DNA of 64,000 nucleotides, taken from assembly GCF_000372725.1 (NCBI RefSeq), contig NW_005201092.1, positions 775,833 to 839,832 on the forward strand. Direction: 5' to 3'. Below, one piece after another: positions 1-64,000 of the stretch; position 1 is the first letter of the stretch; the number at the start of each line of letters is the position of its first letter. This DNA is from Emiliania huxleyi CCMP1516. Taxonomy: Eukaryota. Under the pieces are notes generated by a model. The model made no database searches and was not told the origin of the DNA. It saw only the letters and a program-made list of their open reading frames with translations. The translations under genes were made by a program, and so were the position numbers.

Positions 1-2148
1 GAGACGGACGTGTCGCGCAGCCCAATCTCCACGGGGACACCGGAGGAGCCGTCGCAGAGGGAGCTATCCACGTCTTCCTCCTCCTCCGGCAGTCCGCTGC
101 GGCAAAGGCGGAAGTGGCGCGTGGCGCGGCGCAAGAAGGACATGGCCGCCCTCGCGGCCGACCCCGCCCCGTTGGTGAGCACGGCGACGCGGCTGAAGGG
201 GAGGGGCGAGCCCGCGCACGCGGGGCGGGCGAGGTGCTCCTCCGCCGCCTGCGGGGCCAAGCAAGGTGCAACGGTTAGGTGAATGTCTCCACGCAAACCA
301 GTGGTGGGGCAGGGGAGGAGAGGGGAGGGGGTGGGGGGCAGACCCGCAGGCTCGCGAGGAGCCGGTCGATGTCCCCGTCGCCAAAGTCGGAGATGAGGAG
401 GGTGAGGGAGGTGCCCGCGCCCGCGGTGAGCATGCTCCGCGGATAAGACCCCGCCCGGTCGACTCCGAGCCCTGTCGGCGGGCAGCCGGGCACCGGCCAC
501 TCTTGCAGGTAGACCGCGCCGTGGACGAGAACGACGGTGTCGGGGATGTCACGCGGGACGGTCAGCGTGGCGGCGAGGTTCGAGATCAGCGGCGTCGTCT
601 TGTAGCCGTACACCCGCTCCGCCTCTTCGAGGCTGACGTTCCTGTCGCCGAAGAGCCCCTCGGACAGCTGCACGTCGAAGGAGGAGTGTTTGACGGTCGT
701 CCAGAGCTCGTCGCTGTACTGGGAGAGCGCCTCCAAAAGGAAGGGGTGAGACACATTGTACACGGCGTTGCCGTTGAGGTGGCGCCGCAGCGCGACGGGG
801 ATCTCCTCGTCGGAGAAGGAGTCCCAGTTGAAGCCGCGGTAGGTGGAGCCGAGGACGGAGAAGGGCCTCTGCGCGTGCATGTCACGCATCAGCCGGTCGA
901 GCCAGAAGCGCGCCCTGGCGAGAGGGGGAGGGGAGGGGAGGGGGGGGGGGGTGGCTCATCTGGTCGGAGGCTCTTTGCCGGTGTGTCTCGTTGCCGGTGT
1001 GTGGGCAAGGGGCGCGGAAGGGGGAGGGTGTGTGTGCCGGGGGGGGAATGGGGTGTGTGGGAGAGAAGGGTCTGGGGGTTTCCAGCAGTACAAATGCATA
1101 CCCTTTCCCGGGTTCCAAGGGGCCAAAATTGGGGGGAGCGCATACTCCCGCGGTGCCCCGATCATAGGTCNNNNNNNNNNNNNNNNNNNNNNNNNNNNNN
1201 NNNNNNNNNNNNNNNNNNNNNNNNNNNNNNNNNNNNNNNNNNNNNNNNNNNNNNNNNNNNNNNNNNNNNNAGAGAAGCATTTTCTATACACACAGAGCGC
1301 CATACCCCCTAATTCTCTTCAACCAACATATAGCCGCTGGGCGTGGCGGAAGTGTGAACTCTGCAGGGCTCAGAGAGGGCAAGACTGGGCGGAAGTGTGA
1401 ACTCTGCAGGGCTCAGGCACATCGGCACGGTGTCCGGATCCATGTAGTAGACGGTCGTCTCTGGGCGAGCAGAGTAGTACGCAAGCATGCGGTAGAACTG
1501 CACGCTCGGCCCCGAGCTCCAGGCGACCTCAGAGCCGTGCTGCGCCTCGGTCAGGTTTCCGCCGAGCAGAGACACGGAGCCGAAGCAGCGCCTCCACGGC
1601 TTGGACGAGGCGCCCTGGAGGAACGCCTCGAGGGACGGCCAGACCGGCGTGCCTTGGAGCTCGCGGATGCTCTTCGAGTAGTAGAGCACCAGCCTCGGCG
1701 GGGCGGGCGCAAACCCAGCGCCGACCGCAGCGCAAGGAGCCACCACCTCCCATCGAGCGAACGAGCCGATCAGCTTCGACGCGTCGTGCGTGGCGAAGGG
1801 GCGGACGATGGCGAGTGCAGCTGCCGGTGAGGATGGCGGTGGAGGCGGCGGCGACACGGACGTCAAAGAGGGCGGCGCCAGCGTCACAGCCTGCCCGTAT
1901 GGGATGACCGACGGGGCTTGCGGAACCAGAAGGGGATTTTCCGACGGCGGCGGTGGTGAGGGCCACTCTTGTGGCTGCTGAGCTGGAACTGGAATAGAGG
2001 CGAGAACGGGGAGTAGCACCAGCAGTCCTGCGCGCCACAGGTATCCAAAAGAAGCGGACGCTCGACGAAAGGCGAATGGCGTGACCGCCACGGCGCAGAG
2101 CCTGACCAGAGCACCAACGGCGAGCCCGGTGGCCGCCGTCGTAGGCAT
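1..2148 (-). CDS. Multi-exon membrane/secreted protein, possibly glycosyltransferase-like; spans the gap at 1171-1270 and runs off the window start
   Basis: ORFs 1309-2361 and 275-889 read as consecutive parts of one protein: N-terminal hydrophobic segment, Pro-rich stalk, then GPSVQFY..YYMDPDTVP..FSVLGSTYRG..HLNGNAVY. Intron ~251-348. Confidence 0.5.
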
Positions 2149-2599
2149 GGCAGCGAACTCCAAAAGTACGCCGGCTTTGATCCCCGTGGGTAAGGTCACC
2201 TGCACCGTGCTGGCGGCGAACTGACCAAAACGAGAACGCCGGCTTTTGATCCCCGTGTCGCGCTCTGTTTTCTTTTTCTGGACCGACGGCCTTTCTCGCC
2301 GAGTACTATCTATATTCTTTTTGCGTATTCTTTCCGTATTCTTGTCCAAAATAGGGTCCATATTCTCGAATATGGCAAGAATATGGCTCCAAATAGGGCC
2401 TATATTCTCGAATATTCTTTATATTCCGGCTGAAAATCGCTTCGAAAAAGAATATAGAATATGAAGAAAAGCGTATAAAGGCCAATCCATACAAAATGGA
2501 GCTCGGCTCGGGGGTTGCGCAGCTTGCGGGACCACACAGCAGCTTGCGGGACGAAAGAGAGAGCGGATACAAAACGAGAACACAAAACGTACTCTCTCA

Positions 2600-3729
2600 C
2601 ATGACAAGCGATCCCACGACAGCGAGTGTGGGGACTACATGATCCGTACGTGAAGGGTGGAGGGGCCCGTCCGCAGAGCTAGGCGGCGTGGGCGCCCCCC
2701 ACTGGGGCCGAGGGTAGGAGGACGTCTGCCGCTTGCTTGTTCTTGACGTCGTTCGTTGACCCAGTTGGCGCTCAGGGGAGTTGAGCCAGTTGGTACGCGT
2801 ATTGCGCGCCTGCTTGTTGATGTTCTCGGCGTCGCCCGCCACCGCCGCCTTGGAGATCTGCTGCGTGTGGTGGACGACGAAGGAGGAGGCGCTCGCCGAC
2901 GCCGCCCCGTACACCGTCCGGGGTCCGTGTTGGTGCCCGCCGCCTCCTTGGCGAACACGTGGAGGAACTGCTTGGTGGGCGGCGCAATGCCTCCCAAAGT
3001 TTCCACGAGCACCAGCCGCGTTATGGCCTTCTTGACCCACTTCGCGTCGTAGTACTGCGCCCCCATCCACTTCCAGCCCGTATCCGTCTTGACCCACCCC
3101 TTTCCATACATGTACGCGTGGTCCTTGACCCATCCCTTTCCAGTCGAGTGGTCGAGCGGTCCGTCCACCTGACGGCCACGCTCCTTGCACCCCACGACTC
3201 CCGTCAACGCCTTGTCCAGCGTGTTTCCAAACCCGTAGAGGTGTGGCCCACCGACGCCACATTGCCACCATTGCCCCACGAGCCCCTCGCCGACGTCGTC
3301 GACTTGATGTTCCAGCACTTGACCTCGTAGTGCACGTCCCGCATCGTGGCGAAGTCGCCGCTGATCTCGCAGATGTCAGTCACGGACGTGTCGTTGAGGT
3401 GCCGCGTCACCTCGGGCTTTTCCTTGTCCCCGAGGATGATGCTGCCAACCGAGCGCGCCCGGACGGCATTCTGGGCGGCCCTTAGCACCCTGTTGTGCTT
3501 GGAGGTGCGGTCGCCCTTGTTGGAGTTGGCGAGGAAGTCGCCCTTGTACTCTCCCACCGTGACGTGCTCGCCCGCGGCAGCCCTTCTCGACGAGAGTGGG
3601 CGCAATCACCGACAAGTAGAGCCCGTGCCTGCGCTGTATCGCCGTCAGGAACATCGCCGACACCATCTTCGTGTGGTGGAGTCCATCAGGGCGCATGTCG
3701 AGCCATCCGAAAGAAGGGAACGCTCGCGT
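2600..3729 (-). mobile_element. 3' relic of a CRE-like non-LTR retrotransposon (restriction-like endonuclease region), frameshifted
   Basis: Pieces across several frames give GWL..P..FLTAIQRRHGL / GDFLAN..RTSKHN..TD..DVHYEVKC / LVETLGG..HHTQQIS. Homologous to the 26571-26930 relic. Confidence 0.6.
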
Positions 3730-3731
3730 TA

Positions 3732-5440
3732 CAAGTGCGCACACTTAATGATTTTCGGCCGGCCGCAGGTCGGGCTGGACGCGGCTGTTTCGGCCGGCGG
3801 TCGGGGTCGGACACCAGCTTTGTCGGCGCGTCAGCGCCGAAGAAAATTTTTGGCGATTTTCTTGTACTCCCGTCACTTCCAGCTCACCCTCCCGGTTTTG
3901 TCAAATAGGATTCGAATCTCGTCCTTCTATATTTCTCCTTGAGGTTCCCTCCCAGGCCCGCCGCCGCGCGCTCGCTGGACAGCGGCCGTGACTCACCTGC
4001 TTCGGGCGCGCTGCTCCTCGGGGATGGCGAGAAGCGGCAGAGATGATGCTCATAGATGAGCTAGCCCCAGATGCCCCGTTTGCCCCACTGCGGCGCCGCG
4101 CTCGTGCCGGCGTGCGAGTGGGTACAATGCACCCCCTCGGCCGCTCGCGGCCCGGAACGCATCGGGAGATATTCATTCGTATACGCCAAGACGTGCTCAG
4201 ATGGCACGTAGTAGTGTGACTGAGCGCGTGGCCACTCTCCACCCTCGATTGCGGGCTGGTAGGTGCGCAGTTGCCGCACGCGGCCGGAGGCTCAAGCGGC
4301 GAGGGGTGTGACGATGGCGGCCGCAGTGGTGTAGGCGGACAGTAATGATGCCGCGCGGGCGGAGTGGCGGACACGAGGACGCTGCCGTCGGACGAGGGGT
4401 TGCTATCATACGCAAGCACGAGCCGTCGGTGACGCGACGGCGTCATCACCGTTGGCCAGCATAGAAGCGCGAAAACCTGCCCGTGTGTCGGATGCGTCCC
4501 CAAACTTGTAGCGCTACATCTTTGGACACACACCGGCGGGCGCTTTCGAGGCGACCGGCAGCATTTTTTCTAGCCACATGGACCTTTTTGCGGCACGATA
4601 GCTGTGGGCTGCAACATGTACGTGTACCTACACTCGACTACAGCTACATGTACGACTGCAACGGCGCGCAGCGCCGAAGAAAATTTTGGGGCTTCTCGAG
4701 CGGCGGCCGGTGTGGACGCCGTTGTTTCGCAGCTCGGTCGGGGGGGGGCGCCCCTGCGTTTCCCTGCGGTCGGTCGAAAATGAGCTGTGCAGAGATTCGC
4801 TGCCGTCCCTCTTTTGATCGAAGAAACCCTCGCCCGAGCGGCTGCCCGCATCGCTTGATTTGCTGTGTGAGTGTTGAGGTGATGCGAGCGCGCGTGCGCG
4901 CGGCGCGCGTGCCGTTTTGGGTCTCTTTTATACCAGTGATGAAATATAAACCGACTTTACCACGCGCGCGCACGCGCGCGCCGCGCTCCTCGACTCTCTC
5001 GCACCCGCCCCGAGCCACGCCCCTCACGAGATAGGCGGCTGCGACCCTGAGAGTGCGCAGCGGTGCCGCTGGCGTGCTCACCACACCCATCCATCATGCC
5101 TGCATCATTCCTGCACGTACTGCCCGGTCTGGTCGGGGCGTGGGGCGAGATCTGGCATGGCGGCGCGCTTGAACTGAGCGCCTTCGATCGTCTCGCGGCG
5201 ACAGCTCGCAGGCCGGGCGGCCAGAAACTGTGCCGCTCAGCCATCCGCCGAAGCGAGCGCGCCGGCGGCGGACCGCCGCCGGCGCGCTCGGCTCAGTGTC
5301 TTCAAGCCCGCCGGTGGGGAGCTCCGCTTGCGGGCAACGATTGAACTGCGGGCAGCCTCGCTGTCCGTGAATCAAGCACTCTTCACGGACTGTTTGATTG
5401 TGGAAACAACCAATCTCTGCACCACTTATCATTAAGTGTG
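3732..5440. mobile_element. Non-autonomous TIR element (TA target duplication, Tc1/mariner-like), copy 1, with a nested insertion in its right TIR
   Basis: TA at 3730-31 then CAAGTGCGCACACTTAATGATTTTCG. Near-identical to 37262-38312. Right TIR is split at 4781 and resumes at 5428 (ATCATTAAGTGTG), followed by TA at 5441-42. Confidence 0.85.
4782..5427. mobile_element. Nested non-autonomous element with short imperfect TIRs
   Basis: Ends GAGCTGTGCAGAGATT / AATCTCTGCACCACTT, flanked by AT on both sides. Interrupts a TIR that is continuous in the other copy. Confidence 0.7.
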
Positions 5441-5554
5441 TACCCGCGCCCCCGCCGGGCCCCTTCCTCGTGTTGCTGCAGGTCTTGCTGCAGGTCGGCG
5501 CGCCTGCCCCGCGCCTGATCTCGTCGCGCCTGACCTCGCGACTGACTCGCTACA

Positions 5555-6428
5555 ATGGTGCGCCTCGGCTCGCTCCTCCTCGACGCCTGCAACCTGCAGC
5601 TCGGCTTTGAGCTCGCCGCGACCGCGCCGCCGCGGCCGATCGTCACCAGCCCGCTCGTCGCCGACCTTCCCGAGAAGCTGGCGAGCCTCTCGCGGCTCGT
5701 GCTGCCGAGCCTCGGCGCGGGCGGGCTCGAGGCTGCGGCGACCACGACCGCCGTCTTCGACGGCGCCGCCTTCCACTCTGCCTTTGAGGGCGGCCGTTGG
5801 GACGACACGGCTGAGGGCTTTGCGCGGGTCCACTTTACCGACGTGCACGAGAAGGCGGACGACCGACTGATGCGGATGATTGACGATCTCGCCGCGGCGG
5901 ACGACGAGGCCTCTCCCGCGTCGCCGCTCCGGCACGGCGCAGAGGCGGCGGAGCTGCTCGAGGCGTGCGGCGAGGGCGCCTGCCCCGTGATTGTGGCGAC
6001 GCGGCAGCGGGCGGTGCCGGGGAAGGCGGAGCGGCAGCGGTGCGAGGCTCCCCCCTCCAGCGGCGGCGGGGCTCGGACCCCTCTCGCAGCCTTCCCGGAC
6101 CCCTCTCTGTAGGCGGGAGGCCTTCCTCAAGGCGTGCGGACTGCCGCGGCTCGGAGACACCGCCCACCTGCCCTCCTTCACGCCCGCGCAGCGAGAGCGC
6201 TCCGCCAACCTCGCGCGCGGCCTCCACAAGCTCGGTCCCGGCGTCATCTCCTTCCGCCTGCTCGAGCGGCCAAACGCGATCCTCGCCACAGACGACCGCG
6301 GCTTGCGCAGACGCGCGATGGCAAACTCGCCCGTCGTGGTGCTCGGCCGCAGCCAACTCTTCAACTGGCTCGAGGCCACCACGGGCGAGAATGGAGGGGA
6401 GGGGTGGGAGAACACTGACGGTGTCTGA
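5555..6428 (+). CDS. YacP-like NYN/PIN-fold ribonuclease, 2 exons (intron 6040-6112)
   Basis: Motifs LLDACNL, VFDG, ADD and ATDDRGLRRRA match the acidic NYN/PIN core. A GT-AG intron joins ORFs 5555-6112 and 5991-6428 in frame. Confidence 0.65.
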
Positions 6429-6560
6429 GGCCGTCGCGGCCACATCGGACATCGGCACATCGCATGCAGCACTCATGGTCGCCCGCGGCGCACTCGTCCT
6501 CTCTCCCGTCGCTCTCCCGTCTCCGCGGTCCGCTCTGAATTTGTGTGTGCGCGCAATCCA

Positions 6561-6826
6561 CAGTCGCGCTCCCAATACGTGCATCACTTTTGTGACAGGT
6601 CTCAGACTTTGAGCGGCCATATCTCGGTAACTATTGATGGTCCACCTGAAAACTCTTCGGATTTGGAAGATGGAACGGTGCACTCAACGCGGGGGCCCGG
6701 CCCCGCCCGAGCCCCGTTCGAATGGCGATGTGAGTTCTCCGGTGGACCATCAATAGTTACCGAGATATGGCCGCTCAAAGTCTGAGACCTGTCACAAAAG
6801 TGATGCACGTATTGGGAGCGCGACTG
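6561..6826. mobile_element. 266 bp foldback MITE
   Basis: ~95 bp near-perfect terminal inverted repeats (CAGTCGCGCTCCCAATACG...). 4 bp TSD TCCA at 6557-60 and 6827-30. Confidence 0.9.
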
Positions 6827-6926
6827 TCCACAAATATCATCGGCCTTAACGGCCGAGGTACACGGCTTTTACGTGAGGGTGCGACCTCTGCTGTGACGAA
6901 ACACCGTGACGTCGCGATGGTCTACT

Positions 6927-7547
6927 CTAAGCGCGACCCTGACTATCTGTGCTGATATCGGGCACTCTACTAAAGTGGCTCACGATTCTGCCCAGCTTCC
7001 TCGGCCCCTCCACTTTCCAGTCCAGCACGAACAGGTCCGGGTCCGTGCAGAGTAGCCTGCCTCGGTACACATCCGGGCCGCAGGGGTGGAACATGCCCGG
7101 CTGGTTGAACGGCCTCTCTCCTCGCACCACTTCAGCCTCCATGCCATCGGTGGGCGGCTGGAAGGGCGTTGAGGCGCCGTCGATGTCTATGCTGTGGAAC
7201 AAGCGCTCTCCAGCCAGCATGCTGGCTGCTAGGGCGGCTGGCTCCCTCTTGACCCCGTCGTCGAAGAACACCGCGACTCTCCCCCCACCGTCGCCGTCCT
7301 CCGCCTCACCAAAGCGATAGAGCAGCGCATGCCGCGCGTCGAAGCTCTCCATGTCTGGCTCCAGGGTCACCTTACCCTTCTCCTCGTAGGCGAGCACCCG
7401 CGGCGATCCGGTCAGCGGCACGAAGGCCGCATCTCCACGAAAGGTGCCGCTGAGGCCGCCTCGCGTGTACGTCAGTGTCTTTGTCAGCGTCCACGGCCCA
7501 AGCAGGTAGGAAAGCAGCGCCGCGGGCGTTGCGGGCGTGGTCCACAT
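6927..7547 (-). CDS. DUF6314-like beta-barrel protein
   Basis: LLGPWTLTK..GTFRGDA..YEEKG..VFFDDG..FH..HPCGPDVYRG..WKVEGPRK pattern. Confidence 0.75.
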   Translation of the reverse strand: MWTTPATPAALLSYLLGPWTLTKTLTYTRGGLSGTFRGDAAFVPLTGSPRVLAYEEKGKVTLEPDMESFDARHALLYRFGEAEDGDGGGRVAVFFDDGVKREPAALAASMLAGERLFHSIDIDGASTPFQPPTDGMEAEVVRGERPFNQPGMFHPCGPDVYRGRLLCTDPDLFVLDWKVEGPRKLGRIVSHFSRVPDISTDSQGRA

Positions 7548-7647
7548 TGCAAGCACACTAATTTCTTTTTATGGCCTTTCGGGCCCGGGGGAGGCTTTTT
7601 TCGAAAGAAAAAATTGAGCCCCCCGCTGGCGGCTGGGTGCTGGTGGG

Positions 7648-8935
7648 ATGCGTATGAGGCGGACGAGGGAGGAGCGCCGCGAGCTGCCGGCGCGTGTGTC
7701 TGCCGATATGCAGAAGATCACGCTCACCTCGCTCCCGCTCGATGCCCTCGTCACCGTCGTGTCTCACCTCGACAGCCTCAGCCTCCTCACAGTCGCCACT
7801 GTGAACCGCACGCTGCGTGCCGCCGCCGAGGACGAGTCCCTCTGGTCCGCCCGCGCCCGCCGCTATCTCGGCCCTGTGCTGCACGCCTATTTCGGCGGCG
7901 AGCTGCCGTCGCGGCCGCCCGGCGCAGGCGCAAAGCAGGGCTACTTTGCGCTGTATGCCGGGTGGAAGCAGCTGGCGCAGGAGCGGAGCGGGCGGCTGCT
8001 CCTCAAGATCGGCAAGCCGCGCAGCCGTGGCGACTGGGCCGGCGAGTGGCAGCGGTGGCAGACGGGGACGTACCAGACAAGCAGCGGAGCTTCGGCGGTG
8101 TGCTTTGGGCTGCCGACCAGCCAGTGCGAGGCGTACGGAGTCTTCGATGCCACCGACTTTGACCACCCCGGCTCGAACGAGCTGCTTGGGCAGGCGGCCG
8201 CGAGGCCGGACGCGTCGGACGCCTTTCGGCTCTGCCGCCACAGCGGGCTGGGCAGAGGCAGAGAGTGGAGGGGTGAGCGAGAGAGCTGTGCATAGGCTCG
8301 GCCGCCACAGCGGGCTCGCCATGCGCATGCTCGCGGGGATGGGTGTGCCGGGCCTGGAGGCGGTGCCGTGCGACGCGGCGCTCGAGAAGCTGCTTGCGCG
8401 GTCGAGCCGGCGCAGACCTCGCCCCTCCGCCGAGCTGGAGGAGGGCTGCCCGAACACCAACGCCCTCACCGAGCCCTCGCACCTCACCCCTCACCCCTCA
8501 CCCCTCACCCCTCACCCCTCACCCCTCACCCCTCACCCCTCACCCCTCGCCCTGACCGCGGCTGGGCAGGAGGGCGGCCTCCGCGACCGCCTCCGCGCGG
8601 CGTGCTCGGCGTGGCGCGGCAGCCCCCCACACGGAAGCGAGCACAGACCCGTCCAAGAGTGCTTCTCCCCGTTTGCCCTGGTGGCGTGCTTCGCTTGCGT
8701 CGCCATCGCGCTCCGCTGCTACGAGACGTCCTACGCGCGCGCGCACGGCTGGCCCTCGCCCAAGCTCGGCAGCCTGCTGCAGCGCGACCGGCCGGGCGGC
8801 GACTTGTGGCAGACGGCGCTGGAGGAGAGGCGCCTCGCGATTGCAGGGCGGGAGGGCAGAGCGCGCCACTGCGAGGCAGACCACGCCGCGTGCCTCTCCG
8901 AGGAGAGAGAGTTGAGTGTGCGGTCTCCGCTCTGA
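7648..8935 (+). CDS. F-box + cytochrome b5-like domain protein with C-terminal TM segment (introns 8229-8295 and ~8420-8570)
   Basis: LTSLPLDALVTVVSHLD..TVNRTLRAAAEDESLW (F-box). VFDATDFDHPG..DASDAFRLGRHS..AMRML (b5, both axial His) after splicing. Confidence 0.7.
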
Positions 8936-9578
8936 CGATCAGGCCGGGGGTGGTGGCGTGTGAGCGTTTGAGCATGTCGTGTTTGGCGTTCTCGGTTCTG
9001 TCCGCGACCCGCATGGTGATTGGTGTTTGTGAATCGGTGACACTTGTTGACTTGTACACAAGTTGTGCTTGTGGCTCTCGAGAGAAACAGGGCGCGCGGC
9101 GAAGATAGAGCTCTTTGCTTTCAGCTTAGAGGCTCCTACCTCCTACCAGGGGTGCCTACCACCGGCTTTAGAGAGGGGCGCTTCACGGTCCGACGAGTTT
9201 GACACTCCGCTCTCTCGCTGCGGGTCTCGTGTCTGTACGACACGAGCTGCCCCCTGTGCGCCGCCCACCGCGCCGGGGACAGGACCGCCGGCCGCCGCTG
9301 TGAGCGCGGGCGTGCACTCGCGTGCTGCTCCCTCTTCTGTGTGGGAGGGGTGGGGACCAAAAGAGATCTCGCTGGCAAGAGGACAGTTGGGGAGGACATA
9401 TCTCGCTGGCATGAGAGGACAGTTGACTGCTCTGGGGGGAGGCGGGGGCCCTAGAGGGTATCCATGCGGGGGGGAGATGGGGTCCCATGGCCCGCCGCAG
9501 GCGCCGATTTTTTTGCGATTTTTTCTTTTTTGTTCGATTTTTTACTTTTTTCATGGGAATTCGCCGTACTGTGCGGCC

Positions 9579-11161
9579 ATGCTATCACGCCTTGCGACAG
9601 CCTGTCGGCGCTGCTGACCGTGCCCTGCTGCACAATTGACCACCTGCATAGCTCGCGGCCTCAGTATCCAGCATTCAGTGACGACCTGAGTGTACGGCCA
9701 GTAGGAAGGTGTCCTTTCAGCGCGTGCACGCTTCTGGTGCAATGCGCGTCGCCTCGGATTGGCTGCTGGCACTCTCGAGGCTATGCCTACACAGCCTCGC
9801 GCGCATGGGCAGTCAAGAGGGACCACGCACCTTCTCAGGACAGCGCCGGTGCCTCTCTCTTGGACCGGCAAACTTGGTGGTCTCGTGTCACCAATGTGGG
9901 ACCAGTGCGGCATCGCGCCATCGACAGCTCTGAACTGCGCCTCAACTCGCTGCTCACCTTCGTGCTCTCCGTCCTCATCTCCGGAGTGCTCGTCAACCTC
10001 GCCATGCTCCTCTCGGACCTGATCGCACGCCTCCTCTTCACCCGCTATGACGCGAGCAAGTGCAGCCTGCCGAGTGTGCTTCCGTGGCCCGACCCGGCCG
10101 GCAACAGCAAGCCGTTCGACGTGCCGGTGCCGGAGGCGAGCGAGGAGCAGCTCGCCAGCTTCCTCGCCTTCCGCGGCGTCGCGCTCCCGGCGACCGACGC
10201 GGCGCGGCGCGAGGCGGCCGCCCGCGAGGCGATCTCTTACATGGCGGAGCTCTTTGACCGCAAGCACGACGACTGGTGCTACCGGCACTACGCGCTGCGG
10301 GAGAAGGGGCTCGCCTTCCCGTACCGCGCTCCCTTCATGGACGACTGGAACTTTTACGGCGAGACCTCGGCGCACCTGCGCCCGGTAGGCAACGGGCAGA
10401 TCATCTTTGCGCTCCACCACGCCGTGGAGGGCTTCATGATGCCGCTGCTGTACTTCTGGACGCACAACCCTTCCTACTTCTTCTTCTCAATGTACGCAGA
10501 CATGGGCGTCGAGGCGTACGACACGCTCGCCATGCTCTACCGCCGGTGGGCGGGCAGAGACTACACGCTCACGCGCCACCACCCCGCCGTCGATCACATC
10601 CTGACGCCGCACCACCTCTTCGGCGTCTTCTTCGAGACGCTCGCGCTGATGGGGGGCCCGGGCATCTCCAAGACGTTCATGTTCCACGTCGAGGCCTCCG
10701 CTCACGCCTCGGGCGTCTTCATCCTCGCCGCCATAGTCATGCACCAGACGCCCGCCCAGTCGTGGCCGCGCTTCCTTTACCGCTTCCAAAAGTGCGTCGT
10801 CGCCGCCATCGTCGCGTGCCGCGTCATCTGGTGGATCCCGGTCGCCGCCGGCTCGCTGCGCCTCGCTTACGCCTACAGCGGCGACTTCCCCGCCTGGCTC
10901 GCGCCATACGGCATCCGTGGGCTCGGCCACTCCTTCCCCCTCCTCTCGCCCGTCTTCCTCTTCTCGCTGCTGCTGATTGGCTTCTACACGCACTTCAACG
11001 CGGACCAGCTGCAGTACAACCTCAAGCTGCTGCGCAAGGCGGCCGCCAGGGTGCGCGCGGCGAACGATGCGGAGAAGCCGGCGCCGGCGAAACCCCCGCT
11101 TGCTGCGCTCGCCGGCCCGGCTCAGCGCAAGTCGCCCCGCCTCGCCGCCGCCAGCGCATAG
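9579..11161 (+). CDS. Multi-pass membrane protein, possibly TLC-domain-like; 5' structure uncertain
   Basis: Strong C/G-ending codon bias from ~9930. Several hydrophobic helices, ALHH and YD..ILTPHH motifs. Confidence 0.55.
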
Positions 11162-11718
11162 AGCGAGACGAGGGAGAGGCGCGGCCTGGGTTGTCTAGAT
11201 TGGCTGTGCGAGGCTGCGTGTCGCCGCGTACATCGACGCTCGTGTTAGTGTGGTCAAGTGTTTGAGTGTGCGCTGGGAGTGTGTTGTTGTAGTGTCGAAT
11301 GCCCCCATGTCCATGTGCCATGAGTCACATATACGACACCCCCCTGCCCATCCATCGCGAGGCCTTCTCGTGTAAAGACTTATAAAGAGCTCGTGACGGG
11401 AGAGCAACATGGTTTCGAAAAAGAAAGAATCTTACAACAAAACTCCCTCGCACAAGAAAGAAAACAGCCACCCAAGGGAGGGATTGGTGTACTGTTAGTG
11501 CCAGTGGCAGTGCGCGCCAGTGCCCACCCTGTCTGTGCCCGGAGTCATGCCTCATGCGAAAAATGGGGTTGAAATTCTTTTCTCGCACGACACTGGGCAC
11601 GGGACTGGCGCTCACTGGCAACAACACAAAATTCTTCTCTCGGCAACTCGGCTCCCGTGGTGTACCTCTCTCTCCTTCTCTCTCTTGTGTTAGTGCCAGT
11701 GGCAGTGCCTGAGGGAGG

Positions 11719-11890
11719 GTATAGAGGATGTAGAGTGTAGAGCGCTGTTGAGCTGTAGAGATGTAGAGAGAGCGCTCTGGAGCGCTGTAGAGCTGTAGAG
11801 CTCTACATCCGGCGCGGGACAGAGCGATGCAGATGTAGAGCGCTGTAGAGGCGCTCTACAACGTGAAATCTCTACACAACAAACTCTGCA
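11719..11890. repeat. Cluster of TGTAGAG / CTCTACA motifs in both orientations (MITE-like)
   Basis: Repeated TGTAGAG(CGC) units followed by inverted CTCTACA units. Confidence 0.55.
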
Positions 11891-12321
11891 TCATCTCCCA
11901 GTAAGCTAAAAGTACGTACGTACATCATAAGCGGCGAACGAGGCACGGTCGCTCTCCGACATGAGGCGCGTTGCACTTGTCAGTGCTACCCTGGCCTTCT
12001 GCCTGCCCGCCCAATGGGTGGCAGGTGCCTCTGCTGCTGTGGCATGCCTCACGGCTGCGACTGGCCGGCGCCTCGGCGCGTCAGCTCGGCTCGGCGTAGC
12101 GATCGTGGCCAGCGCAACTCGCCTGGACTCAACGCTCAGCCAGGAGCTCCCGCACGCGCTGGCGCGAGTCATGGCGCAGACAACGCGTCTGAATGCTAGC
12201 CTCGCCTCGCGCAAATGCGACCGTCCTCGCAGCCGACAGTCCACCGCCTGCTAAAGAAGCACAGCGATGAATGCGGCACCGGCGACGCATGGCAGGCTGG
12301 TCATGACGCATCTCTCGCTGC

Positions 12322-12525
12322 GACCAGCTGCTGCCCAAGAAGGTCGAAGCGGTGCGGCGCGGCGCGTCGTCGCTGTCTCGGGAGAGGAGAGAGTAACAGC
12401 CTCGCCCTCATCGCCGACGGCGCCTTCTTTACCTGGGGCGAGGGCGGCCACGGCTGCCTAGGCCACGGAGAGGACCTGTCGGACCAGCTGCTGCCCAAGA
12501 AGCAAGAAGGTCGAGGCGTGGGCCG
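12322..12525 (+). pseudogene. Frameshifted C-terminal fragment of the F-box-RCC1 family
   Basis: DQLLPKKVE..SLALIADGAFFTWGEGGHGCLGHGEDLSDQLLPKK matches the last blade of 35401-36828. Confidence 0.8.
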
Positions 12526-13270
12526 TGGGCGCCGCGCCGCCGAGGTGATGGTGAGGGGCGTGTCTGAGCTCTGAGAGACAGCCTATTTTGCGCTATTCAC
12601 GGGATTTGTGCCGTGTGTTATAACAACGCAAAAAGCGATCAACCGTATATGGATATGCGCCAAAAAAACTCAAAAGCCTCGTGACCACCTCCCGAATGTA
12701 TTGCCGCCGCGCCGGGCGCCTTGCCCGGCTGCGGCATCTCCCCCTCGCCCCCCCTTCCCGGGGGGTCTACTGTGCGGGCGGAGCTGACAAAGCCACCGCC
12801 CGTTCCCCTCCCCCCTCGCCCCGTCCCCCTAGCCGCTCGCAAGGGGGGGGGGGGCGGAACCCCGTAGCGGCCCCTCCACCCGTGGGGTGTCGCGCAGCCA
12901 CTCGCGGACGAGGGCCATTTCGTGCGTCCGGTTGGAAAACGCGGTCGCGACCTTGCAAGCCGACGCCTCGTCGTGCGGGCAAAAGACAGTCCAGCCCGTT
13001 TTGCCGAGAGCGGCTGGCACACACGAGCNNNNNNNNNNNNNNNNNNNNNNNNNNNNNNNNNNNNNNNNNNNNNNNNNNNNNNNNNNNNNNNNNNNNNNNN
13101 NNNNNNNNNNNNNNNNNNNNNNNNNNNNCTGAGTTGGGGACCCCCCCCCCCCCCCCTTCGAGACGCGACACCGAATTCGGCCGAGGCCTCGCCGGCGCAA
13201 GCCCGCGCGCCACGCGTCGCCGCGATCTCGCCGCGATCTCGCCGCGATCTCGCCGTCTGGGGGCCTGGGG

Positions 13271-15769
13271 TCAGGGTGGGCTCTCCGCCGGCCGCAGCAG
13301 CGAGACGGATCGGTGCCTGTGGGGGAGCAGCCGAGGTCAGGGAGTGTCTAGGGAGTGTCTAGGGAGTGTCTAGGGAGTGTCTAGGGAGTGTCTAGGGAGT
13401 GTCTAGGGAGTGTCTAGGAAGTGTCTAGGCAGAAAGGCGCCTCGGCGCGGAGTACTTTTCACGCACCGCCTGCGGCGTGAGACGGCAACCGTGAGAGATC
13501 TCCCCCCCCACCCACCCCTCTCTCCCTCCCTCTCTCCCTCCCCGCCCCCCTCATCTCCCCCCCCTCCCTCCCCCCCTCCCTCTCTCCCCGTTGTCGTTGC
13601 TGCCTGTCGCTGTCGCTGCCGCTGCCTGTGCCCGTGTCTGTGCCTCTCGGTCTCTGTCTGTCTGTCTCGGCCTGCAGCTTGTTCGAAGCGGCGGCGCGGT
13701 GGACGCGGAGCAGCTCGGCGACGCACCTAACCTCGCGCAGCCTCGGCTCACCACGCGCCCCTTGAGAGGGGGCGGGACACGCGGCAGCTGGCGCGGCGCA
13801 CGGGGCGAGCGCGTCGGCGGTGTACCCCGTCTCGTGCTCGAGGGAGGCGTGCCTGAATCACACAGCAAGTAAACATGATCGGGGGGGCGCGCTGCCGGCT
13901 GTGCCGCAGCACTCTCACCAAGGCTGGAGGCGGAGGGTGTGCAATGCTCATCTCGGCTCATCTCGCCAAGGGTGTGATCCTCCTCTCGGCATCTCGGCTC
14001 CTCTCACCAAGGAGGGAGGCGGAGCGTGTGCAGCGCGAGCCGGACAGCCGCCGCGGCGACCTAGGGTGAGGCAACGGTGGGCTTCTCCACACACACGAGG
14101 TGGGGGGGCAAGGGCCGGGCTAGTCCCTCGCGACTGCACGTCTGAAGAGAAGAGCCGCACGGCACCGAAAGGCAAGGCCCAGTGCGTGCGTGTGTGTGTG
14201 TGCGCGTGTGCGCGCGCGCGTGTGTGTGTGTGTGCGTGTGTGCGTGTGTGTGTGCGTGTGCGCGTGCGTGTGCATGTGTGCATGTGTGTGCATGTGTGCG
14301 TGTGTGTGCGGCGGGCCTCGGACGGGCGGAAGGCGAGGAGGGCGTACTCCGGCAGCGTGAGCTCGCACAGGTACGAGCAGAGCGAGGCCGCCGTCTCGTC
14401 GACGCCGCACGCCGCCTGCGCCGCTCGCACGTACCTAGAGAGAGGGGCAGAGAGAAGAGAACTCCGGGGGCAGAGAAGACCTGTCTCGCCGGCCGCGCCG
14501 CGCGCACGCACCGCTGCAAGAAGGCCTTTGGCGTGGCGGCGGAGAGGTCGAACTGGAGGCGGTTGAGGACGGTGGACTCCTAGGAAGTGTCGTGGAAGTG
14601 TCGTGGAGGTGTCGGGGAGGTGTCGGGGGCGGGTGAGGGCGGTGGAGGCCATGGCGAGGATCTCGGCGCGCGTGTAGGTGGAGTCGGAGATGTACACGAA
14701 CTCATCCACCTGGCGCGGAGATATGGGGAGATGTGGGGAGATCTGGCGGAGATCTGGCGGAGAGGTGCACAAACTGATCCACCCCCGGCGGATGGATTTC
14801 CTCGAACTTTGCGGCGATGAGCATGCACGAGACGCCTATGACGATGATGGTGACGATGACGACGACGGCGACGATGATGTTTGATGAGGAGGAGCAAGCA
14901 TGAGGCGCCGACGAGCTGAAGCTTTGAGCGCGCGACGGGCACGCGGGAGAGGAAGCGGTCGATGTAGCTGACGCAGAGGTGGAGAGTCTCGGGCACGACC
15001 TTGTACTCCTCGGCAACCTAGGCGAGGGCGAGGGCGGCGGGTGAGGGGGAGGGGGGGGGGGGGGGAGGTGAGGGTGTCTGCTTTTGCGTGTGTGGCCGGA
15101 GAGGGGAGAGGAAGGGCGAGGTGAGAGGAGAGATGGGGCGATGGGGCGGCGGATGGCGGGGCTGGGTGGCAGTGGAGGGCAGGCTGTGGGGCTCCGGGCT
15201 GGGGGTGTAGGAGGAGGGCTGCGGCGGGGGCTGAGAGGAGGGCGGCGGAGGTGGCGGTGGCGGGAGAGTGTATTGTCGGTGAGCCTCCCTCGCCTCGACG
15301 AGCCAATCGACGAGGATGCTGCGCATGTTGGAGTTGATGTCGCGCTGCGACTGCATGTAGTCGGCGGGGAGGAGGTACTTCGCCTCCCGCTCCTTCAGGT
15401 ACGCGTAGATGCTCCGAGCGTACTGCGAACACCGCTGCGGGTCGCCGACAGAGGCGTCGTCCTCGTCCATCGGAACGGGCGCCGCGACGGCCTCCACCGC
15501 CATGGCGACGGACTCGTCCTCGGCAGCGGAAGGGCGCCGTCTCGTGGACGGAGGCTGCTTCTGCAGCGAGCGCGTCGCGGGCGGCGCGCGCTTCGCCGGC
15601 TGCTGGGGCGGCGGCGGCGGCTGCACCGGCGGCAGGTGCGACGCCAACTGCCGAGGCTGCTGGTGAGACGGGAGAGGAGGAGGCTGAGCGTGCGGGGCTT
15701 GCGGCGCTGGCTGAAGCGCTGGGGCCGGCGGAACGACTGCGCCAGCCCGCTGCGGGCCGCGGCGGCCCG

Positions 15770-15817
<48 letters not shown>

Positions 15818-15935
15818 GCCGTTGGCGCGCCGCGGCGGACCGTGTGACGCGCACGTTGGCACCGGCGTTGCTGGAGGCGGCGTCGGCGGCGTCGCCGTTG
15901 GAGATGTCGCCGAGAGCAGCGCGAGCGGGAGGCAT
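13271..15935 (-). CDS. CYCA: Cyclin A (about 10 introns)
   Basis: D-box RAALGDISN, polyQ, MRSILVDWLVE|VAEEYK..ETLHL..IDRFLS..KLQLVG..AAKFEEIHPP..LQ|AVREKYS. Confidence 0.9.
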
Positions 15936-16325
15936 GCGGAGCAGGGAGACAGCTCGGCGAGGTGAAGGTACCGTTTTGTCGTCGGGCGGGTGAGAGCAGT
16001 GAAAGAATTTTACATACATAGAGGGCCCCTGCGCGGGCCCCGCCCCCCCCTCGAGGGGGGCGGGGCCCTTGCGACGGAGAAGAGGCCAGAATTGTACAGC
16101 AGCAGACGACGGACAACGAAGCAGTAGAGGCTTGCTAGGAAAATTGTAAGGCCGCCGTCAGCCGGGTTTAGATGTGTCTTTTTCGCGGGGAGGTGCCTTA
16201 GTGCCAGGTGCACCACATGTCTATGAGGTGTAATAAGCAAGACAGCGACAGACAACGCGTCGCCACACACACAGAAGCACGCATATACTATGATACCCTC
16301 TCTCCTCTCTGTATAGCGCCGACGC

Positions 16326-16660
16326 CTAGTCGGAGGGCAACCAAGACGCGTCGCTGTCCTCGTCGGAGGCGCCGCCGACATCGGAGTCGATGCTGGAGGA
16401 GTCGCCGTCGGTGTAGGACGCATCGGAGGAGTCGTCGGCCCCGAGCGTCTCGCAGTGAGAGGCGTCCTCGTCGGAAGAGTTGCCCGCCTCGAGAGAGTTG
16501 CCCGTCTCGACGGCCGATGTCGACGGCCCGCACACATCACCCGCCGCCCGTATGGCCTGCTCGAGGAGGGAAGACTCCGACTCACTGTCGGACGCCGCCT
16601 CCGCGGCCGCCGAGCCGCACTCGTCACCAGAGCTCTCGCCCTCGTCGCTCTCGGGAACAA
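16326..16660 (-). CDS. Possible acidic Ser/Asp-rich low-complexity exon or ORF
   Basis: Open frame of D/E/S-rich sequence with coding-like codon usage. No clear start. Confidence 0.25.
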
Positions 16661-17079
16661 TGCACGAGCGGAAGCCCATACCGCGAGTGCGGGCTCACAA
16701 TGTCTTGCTCTTGGGTTCTCCTGCCGCTGGGTGTGCAGCAGCAGCGCTCAAAAAGAGGCAAAACAGCTCGTGCGGTTTTCAGTGTCTGTCTACATTCTCG
16801 ATCGAGAGATTTTTGACGCACGCACCTTTGGGTTGCCTCTCCATTTCTTTCTTTCTTTTCTCGACGCACCGTGCTCATCCCGACCGGAAATCTGGCTGGC
16901 GGTCGCGCGCGGCGCGTCGGCGCGGCTCCAACCGAGGCGATCGCGTGGCCCGGGTTCGCCGCAGATGCTCCGAGAGAAAGAAGAAGTTTACAACAACTCC
17001 CTCGCGAAAGAAGAAACGCGAACATCGACGAGGAAGTCGGATTTGCCTTCGCGTCTGAGACGCTGGCCTGCGCGCTTCA

Positions 17080-18273
17080 ATGACGGACGCGAGCTGCCTG
17101 CGATTCGCTAGACTGCCCGCGCTGCCGCAGTTAAGACGGGGCAACGTGTCCCGTGCCGAGTTCACGAGGCATCACGTCCAGGCTCGCGCAAGGCTCAATC
17201 ACTTTGATTGGTTCGTGGAGAGTTCGCAGCCCGAAATGCCGGCGCAGGCCCTGGCCAAGCGGTGGGATGGAATCGTCTTTGTCGGTGACTCGACGCTTCG
17301 TGAGGTGACTTGGGCGCTCATCCAGCTGCTCGCTGGCCCCGGGAGAGAGCTCCACTTGCGCAGCGGCAGCCAAGGCGGCGAGTTCGCAGTGACAACCGCT
17401 CTGGGGCACGCGCATAACGGCTCGTGTGTGCCAGCCGCTCTCGGCAAAACGGGCTGGACTGTCTTTTGCCCGCACGACGAGGCGTCGGCTTGCAAGGTCG
17501 CGACCGCGTTTTCCAACCGGACGCACGAAATGGCCCTCGTCCGCGAGTGGCTGCGCGACGACCACCGCTGGGACGGACGGCTTCGCGCGGTGGACGACGA
17601 GCTCGCGTGCTCGGCGCTGACGAAGCGAGGCACTTTTGTCGCGTACCAGGGCACGTACCACAACGGCGAGCCAATCGACCCCGCGTCCCTCCCTGGCTGC
17701 CTCTCTCGCGGACACGCAGATGGTCGTGCGACTAAGCTGCTTCTCGTGGCGAACGGCAGCCCGCTCCACCAGAACGCGGTGTGCAGCCCGTGGCGGCTTT
17801 CGCTGCCGGCGCACGTCCTGGCTCGAGTATTGGACTTGCCCGCCGGCCGCCACCGGAACCGGAGCCGGAATGGGCTGCGTCTCTATCCTCGCGCGCCGAA
17901 TGGCCGGCAACGAGGCATCGATTTAAGCGTCCTGTGGCAGCCGGCCGGCGGCGGGTGGCTGCCGCAGCCCCCTCCGCCTCCGGGCTGTCGGCCGGTGGAT
18001 ATCCCCCATATTGCCGCCGCGTCGACAAAGTGGCTCGATGAGTTCGGCGTCGCTTGGTACGATTACACGACCCTTGCGGAACGGCTGGCCCCTCTCATGT
18101 CGGATGGTAACCACTTCACGTACTTTCACCAGCGGTGCGCGCAAGGGGCGCCGCATGTGCTTAATCTCGCGGCGCAGCTACTGCTGCGGACCGCGGCGGA
18201 CCGCGAGGCTGACGGGAAGGGCGTCCGGTATTGCAGGGAGGACGACGTATTGTCATCGAAAATTGCGCCGTGA
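17080..18273 (+). CDS. SGNH/PC-esterase-like acyl esterase/transferase
   Basis: IVFVGDSTLRE (GDS nucleophile motif) and C-terminal SDGNHF (DxxH). Confidence 0.7.
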   Translation: MTDASCLRFARLPALPQLRRGNVSRAEFTRHHVQARARLNHFDWFVESSQPEMPAQALAKRWDGIVFVGDSTLREVTWALIQLLAGPGRELHLRSGSQGGEFAVTTALGHAHNGSCVPAALGKTGWTVFCPHDEASACKVATAFSNRTHEMALVREWLRDDHRWDGRLRAVDDELACSALTKRGTFVAYQGTYHNGEPIDPASLPGCLSRGHADGRATKLLLVANGSPLHQNAVCSPWRLSLPAHVLARVLDLPAGRHRNRSRNGLRLYPRAPNGRQRGIDLSVLWQPAGGGWLPQPPPPPGCRPVDIPHIAAASTKWLDEFGVAWYDYTTLAERLAPLMSDGNHFTYFHQRCAQGAPHVLNLAAQLLLRTAADREADGKGVRYCREDDVLSSKIAP

Positions 18274-18839
18274 GACGTAAGCCTAAAAGGTAGGTAAGGT
18301 AAGCTAAGGTATTTTTCTCTCCAAATACACAAAAATAAAATATTCTTACCTTCAAGCCCCCCTCCGAGACTGGAGACAGTCACCACAGATACATACGTCG
18401 GTGGGACTGCCCCCCGCCCCCACTTGCCCTGACTGCACAGGATAGCGTGCCCCGATAACGGCCGCGACACAGGTAGTGGGGGACACTGCGCAAGGAGGGG
18501 GTGCGAAGCCTAAGATTGGGGTTCTAGGTGGTGGGACCATGAGGGGGGGAGGGCGGGGTCCTGTGGGGGTGAAATGTTGCGCGGCGAATTCGAACCTACC
18601 CCCTCGCCGCGCCGATCCTCGCGCGGAGGGTAAAACCCTGTGCGCTGTGGGACAAAACCCCTCCGCGGTCGGCTGTCTTCAGAGTGGACCCCCCCCTCCC
18701 CAGCCTCCCCTGTTCGTTTTTCGCACCCCCCCCCCCCGCTCCCCATCGGTGGACACTCGGGGGGGGGGGGGAGGGGTCCCCCAGAGAGGGGGCTTTGGGG
18801 CTTTGTTGGGTCGATCTCCCCCGCCAGAGGGGCCTTGTT

Positions 18840-19070
18840 GGGTCGATCTCAGGTCGATCTCGGGTCGATCTCGGGTCGATCTCGGGTCGATCTCGGCGAC
18901 CGCGGTCGAGTAGCCTAGGTGAGGAGGATGAGGCGAGATGAGGCGAGATGGGGCGAGATGAGGCGAGATGAGGCGAGATGAGGCGAGATGAGGCGAGATG
19001 AGGCGAGATGAGGCGAGATTAGACGGTATGAGGCGAGATTTGGCGAGGTGCAGCGAGATATCGCGAGATG
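18840..19070. repeat. 11-mer (GGGTCGATCTC) and 10-mer (GAGGCGAGAT) minisatellites
   Basis: Direct tandem arrays visible in the sequence. Confidence 0.9.
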
Positions 19071-19898
19071 CAGCGAGCTCATGCCTGGGGTCAGCTTGAT
19101 GCCTGGAGGGGTTCGGATTGGTGCCTGGAGGGAGCCAGCTTGATGTCTGGAGGGCCAGCTTGATGCCTGAAGGGAGCTAACTTGTACTTGAGTCAAGATG
19201 CCTGAGGGAGCGCTTGCCAAGCGCTCCCTCAGGCATCTAGTTGGTGCCTTGAGGAGTCAGCTTCAGGCCAGTTGGTTCCTCTCGGCGACGCCCAATGCGT
19301 GCGCCGGCAGTGGGGAGTGTGCGCGCGCATGTGTGAGGTGTGGATTGTGGCAGGCCTGCTGCTGCTGATGGGAATTGCTCTGTGTGTGGCGCTGCGCTGG
19401 CGTGCGGCGCGCGCGTGCTGTGCGCGTGTGCGTGTTGGATCCGCGCGTGCGTCTGCGTGTGCTGCGCGCGCGCCGCCGGTGTGTGCTGTGTGCTGTACTC
19501 TGCTGTGCGCCCTGTTTGTGAGGCTTTGAGGCGCAGGCCTGGCTGGGAGGGCTGCGCGGTGGGCTGCGGCGCGCTGCGGGTGGTTGTGCGCCTGCCTGGT
19601 GGTGTGCGGCGGCCGCGCAACCCGCCCGACCGGGTCGTCGGCGGCCCAGGGCGCGAGCATGCGGTCTGCGCTGCATGTGAGGCTGCAACGCGGCCGGCGC
19701 GTATGTTTCCGTGCGATGAGGGACGCGCGTATGTGTTCACGCTGCGGGCGCGGGCGGGCGCGGAGGGCGGCGCGGTCTCACCGCGGTCCGACGCCGGTTG
19801 GTCTTCGGCTTGACGAGGGCGGGCGCGCAAGAGGCCTTGCCGGCGTTGCCGCGAAGGAAAAAGAATTCGAAGTACTGCTAAATAAATCAATAATCCCT

Positions 19899-20170
19899 AG
19901 GGTAGGCGACGGCTAGCGCATCACACCCCTCTCCTTAAAATCCCTGTGTGGTGGCGGCGTGCCGTTCTCCCCTCCCTCCCTTGGGTTGGCTGTTTTCTTT
20001 CTTTCTTTAATACGGGGAGACAACTCTCAAGTCACCGCATCGAAAAAAAGAAAGAAAGAAAACGGACATGCCAAGGGAGGGATGGGAGGACGGCACGCCG
20101 CCACCACACAGGGATTTTAGGGGAGAAGTGTGGTGCTAGCCGTCGCCCACCCTCGGGCGTCTACCTCTTC
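19899..20170. repeat. Inverted pair of a ~140 bp dispersed structured repeat (other copies 24610-24752, 27128-27268, 35211-35360; partial 11454-11483)
   Basis: Shared core GGGTGGGCGACGGCTAGCACCACAC..AAATCCCTGTGTGGTGGCGGCGTGCCGTCCTCCC..(TTTC)n. Confidence 0.85.
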
Positions 20171-20474
20171 AACCTGTTAGTCGACAAAGTTGTGCCCGAG
20201 CTCCTACTGCTCGTTTGGGCGGCGTAAGCGCCTAAAGACGAGAGGGTCCAATCATATGCTACGCCCCGAGTGTGTGTGTGTGTGGGGGGGCCTTCACAGT
20301 GGGGGGGGGGGCTTCACAACAGTGAGGGACCCTCCAAGAGTGGGTTCGTTTTCCAGGGGTGTGAGCGTGAACGGTCGTAGATGTCTCTGTGTCGCTCCCT
20401 CCGTGCCTTTGTCAACCTCAGCCCTGAAGCCGCGTGTCTAGTCGCTAGACAGACACTCTGTTCCGCCTCTCTGT

Positions 20475-21061
20475 CTACTCCAGCTTGCCGGCATGCAGCG
20501 CGGCCTTGTCGGCGTTGGCGCGTCGCGAGGGCGCGTGGTTGAAGATGGACTGGTGCAGGAACAGGCCCGAGGCAAACGCGTTCCAGCGGCACACGAGGCA
20601 AAGCCGCAGCAGCTCGGCCCGCCTGCCCTCGTCGCCGAGCCCGCCTACAAAAAGAAAGCGTGTCGTCGCACGCGACGACCGCCGTGAAGTCCCGCACTCG
20701 TGCCCTCGCCGCCGAGGTCGGCCGCGCCCGGCTCCTGCAGCAGCGCGTCGACGCACGCGCAGTGCTCCTCCTCCAGCCGCGGCCGGTCAAAGGCAGACAC
20801 GCTGCGCAGCTCCATCGGGTGCAGCCGCGAGAGCGCGGCCAGGGCGACCCGTCGCTCCACCGCGCTGCGCCGGAGCACGGACTGCAGCAGCGAGAGCGGC
20901 TCGCGTTCGGCCGACGGCCATGGCACAAAGGGCTGCTCCCATATCAGGACTTGGCCGGGCGAGATGTCGCGAGCTGCCACGAAGCCGCGGCCCGACCCTG
21001 GGATCTGCCGCACAGCAATCGGGCCGACCACACGCGCCCCCAGCCCCACGGCCAGCCCCAT
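20475..21061 (-). CDS. SET-domain (SMYD-like) protein, 3' end incomplete or uncertain
   Basis: GSGRGFVAARDISPGQVLIWEQP and WNAF..GLF..SIFNHA. Intron ~20646-20703. Confidence 0.7.
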
Positions 21062-21097
21062 GATCTTTGTGTGTTGTGGCTCAGTGTGCTAGAGGGG

Positions 21098-22861
21098 CTA
21101 CCCCCTGGAGCAGCCTGCGAGCGTCACAGTGAGCATTTGCAGCTTGAAGTGGTGGCCGCCAGAGGAGGTCTCGTTGAGGAGGCGCAGCCGCATGTAGCAG
21201 CTCGCTTCACCGGTGGAGCGGCGCTGGATGGAGGTGGAGGAGGCACCGTCGGATGGCCGGCTCGAGTCGTTGCTCACCGAGAGCTCGACGCCGCGCTCGG
21301 CTGTGATTGACACCCGCCGCCCCCCCCTGCTCGGCCGCGAGTGCGCGTCTAGCACAAACGGGTCGCATCGGCAGGAGCCAAAGCACGACACCGCGGCCCG
21401 ACCTTGCCTCTCATACGAGGTGAGGTAGTGCAGCGTCGCGCACGCGCGCGGCAGATTCGCCGCGCCTCGCCCGGTCTCGAGCGGCTTCTTGCGCCGCAGC
21501 GGGCGCCACGCCTCCACCGCCACCCCAAACTCGATCGTCGCGCCCGGCCGGAGGGCAACCACGCCATCGGTGCGCTTGCCTCGCACGTACTCGCCCGACG
21601 TGCGGTTGAAGACGAGCGCGTAGTCGCAGGCGAACCAGCCATGCCGCACAGAGGAGGCGGGGGCGGCGCCCACGCTCCGCGACACCGGGCACGACGTGCG
21701 CTCGCCCGGGTGGTTCGACGGGTGGGAGTGGACGCACTGACCCATCGACTCGCCCGTGCCGCAGTGCGCCGACCGCCACCGCATCTGCTCCACTCTTGCG
21801 CGCGAGCGCGCCTTCCCGCTCGACGCGCTCTCGACGCTCCGGAAGGCAAAGCAGCGCGCCGAGCCGGGGTGCAGCTTCCCCGACTGCAGCAGTGCTCGCG
21901 TCCCCTCCATCGCCGGCGGAGGGAGTTCACGCCGCTGGTGCTGGTGACTACCGGGAGCCAGACGAGACGCCGCCGCCCGACCGATCCAGTGCCGCACAAT
22001 GGCGCGCGCGTACGCGGCGCCGAAGCGGCCCGTCGTCGGGTGGAGGCAGTCGGCGGCGACGTCCGCCCGTGTGAAGTTGGCCGCGCGCTGCAAATATAGT
22101 GGTGCAAAGGCGTGGTAGTAGGAGAGGCAGGTGAGGTCGTACTGCTCGCAAAGCGACTCAAAAGCGTGCTCCGCCCTCGCGTGCGGGCCCTTGTCGGCGG
22201 GCAGGTCGGGCTCCTCTTTGTGCGGCGTGTGCTTCATCTTCCACGCGAGGTGCGCGGTCGCGCAGAACTCGCGGACCGTGAAGAAGACCAACGCGGGCGC
22301 CGACGGCAACGAGAGGAGCTGCCGGACGAGCAGTTCGGTCTGGGCAAGGTTGAGGTGGCGCGCCATCGAGCCAAACTCGAGAAAGATGAGATGAGGGCTT
22401 GGCGGCAGCAGCCCGTGCATGCATTGCCGGAACTGCTGCGCCGGAGTCGCGTCGACTGCTCCGTTGTAGAGCTTGTGCTCGGCGTGCGGCCAGGACTGAT
22501 TGATGACTCGCAGCGCGTGCACCCACATGCCCTCTCGCTGGAAGCGTGGTGTCATGCAGCGAGCGTACTTCTGCTCCAGGCAGCCTCCGTCGGCTGCGAC
22601 TGAGGCGCCGAGCACACCGATGTGGATCGGCTTGCCGTGCCGCAGCCTCGAAGTGAGCGGCGCGAGCGCGGCGTCGCTGGCCATGTGCCGCAAGGAACTT
22701 GCGAGCACCGAGGATGGCAGTGTGGGAGCATCAGTCGGTGCAGGTGGCAAGATCGGTGCAGGTGGCAAGGTCGACATGGCGGCTCTAGAGCTCTGCTCAA
22801 AAGAGGTGGCTGCGATCGCTCTTCTGGTCATGGATGGACTAGAAGTTTTATGAGCCATCAC
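21098..22861 (-). CDS. SGNH hydrolase-like protein (algal type), intronless
   Basis: IGVLGASVA, NGAV, HLIFLEF, DCLHP and a C-terminal YLTSYE..CRC..LDAH..FKL beta domain. Confidence 0.75.
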   Translation of the reverse strand: MMAHKTSSPSMTRRAIAATSFEQSSRAAMSTLPPAPILPPAPTDAPTLPSSVLASSLRHMASDAALAPLTSRLRHGKPIHIGVLGASVAADGGCLEQKYARCMTPRFQREGMWVHALRVINQSWPHAEHKLYNGAVDATPAQQFRQCMHGLLPPSPHLIFLEFGSMARHLNLAQTELLVRQLLSLPSAPALVFFTVREFCATAHLAWKMKHTPHKEEPDLPADKGPHARAEHAFESLCEQYDLTCLSYYHAFAPLYLQRAANFTRADVAADCLHPTTGRFGAAYARAIVRHWIGRAAASRLAPGSHQHQRRELPPPAMEGTRALLQSGKLHPGSARCFAFRSVESASSGKARSRARVEQMRWRSAHCGTGESMGQCVHSHPSNHPGERTSCPVSRSVGAAPASSVRHGWFACDYALVFNRTSGEYVRGKRTDGVVALRPGATIEFGVAVEAWRPLRRKKPLETGRGAANLPRACATLHYLTSYERQGRAAVSCFGSCRCDPFVLDAHSRPSRGGRRVSITAERGVELSVSNDSSRPSDGASSTSIQRRSTGEASCYMRLRLLNETSSGGHHFKLQMLTVTLAGCSRG

Positions 22862-23396
22862 AATAACATAGCTGACACGTGCGCCCCGTCCAGCAACTTA
22901 TAAAACTTCTAGCTGACACGTGCGCCCCGTCCAGCTTGTGGCGGGCGCGCTGCGGTCGCACGGCTAGTCGCTGGCGGGTAGCCCAAGAGGAGAGCGTCCA
23001 TAGACGCCTCACAAGACCCCACCCACCCACACACGGTCTCGCCCGTGCCTCGCGGCCGGCCGGCGAGATTGCTAGAGGCGGAGCAGTCCTTCAGCCTCTC
23101 GCGTTAGTCCCTGTCACTTGTTTGTCTGTGTTTGTTTGCTGTTGTTTGACTGACTCTTGGCACCGTGTGTGTGTGTGCTGGGTGGGGGGGGCGGCAGGGG
23201 GAAGGTTGCCTTGAGTGATGTGTACGCCCACTCAGGGTGTGTGGCAGCCCAGCTGGCTGTGTGTCCTGTGAGCTTGTTTGTGTCTGTGTGTCGCTCGGCG
23301 TGTCGTCATCATCTGTCCCGCGTCCATCCATACCGCGTTGGTGTCCAGTCCGAGCCTGACTGTTCTTCACCGTCCTACCTACCCACCTACCTACCT

Positions 23397-23854
23397 ACTC
23401 GATACCTCCCAAGTCGAGCCTGACTGTTCTTCACCTTCCTACATACATACATCCCAAGTCTCAGCCACAAGGACTAGGTGCACTATTGGGTCGAGACTCT
23501 CAAGCTCGCGGTGCAGTTTGCTTCCCGCAACCGCCCCAGAGGCCCCACCCGAGAACAAAGGAGGAGTACGAGGGATGGTGGTGGGTGGAACAGAAACCAG
23601 AGGGCTGCGGCCCACACAAGCGGAGGAGCCAGCAGGGTCCTCGCGTCAGGAAGGCACGCGGGCGAAGGTCGGAGTTTCCGAGGAGCCGCGGGCCTCCACG
23701 CCTAGGCTAGGTACTCTCGTGGCTGGTTTACTCCCGGGAACGGATCCCTAGCCATGAACTCCCACTCGATACCTCCCAAGTCTCAGCCACAAACAAGGAC
23801 TAGGTGCGGACTATTGAGTGGAGACTCTCAAGCTCGCGGTGCAGTTTGCTTCCC
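23397..23854. repeat. Pair of ~90-130 bp direct repeats (23397-23526 and 23764-23854)
   Basis: Both carry CCCAAGTCTCAGCCACAA..GGACTAGGTGC..GAGACTCTCAAGCTCGCGGTGCAGTTTGCTTCCC. Confidence 0.75.
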
Positions 23855-24826
23855 ATCACGAGGCGAAGCCGAGTGCGCCGCGACGAGGGTCTCTGCCCCC
23901 GGGGTGTTGACCGTTACCGTTACAGGGGTGCTCGTCCGCCAGAGAGGTACAAAAAAGGGGGTCTATCATACGCTATCAGAGCGTCATAATGCACCATAAT
24001 GCACGGTGCCATCGTTCACGGCAGGGGGGCGCCGAGCTCATGCCGTACATGCCCCCTCCCCTCCTGGGCGCATGCGCCTCACGTCTCGCCAGAGCATAAG
24101 CCCTTGGCGTGTGGCGAGACGAGTTTTTCGCCATGCAGCGAGCAGCAAGCCGCCCGCCGCAAACAGCCGGAGGCATCGCCACGGCACTGACTGCGCCGCG
24201 CTCCCGCACCCGTCGACGAAGCTCCCCCCGCGGAAGACCGCGCGTAGCGACGCCTTGTCGATCGAGATGGGCGCGCCTGAAGCTCGCCCACCTACTGCCC
24301 CTGAGAGTTGGTTACGAGTGGGATCAGCTCCCCCCCTTGGGATCGAAGCCGCCACAACCTCACACCCAACATCTCAGGCGGGATCAGAGAGAGACTCCAC
24401 ACCGGACACCGCCCGGGCACAGCCCCCCTACCCGTCGGATCGCACAGGGCCCCCTATACTCCCGGGGTTAGTGCCGGGTTAGCATCTTCCTCGCTCGATG
24501 TTAGTGACGATCAAACTCACACGCTCGCGATCAAATGCACTTGGTTCAAATTCCGGCTCGCTCGCTCCTTCGAAAAGAATTATAAGTCCGGCTGGCTCTC
24601 CTTCGGGTTAGGGTGGGCGACGGCTAGCACCACACTCCTCTCCTTTAAATCCCTGTGTGGTGGCGGCGTGCCGTCCTCCCTCCCCTCCTCCTCCTCCCTC
24701 CTCCATCCATCCCTCCCCCTCCTCCCCCTCCACGGCGGGTTTCTTTTCTTTTCCGAATCTCAATTCCGCTGTGTTTGCGTCTGCCCTCGCCACCGCCAAC
24801 GCCAACGCCAACGCCCGCCACCACCA

Positions 24827-26381
24827 ATGCCGCACTGCTCGGCGGTCCACGCGCATACGCAGGCGCGATGCCCAGCATCGGACAGCTCTCCTACCATTTT
24901 GCGCTCAAGACCGGTCGCATCGGTATCGCCGCCGCGCCGTTCGTGCTCACGTGGGCCGCTGCTCGCTGTCCTTCTGAGATTGAGTCTCGTTGCGGGCGCG
25001 ATCTCCTGCGAGCTTTGCATCGACCATCCTCGCGCACAGGTGCCTGCCTTTGGCTCCACCAACTGGACGACGGTGTCTCAGCATGCCGCTCGCATCATCC
25101 GTCGCTGCCATCGCAACCCATCGACGGACTGTGAGGGCGTAGAGGCGGTATTGCTCTACCTCTGGAGGCAGTCTCCGGCTGAAAGTCCGTTTGGAGACAC
25201 CGTGCTCGAGGTGCGTAAGGTCGCAGAGATCTCGGGGCGGTCACGCGTAGATCTCGGCTCTAGAGACCTCTGCAAGATCTCTGCTAGATCCCGGCTGACG
25301 AGTCGATAATATCGGCTAGATGGGCGGGCTCGACGGCCATGCAAGCTCTGAGTCGCTGGTGCTCAAGCAGTTGGCCGGGCACCGCCTCCTCTCACTGTGG
25401 CCAGATCCCGGCTTATCTCGGGATGATCTCTTGGTGTTTTGGGGTGCAGTTACCGCCGACTCCTCATCGAAGCCAACCCGCGCTGGCGGGCTGCTCGTCT
25501 GGCGCGCAGCCCCGACGCAATTGGCGTCACGGCAGCAGGCGCCACGCCACGGCCGTCAGATACACTGCCGTCCACTCTCGGGCTACGAAGGGGCTGACTC
25601 TGGGACCCGCTCGCCCGCTCTGCAGTCTGTGAGCGAGCGCAAAAGGTGCACTACGTGGTCCCTGGCGTGGCACCAGGAATCGCGCGCCGGCACACCGGCC
25701 GAAACCTGGAGCTTATGGGGGGCATCGCGGAGCTGCAGCCGGAGGCGATGGTGCGCAAGAACGCACCGCTGGCAGCTGCTTTGCAGGAGGCGCGAGGCGA
25801 CTGGGCGTCCGTCAACTGGACGAAGCTTGGCGTCCCCAACCCCCCCCCCCCCTCCCTCCCTCCTCCTGCAACCCGTGATCAGCCATCGCTGTTGACGGAC
25901 AGGCACCACGATGTACGTGCACCCGGTGGCCTGCCGTCCGCTCGCGGCCATCCTCGACGCTGTGGGGGTGCACACATTTGCCCTCGGCATCCTGGACGTA
26001 GAGGGGGCGGAGCTCGCCGTCCTGCGTGCGGTGGATTGGGAGCGAGTCCGCTTTGGTATCCTCGTCATTGAGGCGGACTCGCCTTACGGCACGCGCGAAC
26101 ACGCGTACAAGGCGCAAGTCACCGCGCTGATGGGATCTACCGGGCAGTACAGGCTGCTCTACCAGCGCGGACGCAATTTGTGGTTTGCGCACCGCAGCCT
26201 TGTCGCGCACGCGCGCTCCCCCGCCGATTTGCGCGCGGCATACGCGGCGAAGGCGCTCAGGAAGTGCGTCGGCGCGTGCGACCCCGCGGTGCAGCGGGCA
26301 GGGGGGCTGGTCGACACTGCCACGGGCTGGACATATGGTGAGACAGGGCAGCGCTGGGTATTCAGCGGAGGTGGGGTGTGA
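24827..26381 (+). CDS. FkbM-family (Methyltransf_21) SAM methyltransferase, about 4 introns
   Basis: Spliced reading VLE|MGGLDG..SES..G|YRRLLIEANP..VACRPLAAIL..ILDVEGAELAVLRAVDW..ILVIE. Confidence 0.75.
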
Positions 26382-26570
26382 CATGCCCTAGAGTGCATGC
26401 CAGACGTGCGAGTGAGTGCGAGTGCGGATGGCTCGCCCCCCCCCCCCCCCTCAGCCCTCTCTACAGGTTGCGACGCACCTGTCAGTGTGAGTTTTTTGAG
26501 AGAGAGAGAGATTTTTAGCAATACCAAACAACTCTAACACTCACACGTCATTTGGGGCCTGGAGCCCTGT

Positions 26571-26930
26571 TCACGCGCGCGCGAGACGTGCAGACAGGGT
26601 TGCCAGGTGAGAGCGAATGGCGCGGTTCACGCCTCGCACAACAGAGAGAGAGATGCGCTCTGCATGGTGGGACATAAAAGAGAGCGAGTACTTGGGCGAG
26701 TAGGCCGTGCGGTCGACGCTGCCGCGCGCGACTTTGCGCGCGAGGCGGCGCAGCTTGAGAACGGCGGTGGGCGAGAAGCCGCCGCCGAACGTCTCGTGGA
26801 GCAGCAGGTTGAAGTTGTTGCGCTTGACAAAGATCGCGTCGTGGTAGAAACCGCGATGCGCCTTGACGTAGCCGTGGCCGTTCTTGTGGTCGAAGGGTTG
26901 GCCGGGTTGCCCGCGCGCCTTGCAGCCCAT
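26571..26930 (-). mobile_element. 5'-truncated 3' end of a CRE-like non-LTR retrotransposon
   Basis: GCKARG..PFDHKNGHGYVK..YHDAIFVK..HETFGG..DRTAY..HHAERIS aligns with the 2600-3729 relic. (TC)n tract downstream. Confidence 0.6.
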
Positions 26931-27378
26931 GTTTAGGCGGCGGGCCTTCTCTTCGGTGTTGCCGTGAGAGCACCTTCTTGAGAGTTTTAAACGGGGGAAA
27001 CGGCTTAACCCCTATCCCTGGCTGATCATCACAGTGATGACCAGGGTTTCTGTGCCCGGGCGACGGCTTCCTCTGAACACAGAAGAAAGCGAAGGCGCAC
27101 CAGGCCCCAGCCAGTTTTTAGTGGTCCAAGTCACCGCATCGAAAAAAAGAAAGAAAGAAAACAGACCAGGCAGGGAGGGATGGGAGGACGGCACGCCGCC
27201 ACCACACAGGGATTTTAGGGGAGAAGTGTGGTGCTAGCCGTCGCCCACCCTCGGGCGTCTACCTCTTCACCGCATCGACAGTCGGGACACGGCTTTCCCG
27301 CGGATTTTTCTGCAAGACGGCTCGGTGCGACACCGGCGCGAGAGCCGGCGCGAGAGCGCGCGAGAGAGGAGCGCTCCC

Positions 27379-28075
27379 ATGCCGCCGACGCAGAACAAGG
27401 AGAAGAAGCAGAGTGGTGGCGCGCAGAGCGCTGTCGCGCAGAAGAAGCAGAAGACCGGCACGCTGTCATACCAAGGACGACTACTTCAAGCGCCTCGAGG
27501 CGGAGCAGGAGAAGCACAAGTGCGTCGGCTCCATGCTCATTGTGGGCGTCGACAGCGGTGGCTCCGACGACGAGAGCGAGCCGGACGAGGAGCCAGAGTA
27601 CACGGCGGAGCAGATCTTGCAGCTGCGCCACATCCTGATCACAGAGGCGCGTGCCAAGGCGCTCGAGAAGGCCGACGACTTCTGCTCCTGCGGCCAATCT
27701 GCCGGCGGCTTCGCCATGTTCAACACGAGCGACGGAAACCAAATCTGCGCTGGCATCCCCAAGGAGGTGCAAGCGGCGCTCAAGAAGAAGACGCTGCCCG
27801 AACGCTTCGACGCGCTCTTCGCGCTGACACACGGGCTGAAGAACTACGACTTTTGGATGAACGACAATGAGTGCTGGGAACCGGGACAGGAGCTGGAGAA
27901 GGCGATCAAGACGCTCGGCAAGGCGTGGCGCGACATGCTCAAGAATTCGGACGCGCTGCTCGGCATTGACGGTGAGTTCACGCGGCCCGGCATCGAGGCG
28001 CTCCTGAGCCAGCTCCAGGACGACTTCGCGTCTTGCGAGCCGACTGCGGACTACCCGTTCAAGTGGCGCGCGTGA
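27379..28075 (+). CDS. Hypothetical protein with a frameshift near 27466 (pseudogene or sequence error)
   Basis: MPPTQNKEKK..TGTL changes frame into KDDYFKRLE..FKWRA. Strong coding codon bias. Confidence 0.55.
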
Positions 28076-28239
28076 GCGCGGCGCGCTTCATGTATGTACC
28101 ACGCCCCGTGCGCGCCTGACGTCCATCGGCTCGCCGGCCGCCTCTACAGGCCGCCTCACGCACACTACTACACTGCCCTGACTCGGGTGCAAAGCCACTC
28201 CCCACACACGGGCGGGACGCGTATCAGAAGCCGCCCTCT

Positions 28240-28690
28240 GAATCGACGAAATGTATGTCGAAACACATGCACTTCTTGGGCGTTCGTACGTCTTTTTACT
28301 ACCTCAGCCACGCGCTCGTAGTCATGATCCTCGAGCTCGACAGGATCATGACCATCCATGATCTGTTGAGATCTCGCTCCCCAAAAGAAGCGGCGCCTCG
28401 AGCTGCAGCAGCTCGAAGCCGTCTTTCTCGAGAGTAGGCTTCGACTTTCGCCCGTTGAGTATTGTCATCTCTTTCCCTCCATCACCCAGGTACTCGATTG
28501 ACCCCACCATGGAGTCCTGCAGGATGATAGCCTCCGGCTTGAGACTGCCATCTCCGGTGCCGCAAATCGGCGGTGCACTTCCCACCTGACTGGATTTTGT
28601 GAACGCATCGCCTTGATTGATATCGCTTTGATCGCTGTCTCCTTGTAAGAGAACGTCGATCAAAATCGGCGCGTTTACGGCTTTCGCTTT
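28240..28690 (-). pseudogene. AsaB/CmcJ-like oxidoreductase N-terminal fragment, frameshifted
   Basis: MTILNGR..TLEKDGFEL then, after a frameshift near 28390, YERVAEVVKRRTNAQEVHVFRHTFR. Confidence 0.55.
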
Positions 28691-29040
28691 GCTGGGGGGG
28701 GGGGGGGGGGGAGGCGGCTTGTCAGATTGTCAGCCTCATCAGCCCCAAATCGGAGGCTCAAACCACTTTGCGACTGGCGAGGTACTCCCACGCCTCTCGG
28801 GGTTTTTGTCTGGCCGAGTCAACCCGAGATGCTGGGGCGAGCCTCGGCGAGACTGCGTCAGCTGTTCCCACAGCAGGCTGGAAGTACCTCGCCAGCTTTG
28901 CGAATAAAAAGAAAACGGCTCATAAATGCCAGCAGAAAGGCCGCTCCTGTAAGGCCGGAACGCGTGCCGAACGCGTGCGTTTCTGCAGTCGCTCCGCCAA
29001 GCAACGCGTGCGCTTCTGTAGTCGCTCCGGCAGCCAAAAG

Positions 29041-32000
29041 ATGCCCCTGCGTTGGCACCCTTTACGTTCGAGGACGCCACCTGCGAAACGCAACAGCTGC
29101 GACGCCACCACGTTGGCCGAGCAACGTCTTGATGCAGCGGTCGACGCATTCATCGCATCAAACCCCACCATCCCACTGCCGGCCCTCATACGGGCGCTGC
29201 AGAAGCGCTGCGCCAGCAGCGGAGTCGTGAAACCCAATCTCAGCAAGCAAAACGGCTCGTGGACGGCGGAGGGCTGGCTGGCCTCCATCGACCTCGAATG
29301 TGCCATCTCTGGGTGCCTCCTCGGCGTCGACGGCGACGGCACGGAGGACGAGCTCGCAGCGTGCCGCTCGCTCGGCCTCGCGCTCGATTCTGAGGCAGCG
29401 CTCGCTGCACGGCTGCGCGCGGCGGGCCTCGAGAGCAAGGTTGCGCGCATCCTGTACCCTGAGCTCTCCGCGCTCTCCAGGGGAGGCGCGAGCGCGCCGG
29501 GCGGCGCCGACCTGCAGGCAAAGTTCGCCGGCGCCGTCGAGCTATCGTACGCGAGCATCACCGACTTCCACAAAGGCCTCGAGGGCCGAATCGGCGCGCC
29601 GCACCCGAGCGTCGCTGAGGCGATGCGGGCGGAGCACACGCAGGCGGCGGACTCGCGCGAGCCCTTCACGACGCCGAACTACGGCGTCCACACCACTAGC
29701 GAAGAGGAGTGGCTCTTTGTGCTCGAGGCCGCTGAGGGCCTGACGCGCCTCGGCCGTGACGCCTACGCCGAGGAGAGCGAGTCGATGCTGCCTGACCGCG
29801 AGCGTTGCCGCCGCCCGAAGCCACTCGCCGAAGTGCTCGTTGAGATGGGCGCCTTCAACGCGCGGCTTCTGGCGCTCGGCGAGCCGGAGCTCATCCGGCA
29901 GGAGGTGGTCGCGGCGCGCCTCTACACCGGCCCGCTCTTTGTCAAGTACAACGGCGTGCTGCGCGGGCTCAACGCCGAGTCGCAGTACCTACGCGGCGAG
30001 ATGATCCGGCTCTGCTGCTCCGGCGACGTCGCGGCGCGGTACAAGGCGGGCGAGACGTCATTCGAGGCGGCGCTTGGCACGATGAACAAGTACACGACGA
30101 CAATTCACGCAATCAATTCGTGCATCGTCAAAAGCGCAAAGCTCACGGCGGCGAGCAAGATCTACCGCGGCATCGCTGGTATGGCGCTGCCACCCGGATT
30201 CTGGACAGCTAACGAGTTTGGCGTGCGCGGCGGCGTAGAGCGGGCCTTCCTCTCGACGACCACCGACAGGTCGGTCGCGATGGGCTATGCGGCGGGAGAG
30301 GGGGCCAACTATGGCCTCGTCTTCGAGATCCAGCAGGGCATGGTCGACCGCGGCGCGGACATTTCGTGGCTGAGCCAGTACCCGCACGAGAGGGAGACGC
30401 TGTTTGGGCCATTGACCGGGCTAGAGGTGCAGGGCACGCGAGTCGACGGCAGTGTGGTGGTCATTGAGGCGCGCCTCTCGGTCAATCTCAACGCGCTGAC
30501 GATCGAGCAGGTGATCTCGAAGCTGCAGCGCTCGCACGTGGGCCTGCTCGAGGGCATGGCCGACGAGCTGCGCTTCTCCGGCGCGCCACAAGCCGTGCTC
30601 GACCCTCTCGACGCGCTCAAGGCCAAAGCGCAAGTGCGTGGACGCGAGTTCTTCAACGACGCGAGCCTCTTCAAGCAGGCGACGACCGAGGCGCTCGAGA
30701 CGCGCGAGGCGGCGCTTGACCTCCTTGGCAAGCGCTCGACGTGGGCGCGGGTGGAGGGGGCGCCACAGGCGGTCGCCAAGGCGATGCGCCAGTGCGCGGA
30801 GCTGCTTGCCGAGAAGGAGCTGCACGAGGCGGCGGCGCTGCTGCTGGTCCTCGCAGTGGAGCGCTGCCCGGTCCCAAGGGAGGTCGCGGAGCGTGTCGAC
30901 GAGGTGTGCAGACAGAAGCTGCTCGTGCCCAGCAAGCTGCACCGCAGCGGCCTCGAGGCGTTCGACCATTTTCTCTTCACTCAGCTGGGCGGGCGCAACG
31001 TCAACAAGCAGCCGTGGCCGCTCACCGTCCGCATGCTCGTCAAGCACTTCACGGGCGACGCGAAGGGCGATCAGATCGCCAAGGCCATCTGCCGCAGGCG
31101 CGACGTCGACGGCGGCGTGGCGCAGGTTCAGCCCTTTGAGCGCGCGGCCTCCGCCGCTGCGCGCAAGGGAAGCGCACTGCTGCACGCGGCCTCGATGGGC
31201 GATGTTCAGGCCATTCAGGAGGCGTTGGCTATGAGTGGCGAGGCTGCGGTCAACCAGACCGTCGCGCACGGCGTGACGCCTCTCATGCTGGCCGCTCGTG
31301 TCGGCGCGGCAGACTGTGTGGAACTGCTCCTTGCGGCAAAGGCGGACGCGACGCTCAAAGAGTGCCGCAAAGGCCTTGGGCGAAGTATGAGCCGACACCA
31401 ATCCCATGGCATCGATGCCCTCGCGTTAGCGGCTGTATGCAAGGGCGACGAGGGCGTGCGCTGCGTCGACGCCCTGCTTGCGGCCAATGCGGACCCGAAC
31501 TCGCAGAGCCAGCCGCTGATCTACGCGGCAAGGCTCGGACACAACACCGAGGTGCGCAGCGTCTTGTCATTGCTGCGCGCGGGCGCCAACGTCAACGCGT
31601 ACGACGCGCATGGCAAGACGGCCCTCATGTATTGCGCGCTGAATTCGCACGGCGGACTCACCAAGGCGCTGCTGGAGGATGCGGAGCCGACCATCACCGG
31701 CGCGCCACTATCACCGTCGAAGACTTCTATCGACGTCCACTGGCGGAAGCCAGGCCAGCTCGGCCCTGATCTTGAGCTGCAAGACGCGGACGGCTGTACG
31801 GCACTCATGCTCGGCTCCAGCTCGATTAACCAAGTCGACCTGCTACTGCGAGCGGGCGCGGACCCCAATCACGCGGTCACGCGCAGCCCCAACCACGCGG
31901 GCATGCTCGGCGTCGGCGTCGGCACACGCCACAGCCTAATGGGATACACCCCCCTTATCAGCGCGGCCGAGGGAGGCCACGCTCGTTCCGTGGCGGCGCT

Positions 32001-32826
32001 GCTGGCGGCGGGCGCCGAAGTGAACGCATTCGCCAAAGTAGACGTGGACGCCACCATCGGGTACACGGCCCTCATGGCGGGGGCGGGCTCCGGCGACGTT
32101 TCTGTCGTGCAGCAGCTTCTCGCCGCCGGCTCGGCCGTCGACGCAGTGGATTCTGGCGGCAGCACGGCGATGGTCCGTTGCGTGCTCGCTGGGCACACGC
32201 GGGTAGTGGAGTTGCTCACGGCGGCTGGCGCGAAGGATTGGGATTTGATGCGCGACGGCGTGCCGCGGCGGCAGTGGAAGTTCAATCTGCGCGGCGCAGC
32301 CGGCGGCTTGGGCGCGACCCTCACGGCGCTGCCAGAGTCGATCGGCGAGTGCCTCGCCCTTGAGCGCCTAACCCTCGACGGCTGCGCAAAGCTCCTCACG
32401 CTGCCGCGGGCGATCCGCTGCTGCCTGGCATTGCGCGCACTCTCGCTGAAGGGGTGCACCGCGCTGACCTCGCTGCCTGCGTCGCTGCCGAAGCTCGAGT
32501 CGCTCGACCTGACGGATTGCGTCAGCCTCGAGGCCCTTCCCGAGTGCTTGCTCCGTCGTGCGGAGGGGCCGGTGGAGAGCCTCACCCTCCTCGGATGCAG
32601 CAAGGTGCTGGTCGAGCTCGAGCAGGACGAGGCTGGCGGTGGTGTTGCGTCGACGAGCGTTGTCGCCGCCGGGAACAAGGGAGCGGTGCGGCTGATGGTG
32701 GAGTCGGAGGGAGGGGCTGTCGAGGCTGTCGACGCCGCTCCGTACTTGGAAAAGATGTCAGGGTGGCTTGTGGACAATGGGCAACGGAGCATGCTACTAG
32801 AGCCGTCTTCTATGGGTGAGGAGTGA
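29041..32826 (+). CDS. Intronless mono-ADP-ribosyltransferase (R-S-E class) + ankyrin repeats + LRR protein, ~1260 aa
   Basis: RLYTGP..IYRG (30160)..FLSTT (30253)..SQYPHERE (30388). Multiple TPLMLAA/TALM/TPLISAA ankyrin repeats. LPESIGECLALERLTLDGC-type LRRs. Confidence 0.85.
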   Translation: MPLRWHPLRSRTPPAKRNSCDATTLAEQRLDAAVDAFIASNPTIPLPALIRALQKRCASSGVVKPNLSKQNGSWTAEGWLASIDLECAISGCLLGVDGDGTEDELAACRSLGLALDSEAALAARLRAAGLESKVARILYPELSALSRGGASAPGGADLQAKFAGAVELSYASITDFHKGLEGRIGAPHPSVAEAMRAEHTQAADSREPFTTPNYGVHTTSEEEWLFVLEAAEGLTRLGRDAYAEESESMLPDRERCRRPKPLAEVLVEMGAFNARLLALGEPELIRQEVVAARLYTGPLFVKYNGVLRGLNAESQYLRGEMIRLCCSGDVAARYKAGETSFEAALGTMNKYTTTIHAINSCIVKSAKLTAASKIYRGIAGMALPPGFWTANEFGVRGGVERAFLSTTTDRSVAMGYAAGEGANYGLVFEIQQGMVDRGADISWLSQYPHERETLFGPLTGLEVQGTRVDGSVVVIEARLSVNLNALTIEQVISKLQRSHVGLLEGMADELRFSGAPQAVLDPLDALKAKAQVRGREFFNDASLFKQATTEALETREAALDLLGKRSTWARVEGAPQAVAKAMRQCAELLAEKELHEAAALLLVLAVERCPVPREVAERVDEVCRQKLLVPSKLHRSGLEAFDHFLFTQLGGRNVNKQPWPLTVRMLVKHFTGDAKGDQIAKAICRRRDVDGGVAQVQPFERAASAAARKGSALLHAASMGDVQAIQEALAMSGEAAVNQTVAHGVTPLMLAARVGAADCVELLLAAKADATLKECRKGLGRSMSRHQSHGIDALALAAVCKGDEGVRCVDALLAANADPNSQSQPLIYAARLGHNTEVRSVLSLLRAGANVNAYDAHGKTALMYCALNSHGGLTKALLEDAEPTITGAPLSPSKTSIDVHWRKPGQLGPDLELQDADGCTALMLGSSSINQVDLLLRAGADPNHAVTRSPNHAGMLGVGVGTRHSLMGYTPLISAAEGGHARSVAALLAAGAEVNAFAKVDVDATIGYTALMAGAGSGDVSVVQQLLAAGSAVDAVDSGGSTAMVRCVLAGHTRVVELLTAAGAKDWDLMRDGVPRRQWKFNLRGAAGGLGATLTALPESIGECLALERLTLDGCAKLLTLPRAIRCCLALRALSLKGCTALTSLPASLPKLESLDLTDCVSLEALPECLLRRAEGPVESLTLLGCSKVLVELEQDEAGGGVASTSVVAAGNKGAVRLMVESEGGAVEAVDAAPYLEKMSGWLVDNGQRSMLLEPSSMGEE

Positions 32827-33431
32827 GAGCGTGTGTGAGCATTGTTTCCCCTAGAAAAGAAAATGAAAGCCGACTACGTAATGAAAAAAGAAAATGGTCT
32901 TCAGCCTCGTTGCCGTGGTCTCCGCCCGGATCCTCCCGCTTGCCGCCTCGAGGCGGCAGGCGGCGGCAGCAGGATCCTCTCGCGAAGCGCTGCTCGTATG
33001 AGCATGCAGCATCACCCGTGGGCACGCGCCAGTCGCCAGTCGCCAGGACGCAGGAGCTGTGCCGCGCGCGCCGAGCTCCCGCTTGTCCATCTCTCTATGA
33101 GAGGTTGAGGTGCGAGAGCCCTGGAGCTGCAGCTGGAGCTGTGTGTGTGGAGGCTCAGGCAGCGGTTGGACGTCCCCCCCCCCCCCTGCAGAATATATGA
33201 AACCATTCAAGATTCATGAGGCCTGACGGGACGGAGGCAGCAGGCACGAGCGCCGCGCGAGTCGGCGCGACGTAGAATTAAGAATAGAACTTTACAACAA
33301 AATTCCCTCGCACAACCCACTGGCACGGGACTGGCGCGCACTGGCACTAACACAGGTACTCCACGGGAGCCGCCTAAGCGACTCCCGCGAGAATAGAACA
33401 TTGTGACCGGCAGTGAGCGAGCTCCACGATC

Positions 33432-35021
<1,590 letters not shown>

Positions 35022-35400
35022 GTGGCCTTTGGTACTGAGCGAACGATACAGTGCAGTGACCGACCGTAGTGCTGTCAGCAGTGCTGGTCAGCAGAGCGGC
35101 CAGGGCAGAGCGCCGACATTGATGACCTTCACAGTGCCTCCCAACCCCACGCCCATATGAAGTACAGTTTGTTGCAGCGAGAATCGGCGAGAGACTGCGA
35201 AGAGAGATAGGAAGAGGCGGATGCCCAAGGGTGGGCGACGGCTAGCGCACCACACCCCTCTCCTTAAAATCCCTGTGTGGTGGCGGCGTGTCGTCCTCCC
35301 ATCCCTCCCTTGGGTTGTCCATTTTCGTTCTTTCTTTCTTTCCATCGCGTGAGTTTGGACATCAGCCGGGGTCCTTGGTCCTCCCTCGATTTTTTTCGCG

Positions 35401-36828
35401 ATGTCCACCCCGTCGCGCCGCCGCTCGCGCCGCCTCGCCTCCGCCTCCTCCGCCGCCCCCTCGCCGAGCACGCCGCCTCCCGCCCGCCTCCTCGACCTCC
35501 CCACGGAGCTCCTCTTGCGCGCCCTCTCTCGCTGCGACCCCGCCGACATCGCCCGCGTCGCGGCCGTCTCGCTGCTCTTCCACGCCTCGCTTGCGCTGGA
35601 GGGCATCCGCTTGTGGGCGCGAGAGCGCGGCTTCGAGCTGCCGGCGCAGCCGGAGGGCGAGGGCTGCGCCGTGCGGTGGCTGTGCTTCGCGGCGCTGCTG
35701 CGCGAGTCCAACCCGCCGGCGAGGGCGGCGGCAGGCCGGCACCACAGCGTCTTCATCGACGGCGAGGGGCGGCTCTCGTCGTGCGGAAAGGTTGAGAGCT
35801 GGACGCCAGGACTGCTCGGGCACGGCGAGGGCGTGACGCGGCTCAACACGCCGACCCGCCTCCCTTCCCCGCTGGGTGGCGAGCGCGCTGTGAGCGTGTC
35901 GGCGTGTGAGCTGCACAACCTCGCCCTCGCCGCCGACGGCTCTCTCTGGAGCTGGGGCGCAGGAGACGTCGGCAAGCTGGGCCACGGCGACGAGCAGAAC
36001 CAGCTGCTACCCAAGAAGATCGAGGCCTTCGCTGATCAGCGCGCCATCGCTGTGTCGGCTGCAGGCTTCCACAGCCTCGCCCTCACCGCCGACGGAGAGG
36101 TCTGGAGCTGGGGCGGTGGAGCCTCAGGCCAGCTGGGCCACGGCGACGGGCAGCACCAGCTGCTGCCCAAGAAGATCGAGGCCTTTGCTGGGCAGCGCGT
36201 CGTCGCTGTGTCGGCTGGGGAGTACCACAACCTTGCCACCACCGCCGACGGCGCCCTCTGGAGCTGGGGTGCAGGCTACTCGGGCATGCTGGGCCACGGC
36301 GACCGGCAGCGCCAGCTGCTGCCCATGAAGGTCGAGGCGTTAGCTGGGCAGCGCGTCGTCGCCGTGTCGGCGGGATTCTTTCACAGCCTTGCCCTCACCG
36401 CCGACAGCGCCCTCTGGAGCTGGGGCGGGGGAGGCGAAGGCCAGCTGGGCCACGGCGACCGGCAGACCCACTGGCAGCCGAAGAAGATCGAGGCCTTTCC
36501 TGGGCAGCGCGTCGTCGCTGTGTCGGCTGGATGGGCTCACAACCTCGCCATCACCGCTGACGGTGCCGTGTGGAGCTGGGGCTATGGAGCCTGCGGCAAG
36601 CTGGGCCACGGCGACGAGCAGGACCAGCTGCTGCCCAAGAAGATCGAGGCTTTGGCTGGCCAGCACGTCGTCGCTGTGTCGGCTGGGGTCGACCACAGCC
36701 TCGCCATCACCGCCGACGGCGACGTCTTCACCTGGGGCGCGGGCGAGAGCGGCTGCCTAGGCCACGGAGAGGACCTGTCAAACCAGCTGCTGCCCAAGAA
36801 GATCGAGATGTGGGCGCCGGGGCAGTGA
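35401..36828 (+). CDS. F-box-like + 7-bladed RCC1-repeat protein, copy 1
   Basis: LLDLPTELLLRALS..DIARVAAVS, then 52-aa repeats HSLALTADG..WSWG.G..G.LGHGD. Confidence 0.9.
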   Translation: MSTPSRRRSRRLASASSAAPSPSTPPPARLLDLPTELLLRALSRCDPADIARVAAVSLLFHASLALEGIRLWARERGFELPAQPEGEGCAVRWLCFAALLRESNPPARAAAGRHHSVFIDGEGRLSSCGKVESWTPGLLGHGEGVTRLNTPTRLPSPLGGERAVSVSACELHNLALAADGSLWSWGAGDVGKLGHGDEQNQLLPKKIEAFADQRAIAVSAAGFHSLALTADGEVWSWGGGASGQLGHGDGQHQLLPKKIEAFAGQRVVAVSAGEYHNLATTADGALWSWGAGYSGMLGHGDRQRQLLPMKVEALAGQRVVAVSAGFFHSLALTADSALWSWGGGGEGQLGHGDRQTHWQPKKIEAFPGQRVVAVSAGWAHNLAITADGAVWSWGYGACGKLGHGDEQDQLLPKKIEALAGQHVVAVSAGVDHSLAITADGDVFTWGAGESGCLGHGEDLSNQLLPKKIEMWAPGQ

Positions 36829-37261
36829 GAAGCCGCGCAGATGGACAAGGAGGGGATGCTCAGGCTTCTCGCGGCGTCTCAACGAGGAGAGGATTCGGTT
36901 CGGCGTCACGGCGGGGCCGAGCCCGAGAGACACTGTCACTGAGTTCTGGGCATCGGCATGCGTTTTGCGGAGCTCGGCATTCATCACCCAGTGGCTCGGC
37001 CGTCAATCCGAGAGATTTTTAGCAATCCGTCAAAAAGTGAAGTCAGGACACGATTTGACCCCGGGGAGGTCACACTCTCTTGGGAGTGATGAGGTTGTAG
37101 GGGCGAGGTGGACCGGAGGCGGGCGATATGTGCTTTGTGAATTAATAAAAACACATATCGCCCCCGGGGAGGGATGCTCAACCGCTCCACGCCACGCCGC
37201 TTGCGGCGGTCCTACATGTATTCCCAGCTCCGCTGAGAGCCCGCGTTATTCCAAGACATTA

Positions 37262-38312
37262 CAAGTGCGCAACACTTAATGATTTTCGGCCGGCCGCAGG
37301 TCGGGCTGGACGCGGCTGTTTCGGCCGGCGGTCGGGGTCGGACACCAGCTTTGTCGGCGCGTCAGCGCCGAAGAAAATTTTTGGCGATTTTCTTGTACTC
37401 CCGTCACTTCCAGCTCACGCTCCCGGTTTTGTCAAATAGGATTCGAATCTCGAACTTCTATATTTCTCCTTGAGGTTCCCTCCCAGGCCCGCCGCCGCGC
37501 TCGCTGGACAGCGGCCGTGACTCACCTGCTTCGGGCGCGCTGCTCCTCGGGGATGGCGAGAAGCGGCAGAGATGATGCTCATAGATGAGCTAGCCCCAGA
37601 TGCCCCGTTTGCCCCACTGCGGCGCCGCGCTCGTGCCGGCGTGCGAGTGGGTACAATGCACCCCCTCGGCCGCTCGCGGCCCGGAACGCATCGGGAGATA
37701 TTCATTCGTATACGCCAAGACGTGCTCAGATGGCACGTAGTAGTGTGACTGAGCGCGTGGCCACTCTCCACCCTCGATTGCGGGCTGGTAGGTGCGCAGT
37801 TGCCGCACGCGGCCGGAGGCTCAAGCGGCGAGGGGTGACGATGGCGGCCGCAGTGGTGTAGGCGGACAGTAATGATGCCGCGCGGGCGGAGTGGCGGACA
37901 CGAGGACGCTGCCGTCGGACGAGGGGTTGCTATCATACGCAAGCACGAGCCGTCGGTGACGCGACGGCGTCATCACCGTTGGCCAGCATAGAAGCGCGAA
38001 AACCTGCCCGTGTGTCGGATGCGTCCCCAAACTTGTAGCGCTACATCTTTGGACACACACCGGCGGGCGCTTTCGAGGCGACCGGCAGCATTTTTTCTAG
38101 CCACATGGACCTTTTTGCGGCACGATAGCTGGGCTGCAACATACGTGTACCTACACTCGACTACAGCTACGACTGCAACGGCGCGCAGCGCCGAAGAAAA
38201 TTTTGGGGCTTCTCGAGCGGCGGCCGGTGTGGACGCCGTTGTTTCGCAGCTCGGTCGGGGGGTCCCTGCGTTTCCCTGCGGTCGGTCGAAAATCATTAAG
38301 TGTGCGCACTTG
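37262..38312. mobile_element. Non-autonomous TIR element (TA TSD), copy 2
   Basis: ~38 bp imperfect TIRs CAAGTGCGC..CCGCAGG / CCTGCGG..GCGCACTTG. TA at 37260-61 and 38313-14. Confidence 0.9.
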
Positions 38313-38313
38313 T

Positions 38314-39747
38314 ATGTCCACGCCGCCGCGCCGCCGCTCGCGCCGCCTCGCCCCCGCCCCCGCCTCCGCCTCCGCTGCGCCCTCGCCAAGCGCACCGCCG
38401 CCCACCTGCCTCCTCGACCTCCCCACGGAGCTCCTCCTGCGCGCCCTCTCTCGCTGCGACCCCGCCGACATCGCTCGCGTCGCGGCCGTCTCGGTCCTCT
38501 TCCACGCCTCGCTTGCGCTGGAGGGCATCCGCTTGCGCCTGCAAGAGGCCGGCTACGAGCCTCCGGCGCCGCCGGCGGGCGAGGGCTGCGCCGTGCGGTG
38601 GCTGTGCCTTTTGGCGTTGCTGCGCGAGTCCAACCCGCCGGCGAGGGCGGCCGCAGGCGAACGGCACAGCCTCTTCATCGACGCCGAGGGGCGGCTCTCG
38701 TCGTGCGGCTATGCGCCGGCCTGGGGCCCAGGCCTGCTCGGCCACGGCGAGGGCGTGACGCGGCTCAACACGCCGACCCGCCTCCCCTCTCCGCTGGGCG
38801 GCGAGTGCGCTGTGAGCGTGTCGGCTGGAGAGAGGCACAGCCTCGCCCTCACCGGCAGCGGAGCCGTCTGGAGCTGGGGCCGTGGAGGCCGAGGCAAGCT
38901 GGGCCACGGCGACGAGCAGAACCAGCTGCTACCCAAGAAGATCGAGGCCTTCGCTGATCAGCGCGTCGTCGCTGTCTCAGCTGGAGATAGCCACAGTCTC
39001 GCCATCACCGACGGCGGCAGTGTCTGGAGCTGGGGCTTTGGAGGCCAAGGCCGGCTGGGCCACGGCGACGAGCAGACCCAGCTGCTGCCCAAGAAGATCG
39101 AGGCCTTTGCTGGGCAGCGCGTCGTCACCGTGTCGGCTGGGGAGTACCACAACCTTGCCACCACCGCCGACGGCGCCCTCTGGAGCTGGGGTGCAGGCTA
39201 CTCGGGCATGCTGGGCCACGGCGACCGGCAGCGCCAGCTGCTGCCCATGAAGGTCGAGGCGTTAGCTGGGCAGCGCGTCGTCGCCGTGTCGGCGGGATTC
39301 TTTCACAGCCTTGCCCTCACCGCCGACGGCAGTGTCTGGAGCTGGGGCCAGGGAGGCGGCGGCCGGTTGGGCCACGGCGACCGGCAGGACCAGCTGCAGC
39401 CGAAGAAGGTCGAGGCCTTTCCTGGGCAGCGCGTCGTCGCTGTGTCGGCGGGGATCTCCCACAGCCTCGCCATCACCGCCGACGGAGAGGTCTGCAGCTG
39501 GGGCAGCGGACGCGACGGCAAGCTGGGCCACGGCGACGAGCAGGACCAGCTGCTGCCCAAGAAGGTCGAGGCCTTTGCTGGCCAGCACGTCGTCGCTGTG
39601 TCGGCTGGGCCATACCACAGCCTCGCCATCACCGCCGACGGCGACGTCTTCACCTGGGGCGCGGGCGAGAGCGGCTGCCTCGGCCACGGAGAGGACATGT
39701 CAAACCAGCTGCTGCCCAAGAAGATCGAGATGTGGGCGGGGCAGTGA
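38314..39747 (+). CDS. F-box-like + RCC1-repeat protein, copy 2
   Basis: Paralogue of 35401-36828 including the 3' flank. Starts MSTPPRRRSRR. Confidence 0.9.
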   Translation: MSTPPRRRSRRLAPAPASASAAPSPSAPPPTCLLDLPTELLLRALSRCDPADIARVAAVSVLFHASLALEGIRLRLQEAGYEPPAPPAGEGCAVRWLCLLALLRESNPPARAAAGERHSLFIDAEGRLSSCGYAPAWGPGLLGHGEGVTRLNTPTRLPSPLGGECAVSVSAGERHSLALTGSGAVWSWGRGGRGKLGHGDEQNQLLPKKIEAFADQRVVAVSAGDSHSLAITDGGSVWSWGFGGQGRLGHGDEQTQLLPKKIEAFAGQRVVTVSAGEYHNLATTADGALWSWGAGYSGMLGHGDRQRQLLPMKVEALAGQRVVAVSAGFFHSLALTADGSVWSWGQGGGGRLGHGDRQDQLQPKKVEAFPGQRVVAVSAGISHSLAITADGEVCSWGSGRDGKLGHGDEQDQLLPKKVEAFAGQHVVAVSAGPYHSLAITADGDVFTWGAGESGCLGHGEDMSNQLLPKKIEMWAGQ

Positions 39748-40077
39748 GAAGCCGCGCAGATGGACAGGACAAGGAGGGGATGCTCAGGCTTCTCGCGGCG
39801 TCTCAACGAGGAGAGGATTCCGTTCGGAACGCAGAGATCGGTGCGAGTATGACACAGTGTTGAGACAGGCACAGGGACGAAACACCCGTGAGACAGAGAC
39901 GTCTCACCTGTTCGTTCGCCCTGCTCAGGCTTCTCGCGGAGCTCTCACTTCGGTCCAGAGTGAAGAGAAAATAAAAAGAAACCGGGAAAAAAAGAGAATA
40001 CACACGTGTTCATCGCGGAGCTCGCGCGATTCATCACCCTCCGCTCGGCCCACTGGCACTGGCTCCGGTGGTAAGCC

Positions 40078-41497
40078 ATGATGAGCGCTGTGATGCGAGC
40101 CCTGATCCTGACGCCTAAGCCGCTCGCGCCGCAGTCGGCCCCAGCGCTGCACGACTCTGCTGCGGCCGCTCGTCCAAGTCAACCACGCGCAGAGTCGCCC
40201 ACGCTCGTCCGAGTCATCAATCAGGCGCGGAGGCCCGAGACGCCCTACCGTTCACCCCTCTCTTCACCGCCCATCGCCGTCTCACGCTCTCACCTCTCGT
40301 CAGGAGTACGAGGCTCTCCTTCCCTCCATCGCGCGGCACGGCGACGTCCCGGTCGGGCAGCTGCTGCACGCGATCGACACTCAGGCGACGCACTCGAGCC
40401 GGCTGGGCTCCTTCATGAGGCTGGTGGTGCGCTGCGACGCGCACAACACGCGGACGGTGCGGGAGTCGTGGGAGCGGCACGGCCGACCGGCCGGGCTGCG
40501 GCGGCTCCTCGAGGCAGAGGCGGCGGCGGGCGTGCAGCAGCCGGCCCTGCTCGAGGAAGCAGCCCGCCGCCGCCTGCGGGACACGTCCCGGACATGTCAG
40601 TGGCGTGTCCTGTAGGCCCGGCTCGAGGAGGGCTCTGCCGCCCTCGCGCTGCTGTGGAGCATGCGGAGCGCAGAGATAGATGCTGCGATGAGAGGATTGG
40701 TATTGTCATCATAGCAGAGTATTGGGTATTGTCATCTTAGCAGAGCCTAGATGCGGCGTGGCCGACCCCGTTGGTCCGAGACGCGAGCCAGCACTGGCGA
40801 CGCCACACCGCACGGCCAGAAACGTCCATGGCACGCCCATGTAGGATGAAGCGCTTCTGGGCCGAGCTGGCGAGCGGCCTCTCGGACGCGCGGGGCGGCT
40901 CGCCCGCCGCCCTCGGCAGCCTCGCCTACGATCGGGAGGTGAAGGGAGATATGGGGAGATATGGGGGAGATATGGGGGAGATACGGCCTACGAGCGGGAG
41001 GTGAAGGGAGCAGGAGGAGAGGTCATGGCGGGGTGCGGCGGCGCGTGCAGACACGCCTCTCGCCCTCTGCGCCATCCCTGCCCGCCCGCCCTCCCAGGTT
41101 GCGCCGTTCCACGGCTGGGTGCTGCGGGGCACCTTCCGGGCGGCGCTGGCCGCGCTGCCGTCTCGCGAGGCGATGCTCTCCGCCCTCTCGCTGCCGCCTC
41201 CGGGCGAGGAGGCTGCGGAGGCGGAGGTGCGACATGCTCCCGCCACCCCTGCCTTCCCCGCGGTTGCCGCCACAATCACCGCCGCCGCCCTCACCGCCAA
41301 CGCCCTCACCGCCGCCACCTCCTCCGAACCCGCACATGAACGTGTACCCCTCTACCCCTTTGCAGGGAGAGCCGCAAGCGAGGCGCGAGGCGGTGCGGGC
41401 CGAGCTGGAGGGTTGGGTGGCGGTGCTGCGCCGGGTGGCGGACGCGGTCGAGTCGCTGCTCGCCGAGCTCGGCCTTCGGGACGACCGGCAGCTGTGA
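40078..41497 (+). CDS. Glycolipid transfer protein (GLTP/HET-C2/ACD11 fold), about 5 introns
   Basis: Spliced GSAALALLWSMR|MKRFW..LAYDRE|VAPFHGWVLRGTFRAAL..PSREAML. Confidence 0.75.
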
Positions 41498-42064
41498 CTG
41501 GGCTCACAGGGAGAGCAGCGCGGCGGCTGGCTTGTGGCCGTCGCGAACCTGAGGCGGCGAGGCATCAGGGTGTTGTCACACAGTGGCACCGCCCCACGCA
41601 TGTGTTCAATGGACAATGTAGAGGGTTCGAGGGTGGCGGAGGAGCCTAAATTGCTATTAGCTCTTTCATTGTTTTTAGACAGACATAGGAGGGTTCCGTA
41701 TCAAGATCATGCCAAAGCCCAAACAAAAGGGGGCGGCCACGCATTCCACCTCAGGCCCGCGCGCCGGGCCCGCCCCGGGCGCCGCGAGACCTGCAGCAAC
41801 TTCTCGCAGCTGCGAGTCAGACCTGCTTATAAAATCGGACCGTGCTTTCTTCGGAGCGGGGTGCGGGGCATCCAAAACAACAGGAAGGGACCTGCACCTG
41901 GTAACATACGCGCAGCGCCAGGGAGTGTGACCCTAGGGGGACAAAGGTGTGTCCTGCACCTCAACCTCTCACTGGATACCCATCACTGAGCCGACGATGC
42001 TATGGCTAGCCCCAGGGTGGCGCCCACCCCCATACCCTCAGGCACTTGCCTGCGCCCTGGCCGC

Positions 42065-42270
42065 GCATGCCGCGCACGCGTGCGCACGCCCGCGCACACC
42101 GCGCACGCCCGCGCACGCCCGCGCACGCCCGCGCACGCCCGCGCACGTGCGCGCACGCCCGCGCGCACGCCCGCGCGCACGCCCGCGCGCACGCCGCACT
42201 ACGCGGCACTGCCCAGGTTCCCTCACGCTCAGATTCCCTCACGCTCAGATTCCCTCACGCTCAGATTCCG
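42065..42270. repeat. (CGCACGCCCG)n and (TCACGCTCAGATTCCC)3 tandem repeats
   Basis: Direct. Confidence 0.85.
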
Positions 42271-42421
42271 TGCAAGGGGGTGCCGAGGTATGCCGCAGGC
42301 CGGGATGGAGTGAGATCTTGCGGGGCAGGGCGTGTAGGGGGAGGCGCGGGACAGGGGCGTCCCTCGGGTGTCCCTCGGCTCTCGACTCCCCCGCACCAAC
42401 AGGCACCAACAGAGCACACTG

Positions 42422-42910
42422 ATGAGGGCCTTCCTCGTCCTCGCCGCTCTCGCGACCTCGTCCGCCCTCAAGGTTGCTGACCCGGCCACCAAGGTGGCCA
42501 CCAAGGTGCCCGCCGCCAAGCTGCCGTCCTCGGCCGCCAGCGCTCTCGCGCTCCGCGGCGGCGGTGTGGTGAGCGGCAGCGTGTGGCTCAAGTCCTTTTC
42601 CGCCTTCATGGGGATGTATGCAGTCGGCTTCGTGCTCGCGCCGGCCACGGTGATCGAGCAGAATTTCGACACGCCGTACGACAAGTACCACCTCTTCATC
42701 TCGCGGCTCTCGGGCATCGCGTTCCTCACGCTCATCTACACGTTCAGCACGATGGAGACGGCCGCGGCCGTGCCCATCGCCCTCACGATGGCTTGCCTCA
42801 CGGCGGTATTCGGGCCGATCTACGCCGAGCTGAAGCTCGAGACGAAGCCAGCGCACAAGATGGCCTTCCTCATGGCGCCCCTGATCGTCTCGGGCTTCCT
42901 GGCGCTCTAA
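42422..42910 (+). CDS. Small 4-TM membrane protein with signal peptide and LRGG leader motif
   Basis: MRAFLVLAALATSSA signal, Ala/Lys-rich leader ending ALALRGG, then four hydrophobic helices. Confidence 0.75.
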   Translation: MRAFLVLAALATSSALKVADPATKVATKVPAAKLPSSAASALALRGGGVVSGSVWLKSFSAFMGMYAVGFVLAPATVIEQNFDTPYDKYHLFISRLSGIAFLTLIYTFSTMETAAAVPIALTMACLTAVFGPIYAELKLETKPAHKMAFLMAPLIVSGFLAL

Positions 42911-43282
42911 GAGTGGGTCCGAGGCGCCTCCGTGCTCCGATGCGGGACGTGCTCACACGGCGTGAGGAGCATATGTGCGGCATGGCCGCATGCGGTGGGA
43001 GGCGGTGCGCGTGCGCGCGCGCGTGCTCAGTCCCGATCGTGCTTCTTGCGCACAAGGCAAGCGAGAGATGTGTGTATACACATAATCACATTCACACTCG
43101 TCACTTTCTCTCGTTTTTTTATTGCAAAATACGAGAGAGCCCGCGGAGGGGGGGTGGGGGGGCGCGCCGCACGCCGGACAGTCTCGGAGCTGGTGTACCT
43201 GTATTCCGAATGAATACGCCATAAATCGCACGAGACACATACCAGTGCGGCGGCGGCTACGGTGGATCCATGTGATGATTGT

Positions 43283-44035
43283 GGCATGTTTTGCGAGTAT
43301 ATGGGACAAAAGCGTCGAAAATGTCCCAAAAAGCGTGTCTCGAGTTTGTGGCAGCCCCACAGCCGGCGCGCGCTGCCAGGAAGCACCGCTCGCGTGTCGG
43401 CCGCACTCCCTGGCACCCGGTGAGTGCGGCCGACCGACCAGACCGAATAGGCTCGACGCCGCGCTCGCTGTGGGGCTGCCACAAACTCGCCGCCGAGCGT
43501 GCCACCGACGGCGTCCCGGCGGCGGTGATGGAGTGTGAGACCTGAGGCTGCGGAGGTGACGCCTGAGGTACCGGCCCGTGCACAGCGACTCAGCCGGCGA
43601 CCGCCACGGGCTCAGACGAGACTTGTCGACTCGTTCCGGCTCAGCTTCACCGTGGTCATCGGGCGTCTGTCGACGTCAGGACCACCCATACAGCTCGCGG
43701 GTTTGAGGTCGCAAGAGCCAAGATGGTGGCGTTTGGACATCCCAACCATCACACAAGACAGCCTGTAGGTGATGGCGGGACGGCGCAGTGTTTGTGGCAC
43801 TCAGCAGTAGGCACCCGCGGCACGGCCCCGCTGTCGGCTCTCACGGGCTGCGGAACCGGCCCCAGAGGGAGCCGGTCCGGGCGAGTGTGGCAGCTCCTGC
43901 GCTAGTATGGGCACCCTCTATCATAGCACTACTGATCCTGGTCATTAGAGCTGCCAGGGATAGCGTCAGGAGCCGGTAGGAGTCAAAACCTCTCATATTT
44001 GAGACATCGTGTCCCATATACTCGCAAAACATGCC
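43283..44035. mobile_element. 753 bp non-autonomous DNA transposon
   Basis: Perfect 26 bp TIR GGCATGTTTTGCGAGTATATGGGACA (43283-308 / 44010-35). TSD TTGT on both sides. Confidence 0.9.
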
Positions 44036-44326
44036 TTGTATCAGTCGCGGTGTCGCGCGCAAGCGTCTTCAGACTTCACGCGGCACGACCCGAGTCGAGC
44101 CCTAGCTGACCCGCAAGGCGCAGGGGGCAGGCCCCGTTGGCGAGCGGCCGCTGCGGCGCTGTCGGGCTGTCGCCTCGTGAGCCTAGCCTTTACCTGTGCT
44201 CGTAAGTTCTCGCATGCACACCTGACATCGTGTAGTGCCTCCTCGGCGCGCGGCTGCTGGCTCTCCGCGCCGGGCCTTCCCCCGCTCTAGACGCAGCCCG
44301 CCGCTGGAGCCGCGACCCGCTTCGCC

Positions 44327-45152
44327 TCACTGGCCGTAGCCCTTGCCGCGCAGCTCGTCGATGTAGCGCGCGATCTTGGAGTCGCCCGCGCGCGGCGACA
44401 CGCCCGCCTGCAGCAGCGTGCGCACCACCACCTTCCCGTCGTTGGCGCGCGGCCAGGGCGTGCCTCGGCTGGTGGAGTACCTGAGCAGAGAAGAGCCGTG
44501 AGTACGGACAAAGCAAGCTGCGGGACACGGGCTGGCCTCGGCGGGGTGCCGTTCGCGGTGGAGGGCGCGGTCGATCTCGACGACAGAGCGGCCCTCCTCG
44601 GCGAGCTCGAGGACGCGCCTGCAAGGGCGAGGACGAAGAGGCTGGGTCGACGGCCATGCCCGCGCCGCCCCTCCTCCAGACCGCCGGTGCGGCGCACCCG
44701 ACCAGATTTGCGTCCTGCCGGCTCCGGCTGCCGCCTGGCGGAGGGCCGAGAGAGGGATCAGGAGAAGGGTCGGGGGGAGGGGGGGGTTGAGACAGGCGCC
44801 CCGCAGGGTCCGGCTGCCGCCTGGCGTCGAGGAGGGCGCCGAGCCCTTGCTACGTGAAGATGTTCCGCTCCGAGGCCGACGTGGAGCGTGCCGTATGTGG
44901 GCCGGGCTGACATGGGGCGCGCTGGCGTCAACAAAGCCCAGGGCCGCGGCTCGGACCACAGGGCGAGCCTTCTTTCGGAGGCTCATTCTCCCTTGCCGTC
45001 CGCTGCCGAACCTGGAGACGTGCCGTGTGCGGACGAGCGCGGCGTCGGGGGAGGCGGGAGAGGCCCACCGCACGCGCCGCGCGCCGGGGAGAGGCCGGGG
45101 TGGGACGGCGGCTGGTCGGGCGTGTTTGTGCGCACGGCGAGCGGGGTGGCGC

Positions 45153-45195
<43 letters not shown>

Positions 45196-45945
45196 AGGCA
45201 TGTAGCCGGAGCCGTCGCCGAGGGAGGAGGGCGAGAAGAGGCGGCAGACACGCAGCTCGGAGCAAGGTGTCGAGACAGCCGCCGAAGGCGCCGACACCGC
45301 CGTCGCCGCCGCCGACACCGCCGTCGCCGCTTGTGCCGCCGCCACCCGCGGCGAGGGCGAAGGGGTGAAGAGGCAGTGGGAGGAGGCGGCGGAGGAGGCG
45401 GGGGAGGGGCCGCTGCCGCCGCTCGCCCGGTGAGGCGGTAGGCCGAGCCGGTCGTGCCTGAGGTGAGGTGCTGTGGTAGGGTGAGGTGCTGTGGTAGGGT
45501 GAGGAGGGTTGTGTGAGGTGGATTGTGTGAGTGAGGTGCTGTAGAGTGAGGTGGGTGAGGAGGGCTGGGTGAGGAGGGTTGGGTGAGGTCGGGTACCCTC
45601 GCTGGGAAGGGGGGCCGGGCAGCCCTCGCATCTGCACTAGGGGTGGCAGGAGCGCGGGGTGCACATTCCAAGTGCAAGGCCCCGGTGCGCGCGGGGTGCG
45701 GAAGTGTGAGGGGGTGCGGTGTGGGGGTGGGGTGTGTGAGTGGGGTGTGTGAGCGTGTGTGTGGAGGAAGTGTGGCGCGGGAGGGAGAGCGGGTGGAGTG
45801 GGAGAAGTGTGATGTCATGTCGCCTCCGCTTGAGCCGGAGCCGGCGCGAGGCCCCCTTGTTGCACGAGCGGTCGAAGCAGGCGGCGCCCCCGTTGCAGTG
45901 TGCCGCGCAGCGCTCAAAGGCGAGAGCAGACTGCGAGCCTGACGG
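44327..45945 (-). CDS. Downstream exons, either the C-terminal extension of RecQ or a separate gene
   Basis: Coding-like blocks (FERCAAHCNGGAACFDRSCNKG; RVLELAEEG; DSKIARYIDELRGKGYGQ*) separated by repeat-filled introns. Confidence 0.4.
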
Positions 45946-46081
45946 GGGGCTGGCCGCGGACTGTGTCGCGGCTGCACCTGGGCCGCATCGCGGCTGTCTC
46001 TTGGCCGCATCTCGGCTGTCTCTTGGCCGCATCTCGGCTGTCTCTTGGCCGCATCTCGGCTGTCTCTTGGCCGCATCTCGG

Positions 46082-46404
46082 CTAGATCTCGCCGTCGAAG
46101 AAGGCTAGGCGGTGGAGCTCACAGATCGGCTCGCACGCGGCGCACTCGCTCCCGCCCCCCACCTCCTCCCGCCCCTCCTCCCACCCCTCCTCCTCCCTCT
46201 CCTCCTCCTCCTCCTCCTCCTCCTCCTCCTCCTCCTCGCTCGCACTGCCCCCGGCCGCCGCCGCGCCGGCAAATGCCCTGCCGCTCACGGCGGCGGCCAT
46301 GGCGGCGGCCTCTGCGTCGGCGTCGAGCGACCGCAGGCAGAGGTGGAACTGGGCGCCCGCTTGGGTGTGCGCAGGCTGCGCCGGCACGATGGGAGGCGGC
46401 AACA

Positions 46405-46451
<47 letters not shown>

Positions 46452-48220
46452 GGCGGCGGCGGCGGCGGCTGCTGCGGCTGCTGCGGCTGCGGCGGCGGTG
46501 CGAAGGGCGCCTCGGCGGCCCTTCGCCCGACCCCCACGCGGGAGGAGTAGCCGCCGTGCGGGCACGGCGTGCTGACTTCGGAGAGCACCTGCCGCACGAC
46601 GGTGCGCGGGAGATACGGGGAGATGTGGGGGAGATGTGGGGGAGATGTGGGGGAGATGTGGGGGAGATGTGGGGGAGCGCCTGCCGCACGACGAGTGCGC
46701 GGAGCAGCCTCGAGAGCTGAGGCCGGCCGAGGCCCTTCGCGACGCCGTGCTCGGCGAGGTGGACCTAGCGGAGGTTGCGGGAGGTTGCGGGAGGTTGCGG
46801 GAGGTTGCGGGAGATTGCTCGGCGAGGTGTGGTCGACCAGCCCCGACGTGACCACCTCCTTGGCGCGCGAGCCGTAGAGCAGCGCCTGCGGCTCGAGTCA
46901 TGAGTCGCTGCTGGTGTGAAGTGAGTGACACCTCGAGCCTCAGCTGGGGAGATGTGGGGAGATGTGGGGAGATGTGGGGAGATGTGGGGGAGATGTGGGG
47001 AGATGTGGGGAGATGTGGGGAGATGTGGGGAGATGTGGGGAGGATGGGGGGGGGGGGGGGGGGGAGACGTGGGGAGACGTGGGGAGACGTGGGGAGATGT
47101 GGGGAGATGTGGGGAGATGTGGGGAGATGTGGGGAGATGTGGGGAGATGCGGGGAGATGCGGGGAGATGCGGGGAGACAGTGCAGCCGCGCCTCGAGCCT
47201 CGGTAGCGTCAGCGCGCCATTCAGCCGGCCGGCCACGCAGAGAGCGGCGCGCGCCGCCACGCCGAGCTCCGCGCTCCTCGGCGGCGCGTCGGCGGCGCAG
47301 TTGTCGCAGCAGCGGCCGGGTGGCGGAGGAGGGGCGGGTGGCTCCTTCCCGAGGCGTTAGGGAGCAGCCGCTCAGACTGAGACCCCGAGAGAGTAGCCGA
47401 GAGAGGCCGAGAGTGGCCGAGAGTAGCCGAGAGTAGTCTCACCACCCCCACCCTCCTCTCATAGCCGGGCGGCGCCTGGCCGAGGTGGCGCAGCAGCCGG
47501 GCGCGGCGGCAGCCAACGTCGTCCTCGCACATCGCGACCACCTTGGGGAGGTATGGGGAGATCTGGGGAGATCTGGGGAGATCGTCGTCCACATCGCGGC
47601 AACCTCCATCAGCTCGCCGAGCCGCTCCTATTAATTACTACATAGTTGAGTAGTTGATTGATTAATTAACAGCATCTGCTCTGTGGAGAGCTCCTCGAGC
47701 GTCGCGGGCGGCGCGCCCCGCCGTATCATCGACTCGACCTAACGGAGACGGCACCGCGCCGCGCGCGTCAGGGACGTGTCGTGGTCGTGTCCCGTCGGCC
47801 CGCGTCGTACGACTTGACCCGCTGCTTGTCCGAGTACGAGTAGAGGAGGACGCACTCCGCGTCCTCCCCATCCCGGCCGGCCCGCCCCCACTCCTGCGCC
47901 AGCGCCGTCAGCGAGGAGGGGATCGTGTAGTGGAAGATCTGCCGCACGCCCCCGTGGTGCACGCCTAGAAGCTTCCTAGAAGGTTCCTAGAAGGGGGGAG
48001 GGTGGTGCTGCACGCCTCCGTGGTGCACGCCCATCCCAAAGGCGCACGTGGCGACGATGACCTCCACCCTACCCTGCAGCCAGTCGCGGTGCAGCGCCTC
48101 CTTGACCTCGCCCTCCACCTGCGCGTGGTAAAACGCGGCCGCCACCCGCCGCTCCACCAGCCCGTCGCACACGCGCTCCGCCTCAGCGCGAGAGTGACAG
48201 TACACGATCGCGCAGCGGCA

Positions 48221-48267
<47 letters not shown>

Positions 48268-49291
48268 TGCTTCCGCTGCCGCCGCCGCTGCTTCCGCCGC
48301 CGCCTCCGCCGCCTGCCCCGAGTGCGGCGGCGATCCGGTCGAGGGAGGAGGCGAGCGAGGTCTTGCGCCTTCGGAAGGAAGTCATCACCACTCAGCCCCT
48401 TCACGATCCGGTCCAAGGGGGGGGAGGCGAGGGAAGTCTAGCTGCGCCAGACGGCGTAGCGGAGGTGGGGCCGGTCCATGCTCCCCTCCAGCACGCGCAC
48501 CCCCGACGCGTCGAGCCCTAGGCTCTCTAGCAGGAGAGGCCGGCGCGCGGGCGGCAGCGTCGCGGTCAGGAGTAGCCACGGGACGCCTAGGAGAAGGTTC
48601 CTAGAAGGTTCCTAGAAGGTTCCAGTGTCGCGGTCAGGAGTAGCCACGGGACGCCGGGCAGATCGGCGCGGAGAGAGCCGAGGCGGGCGTATTCGGGTCG
48701 GAAGTCGGACCCCCACGACACCACGCAGTGCGCCTCGTCCACCACCACCCGCTGCAGCAGCCCGCGAGACGCGAGCGAGCGCAGCACGCCGCCGAGCGAC
48801 AGCGACTGCAGCAGCCGCTCGGGAGTGACAAAGAGGAGCTTCGCGCCCTCCGAGGGAGAGGGCGCGCCGCCCCGCCGCCCCGCCGCAGCCACAGCGGCCG
48901 CCGCCGCCGCCTCCTCCGCGCCCTGCGTGCTCTCTGGCGGCGGCAGCGGCCACGCCCGCAGCTCCTGCAAGACCGCCGTCTGCTCCGCGGCGGGCTGCGA
49001 GGAGCAGAGGTGGAGGGCGCGGACGCGGAGCGAGTCGAGCGCGTCGCGCTGGTCGCGCATCAGCGCGAGCAGCGGCACCACCACCACAGTGATCCCCGGG
49101 GTGGCGAGCGAGGCGAGCTGGAACGTGCGGCTCTTGCCCCCGCCGGTCGGCATGAGGAGGAGGACGTCGCGGCCGCTCAGCGAGCACTCGATCGCCTGGC
49201 GCTGGAGGGGACGGAGAGGCGCACCGTGGAACCAGCGCTCGTTCGCGGCGTCGAGGGCGTCGGGGTCGGCGGGGAGGGGTCGAGTCGCCAT
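46082..49291 (-). CDS. recQ: RecQ-family DNA helicase, multi-exon
   Basis: MPTGGGKS, VVVDEAHCVVSWGSDFRPEY, LTAT, IVYCHSR, ATCAFGMG, QEWGRAGRDG, Zn-binding CRR..CCDNC and an RQC-like region. Confidence 0.92.
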
Positions 49292-49396
49292 TGTGGTCGA
49301 TCGCTGTGTCGCGCTGGTCGCTCAAGCGGCTTAACCTGAAAAAAGAATTTGCGTTGCGTACCCGTTGCAGAGGCCGGTCAAATTCTTTTCCTCGCG

Positions 49397-50821
49397 ATGT
49401 CCACCCCGCCGCGCCGCCGCTCGCGCCGCCTCGCCCCCGCCTCCGCCTCCGCTGCGCCCTCGCCGAGCACGCCGCCGCCCGCCCGCCTCCTCGACCTCCC
49501 CACGGAGCTCCTCTTGCGCGCCCTCTCTCGCTGCCACAGCCCCGCCGACATCGCTCGCGTCGCGGCCGTCTCGCTGCTCTTCCACGCCTCGCTTGCGCTG
49601 GAAGGCATCCGCTTGTGGGCGCAAGAGCGCGGCTTCGAGCTGCCGGCGCAGCCGGAGGGCGAGGACTGCGCCGTGCGGTGGCTGTGCTATTCGGCGCTGC
49701 TGCGCGAGTCCAACCCGCCGGCGAGGGTTGCGGCAGGCTCCACCCACAGCGTTTTCATCGACGGCGAGGGGCGGCTCTCGTCGTGCGGCTATGCGCCGTT
49801 CTACAGCCCATCGCTCCTTGGCCACGGCGAGGGCGTGGTGCGGCTCAACACGCCGACCCGCCTCCCCTCTCCGCTGGGTGTCGAGCGCGCCGTGAGTGTG
49901 TCGGCGGGAGAGAACCACAGCCTCGCCCTCACCGCCGGCGGCGCTGTCTGGAGCTGGGGCCCTGGAGCCTATGGCCAGCTGGGCCACGGCGACCAGCAGC
50001 ACCAGTGGCAGCCGAAGAAGATCGAGGCCTTGGCTGACCAGCGCGTCGTCGCTGTGTCGGCTGCAGCCGTGCACAACCTCGCCCTCGCCGCCGACGGCTC
50101 TCTCTGGAGCTGGGGCGGTGGAGCCTACGGCAAGCTGGGCCACGGCGACGGGCAGGACCAGCTGCTGCCGAAGAAGATCGAGGCCTTGGCTGGCCAGCGC
50201 GTCGTCGCCGTGTCGGCTGGATACGTCCACAGCCTCGCCCTCACCGCCGACGGCGCCCTCTGGAGCTGGGGCTTGGGACGCGACGGCCGGCTGGGCCACG
50301 GCGACGAGCAGAGGCAGCAGCTGCCGAAGAAGGTCGAGGCCTTTGCTGGCCAGCGCGTCGTCGCTATGTCGGCGGGATTCGCGCACAGCCTCGCCATCAC
50401 CGCCGACGGCAGCGTCTGGAGCTGGGGCAGTGGAAGCTATGGCAAGCTGGGCCACGGCGACGAGCAGAACCAGCTGCTGCCCAAGAAGGTCGAGGCCTTT
50501 GCTGGCCAGCGTGTCGTCGCTGTGTCGGTGGGAGGCTACTACAGCCTCGCCCTCACCGCCGACGGCGCTGTCTGGAGCTGGGGCGATGGAGACTACGGCA
50601 AGTTGGGCCACGGCGACCAGCAGCGCCAGCTGCTGCCGAAGAAGGTCGAGGCCTTTGCTGGCCAGCGCGTCGTCGCTGTGTCAGCAGGGCAGTCCCACAG
50701 CATCGCCATCACCGCCGACGGCGCCGTCTCGAGCTGGGGATTGGGAGGCTTTGGCTTTTTGGGCCACGGCGACGAGCAGAGCCAGCTGCTACCCAAGAAG
50801 ATCGAGGGGCGGGCGCAGTAA
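49397..50821 (+). CDS. F-box-like + RCC1-repeat protein, copy 3
   Basis: Same N-terminus and repeat framework as copies 1 and 2, but lacks their specialised last blade. Confidence 0.9.
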   Translation: MSTPPRRRSRRLAPASASAAPSPSTPPPARLLDLPTELLLRALSRCHSPADIARVAAVSLLFHASLALEGIRLWAQERGFELPAQPEGEDCAVRWLCYSALLRESNPPARVAAGSTHSVFIDGEGRLSSCGYAPFYSPSLLGHGEGVVRLNTPTRLPSPLGVERAVSVSAGENHSLALTAGGAVWSWGPGAYGQLGHGDQQHQWQPKKIEALADQRVVAVSAAAVHNLALAADGSLWSWGGGAYGKLGHGDGQDQLLPKKIEALAGQRVVAVSAGYVHSLALTADGALWSWGLGRDGRLGHGDEQRQQLPKKVEAFAGQRVVAMSAGFAHSLAITADGSVWSWGSGSYGKLGHGDEQNQLLPKKVEAFAGQRVVAVSVGGYYSLALTADGAVWSWGDGDYGKLGHGDQQRQLLPKKVEAFAGQRVVAVSAGQSHSIAITADGAVSSWGLGGFGFLGHGDEQSQLLPKKIEGRAQ

Positions 50822-51197
50822 CGTACACGCTTTATTACAAGAGGGGGGCGGCGCCCCGAAGGGTCCCCCGATAGAGCGTATATATCGTGGGTCTTGGTTC
50901 GCGTTTGTTTTAAACCTGCCGAACTTCCGCGGTCGCAGGATTACCTTGCTCTCTTCTCCACACACTCTTCTCCGCCCGCGCAAGGGCCCCGGCACGGCCG
51001 GGCCCCCCCGCCCCCCCCCCCCCCAAAGCCGTATGCGTATCTAGCAAACCGGCTGGCCCAGCCTGCAGCTGGAGCTGCACCCACGAGCGAGAACTGCCGA
51101 GCATAAGCGCCACGTGCCGAGCCAAGGGCCACGTCCCAGACGCCGAAACGGACGGACGACGTGGCGGCGGCTGCCTGCATCGCACACAGCGGCGGAT

Positions 51198-51422
51198 CTA
51201 GAAGCCGCACCTGCACGTGACGTGGGCGGGGTGAGAGGGATCGCTCTGGTCCACGCGCAACCTCCTCCAGTCTGCAGCGCACGGTTCCCCGCCGCCGCAC
51301 CGGCACTCGCACGCTTTTACTTTGTCAGGATGAGAGACGAGGCAGTCGGCCTTGCACTCGTCAAAGGTCGCGCCGCTCGCCGCCGCCAGCAGCCCAACCA
51401 AAAGCACGATCAAGCTCCTCAT
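51198..51422 (-). CDS. Small secreted Cys-rich peptide
   Basis: Signal MRSLIVLLVGLLAAASG followed by C-x3-C..C-x-C-x-C..C. Confidence 0.45.
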   Translation of the reverse strand: MRSLIVLLVGLLAAASGATFDECKADCLVSHPDKVKACECRCGGGEPCAADWRRLRVDQSDPSHPAHVTCRCGF

Positions 51423-52138
51423 CTCGACTGCAACTGGGCAAGGCGGGCAGTGGCGCGGATGAGCGACGTGCTCTGTTGTCGCACAGGCGGGATTGAAGCG
51501 GCAGGGCGGGCTAGGCTTCTGCTGGGCAGGCGGCCCAAGATCTGGCCCAGCAGCACAGAGTAAATTAATACAGATAGCGGAGGCCGGCGGCGCAGGCGCG
51601 AGACCACCGATGAGGGCACATCACAGCGAGTGCGTGGTGGTGTGGGGGTGCGGCAGTCGCGTGCATGCTTGGAGGGAGCGGCGACTCTGGCAAGAGCGGC
51701 TTTCACCACTCAAGAGGCCAGAGTCCGGTGGCTTGCGTCGGCGGGAAGAGAAGAGAGAGATGTGAGCCGGAGACCAGAGGTGGACGAGGTGTGGTTGGGA
51801 GGCCGCGTCAGCTCGCTGGTCCTGGGCTCTGGATCTGACAGGCCGGCAGCGGCGCTGGGTCGGCTCACACAGATTGCGGGCGGAAAGGGCGTGCGCGCAC
51901 CTTCCCAAGGGTCGGCGTGCACTCAAAACGCGGCGCGCACAAACTTGAACGCAAAAACGGTAGCGTGATTGCGATGTCACGCTTACCTTCTTTCTTTTTC
52001 ATCCACGGATCACGGACCCGAGTCATGGGTTGATCAAGGGATTGCGGGTCCAAAATCTGTGCTTTTGCGTGAAATCTGCAGCGAGGTCTCGAAGAGACTT
52101 CAGGGCCGGGGCGTTACAGGACGGACGATCTGCGGACG

Positions 52139-53549
52139 ATGCGGGCCGCCCTCGAGCAGGCCGTGCAGATCAAGAGCGCGGCGCTCGCGCGGCAGCGTTG
52201 CCGCTTCGATGCGTCGCCCGACTACTACCAGCGCACGCTCTGGACGGGGGATGAGGCGGAAGGCCTCCGCGCGCTGCCGCTGGAGGAGCGGCTCGCTCGC
52301 GCCGCCAAACTCAAGGAGGAGGGGACAGCACTCCTGAGGGTGGGCGACCACTCGGCAGCGGTCGAACGGTACGCGCTCGCGCTCGGGGCCTTTTGCTACC
52401 TCCGCTGCACCGACCCCGCCTGGCGGCGGCACGGCCTCCGCGACGATGCGATCGAGGAGGTGGACGAGAGGCCGGCTGGCGGTGAGCCGCGCCCTCATCC
52501 CTCGGTCCACACCGCTTCTCTCGTCTCAGCGATAATCCTCTCCACCGCACACCGCTTCCCCTCTTGCGCCTCCTCTGCAGGCTCGCCGCTACGCGAGAGG
52601 GCCGACTCCCTCCTCCTCGACAGCTACAAGAATCTCTCGCTCTGCTACCTCGGCATGGCGGCCGCTGCGCGCAGCGGTGACACTGGGGGCGATGCCAGCA
52701 GCTGTTGCCGACATTGCATATCGGCGTGCGACGCGGCGCTAGAGTTGCAGCCCGGGTGCGCAAAGATGCTCTACCGCCGGGCGAGGGCGCGGGTGGGGGC
52801 GAGCGCGGGCGAGGCGGCGGCCGACGAGGCGATCCGTGACCTGCGAGAGGCGACTCGCAAGGCGCCGGAGGACCGCGCGGTGCGAGCTCTGCTGGTGCGT
52901 CGCGGCAGAGCGGATGGGGCCCTAGAGCTGGTGACATGAGCCGAGCCGTCTCGCTGTTTGCACCAAAGGCGCGTCTGCTGGGAGAGCGGGCTGCGAGGCG
53001 CGAGGCGGAGGAGCTGGCGTTCGGAGGCATGTTTTCGCGCGGGCGGCTCGCCTCCTCCAGCAGCTGTGGCGGCGACGGTGGCGGCGGCAAGGACGACAAT
53101 GACGAGCCGGCGCAACACGCGCCCTGTCGGCCAGTCCCCTGTCCGAGACCGCCGACTCAGCCGATGCCGCTGTGTGGATAGGCAGCGGCGCGATGCAGGA
53201 CGGCGGAGAGGGAGGAGGCGAGGTTCAAAGCGTGCGAAGACGAGGTGCGGCGGGCGGAGGAGGCTGTGCAGATGCTCCGCGAACGGGGGCAGGCGCGGGA
53301 TGCGGAGGAGCTGCAGGCGGACTTGCCCTTTTGCCAACGCTCGTCCGCTTTCGCCCTTCATCCGTTGCTTGCTGTCGTTATATACAGGCGATTGTCGACG
53401 CACAGCGAGCTAAGCTTGAGCGGTGCCGGCGGGCGGTGGAGCAGCGGCGGCGATCCATGCCGCTCGTGCTCTCCCGGCTGAGGGGGTGGTGCTTGTCGCC
53501 CATCGTGCTACTGCTCGCGGTCGGGTGGCTGACACGCTGGCTGACATGA
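52139..53549 (+). CDS. TPR protein (FKBP/Cyp40-type co-chaperone TPR) with C-terminal TM, multi-exon
   Basis: AAKLKEEGTALL..AVERY, YKNLSLCYL, ACDAALELQP..KMLYRRARA, PEDRAVR. Confidence 0.75.
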
Positions 53550-53814
53550 GGCCGCGGCGACAGTGTAGACGCCGGACACAGAAGTTGTTAGAAGACAGCC
53601 ACACACGACGCGTTCTTAAGGTTACGTGTCACAGACAGGGAGGTAGAAAGAAGCGGATGCGGAGCGGTAAAGGTAGCAGCAGCCAGCACGAAGCGTTGGA
53701 CGACTACCTGAGAACGGATGAACTCATCGCGCTGCCGACCGCGGGGCCCCGCGAGACGGCCGACGCGACCCACACGACCAATCAAATGGGTGTGAGACAT
53801 TAGGTCACTATCCG

Positions 53815-54085
53815 TCATCGTGTTGTGATGTCGGTCAACCCCCCGACCGGGCCGACGCAACCCCCACACATTTGGCCACTCTTCTTCATCGCCATATCCT
53901 TGCCACGAGCTTGTAGTCGTGCGTCGACCAGCCAGTCGCACACGGGCTCGCACGGGACGGGGGTCGGGGCGAAGCCGGAAACGAGCGTGGCCGAGAGGAG
54001 CATCATGACAACGGCCTGCGAGCGGGACAGGGCGACAGTGGGCGAGAGGGCTGTGAGCAGGGGCAGAGAAGCGAGCGGCAGCATA
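53815..54085 (-). CDS. Possible small secreted protein
   Basis: Hydrophobic N-terminus and four Cys. Weak support. Confidence 0.25.
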
Positions 54086-54855
54086 TGCCTGAATCGGCTT
54101 TCTGTCTCTCGGTGAGGGAAGCCGTCACGATTCTCAACCTTTGACACAATACAGAGCAAAAGCCCGTTCGGTCCTCCCCATCGCCGATAGTGCGTCGCCC
54201 TGAATAGACGCTGCTCTGGGACGCCGGGACGGCGATGCCCTGACGCCGGGACGGCGATCCACGATCGCTCGTGGCGCGCGGCGCGGCGTGGCGAGCCCCG
54301 CCCCTGGGGTAGTGGGGTTGAGCAGCGTGTGGGTGGGTAGTCACTGCTCCGAGTAGTCAGAGCAGCGTCGCGTTTAGTGATACGCCGCTCCAGTTACTTC
54401 AAAGAGCGGCGTTCATTTTACCCCATCGCGCCATCCTGTGCGATCAAAGTCGTATGAACAGGTCACGCTGGAGAGAGATTTTAGCATTGTTGTCACGTTG
54501 TCGTTGCCGGAGCAGGAGTCGCCCGTGCGCGGGGTGAGCGCAGGACACTCAAGGGAGCGCATTGTGGTGGTTGCCGTGGTCCCTGATGGAAAGAGGCCCT
54601 CTGGCAGGGCCACACAGCCATGCACACAGCTTGTCCGCCACGAAGTCGTATCCCCACGCCGTGGAATCCATGGCGCGCGTAGCTATGACAGGGACCGCGG
54701 CCGCGGAACCGGCGGCGCGGACGGGGCTGGCGCGCAAGCGCCGGCCACCGTCGTGCTGCCGGGGAGGCGCAGCGCGGATCCTGGAATCGCTCCGATCGCG
54801 CGCAACTGGAGGACGCAGTGAGTGTCGCAAGGTTGTTCGGTGCGTCTTGTGTCAG

Positions 54856-55590
54856 GGTGATAAAGCCTGGCTACGGGACCATCGAGGTCGACCTGAAGCA
54901 CGAGAAGGCCGCGGGCGACCGCGCGTCGGTGCAGGCGGCGGAGCGCTCGTACATCGAGCGCACCGCGCCGAAGAAGAAGGAGGGAGAAGAGGGGCAAAGG
55001 CCGCGTCACGCAAGGCCAAGAAGGCCCGGCAGAAGGCGCGCCGGGCGGCGGAGGCCGGCGAGCGCGCGGCCGCGAGCGAGGCCGAGCGCGCGGAGCCCCC
55101 GCGCGCGCAGCTGCGCGAGAACATCGAGTACGTGATGGACGGACTACGGCCTGCAGCTGCGCGAGAACGTCGAGTTCGTGATGGAGGGCCTGGAGGCTGC
55201 GACGCAGGCGGCGCGCAACCCCACACAGGGTCCAACATTCAGGTCGCCTACTTGCTGCCTCCCGAGGGGGGCAGCGGGTTCGGCGACCTGGTGTACGCCA
55301 CGGTCCCTCTGGGCTCCGTGGCGACGAAGGTCGCCCGGGACTGGCTCGCCAACGAGCTCTACGAGCCGTCCCGGCGCGGCAAAATTGATGCGGCCTGCAG
55401 GCAGGGACCGAAAGGTCGCCGACCTGATCACGGCTGCCGGCGCCTCGGCGCCGGCCGACGCCGTGTTCGGCGGCAGGTTCGTGACGGGCGAGGCGCCCCG
55501 CCCGACGACCCCCGCCTCCGAGGCGGACGAGGGCGACGGCGTCGGCGGCGATGGCGGGACCGGAGTCGACTTCGACCTGTTCGATGACAC
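54856..55590 (+). pseudogene. Frameshifted coding-like relic of unknown family
   Basis: Coding-like blocks (GYGTIEVDLKHEK; QVAYLLPPEGGSGFGDLVYATVP; RKVADLITAAG) fall in different frames. Confidence 0.4.
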
Positions 55591-56194
55591 CCCACCCCCA
55601 TGGAGGACCTTTGAGTTCCTCCCCAGTCTCCCCCCACCTTACCTCTGCCCCCCCCCTCCCCCCCTCCCTCTGCCTCCCATAGGGCAGGATAGCACTAGCA
55701 TATGCGCCTAGTGCGCACACTGGGCCCACATAGATGTGACCCGCCCACTCGAGTGCGGCGTCCGGATGCTAGTGCTTGAGAAGGCAGCAACAACGCGGCA
55801 CGGCCCGTTTTGGCTGTCTGCAGAGATTCTGTCTTAGCGCACCAGTGAGTCATTCGGAGTCATTCGATGGCCAGAGTGCGATTGTGTGTGTGCGGGAGTT
55901 GGTTTGTCGGGAGGGAGGGGCAGGCTGCTCACCCACGTGCACCGGGCCGGTGCTTGCACTTTGAATGCCGTGGGGCTCCTGCCTGTGTCCGGGTGTGGAG
56001 ATGCGAGGGTCGCCCCCCCTTGCCCCACCACTTTGTGTGTGTGGAGAAATTTACCGTACCTTACCTTACGTATCCCCACACGCCACACCACATTTTGATT
56101 TGAGAGTGCAGAGAGTGGCAAAAAGATTTCGCTACTTTGTGGAATAAACAGCACAAACTGTTTTAACGTATAACGTATGAAAAACACGCGCTCA

Positions 56195-59100
56195 TCAGCC
56201 CACCATGGAGAGCCGCGAAGACACCGACGACCACAAGCTCGCCGCCGCGTCCGTGAGCGCTGCCTCTGCAGCGTCGGCGGCGTCGGCGGCTGCCGCGCCA
56301 GCGGAGGTCAGCCGGTCGACGGCGGCCTCGGCAGCCCCAGCAGCCGACGCGGACACGCCTTCGGCCCAGGGGGGGGTGCTCGCGGCGGGCTCGGCCGTCG
56401 GCGGGCCAAAGGTGCGGCGCGCCGCCGCGCCGGTGCGCGCGGTGCTCACGGCGTCGATGGTGCCGGAGACGACGGCGCCAATGACGGGGATGAGGCGGGC
56501 GCCGACGCCGTTGAGTGCAACGGCGGCGGTGAGCCGTTCGCCCGCGAGCAGGCTCGCCTGCAGCTCGGTGCGCACGACGGCGCTCGCCACCGCCTCGGCG
56601 CCCGCCTCCGCCGCCGTCGCGATGAGGGCGCGGCTGACGACGTGCGCGGCCAAGTCGCCGCCCGCCGCCTGCCGCCAGCTGCCGAGCGCGACGCCCGCCA
56701 CGTCCATCGCCTGCGCAAAGGTGCTCACCGCCGCGTCCCACGACGGCGGCGGCCGCAGCCACGCCGCGCCACCCGCCCGAGCCGCGTCGTACTCGGCGCG
56801 CGCCGCAGGGTCGGCGAGCACTTCGTACGCCCCCGCGAGCGCCTGGAAGCGGCGCGTCGCCGCCGCGCGCTCCTCGGCCGTCGCGTCGGGGAAGCGATCG
56901 GGGTGCAGCCGGAGCGCGCGCTGCCGGTACGCCGCGCGGATGGCGCCCGCCGACGCGGAGCGAGGCAGCCCCAGCAGCGAGTACAGCTCGCCCGCCTCGC
57001 CCTCGCCCTCCTCGCCCTCCGCCCCCTCCGCCCCCTCGCCTCTCTGCCCCGCGGCCACCGCCTCGTCTGGCAACCGCTGCGGTGTGGGTCGGCGGCGGGG
57101 GCGCTGCGGGCGAGCGTGCCTCCCTCGGCGNNNNNNNNNNNNNNNNNNNNNNNNNNNNNNNNNNNNNNNNNNNNNNNNNNNNNNNNNNNNNNNNNNNNNN
57201 NNNNNNNNNNNNNNNNNNNNNNNNNNNNNNACACATATTTCCATATTTACGCTTTCTAGCTCGGTATCCCGATCTCACCCTCGCTATTCCTCTCTTCGCC
57301 CCCTGCCGCACCCCTATGAACCTGCTTTCCTTCTCATCATCATTTCGCCCTCCCCACCCGCCTCTCACTGTGCCCATCGCGCTCTGCGGCGCGGGGGCCA
57401 CCCCGCGCACGAGGGCCGCATGTGCACGCCGGGCGGCCCGGGGGGAGGGCGGGCCGAGGGGAGGGAGGCTCACAGGCGCGCGGCGGTGGCCCACGCGGCG
57501 AAGAGCGCGGTGGGCACCGTGAGGGCCATCGTGGCGAGGCCGCCGAAGCCGGAGGCGAAGCCGGTGCCGAAGGTGCGCGTGCTCTGCCACGTGACGAGCG
57601 CGTCGAGCGCATGGTCGAGCGCGCCCTCCGCGTCGCCCTCCGCGTGCGCATCGACGTACGCGGTGGCGAGCGCCACCGCTCCCTCGAACTGCAGAGAGTC
57701 GACGCCGGCGAGGCAGACCTGCACCGCGCCGCACCGACGGAACGCGGGGCGAGTGCGAAAGGGGTGGTGGCCGAGGGTGGTGGGAGGGTGGCGTTGGAGA
57801 GGCACGGGCGCGGCGCGGGGCGGGCGTTGAGGGTGCGGGGAAGGAGGGCGGGGTGCAGATGGAGCTGCGGCACCGCTAACAGTGACGCGTGGCAGGTGGG
57901 ATCCGGGGTGGCGGGTGGCGGTGCCTGCCACAGCTGGCGCACGACGTGCTGCGCCTTCTCCTCGGCGTCGCGCAGCCCGCGCCAGTAGCCGAGCTTCTCG
58001 TCCACTCCGCACCGCGCGAGGCCAACCGCCACCGCCACGCTCGCCGCCTCCGCCGCGCCGCGCGCCGCGCGCGCGATCGCCTCGAGCGCCGCCACCGCGC
58101 CCGCGGCCAGCCCCTCTGCCGCCGTCGCCAGGCCCTCGGGCTCCAGGCAGATGGTGCGCGGCCCGTCGGTCCCAACCGCGTCCGCCTGCTCGGGCCGCGC
58201 AGGCGACAGGTAGCAGCGCAGCTGCAGCCGGCGGCGAGGCAGTGGCAGGCGGCGGTGCGGCAGCGGCAGCAGGTGCCCGCAGAGGGGCCGACGACGCCCA
58301 CGGGTCCTCGGGCTCACCGTCGGCCCACTCGCCCCCCGCGGCGGAGATGCCCTCGCGGAGCGGCTGTGCGTGTTCGGGCGCCCGCTCGCAGGCACACGCG
58401 TCGCTGCCCGAGACCACGAGCAGCACGTGCAGCCGCAGCACTGGCAGTAGCGTCTCGGGCAGCAGGTCGCCAAGGACCCAAAGGCCCGAACACCCGCCGT
58501 CGCGCCACAGCGTTTGCCACTCAGCGGCGGCGCACTCGCGCTTTCGCCCGTTGGCGCCGCTCACGAGGAAGCGCTGCCCCTGCCTAACGCGGTGGGCAAT
58601 GTGCACGTCGCACTGGGGTGGCACGCCACTGCTCAGCAGTCGCCCCAGCACGTCGCCCTCGCCGCGCGTGGAGAGCAGCCCGCTGGCGAGCTGACACCGG
58701 CCGGGGCCGTGCAGTCGCACCCGAAGGACGGTGCCCACGCTCTGCTTTGCGGCGTGCAGCTCCTGTCGGACGCGACCATCACTATCAAGCGGCGGGCAGG
58801 CCGCGCAGTCGTCCCGCACGCAGTTGATGTGATCGTTGAGCTGCTCGAGCATCTGGCCAGATATGAGGAGTGCGTCGCGCAGCGGCGTCGAAATGAGCTC
58901 GGCCACCACCGGAGGCTGGTAGGCGAGGCAGTGGGCGAGGAAGTGATTGCTGGTGTCCAGCGGCCCGCCAGTCTGCTGAGCGTGCTCGACACGGTCAAGC
59001 GCGCCGCGAAGGAGCGCCTTCAGACGGTCCATTTTGCCATCTTCCATGATGGTGCTCGCGGCGAAGGTGACGCATGAAGCTGTGGTCCTTCGGCGTCCTT

Positions 59101-59265
59101 GGATGTGTCCCTGTCAACCCGGCTTCCTCGTCTCTCTCGAGGTCTCTCGAGGTTCTTGAGGCGGATATCCTTTGGCCGCGTTGGCGATGATGCCGATGGG
59201 AATGTCCTCGCCTTCGGCGTGATCGCCGGCGGTGCCGGTGGCGCCGGCGTGATCGAGTCGCTCAT
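56195..59265 (-). CDS. Protein with an unknown N-terminal domain and an EcsC-like domain interrupted by a DnaJ J-domain; spans the gap at 57131-57230
   Basis: J-domain LYSLLGL..AYRQRALRLHPDR..AYEVLADP. EcsC-like halves GTGFASGFGGLATMALTVP and RLIPVIGAVVSGTIDAVST. Confidence 0.65.
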
Positions 59266-59328
59266 TTTTCTCGTCTTCACAACGCCCAGCCGCAAAGAAA
59301 CACACAAACAAAGGAAGAAAGACGACAA

Positions 59329-59517
<189 letters not shown>

Positions 59518-60058
59518 TCAACTCAGTCTTCGAAGCATGTGGGACGAGCGGCGCGTGCACGCAATGTGGTGGCGAAGTCTTGCTAGTCTGATACACCCCA
59601 CCAACAAACGAATTCTGAAAACTCTGTCGTAATCACGTTATCAAGCGCCGCTTAACCCATGAGAGATGGTCAGTGTGAATGAATCCATAGCGCATCTCCT
59701 TGAAGGTTCGAGCCCCCCCTCCTCCCCCGGGCCCCCGAATCGAGATTGGAGATTGGAGATTGGAGATGGAGATCGGAGATCTGACCGAATCCGGCCTAGC
59801 GACTGCACGCACCAACTCGAGATCTCAGACTCCTCTCGAGCATCTACACCGGTGAAGATTTGCCTCCACCAGTTCTTCAATCTACTGCTGCTCTTGGCAG
59901 GAGATTTGCCACTTATGAGATCTCTAAAAGGCATCTGCGATCTACAGTCCAAGGATCTTCCGATGTTGCGCAGAGATGTCCATGTATGGTTTCCCCTCTC
60001 TAGTTTACAACGTATGCACAACAAACATGAACATCTATTAACACTCACACACGGACGC

Positions 60059-61420
60059 TCAAGGCCCGGCGAACGTGACGTCTTCGCAAGCGAAGCCTAG
60101 AGCCCCTAGAGCGAAGACAGTGCCCCCAAGGAGGTCAAACTGAAGCACGTCGTCCGTGTATGATAGCTCCAATCCGACTTCCGGGAAGACTGTCATCTCT
60201 ACGCCATCCACAAGCATCGTCGCCTCGCCCTTGAGCACGATGCCAATCTTCGCCTCATCCCCCCCTCCTCCCTCCACCTTGCACGCAGCCGCGGTCAGCG
60301 CCGTCATCAGGCAGCAGTCGTAGGGGTAGATCCAAGTGCAGTCTCCTCCTGGGCTCAAGTCCCGGTTGACCGCGGCGGCCCGGCCAGGCAGGGGCGTCGC
60401 CGTGAGGAAGACGCTGAAGTCGGTTCCCTCGCCCTGCGGGATCGTAGTTGTGCCTGCCGCTACCATCCGTGCGTACGTGTCAGTCCTATCGCATTTGACG
60501 TCTGCGAATGAGACGCGCAGCGGCGACAAAGTCGAGGACGAAATCACCGAGGTGTTGTACGCGAATGTCCAATCGAAGTAGGCGTCGAGCGCAATCTCCT
60601 TGACTGCCCACTCGCGCCCAAACGGGTTGGCGCCGGAGACGATGAATCCACGGCTGCACGCGCCCCCAGTTGGGCATTTCGCGCTCGTGTTGACAAAGGG
60701 GACGCTTGTGTTGGTGACCTCGACCGTCTCGTAGCCGGTTGCTATCGTCTCGCCCGAGACCAGCCCGCTCGACAAGATCTTGACGCGACTAGTCTCAAGC
60801 GTGATCAGGCCCAGCCCGGTTGCGACGACGGCTAGCTCCCTCTGAGACAGCCACCGGCCGAGTGCGTGCCCCCCAGCCTCGCTATTTTGTAGCATGATCT
60901 GCGCCTTGGCGGCGACAACGCCGCGTCGCACCCAAAGATCAACCACGCTGCACCAGCCGATGTGTTCGGACGCCTCCAAGTCGGCCGTGCTCCGGGATAC
61001 GATGTTGGGAGTGTACCAAAGATCAGCACGCAGTGCGGTTACCTTCTCCTCCAGCATCGAGGTCGATGTGAATTCGAGGTCGACGTCCAACACGATCATG
61101 TCGGACGCTAGGTCGGACATGCCAGAGACGTTGGTGACTGCCGCCGTGGCGTTCACGAACATCTCAGCCGGGTTGGAGAGCAACGGCGGTGGAGATGTTG
61201 GAGGTAGTGGAGGTGACTTCGGCGGAGACGGCGGCGGAGACATCGGCGGAAACGAGGGCGGACCTGCAGATATCGCCGCCTCGGCTCGCCGATCGTTGAG
61301 CGCAAGCACCGCCACAGCTATCCCTCCCGCGATCAGGAAACCGATTACGAGTCCGAGGGCAAAAGCCTTCTTCGGCCACGGCGGTCGTCGTTCGCCAGCG
61401 GCGCTTTTGGCGTCGCCCAT
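60059..61420 (-). CDS. Type II membrane protein with Pro-rich stalk and a beta-rich Cys-containing ectodomain, unknown family
   Basis: N-terminal TM FALGLVIGFLIAGGIAVAVLAL, SPPP repeats, several NxT/S sites, intronless. Confidence 0.7.
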   Translation of the reverse strand: MGDAKSAAGERRPPWPKKAFALGLVIGFLIAGGIAVAVLALNDRRAEAAISAGPPSFPPMSPPPSPPKSPPLPPTSPPPLLSNPAEMFVNATAAVTNVSGMSDLASDMIVLDVDLEFTSTSMLEEKVTALRADLWYTPNIVSRSTADLEASEHIGWCSVVDLWVRRGVVAAKAQIMLQNSEAGGHALGRWLSQRELAVVATGLGLITLETSRVKILSSGLVSGETIATGYETVEVTNTSVPFVNTSAKCPTGGACSRGFIVSGANPFGREWAVKEIALDAYFDWTFAYNTSVISSSTLSPLRVSFADVKCDRTDTYARMVAAGTTTIPQGEGTDFSVFLTATPLPGRAAAVNRDLSPGGDCTWIYPYDCCLMTALTAAACKVEGGGGDEAKIGIVLKGEATMLVDGVEMTVFPEVGLELSYTDDVLQFDLLGGTVFALGALGFACEDVTFAGP

Positions 61421-62637
61421 CGAGGGCCTTGGGCTGCTCGACAGATCAAGGAGCCCCCACGGCAAGGCGCATATAGGAACCGAGCACTGTCACGCTAACC
61501 TCGGAATGTACACCAGAATGGCTGTGCATGCTCCTTCACAGCCATCTTACCTAAGGATGGCTGAGCTAGCTGCAGTGCAGCCACATCCTTCAGCCCGATG
61601 GCTGCAACACACACACAGCAGCCATCCTTAGTAGACATGGCTGGAGACGCACTACCGCAGCCAAGGCCTCACTGACTGGTTCCTCAAGCTCGCCGAGAAG
61701 CTGCTGAACAAGCCACCGCCTTCACCCTCTCCTCCATCCGCTCCTGGACTCCCTCTTTGTAAGTACAACATCTTAGTACTCGGTCATTCCCATTGCGTTG
61801 ATTTGAGCTGCACGAGAGCAATGCCGCAGGCGGTGGCCGTGGCATACACTGCGAACTCGACCGCCTCTCTCCCAGTCCCTCAGGCCTTCGGGCATCCCTT
61901 TGCGGTACGCACTCTCAATCTGCTGCAGCGCGGGTTTGCAGTCGCATAGTACTAAGCCTTAGATTCTAAGCACCGTCTCGACTGCGCGTCGCTCGCGCTC
62001 GCCATTTTGCGTAGGTATGCGAGTATCGCGTACATCTCCGCGTCTAAGGATTTTAAAGGCCTAGGTAGGCCCTAATGAATCCACCCCGAAAAATGGGGTC
62101 GTCGGTCATGCGCAGCTCAAGCGCGCTGTTGCTGCCCGAGTTGCGGTCACGTCCCCGAAATCTTCGCCGGCCCCGCCAGCTCGACCAACTGGACCGCCGA
62201 GAGGCTGGGCTTGGCCGGCGGCGCGACGCGTGGCCTCTGCTGCGGCCATCTCGGACGTTCAAGCGGCGCCAGCCAGCGGCTTGGCCGCGCATCCTTCACA
62301 CACGCCGCCACGACCGGGATGAGCGGGCCCGGTGTCGAGTCATGGTGCGAGCTGCATGTGAGGGGCGGCTGTGGCCACAGCAGGTCCACCAGACGGGCGT
62401 CAAAGCTTGCCGTCGGCGTGCTGTCGTGGGGGGTGCCCGACACGCATTGAGAGGAGCCGAGTGCAGTGGCGAGCCAAAGGCTGCCTGGGTCACCAAGTGA
62501 TAGCCCTTGCCAATTCTGAGCAGGGCTGTGCTTTGGTGGGGTTGTGTTTGAGCATGTGTGAAGTGGGAGTGCGTGCCGGCGGTGTCTGTGGCTGAAACGG
62601 GCGTGTGTGAGGCTGCAGCGCCGTGGTATGAGCCAGA

Positions 62638-63148
62638 GTGAGCTTCATCACCCAAGATAAGTGCGGTTTGGGACGGCTCAGGCTTGATACTGATGGGCCT
62701 GGGCCAGGAGAGCGACAGAGAAGGCGAGGTGGTGAGCTGGGAAGCCGCTTTGTCGGCACCTGGACGTGTCGCGATGAAGTGCCAAAAAGTACTATTTGCG
62801 GCTATTGCTCAAAACTTCGGGAGATAAGGCCTACATATTATGACTGCATCCATGCGCCTGGTGTATGAGGGCTGCGGGACGAGACATATCACGGTCGGTG
62901 GCGCCGATGATGACCTCCGGAAAGCCCTCGCAATCGCCTCGGATGGGGTCCACCGGAGACAATCCCGAGCCCTCTCCGTGGCATCACGAGCCGGTGTGAG
63001 CTTGCAGACCCAAGGTAAGTGCGGTTTGGGACGGCTCAGACTTACTACTGGTGGGCCTGGGCCAGGAGGGCGACAGAGAAGGCGAGGTGGTGAGCTGAGA
63101 GGCTGGAGCGTCCGCGTGTGACCTTGTCGCGATGCAAGTGCCAAAAAG
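62638..63148 (+). repeat. Two ~150 bp diverged direct repeats (62638-62789, 62996-63148)
   Basis: Both contain TAAGTGCGGTTTGGGACGGCTCAG..GCGACAGAGAAGGCGAGGTGGTGAGCTG..GTGCCAAAAAG. Confidence 0.8.
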
Positions 63149-63166
63149 CGCTATTTCCTGCTCGAG

Positions 63167-64000
63167 AACGGTGGCACCGCACTTATTCTCGCCGCCTGCT
63201 TCAACCGCCCCGCCGTCGTGCTGCAACTGCTGCGGGCGGGCGCAGACATGGCGATGCGCGATGCGGCGGGCAAGACAGCGCTGCAGTGGGCCAAGGAGAA
63301 GGGCCACCCCGAGTGCGTCCAGGCCTTCAGGACGCATCTCGGGCAGGTGGCGGCGGGCCGGAGCAAGGCACCGTCGGCTGAGGCAGGCGGCGCAGGCGCG
63401 GCGGAGGATGCGAGTGCCGCCGCCTCTGCTTCGAGCGGCGAGGGAGGTGCGGGGGCGGCGCTGAGCAGCAGCGGGGCAGTGCCAGTGGAGGTTGTGCAAG
63501 CGGCCAAGGGAGGCGACGAGGCGGTGCTGGCGTGGCTCGACGGCGGCGGGCAGGTCAACGCGAGATTCGAGTACGTCTTTTCGGACGGCGAGCGCGTGAG
63601 CGGCGTGACGCTGCTGATGCTCGCAATGACGCGTGGCCACGAGGGGCTGGCCGAGGCGCTGCTCCAGCGCGGTGCTGATCTCTCGTTGAAGGCTAGCGAC
63701 GACGACACCGCGCTGAGTCTCGCCGCCGCGAACGGCCGCGAGAAGCTGGTCGAGTTGGCGCTGCGGCACGGCGCGGAGATCAACCAGCAAACTACTCTCT
63801 GCAGCACCGCGCTGATGGGCGCCGCCGCAGACGGCCACGAGAAAGTGGTCGACTCAGGTGCGGAGATCGACCTGCAAGACAACATCGGCGACACCGCGCT
63901 GATTCGGGCCGCTTTCTACGGCCACCTCGCCGCCCTCCTCTGCTTGCTACGGACGGCAAGACCGCGCTGCAGTTTGCCAAGGACAAGGGCCACGCCGAGT
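63167..64000 (+). pseudogene. Ankyrin-repeat gene, 5'-truncated with internal deletions; runs off the window end
   Basis: NGGTALILAA..GKTALQWAKEKGH..TLLMLA..DTALSLAAANG..TALMGAAADGH. Deletion near 63853 and frameshift near 63952. Confidence 0.75.

What the first reader, a model, noticed from the sequence alone, without database searches (positions are those of the whole stretch)
35401..50821. F-box-RCC1 family with invariant framework and hypervariable propeller face
Seen: three intronless paralogues plus a relic at 12322, each an F-box-like motif followed by seven 156-nt repeats. Framework codons are nearly fixed even at synonymous sites (TGGAGCTGGGGC, CTGGGCCACGGCGAC). The positions AG[xx]H (EL, GF, EY, FF, WA, VD, ER, DS, IS, PY, EN, AV, YV, FA, QS) and WG[x]G[xx]G[x]LG differ in almost every blade. 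Established: these loops form the ligand-binding face in RCC1-like propellers (UVR8, BLIP-II), and F-boxes recruit substrates to SCF ligases. Inference: a diversifying repertoire of substrate receptors, possibly an intracellular immune system that degrades viral or parasite proteins.
Basis: partly seen in the sequence, partly recalled or inferred. Interest (0 to 1): 0.82.

Follow-up and report, generated by a model that had tools for sequence, protein, structure and literature searches.

The report
Algal hypervariable F-box propeller repertoire
A bloom-forming alga (likely Emiliania/Gephyrocapsa huxleyi) carries well over a hundred F-box-like genes whose ring-shaped binding domains keep one frame but differ at four rapidly evolving positions in every blade, likely an antibody-like set of receptors that would tag foreign proteins for destruction.

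Summary
The observation largely holds. Three intronless genes and a relic encode an F-box-like motif plus a seven-bladed RCC1 propeller. They belong to a large dispersed family: at least 178 clusters at 90% identity, with named members from E. huxleyi.

On 29 independent metagenome genes, the variable sites give omega about 12 against 0.2 for the framework (M8 vs M8a 2dlnL 781). Neutral simulations with recombination give 0.8-1.4. Selected sites are repeat positions 9, 10, 26 and 29, the face UVR8 uses for binding, and are 27.5% aromatic. Blades are pooled by short-tract recombination; 146 of 148 carry distinct four-residue faces. Family RNA contigs exist.

Corrections: framework synonymous rates are not unusually low, position 28 is only weakly selected, positions 9-10 are saturated, and genes A and B share an identical 198-nt tract.

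Skp1 binding, targets and any virus link are untested. It evolves like fungal HNWD WD40 sensors but on an F-box adaptor. I found no description in the papers searched. The scan earlier noted variable RCC1 blades in two viruses, without F-boxes.

The parts
35401..36828 (+). Gene A: basic N-terminal patch, F-box-like motif, helical linker, 7-bladed RCC1 propeller (475 aa)
   Evidence: exact pieces spanning its variable codons in RNA run X12 and DNA runs X3, X5
35488..35619 (+). F-box-like motif of gene A (aa 30-73)
   Evidence: PF12937 E 5.8e-5, PF00646 E 7e-4, both below cut-off
35713..36825 (+). RCC1 propeller of gene A, variable positions 9, 10, 26, 29 in each blade
36208..36405 (+). 198-nt tract identical to 39130-39327 of gene B (blade 4 to mid blade 5): recent gene conversion or duplication relic
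   Evidence: median longest shared tract among all pairs is 44 nt
37262..38312 (.). 1051-nt element with terminal inverted repeats and flanking TA...TA (Tc1/mariner-like MITE by recalled features); the right TA includes the A of gene B's ATG. Gene B lacks the family's T-rich leader
   Evidence: second copy at 3729-4781 (97.7%)
38314..39747 (+). Gene B: F-box-like motif plus 7-bladed RCC1 propeller (477 aa); 89% identical in DNA to gene A, the closest non-duplicate pair
39130..39327 (+). Copy of the 198-nt tract shared with gene A
49397..50821 (+). Gene C: F-box-like motif plus 7-bladed RCC1 propeller (474 aa); model pLDDT 84, TM 0.93 to UVR8 (target-normalised)
12322..12545 (+). Relic of a family member: end of blade 6 and blade 7 with frame breaks
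   Evidence: 82% identity to the 3' ends of genes A and B; translation

Best explanation
These genes belong to a large, dispersed, recombining family whose RCC1 propellers are diversified at four positions per blade on the predicted binding face, and they likely act as interchangeable substrate receptors of SCF ubiquitin ligases that would mark fast-evolving foreign proteins (virus, parasite or selfish element) for degradation. Shown: architecture, family size, excess amino-acid change at positions 9, 10, 26 and 29, short-range recombination, broken copies, and presence in RNA libraries. Inferred: short conversion tracts between blades and genes homogenise the frame and reshuffle variants, while selection keeps new residues at the 28 or so face positions; the conserved F-box docks on Skp1; a basic N-terminal patch may send the proteins to the nucleus; the targets are foreign.
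For: Selection. Sites were fixed beforehand from the window and tested on 29 other genes. Omega is 12.6-13.5 at 32 variable codons against 0.19-0.21 in the framework and 0.22-0.23 in the F-box and linker; 2dlnL against omega=1 is 883-917. M8 vs M8a 2dlnL is 781 with omega_s 11.9; 24 of the 27 sites at posterior >0.95 are positions 9, 10, 26 or 29, two lie in the blade-1 loop and one at position 39. A star tree gives 14.4. Nine neutral simulations, six with recombination, gave 0.79-1.41. With a free synonymous rate, the four positions give dN 13.9 vs dS 1.9 (LRT 107).

Composition and position. F+W+Y make up 27.5% of 574 residues against 4.9% from base composition; Pro is 0.3% against 11%. UVR8's GWRH residues (W233/R234, W285/R286, W337/R338) align to positions 9-10 and W94 to position 26; these lie at the UVR8 dimer interface (PMC4501546 passages).

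Pooling. Framework distance between blades is 0.137 within a gene, 0.126 for the same blade in different genes and 0.141 for different blades in different genes; it is 0.65 at the variable codons, and 146 of 148 four-residue faces are distinct. Linkage decays to background by about 60 nt (permutation p=0.001).

Family. 178 clusters match the N-terminal region; 73 of 80 metagenome loci are distinct; neighbours are unrelated genes; roughly a third of full-span loci are broken. Distant relatives pass Pfam F-box cut-offs (P0193, P0204), and one member is named 'E3 ubiquitin ligase' by its source. A basic patch precedes the F-box in 95 of 116 proteins.
Against: No call shows a target, a virus link or induction by infection. 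Most members score below Pfam's F-box cut-offs. Positions 9 and 10 are saturated: at 9 the dS and dN rates are equal (4.5 vs 4.6), and at 10 dS is unbounded, so a locally raised mutation or exchange rate is not excluded there. The synonymous rate at the variable codons is itself raised 1.9-3 fold. Gene A's variable codons are held unchanged in two other DNA runs, so diversity at this locus is not turning over between those isolates (they may be the same or close strains). The codon models are my own implementation on a fixed, nearly star-like tree with naive empirical Bayes site calls. Metagenome assemblies of repeats can contain chimeras and false frameshifts.
Confidence: 0.55

Rival explanations
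1. The same diversifying SCF receptors act in internal conflict or self/non-self recognition rather than infection: they collectively degrade non-self toxins, drive elements, transposon proteins or mating-type products, as pollen S-locus F-box sets do (recalled).
For: The same selection and shuffling pattern in fungal HNWD WD40 domains serves allorecognition (PMC13449251 and PMC10197012 passages). Transposon-like elements flank genes A and B. The basic patch suggests nuclear targets.
Against: Members are dispersed among unrelated genes rather than linked at one locus. No partner toxin gene recurs beside them in the 42 neighbouring ORFs scanned.
Confidence: 0.18
2. The propellers are diversifying binders, but the N-terminal motif no longer binds Skp1; they work by sequestering targets or by recruiting another partner.
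For: Window genes mostly fall below Pfam F-box cut-offs; 15 of 78 members miss PF12937 even at E<=0.01.
Against: The L-x-x-L-P start and following helix pattern are invariant or nearly so in 29 aligned members, omega is 0.22-0.23, distant relatives pass F-box cut-offs, and F-box plus RCC1 is a working SCF architecture in FBXO24 (PMC10932545 passages).
Confidence: 0.14
3. A targeted mutator or local hypermutation, like a diversity-generating retroelement, writes the variable codons, and selection only filters them.
For: The synonymous rate is raised at the variable codons and cannot be separated from dN at positions 9 and 10. Many variable codons have the form NNT (position 26) or NNC (position 10).
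Against: Simulated 3x and 8x hotspots gave omega 1.5-4.6 with dN/dS 0.6-1.15 at the hot sites, against 2.4-7 observed; stronger hotspots were not simulated. At position 26 the third base stays T in 89 of 143 codons, against the genome's C preference, while bases 1-2 are scrambled (dS 0.11, dN 12.9). Adenine is not the retained base at codon position 1. Gene A's codons are unchanged in other runs. No reverse transcriptase was among the 12 window ORFs scanned.
Confidence: 0.07
4. Ordinary expansion by duplication with concerted evolution; the loop codons are simply unconstrained and the family has no recognition role.
For: Many broken copies and a relic; nearby transposon-like repeats.
Against: Neutral simulations never exceeded omega 1.41. 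Aromatic enrichment and proline exclusion, and strong purifying selection on the frame, argue for function.
Confidence: 0.06

Closest known systems
Podospora HNWD/NWD NLRs with high-internal-conservation WD40 repeats (HET-D, HET-E, HET-R)
   Same: Near-identical propeller repeats under concerted evolution, four hypervariable positions per repeat under diversifying selection, and repeat exchange within and between genes (PMC13449251, PMC10197012 passages).
   Different: WD40 rather than RCC1 repeats; NACHT and cell-death effector domains rather than an F-box; a handful of genes with variable repeat number, whereas here seven blades are the norm in a family of over a hundred.
Unstable F-box families of Caenorhabditis (and plants)
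   Same: Lineage-specific birth-death expansion, conserved F-box, positively selected substrate domain, proposed recognition of foreign proteins (PMC8665587 passages).
   Different: Other substrate domains (FTH/FBA2 and FBA, recalled); no periodic four-site hypervariability on a homogenised repeat was described in the passages read.
FBXO24 (mammals); yeast Saf1 and Pof9 (recalled, not found)
   Same: F-box plus RCC1 architecture; FBXO24 co-precipitates SKP1, CUL1 and RBX1 (PMC10932545 passages). It appears at rank 10 in the Atlas search.
   Different: Single conserved genes with endogenous substrates; no expansion or hypervariable face.
Ectocarpus ROCO-LRR and NB-ARC-TPR candidate receptors
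   Same: Algal repeat-protein families with birth-death evolution, diversifying selection and repeat shuffling, proposed as immune receptors (PMC3341825 abstract).
   Different: One exon per repeat and exon shuffling, whereas this family is intronless; other repeats and signalling domains.
UVR8 and the HERC1/HERC2 RCC1-like domains
   Same: Closest solved folds, 36-39% identity; the same face is used for contacts.
   Different: No conserved GWRHT triad here; UVR8 has no F-box; no HECT domain in these proteins.

Membership tests
RCC1-like seven-bladed propeller | Seven ~52-residue RCC1 repeats folding into a propeller | tested here: met
   PF00415 x7 and PF25390 above cut-off; model pLDDT about 90 over the propeller; TM 0.93 to UVR8
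F-box proteins (SCF substrate receptors) | N-terminal F-box motif by profile | tested here: met
   63 of 78 members hit PF12937 and 39 of 78 hit PF00646 at E<=0.01; gene B and relatives P0193, P0204 pass a curated cut-off; genes A and C are below cut-off
F-box proteins (SCF substrate receptors) | F-box three-helix fold matching solved F-boxes | tested here: inconclusive
   Short helices at 31-33, 36-43 and 49-58 in the full model; the isolated 81-residue model (pLDDT 73) gave no clear match
F-box proteins (SCF substrate receptors) | Binds Skp1 and promotes substrate ubiquitylation | not testable with these tools
High-internal-conservation hypervariable repeat sensors (HNWD type) | Repeats highly similar within and between genes, with a few positions under diversifying selection | tested here: met
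   Framework DNA distance 0.13-0.14 against 0.65 at four codons; omega about 12
High-internal-conservation hypervariable repeat sensors (HNWD type) | Repeat exchange within and between genes | tested here: met
   Linkage decay by 60 nt, p=0.001; 198-nt A/B tract and within-gene identical runs of 60 and 77 nt at offset 156
NLR / HNWD family proper | NACHT or NB-ARC ATPase plus effector domain | tested here: not met
   No such domain in 78 members scanned; the 474-477 residues are accounted for by F-box, linker and propeller
UVR8 photoreceptors | Conserved GWRHT motifs in three blades | tested here: not met
   These positions are the hypervariable ones
Diversity-generating retroelements | Adenine-specific variation from an invariant template with a linked reverse transcriptase | tested here: inconclusive
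   Base pattern does not fit adenine-only change and no RT among the 12 ORFs scanned, but no whole genome was held

The most novel reading that the evidence does not exclude
E. huxleyi has a germline-encoded, combinatorial intracellular immune repertoire. Some hundreds of F-box-RCC1 genes draw blades from one recombining pool of over a thousand, each blade presenting four paratope-like residues, and they destroy incoming giant-virus (EhV) or other parasite proteins, so that repertoire differences between strains set virus host range.
Probability: 0.3. Interest if true: 0.9.

Novelty: new variant of a known kind. Interest (0 to 1): 0.7.

Why it matters
The molecular basis of strain-specific virus resistance in this bloom-forming alga is poorly known (own knowledge), and this family is a concrete, testable candidate. 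It joins two separately known strategies in one protein of a single-celled alga: fungal-type shuffled hypervariable propellers and nematode/plant-type fast-evolving F-box adaptors. It is also a natural library of binders on a fixed RCC1 scaffold, with the randomisable positions and residue preferences already mapped.

Tried and rejected
No whole genome was held, so copy number per genome is unknown. A capture-recapture figure of about 200 from two contig series (40 and 39 loci, 7 shared) is a rough population-level guide only: the series may be one data set assembled twice, and the peptide patterns bias the sample.

Viral origin: no relative in viral contigs by protein or by DNA motif. Fold searches with the isolated N-terminus gave no clear match, F-box or other; for a short helical model this is no evidence either way. 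No Rfam match in 33000-53000. No complex prediction was sent, as no Skp1 sequence was on hand.

Special synonymous 'anchors' in the frame: not supported. Retrocopy origin: the genes are intronless and dispersed, with homology starting about 15 nt before the ATG, but I saw no poly(A) tails in the 3' flanks printed, so it stays unproven. Blade-to-blade distance correlations were near zero, but a star-like tree would give that anyway, so I relied on linkage decay. The separate-rate fit for positions 31/37/39 did not converge (negative LRT) and is not significant. Read depths are summed over paralogue contigs and were not used for expression level or copy number; no exact RNA piece of gene B was among the rows shown, which proves nothing.

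Literature: plus for UVR8, found no description of this family. In PMC4438323 the 'RCC1' hits are strain numbers. PMC11798906 (passages, one supplementary file) and PMC10991182 (passages) do not mention it. The E. huxleyi genome paper and most subscription papers and supplements were not seen.
Full report
What is there. The window is 60-73% GC eukaryotic DNA. Three uninterrupted ORFs, A 35401-36828, B 38314-39747 and C 49397-50821, encode 474-477 residues. Each has a weak F-box hit and seven RCC1 repeats. Blades 2-6 are exact 52-codon units and blade 1 has a longer loop. A relic of the last blade and a half lies at 12322-12545. A model of gene C has pLDDT about 90 over the propeller and matches UVR8 best (TM 0.93 over the target, 36% identity). 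The named relatives are all from Emiliania huxleyi CCMP1516, and the top Atlas cluster is mostly haptophyte. I infer that the window is from E./Gephyrocapsa huxleyi or a close relative.

The family. The best 120 full-length hits are 63-77% identical to gene B, and nearly all are single-member clusters at 90%. The N-terminal region alone finds 178 clusters among the 7998 candidates scored. A metagenome scan kept 80 of 114 confirmed loci, of which 73 are distinct at 97%. Their neighbours are unrelated genes such as SNF2, TauD, a glycosyltransferase, an ion channel and THOC3 (42 of 87 candidate ORFs scanned), so the family is dispersed. Shared sequence begins at a T-rich leader about 15 nt before the ATG and fades within about 40-250 nt of the last blade. 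Of 42 de-duplicated loci with both ends matched, 29 read through and 13 did not. That call is rough: L052 was scored broken but is intact, several 'intact' spans are partial, and assembly errors are possible. No relative was found in viral contigs. A profile search found 75 representatives, including diverged F-box-RCC1 proteins that pass Pfam's F-box cut-offs.

Selection. To avoid circularity I fixed the variable positions from the window and tested them on other genes. Thirty of the 80 loci had a complete closed ORF; one duplicate was dropped, leaving 29, and the window genes were left out. Tree-free distances gave pN 0.635 at the variable codons against pS 0.233 in the framework and 0.152 in the N-terminus. 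My own GY94-type model on a fixed tree gave omega 12.6 (F3x4) or 13.5 (F61) at 32 variable codons, 0.2 in the framework and 0.22-0.23 in the F-box and linker. With no sites named in advance, M8 beat M8a by 2dlnL 781. Of 27 sites called, 24 are repeat positions 9, 10, 26 or 29; position 28 was not called. A star tree gave 14.4. Nine neutral simulations, six with recombination, gave 0.79-1.41; four with 3x or 8x mutation hotspots gave 1.5-4.6 with dN about equal to dS at the hot sites. With free synonymous rates, the four positions together give dN 13.9 and dS 1.9. The signal is clear at position 26 (12.9 vs 0.11) and position 29 (13.5 vs 3.6). It is not separable at position 9 (4.6 vs 4.5) or at position 10, where dS is unbounded through saturation. 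Residues at the four positions are 27.5% aromatic and almost never proline, resembling antibody combining sites (own knowledge).

Where the sites lie. In the alignment to UVR8, its GWRH tryptophan-arginine pairs fall on positions 9-10 and W94 on position 26. These residues lie at UVR8's dimer interface (PMC4501546, passages). I mapped by alignment, not on model coordinates, and position 29 is placed on the same face by its loop position and recalled UVR8 structure.

How diversity is shuffled. Among 148 blades from 32 genes, framework distance is about the same within a gene (0.137), between genes at the same blade (0.126) and between genes at different blades (0.141). The four variable codons differ at 0.65, and 146 of 148 four-residue combinations are distinct. 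Linkage between framework sites falls from r2 0.148 at 1-10 nt to about 0.05 beyond 60 nt (permutation p=0.001). Genes A and B share a 198-nt identical tract against a median longest tract of 44 nt, and two loci have identical runs one repeat apart. The simplest reading is short-tract gene conversion over one pool of blades, with selection preserving new residues at the face.

Expression and strains. Contigs from 4 of 4 RNA runs laid cover the family genes. In the culture transcriptome X12 the element between A and B has no cover, and two pieces match gene A exactly across variable codons (35875-35998 and 36507-36615). Contigs give no strand or level, and DNA in the library is not excluded. 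In DNA runs X3 and X5, exact or one-mismatch pieces span gene A's variable codons. Those runs may include the source strain, but the result argues against constant rewriting of these codons.

The F-box. It is conserved and under purifying selection. It hits PF12937 in 63 of 78 members and PF00646 in 39 of 78 at E<=0.01, mostly below curated cut-offs. A structure comparison of the isolated region was uninformative. Skp1 binding is untested. A basic patch precedes it in 95 of 116 proteins with enough upstream sequence; a nuclear signal is my inference.

Comparison. The evolutionary pattern matches fungal HNWD WD40 sensors: 80-100% identical repeats, four hypervariable positions and repeat exchange (PMC13449251 and PMC10197012, passages). 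The family lacks their ATPase and effector domains, so it is not an NLR. The birth-death F-box pattern and the foreign-protein hypothesis are known from Caenorhabditis (PMC8665587, passages). F-box plus RCC1 is a working SCF architecture in FBXO24 (PMC10932545, passages). Brown algae have analogous shuffled LRR and TPR families (PMC3341825, abstract and outline). HERC5's RCC1-like domain protein is listed as antiviral (PMC6002735, search listing only). Ten searches found no account of this family, but the library lacks most subscription papers, and the genome paper and most supplements were not seen. Earlier scan notes report variable RCC1 blades in a giant virus and a cyanophage, without F-boxes; two searches found nothing on this DNA.

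Verdict. The feature is real, and the diversifying selection is well supported (about 0.9). The SCF-receptor role is likely, and foreign targets are plausible but unshown (0.55 overall). It is a new variant of a known kind; interest 0.7.

Noticed in passing
window 29041-32826 (+): 1261-aa intronless ORF with a weak ADP-ribosyltransferase hit (PF01129 E 0.0014, below cut-off), ankyrin repeats and C-terminal LRR-like repeats; looks like another candidate defence or conflict protein.
   Followed up: no
window 7648-8295 (+): A separate F-box gene (PF12937 above cut-off) with an unrelated C-terminal region.
   Followed up: no
window 3729-4781 and 37262-38312: Two 97.7% identical copies of a ~1.05-kb element with terminal inverted repeats; the first lacks the end of its right repeat. 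The second sits directly on gene B's start codon.
   Followed up: partly
window 19895-20171, 24610-24688, 27124-27269, 35211-35360: A short palindromic high-copy repeat family; one copy lies just upstream of gene A and has very high summed contig depth in DNA and RNA runs.
   Followed up: no
window 6560-6827: 268-nt imperfect palindrome between divergent genes.
   Followed up: no
L045:1-2727: Two family members in opposite orientation on one short contig.
   Followed up: no
L007, L008, L051, L059 blade-1 loop: A subfamily carries an acidic insertion (runs of E and D) in the blade-1 loop; a few others have insertions inside variable loops.
   Followed up: no
repeat position 26 in blades 2-6 of 29 loci: The third base is T in 89 of 143 codons and C in only 7, the opposite of the C preference in neighbouring genes; CpG avoidance is not general in the repeat, so this is unexplained beyond inheritance.
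   Followed up: partly
window 48587-49291 (-): A RecQ-like DEAD helicase exon runs divergently from gene C with only about 105 nt between the start codons.
   Followed up: no
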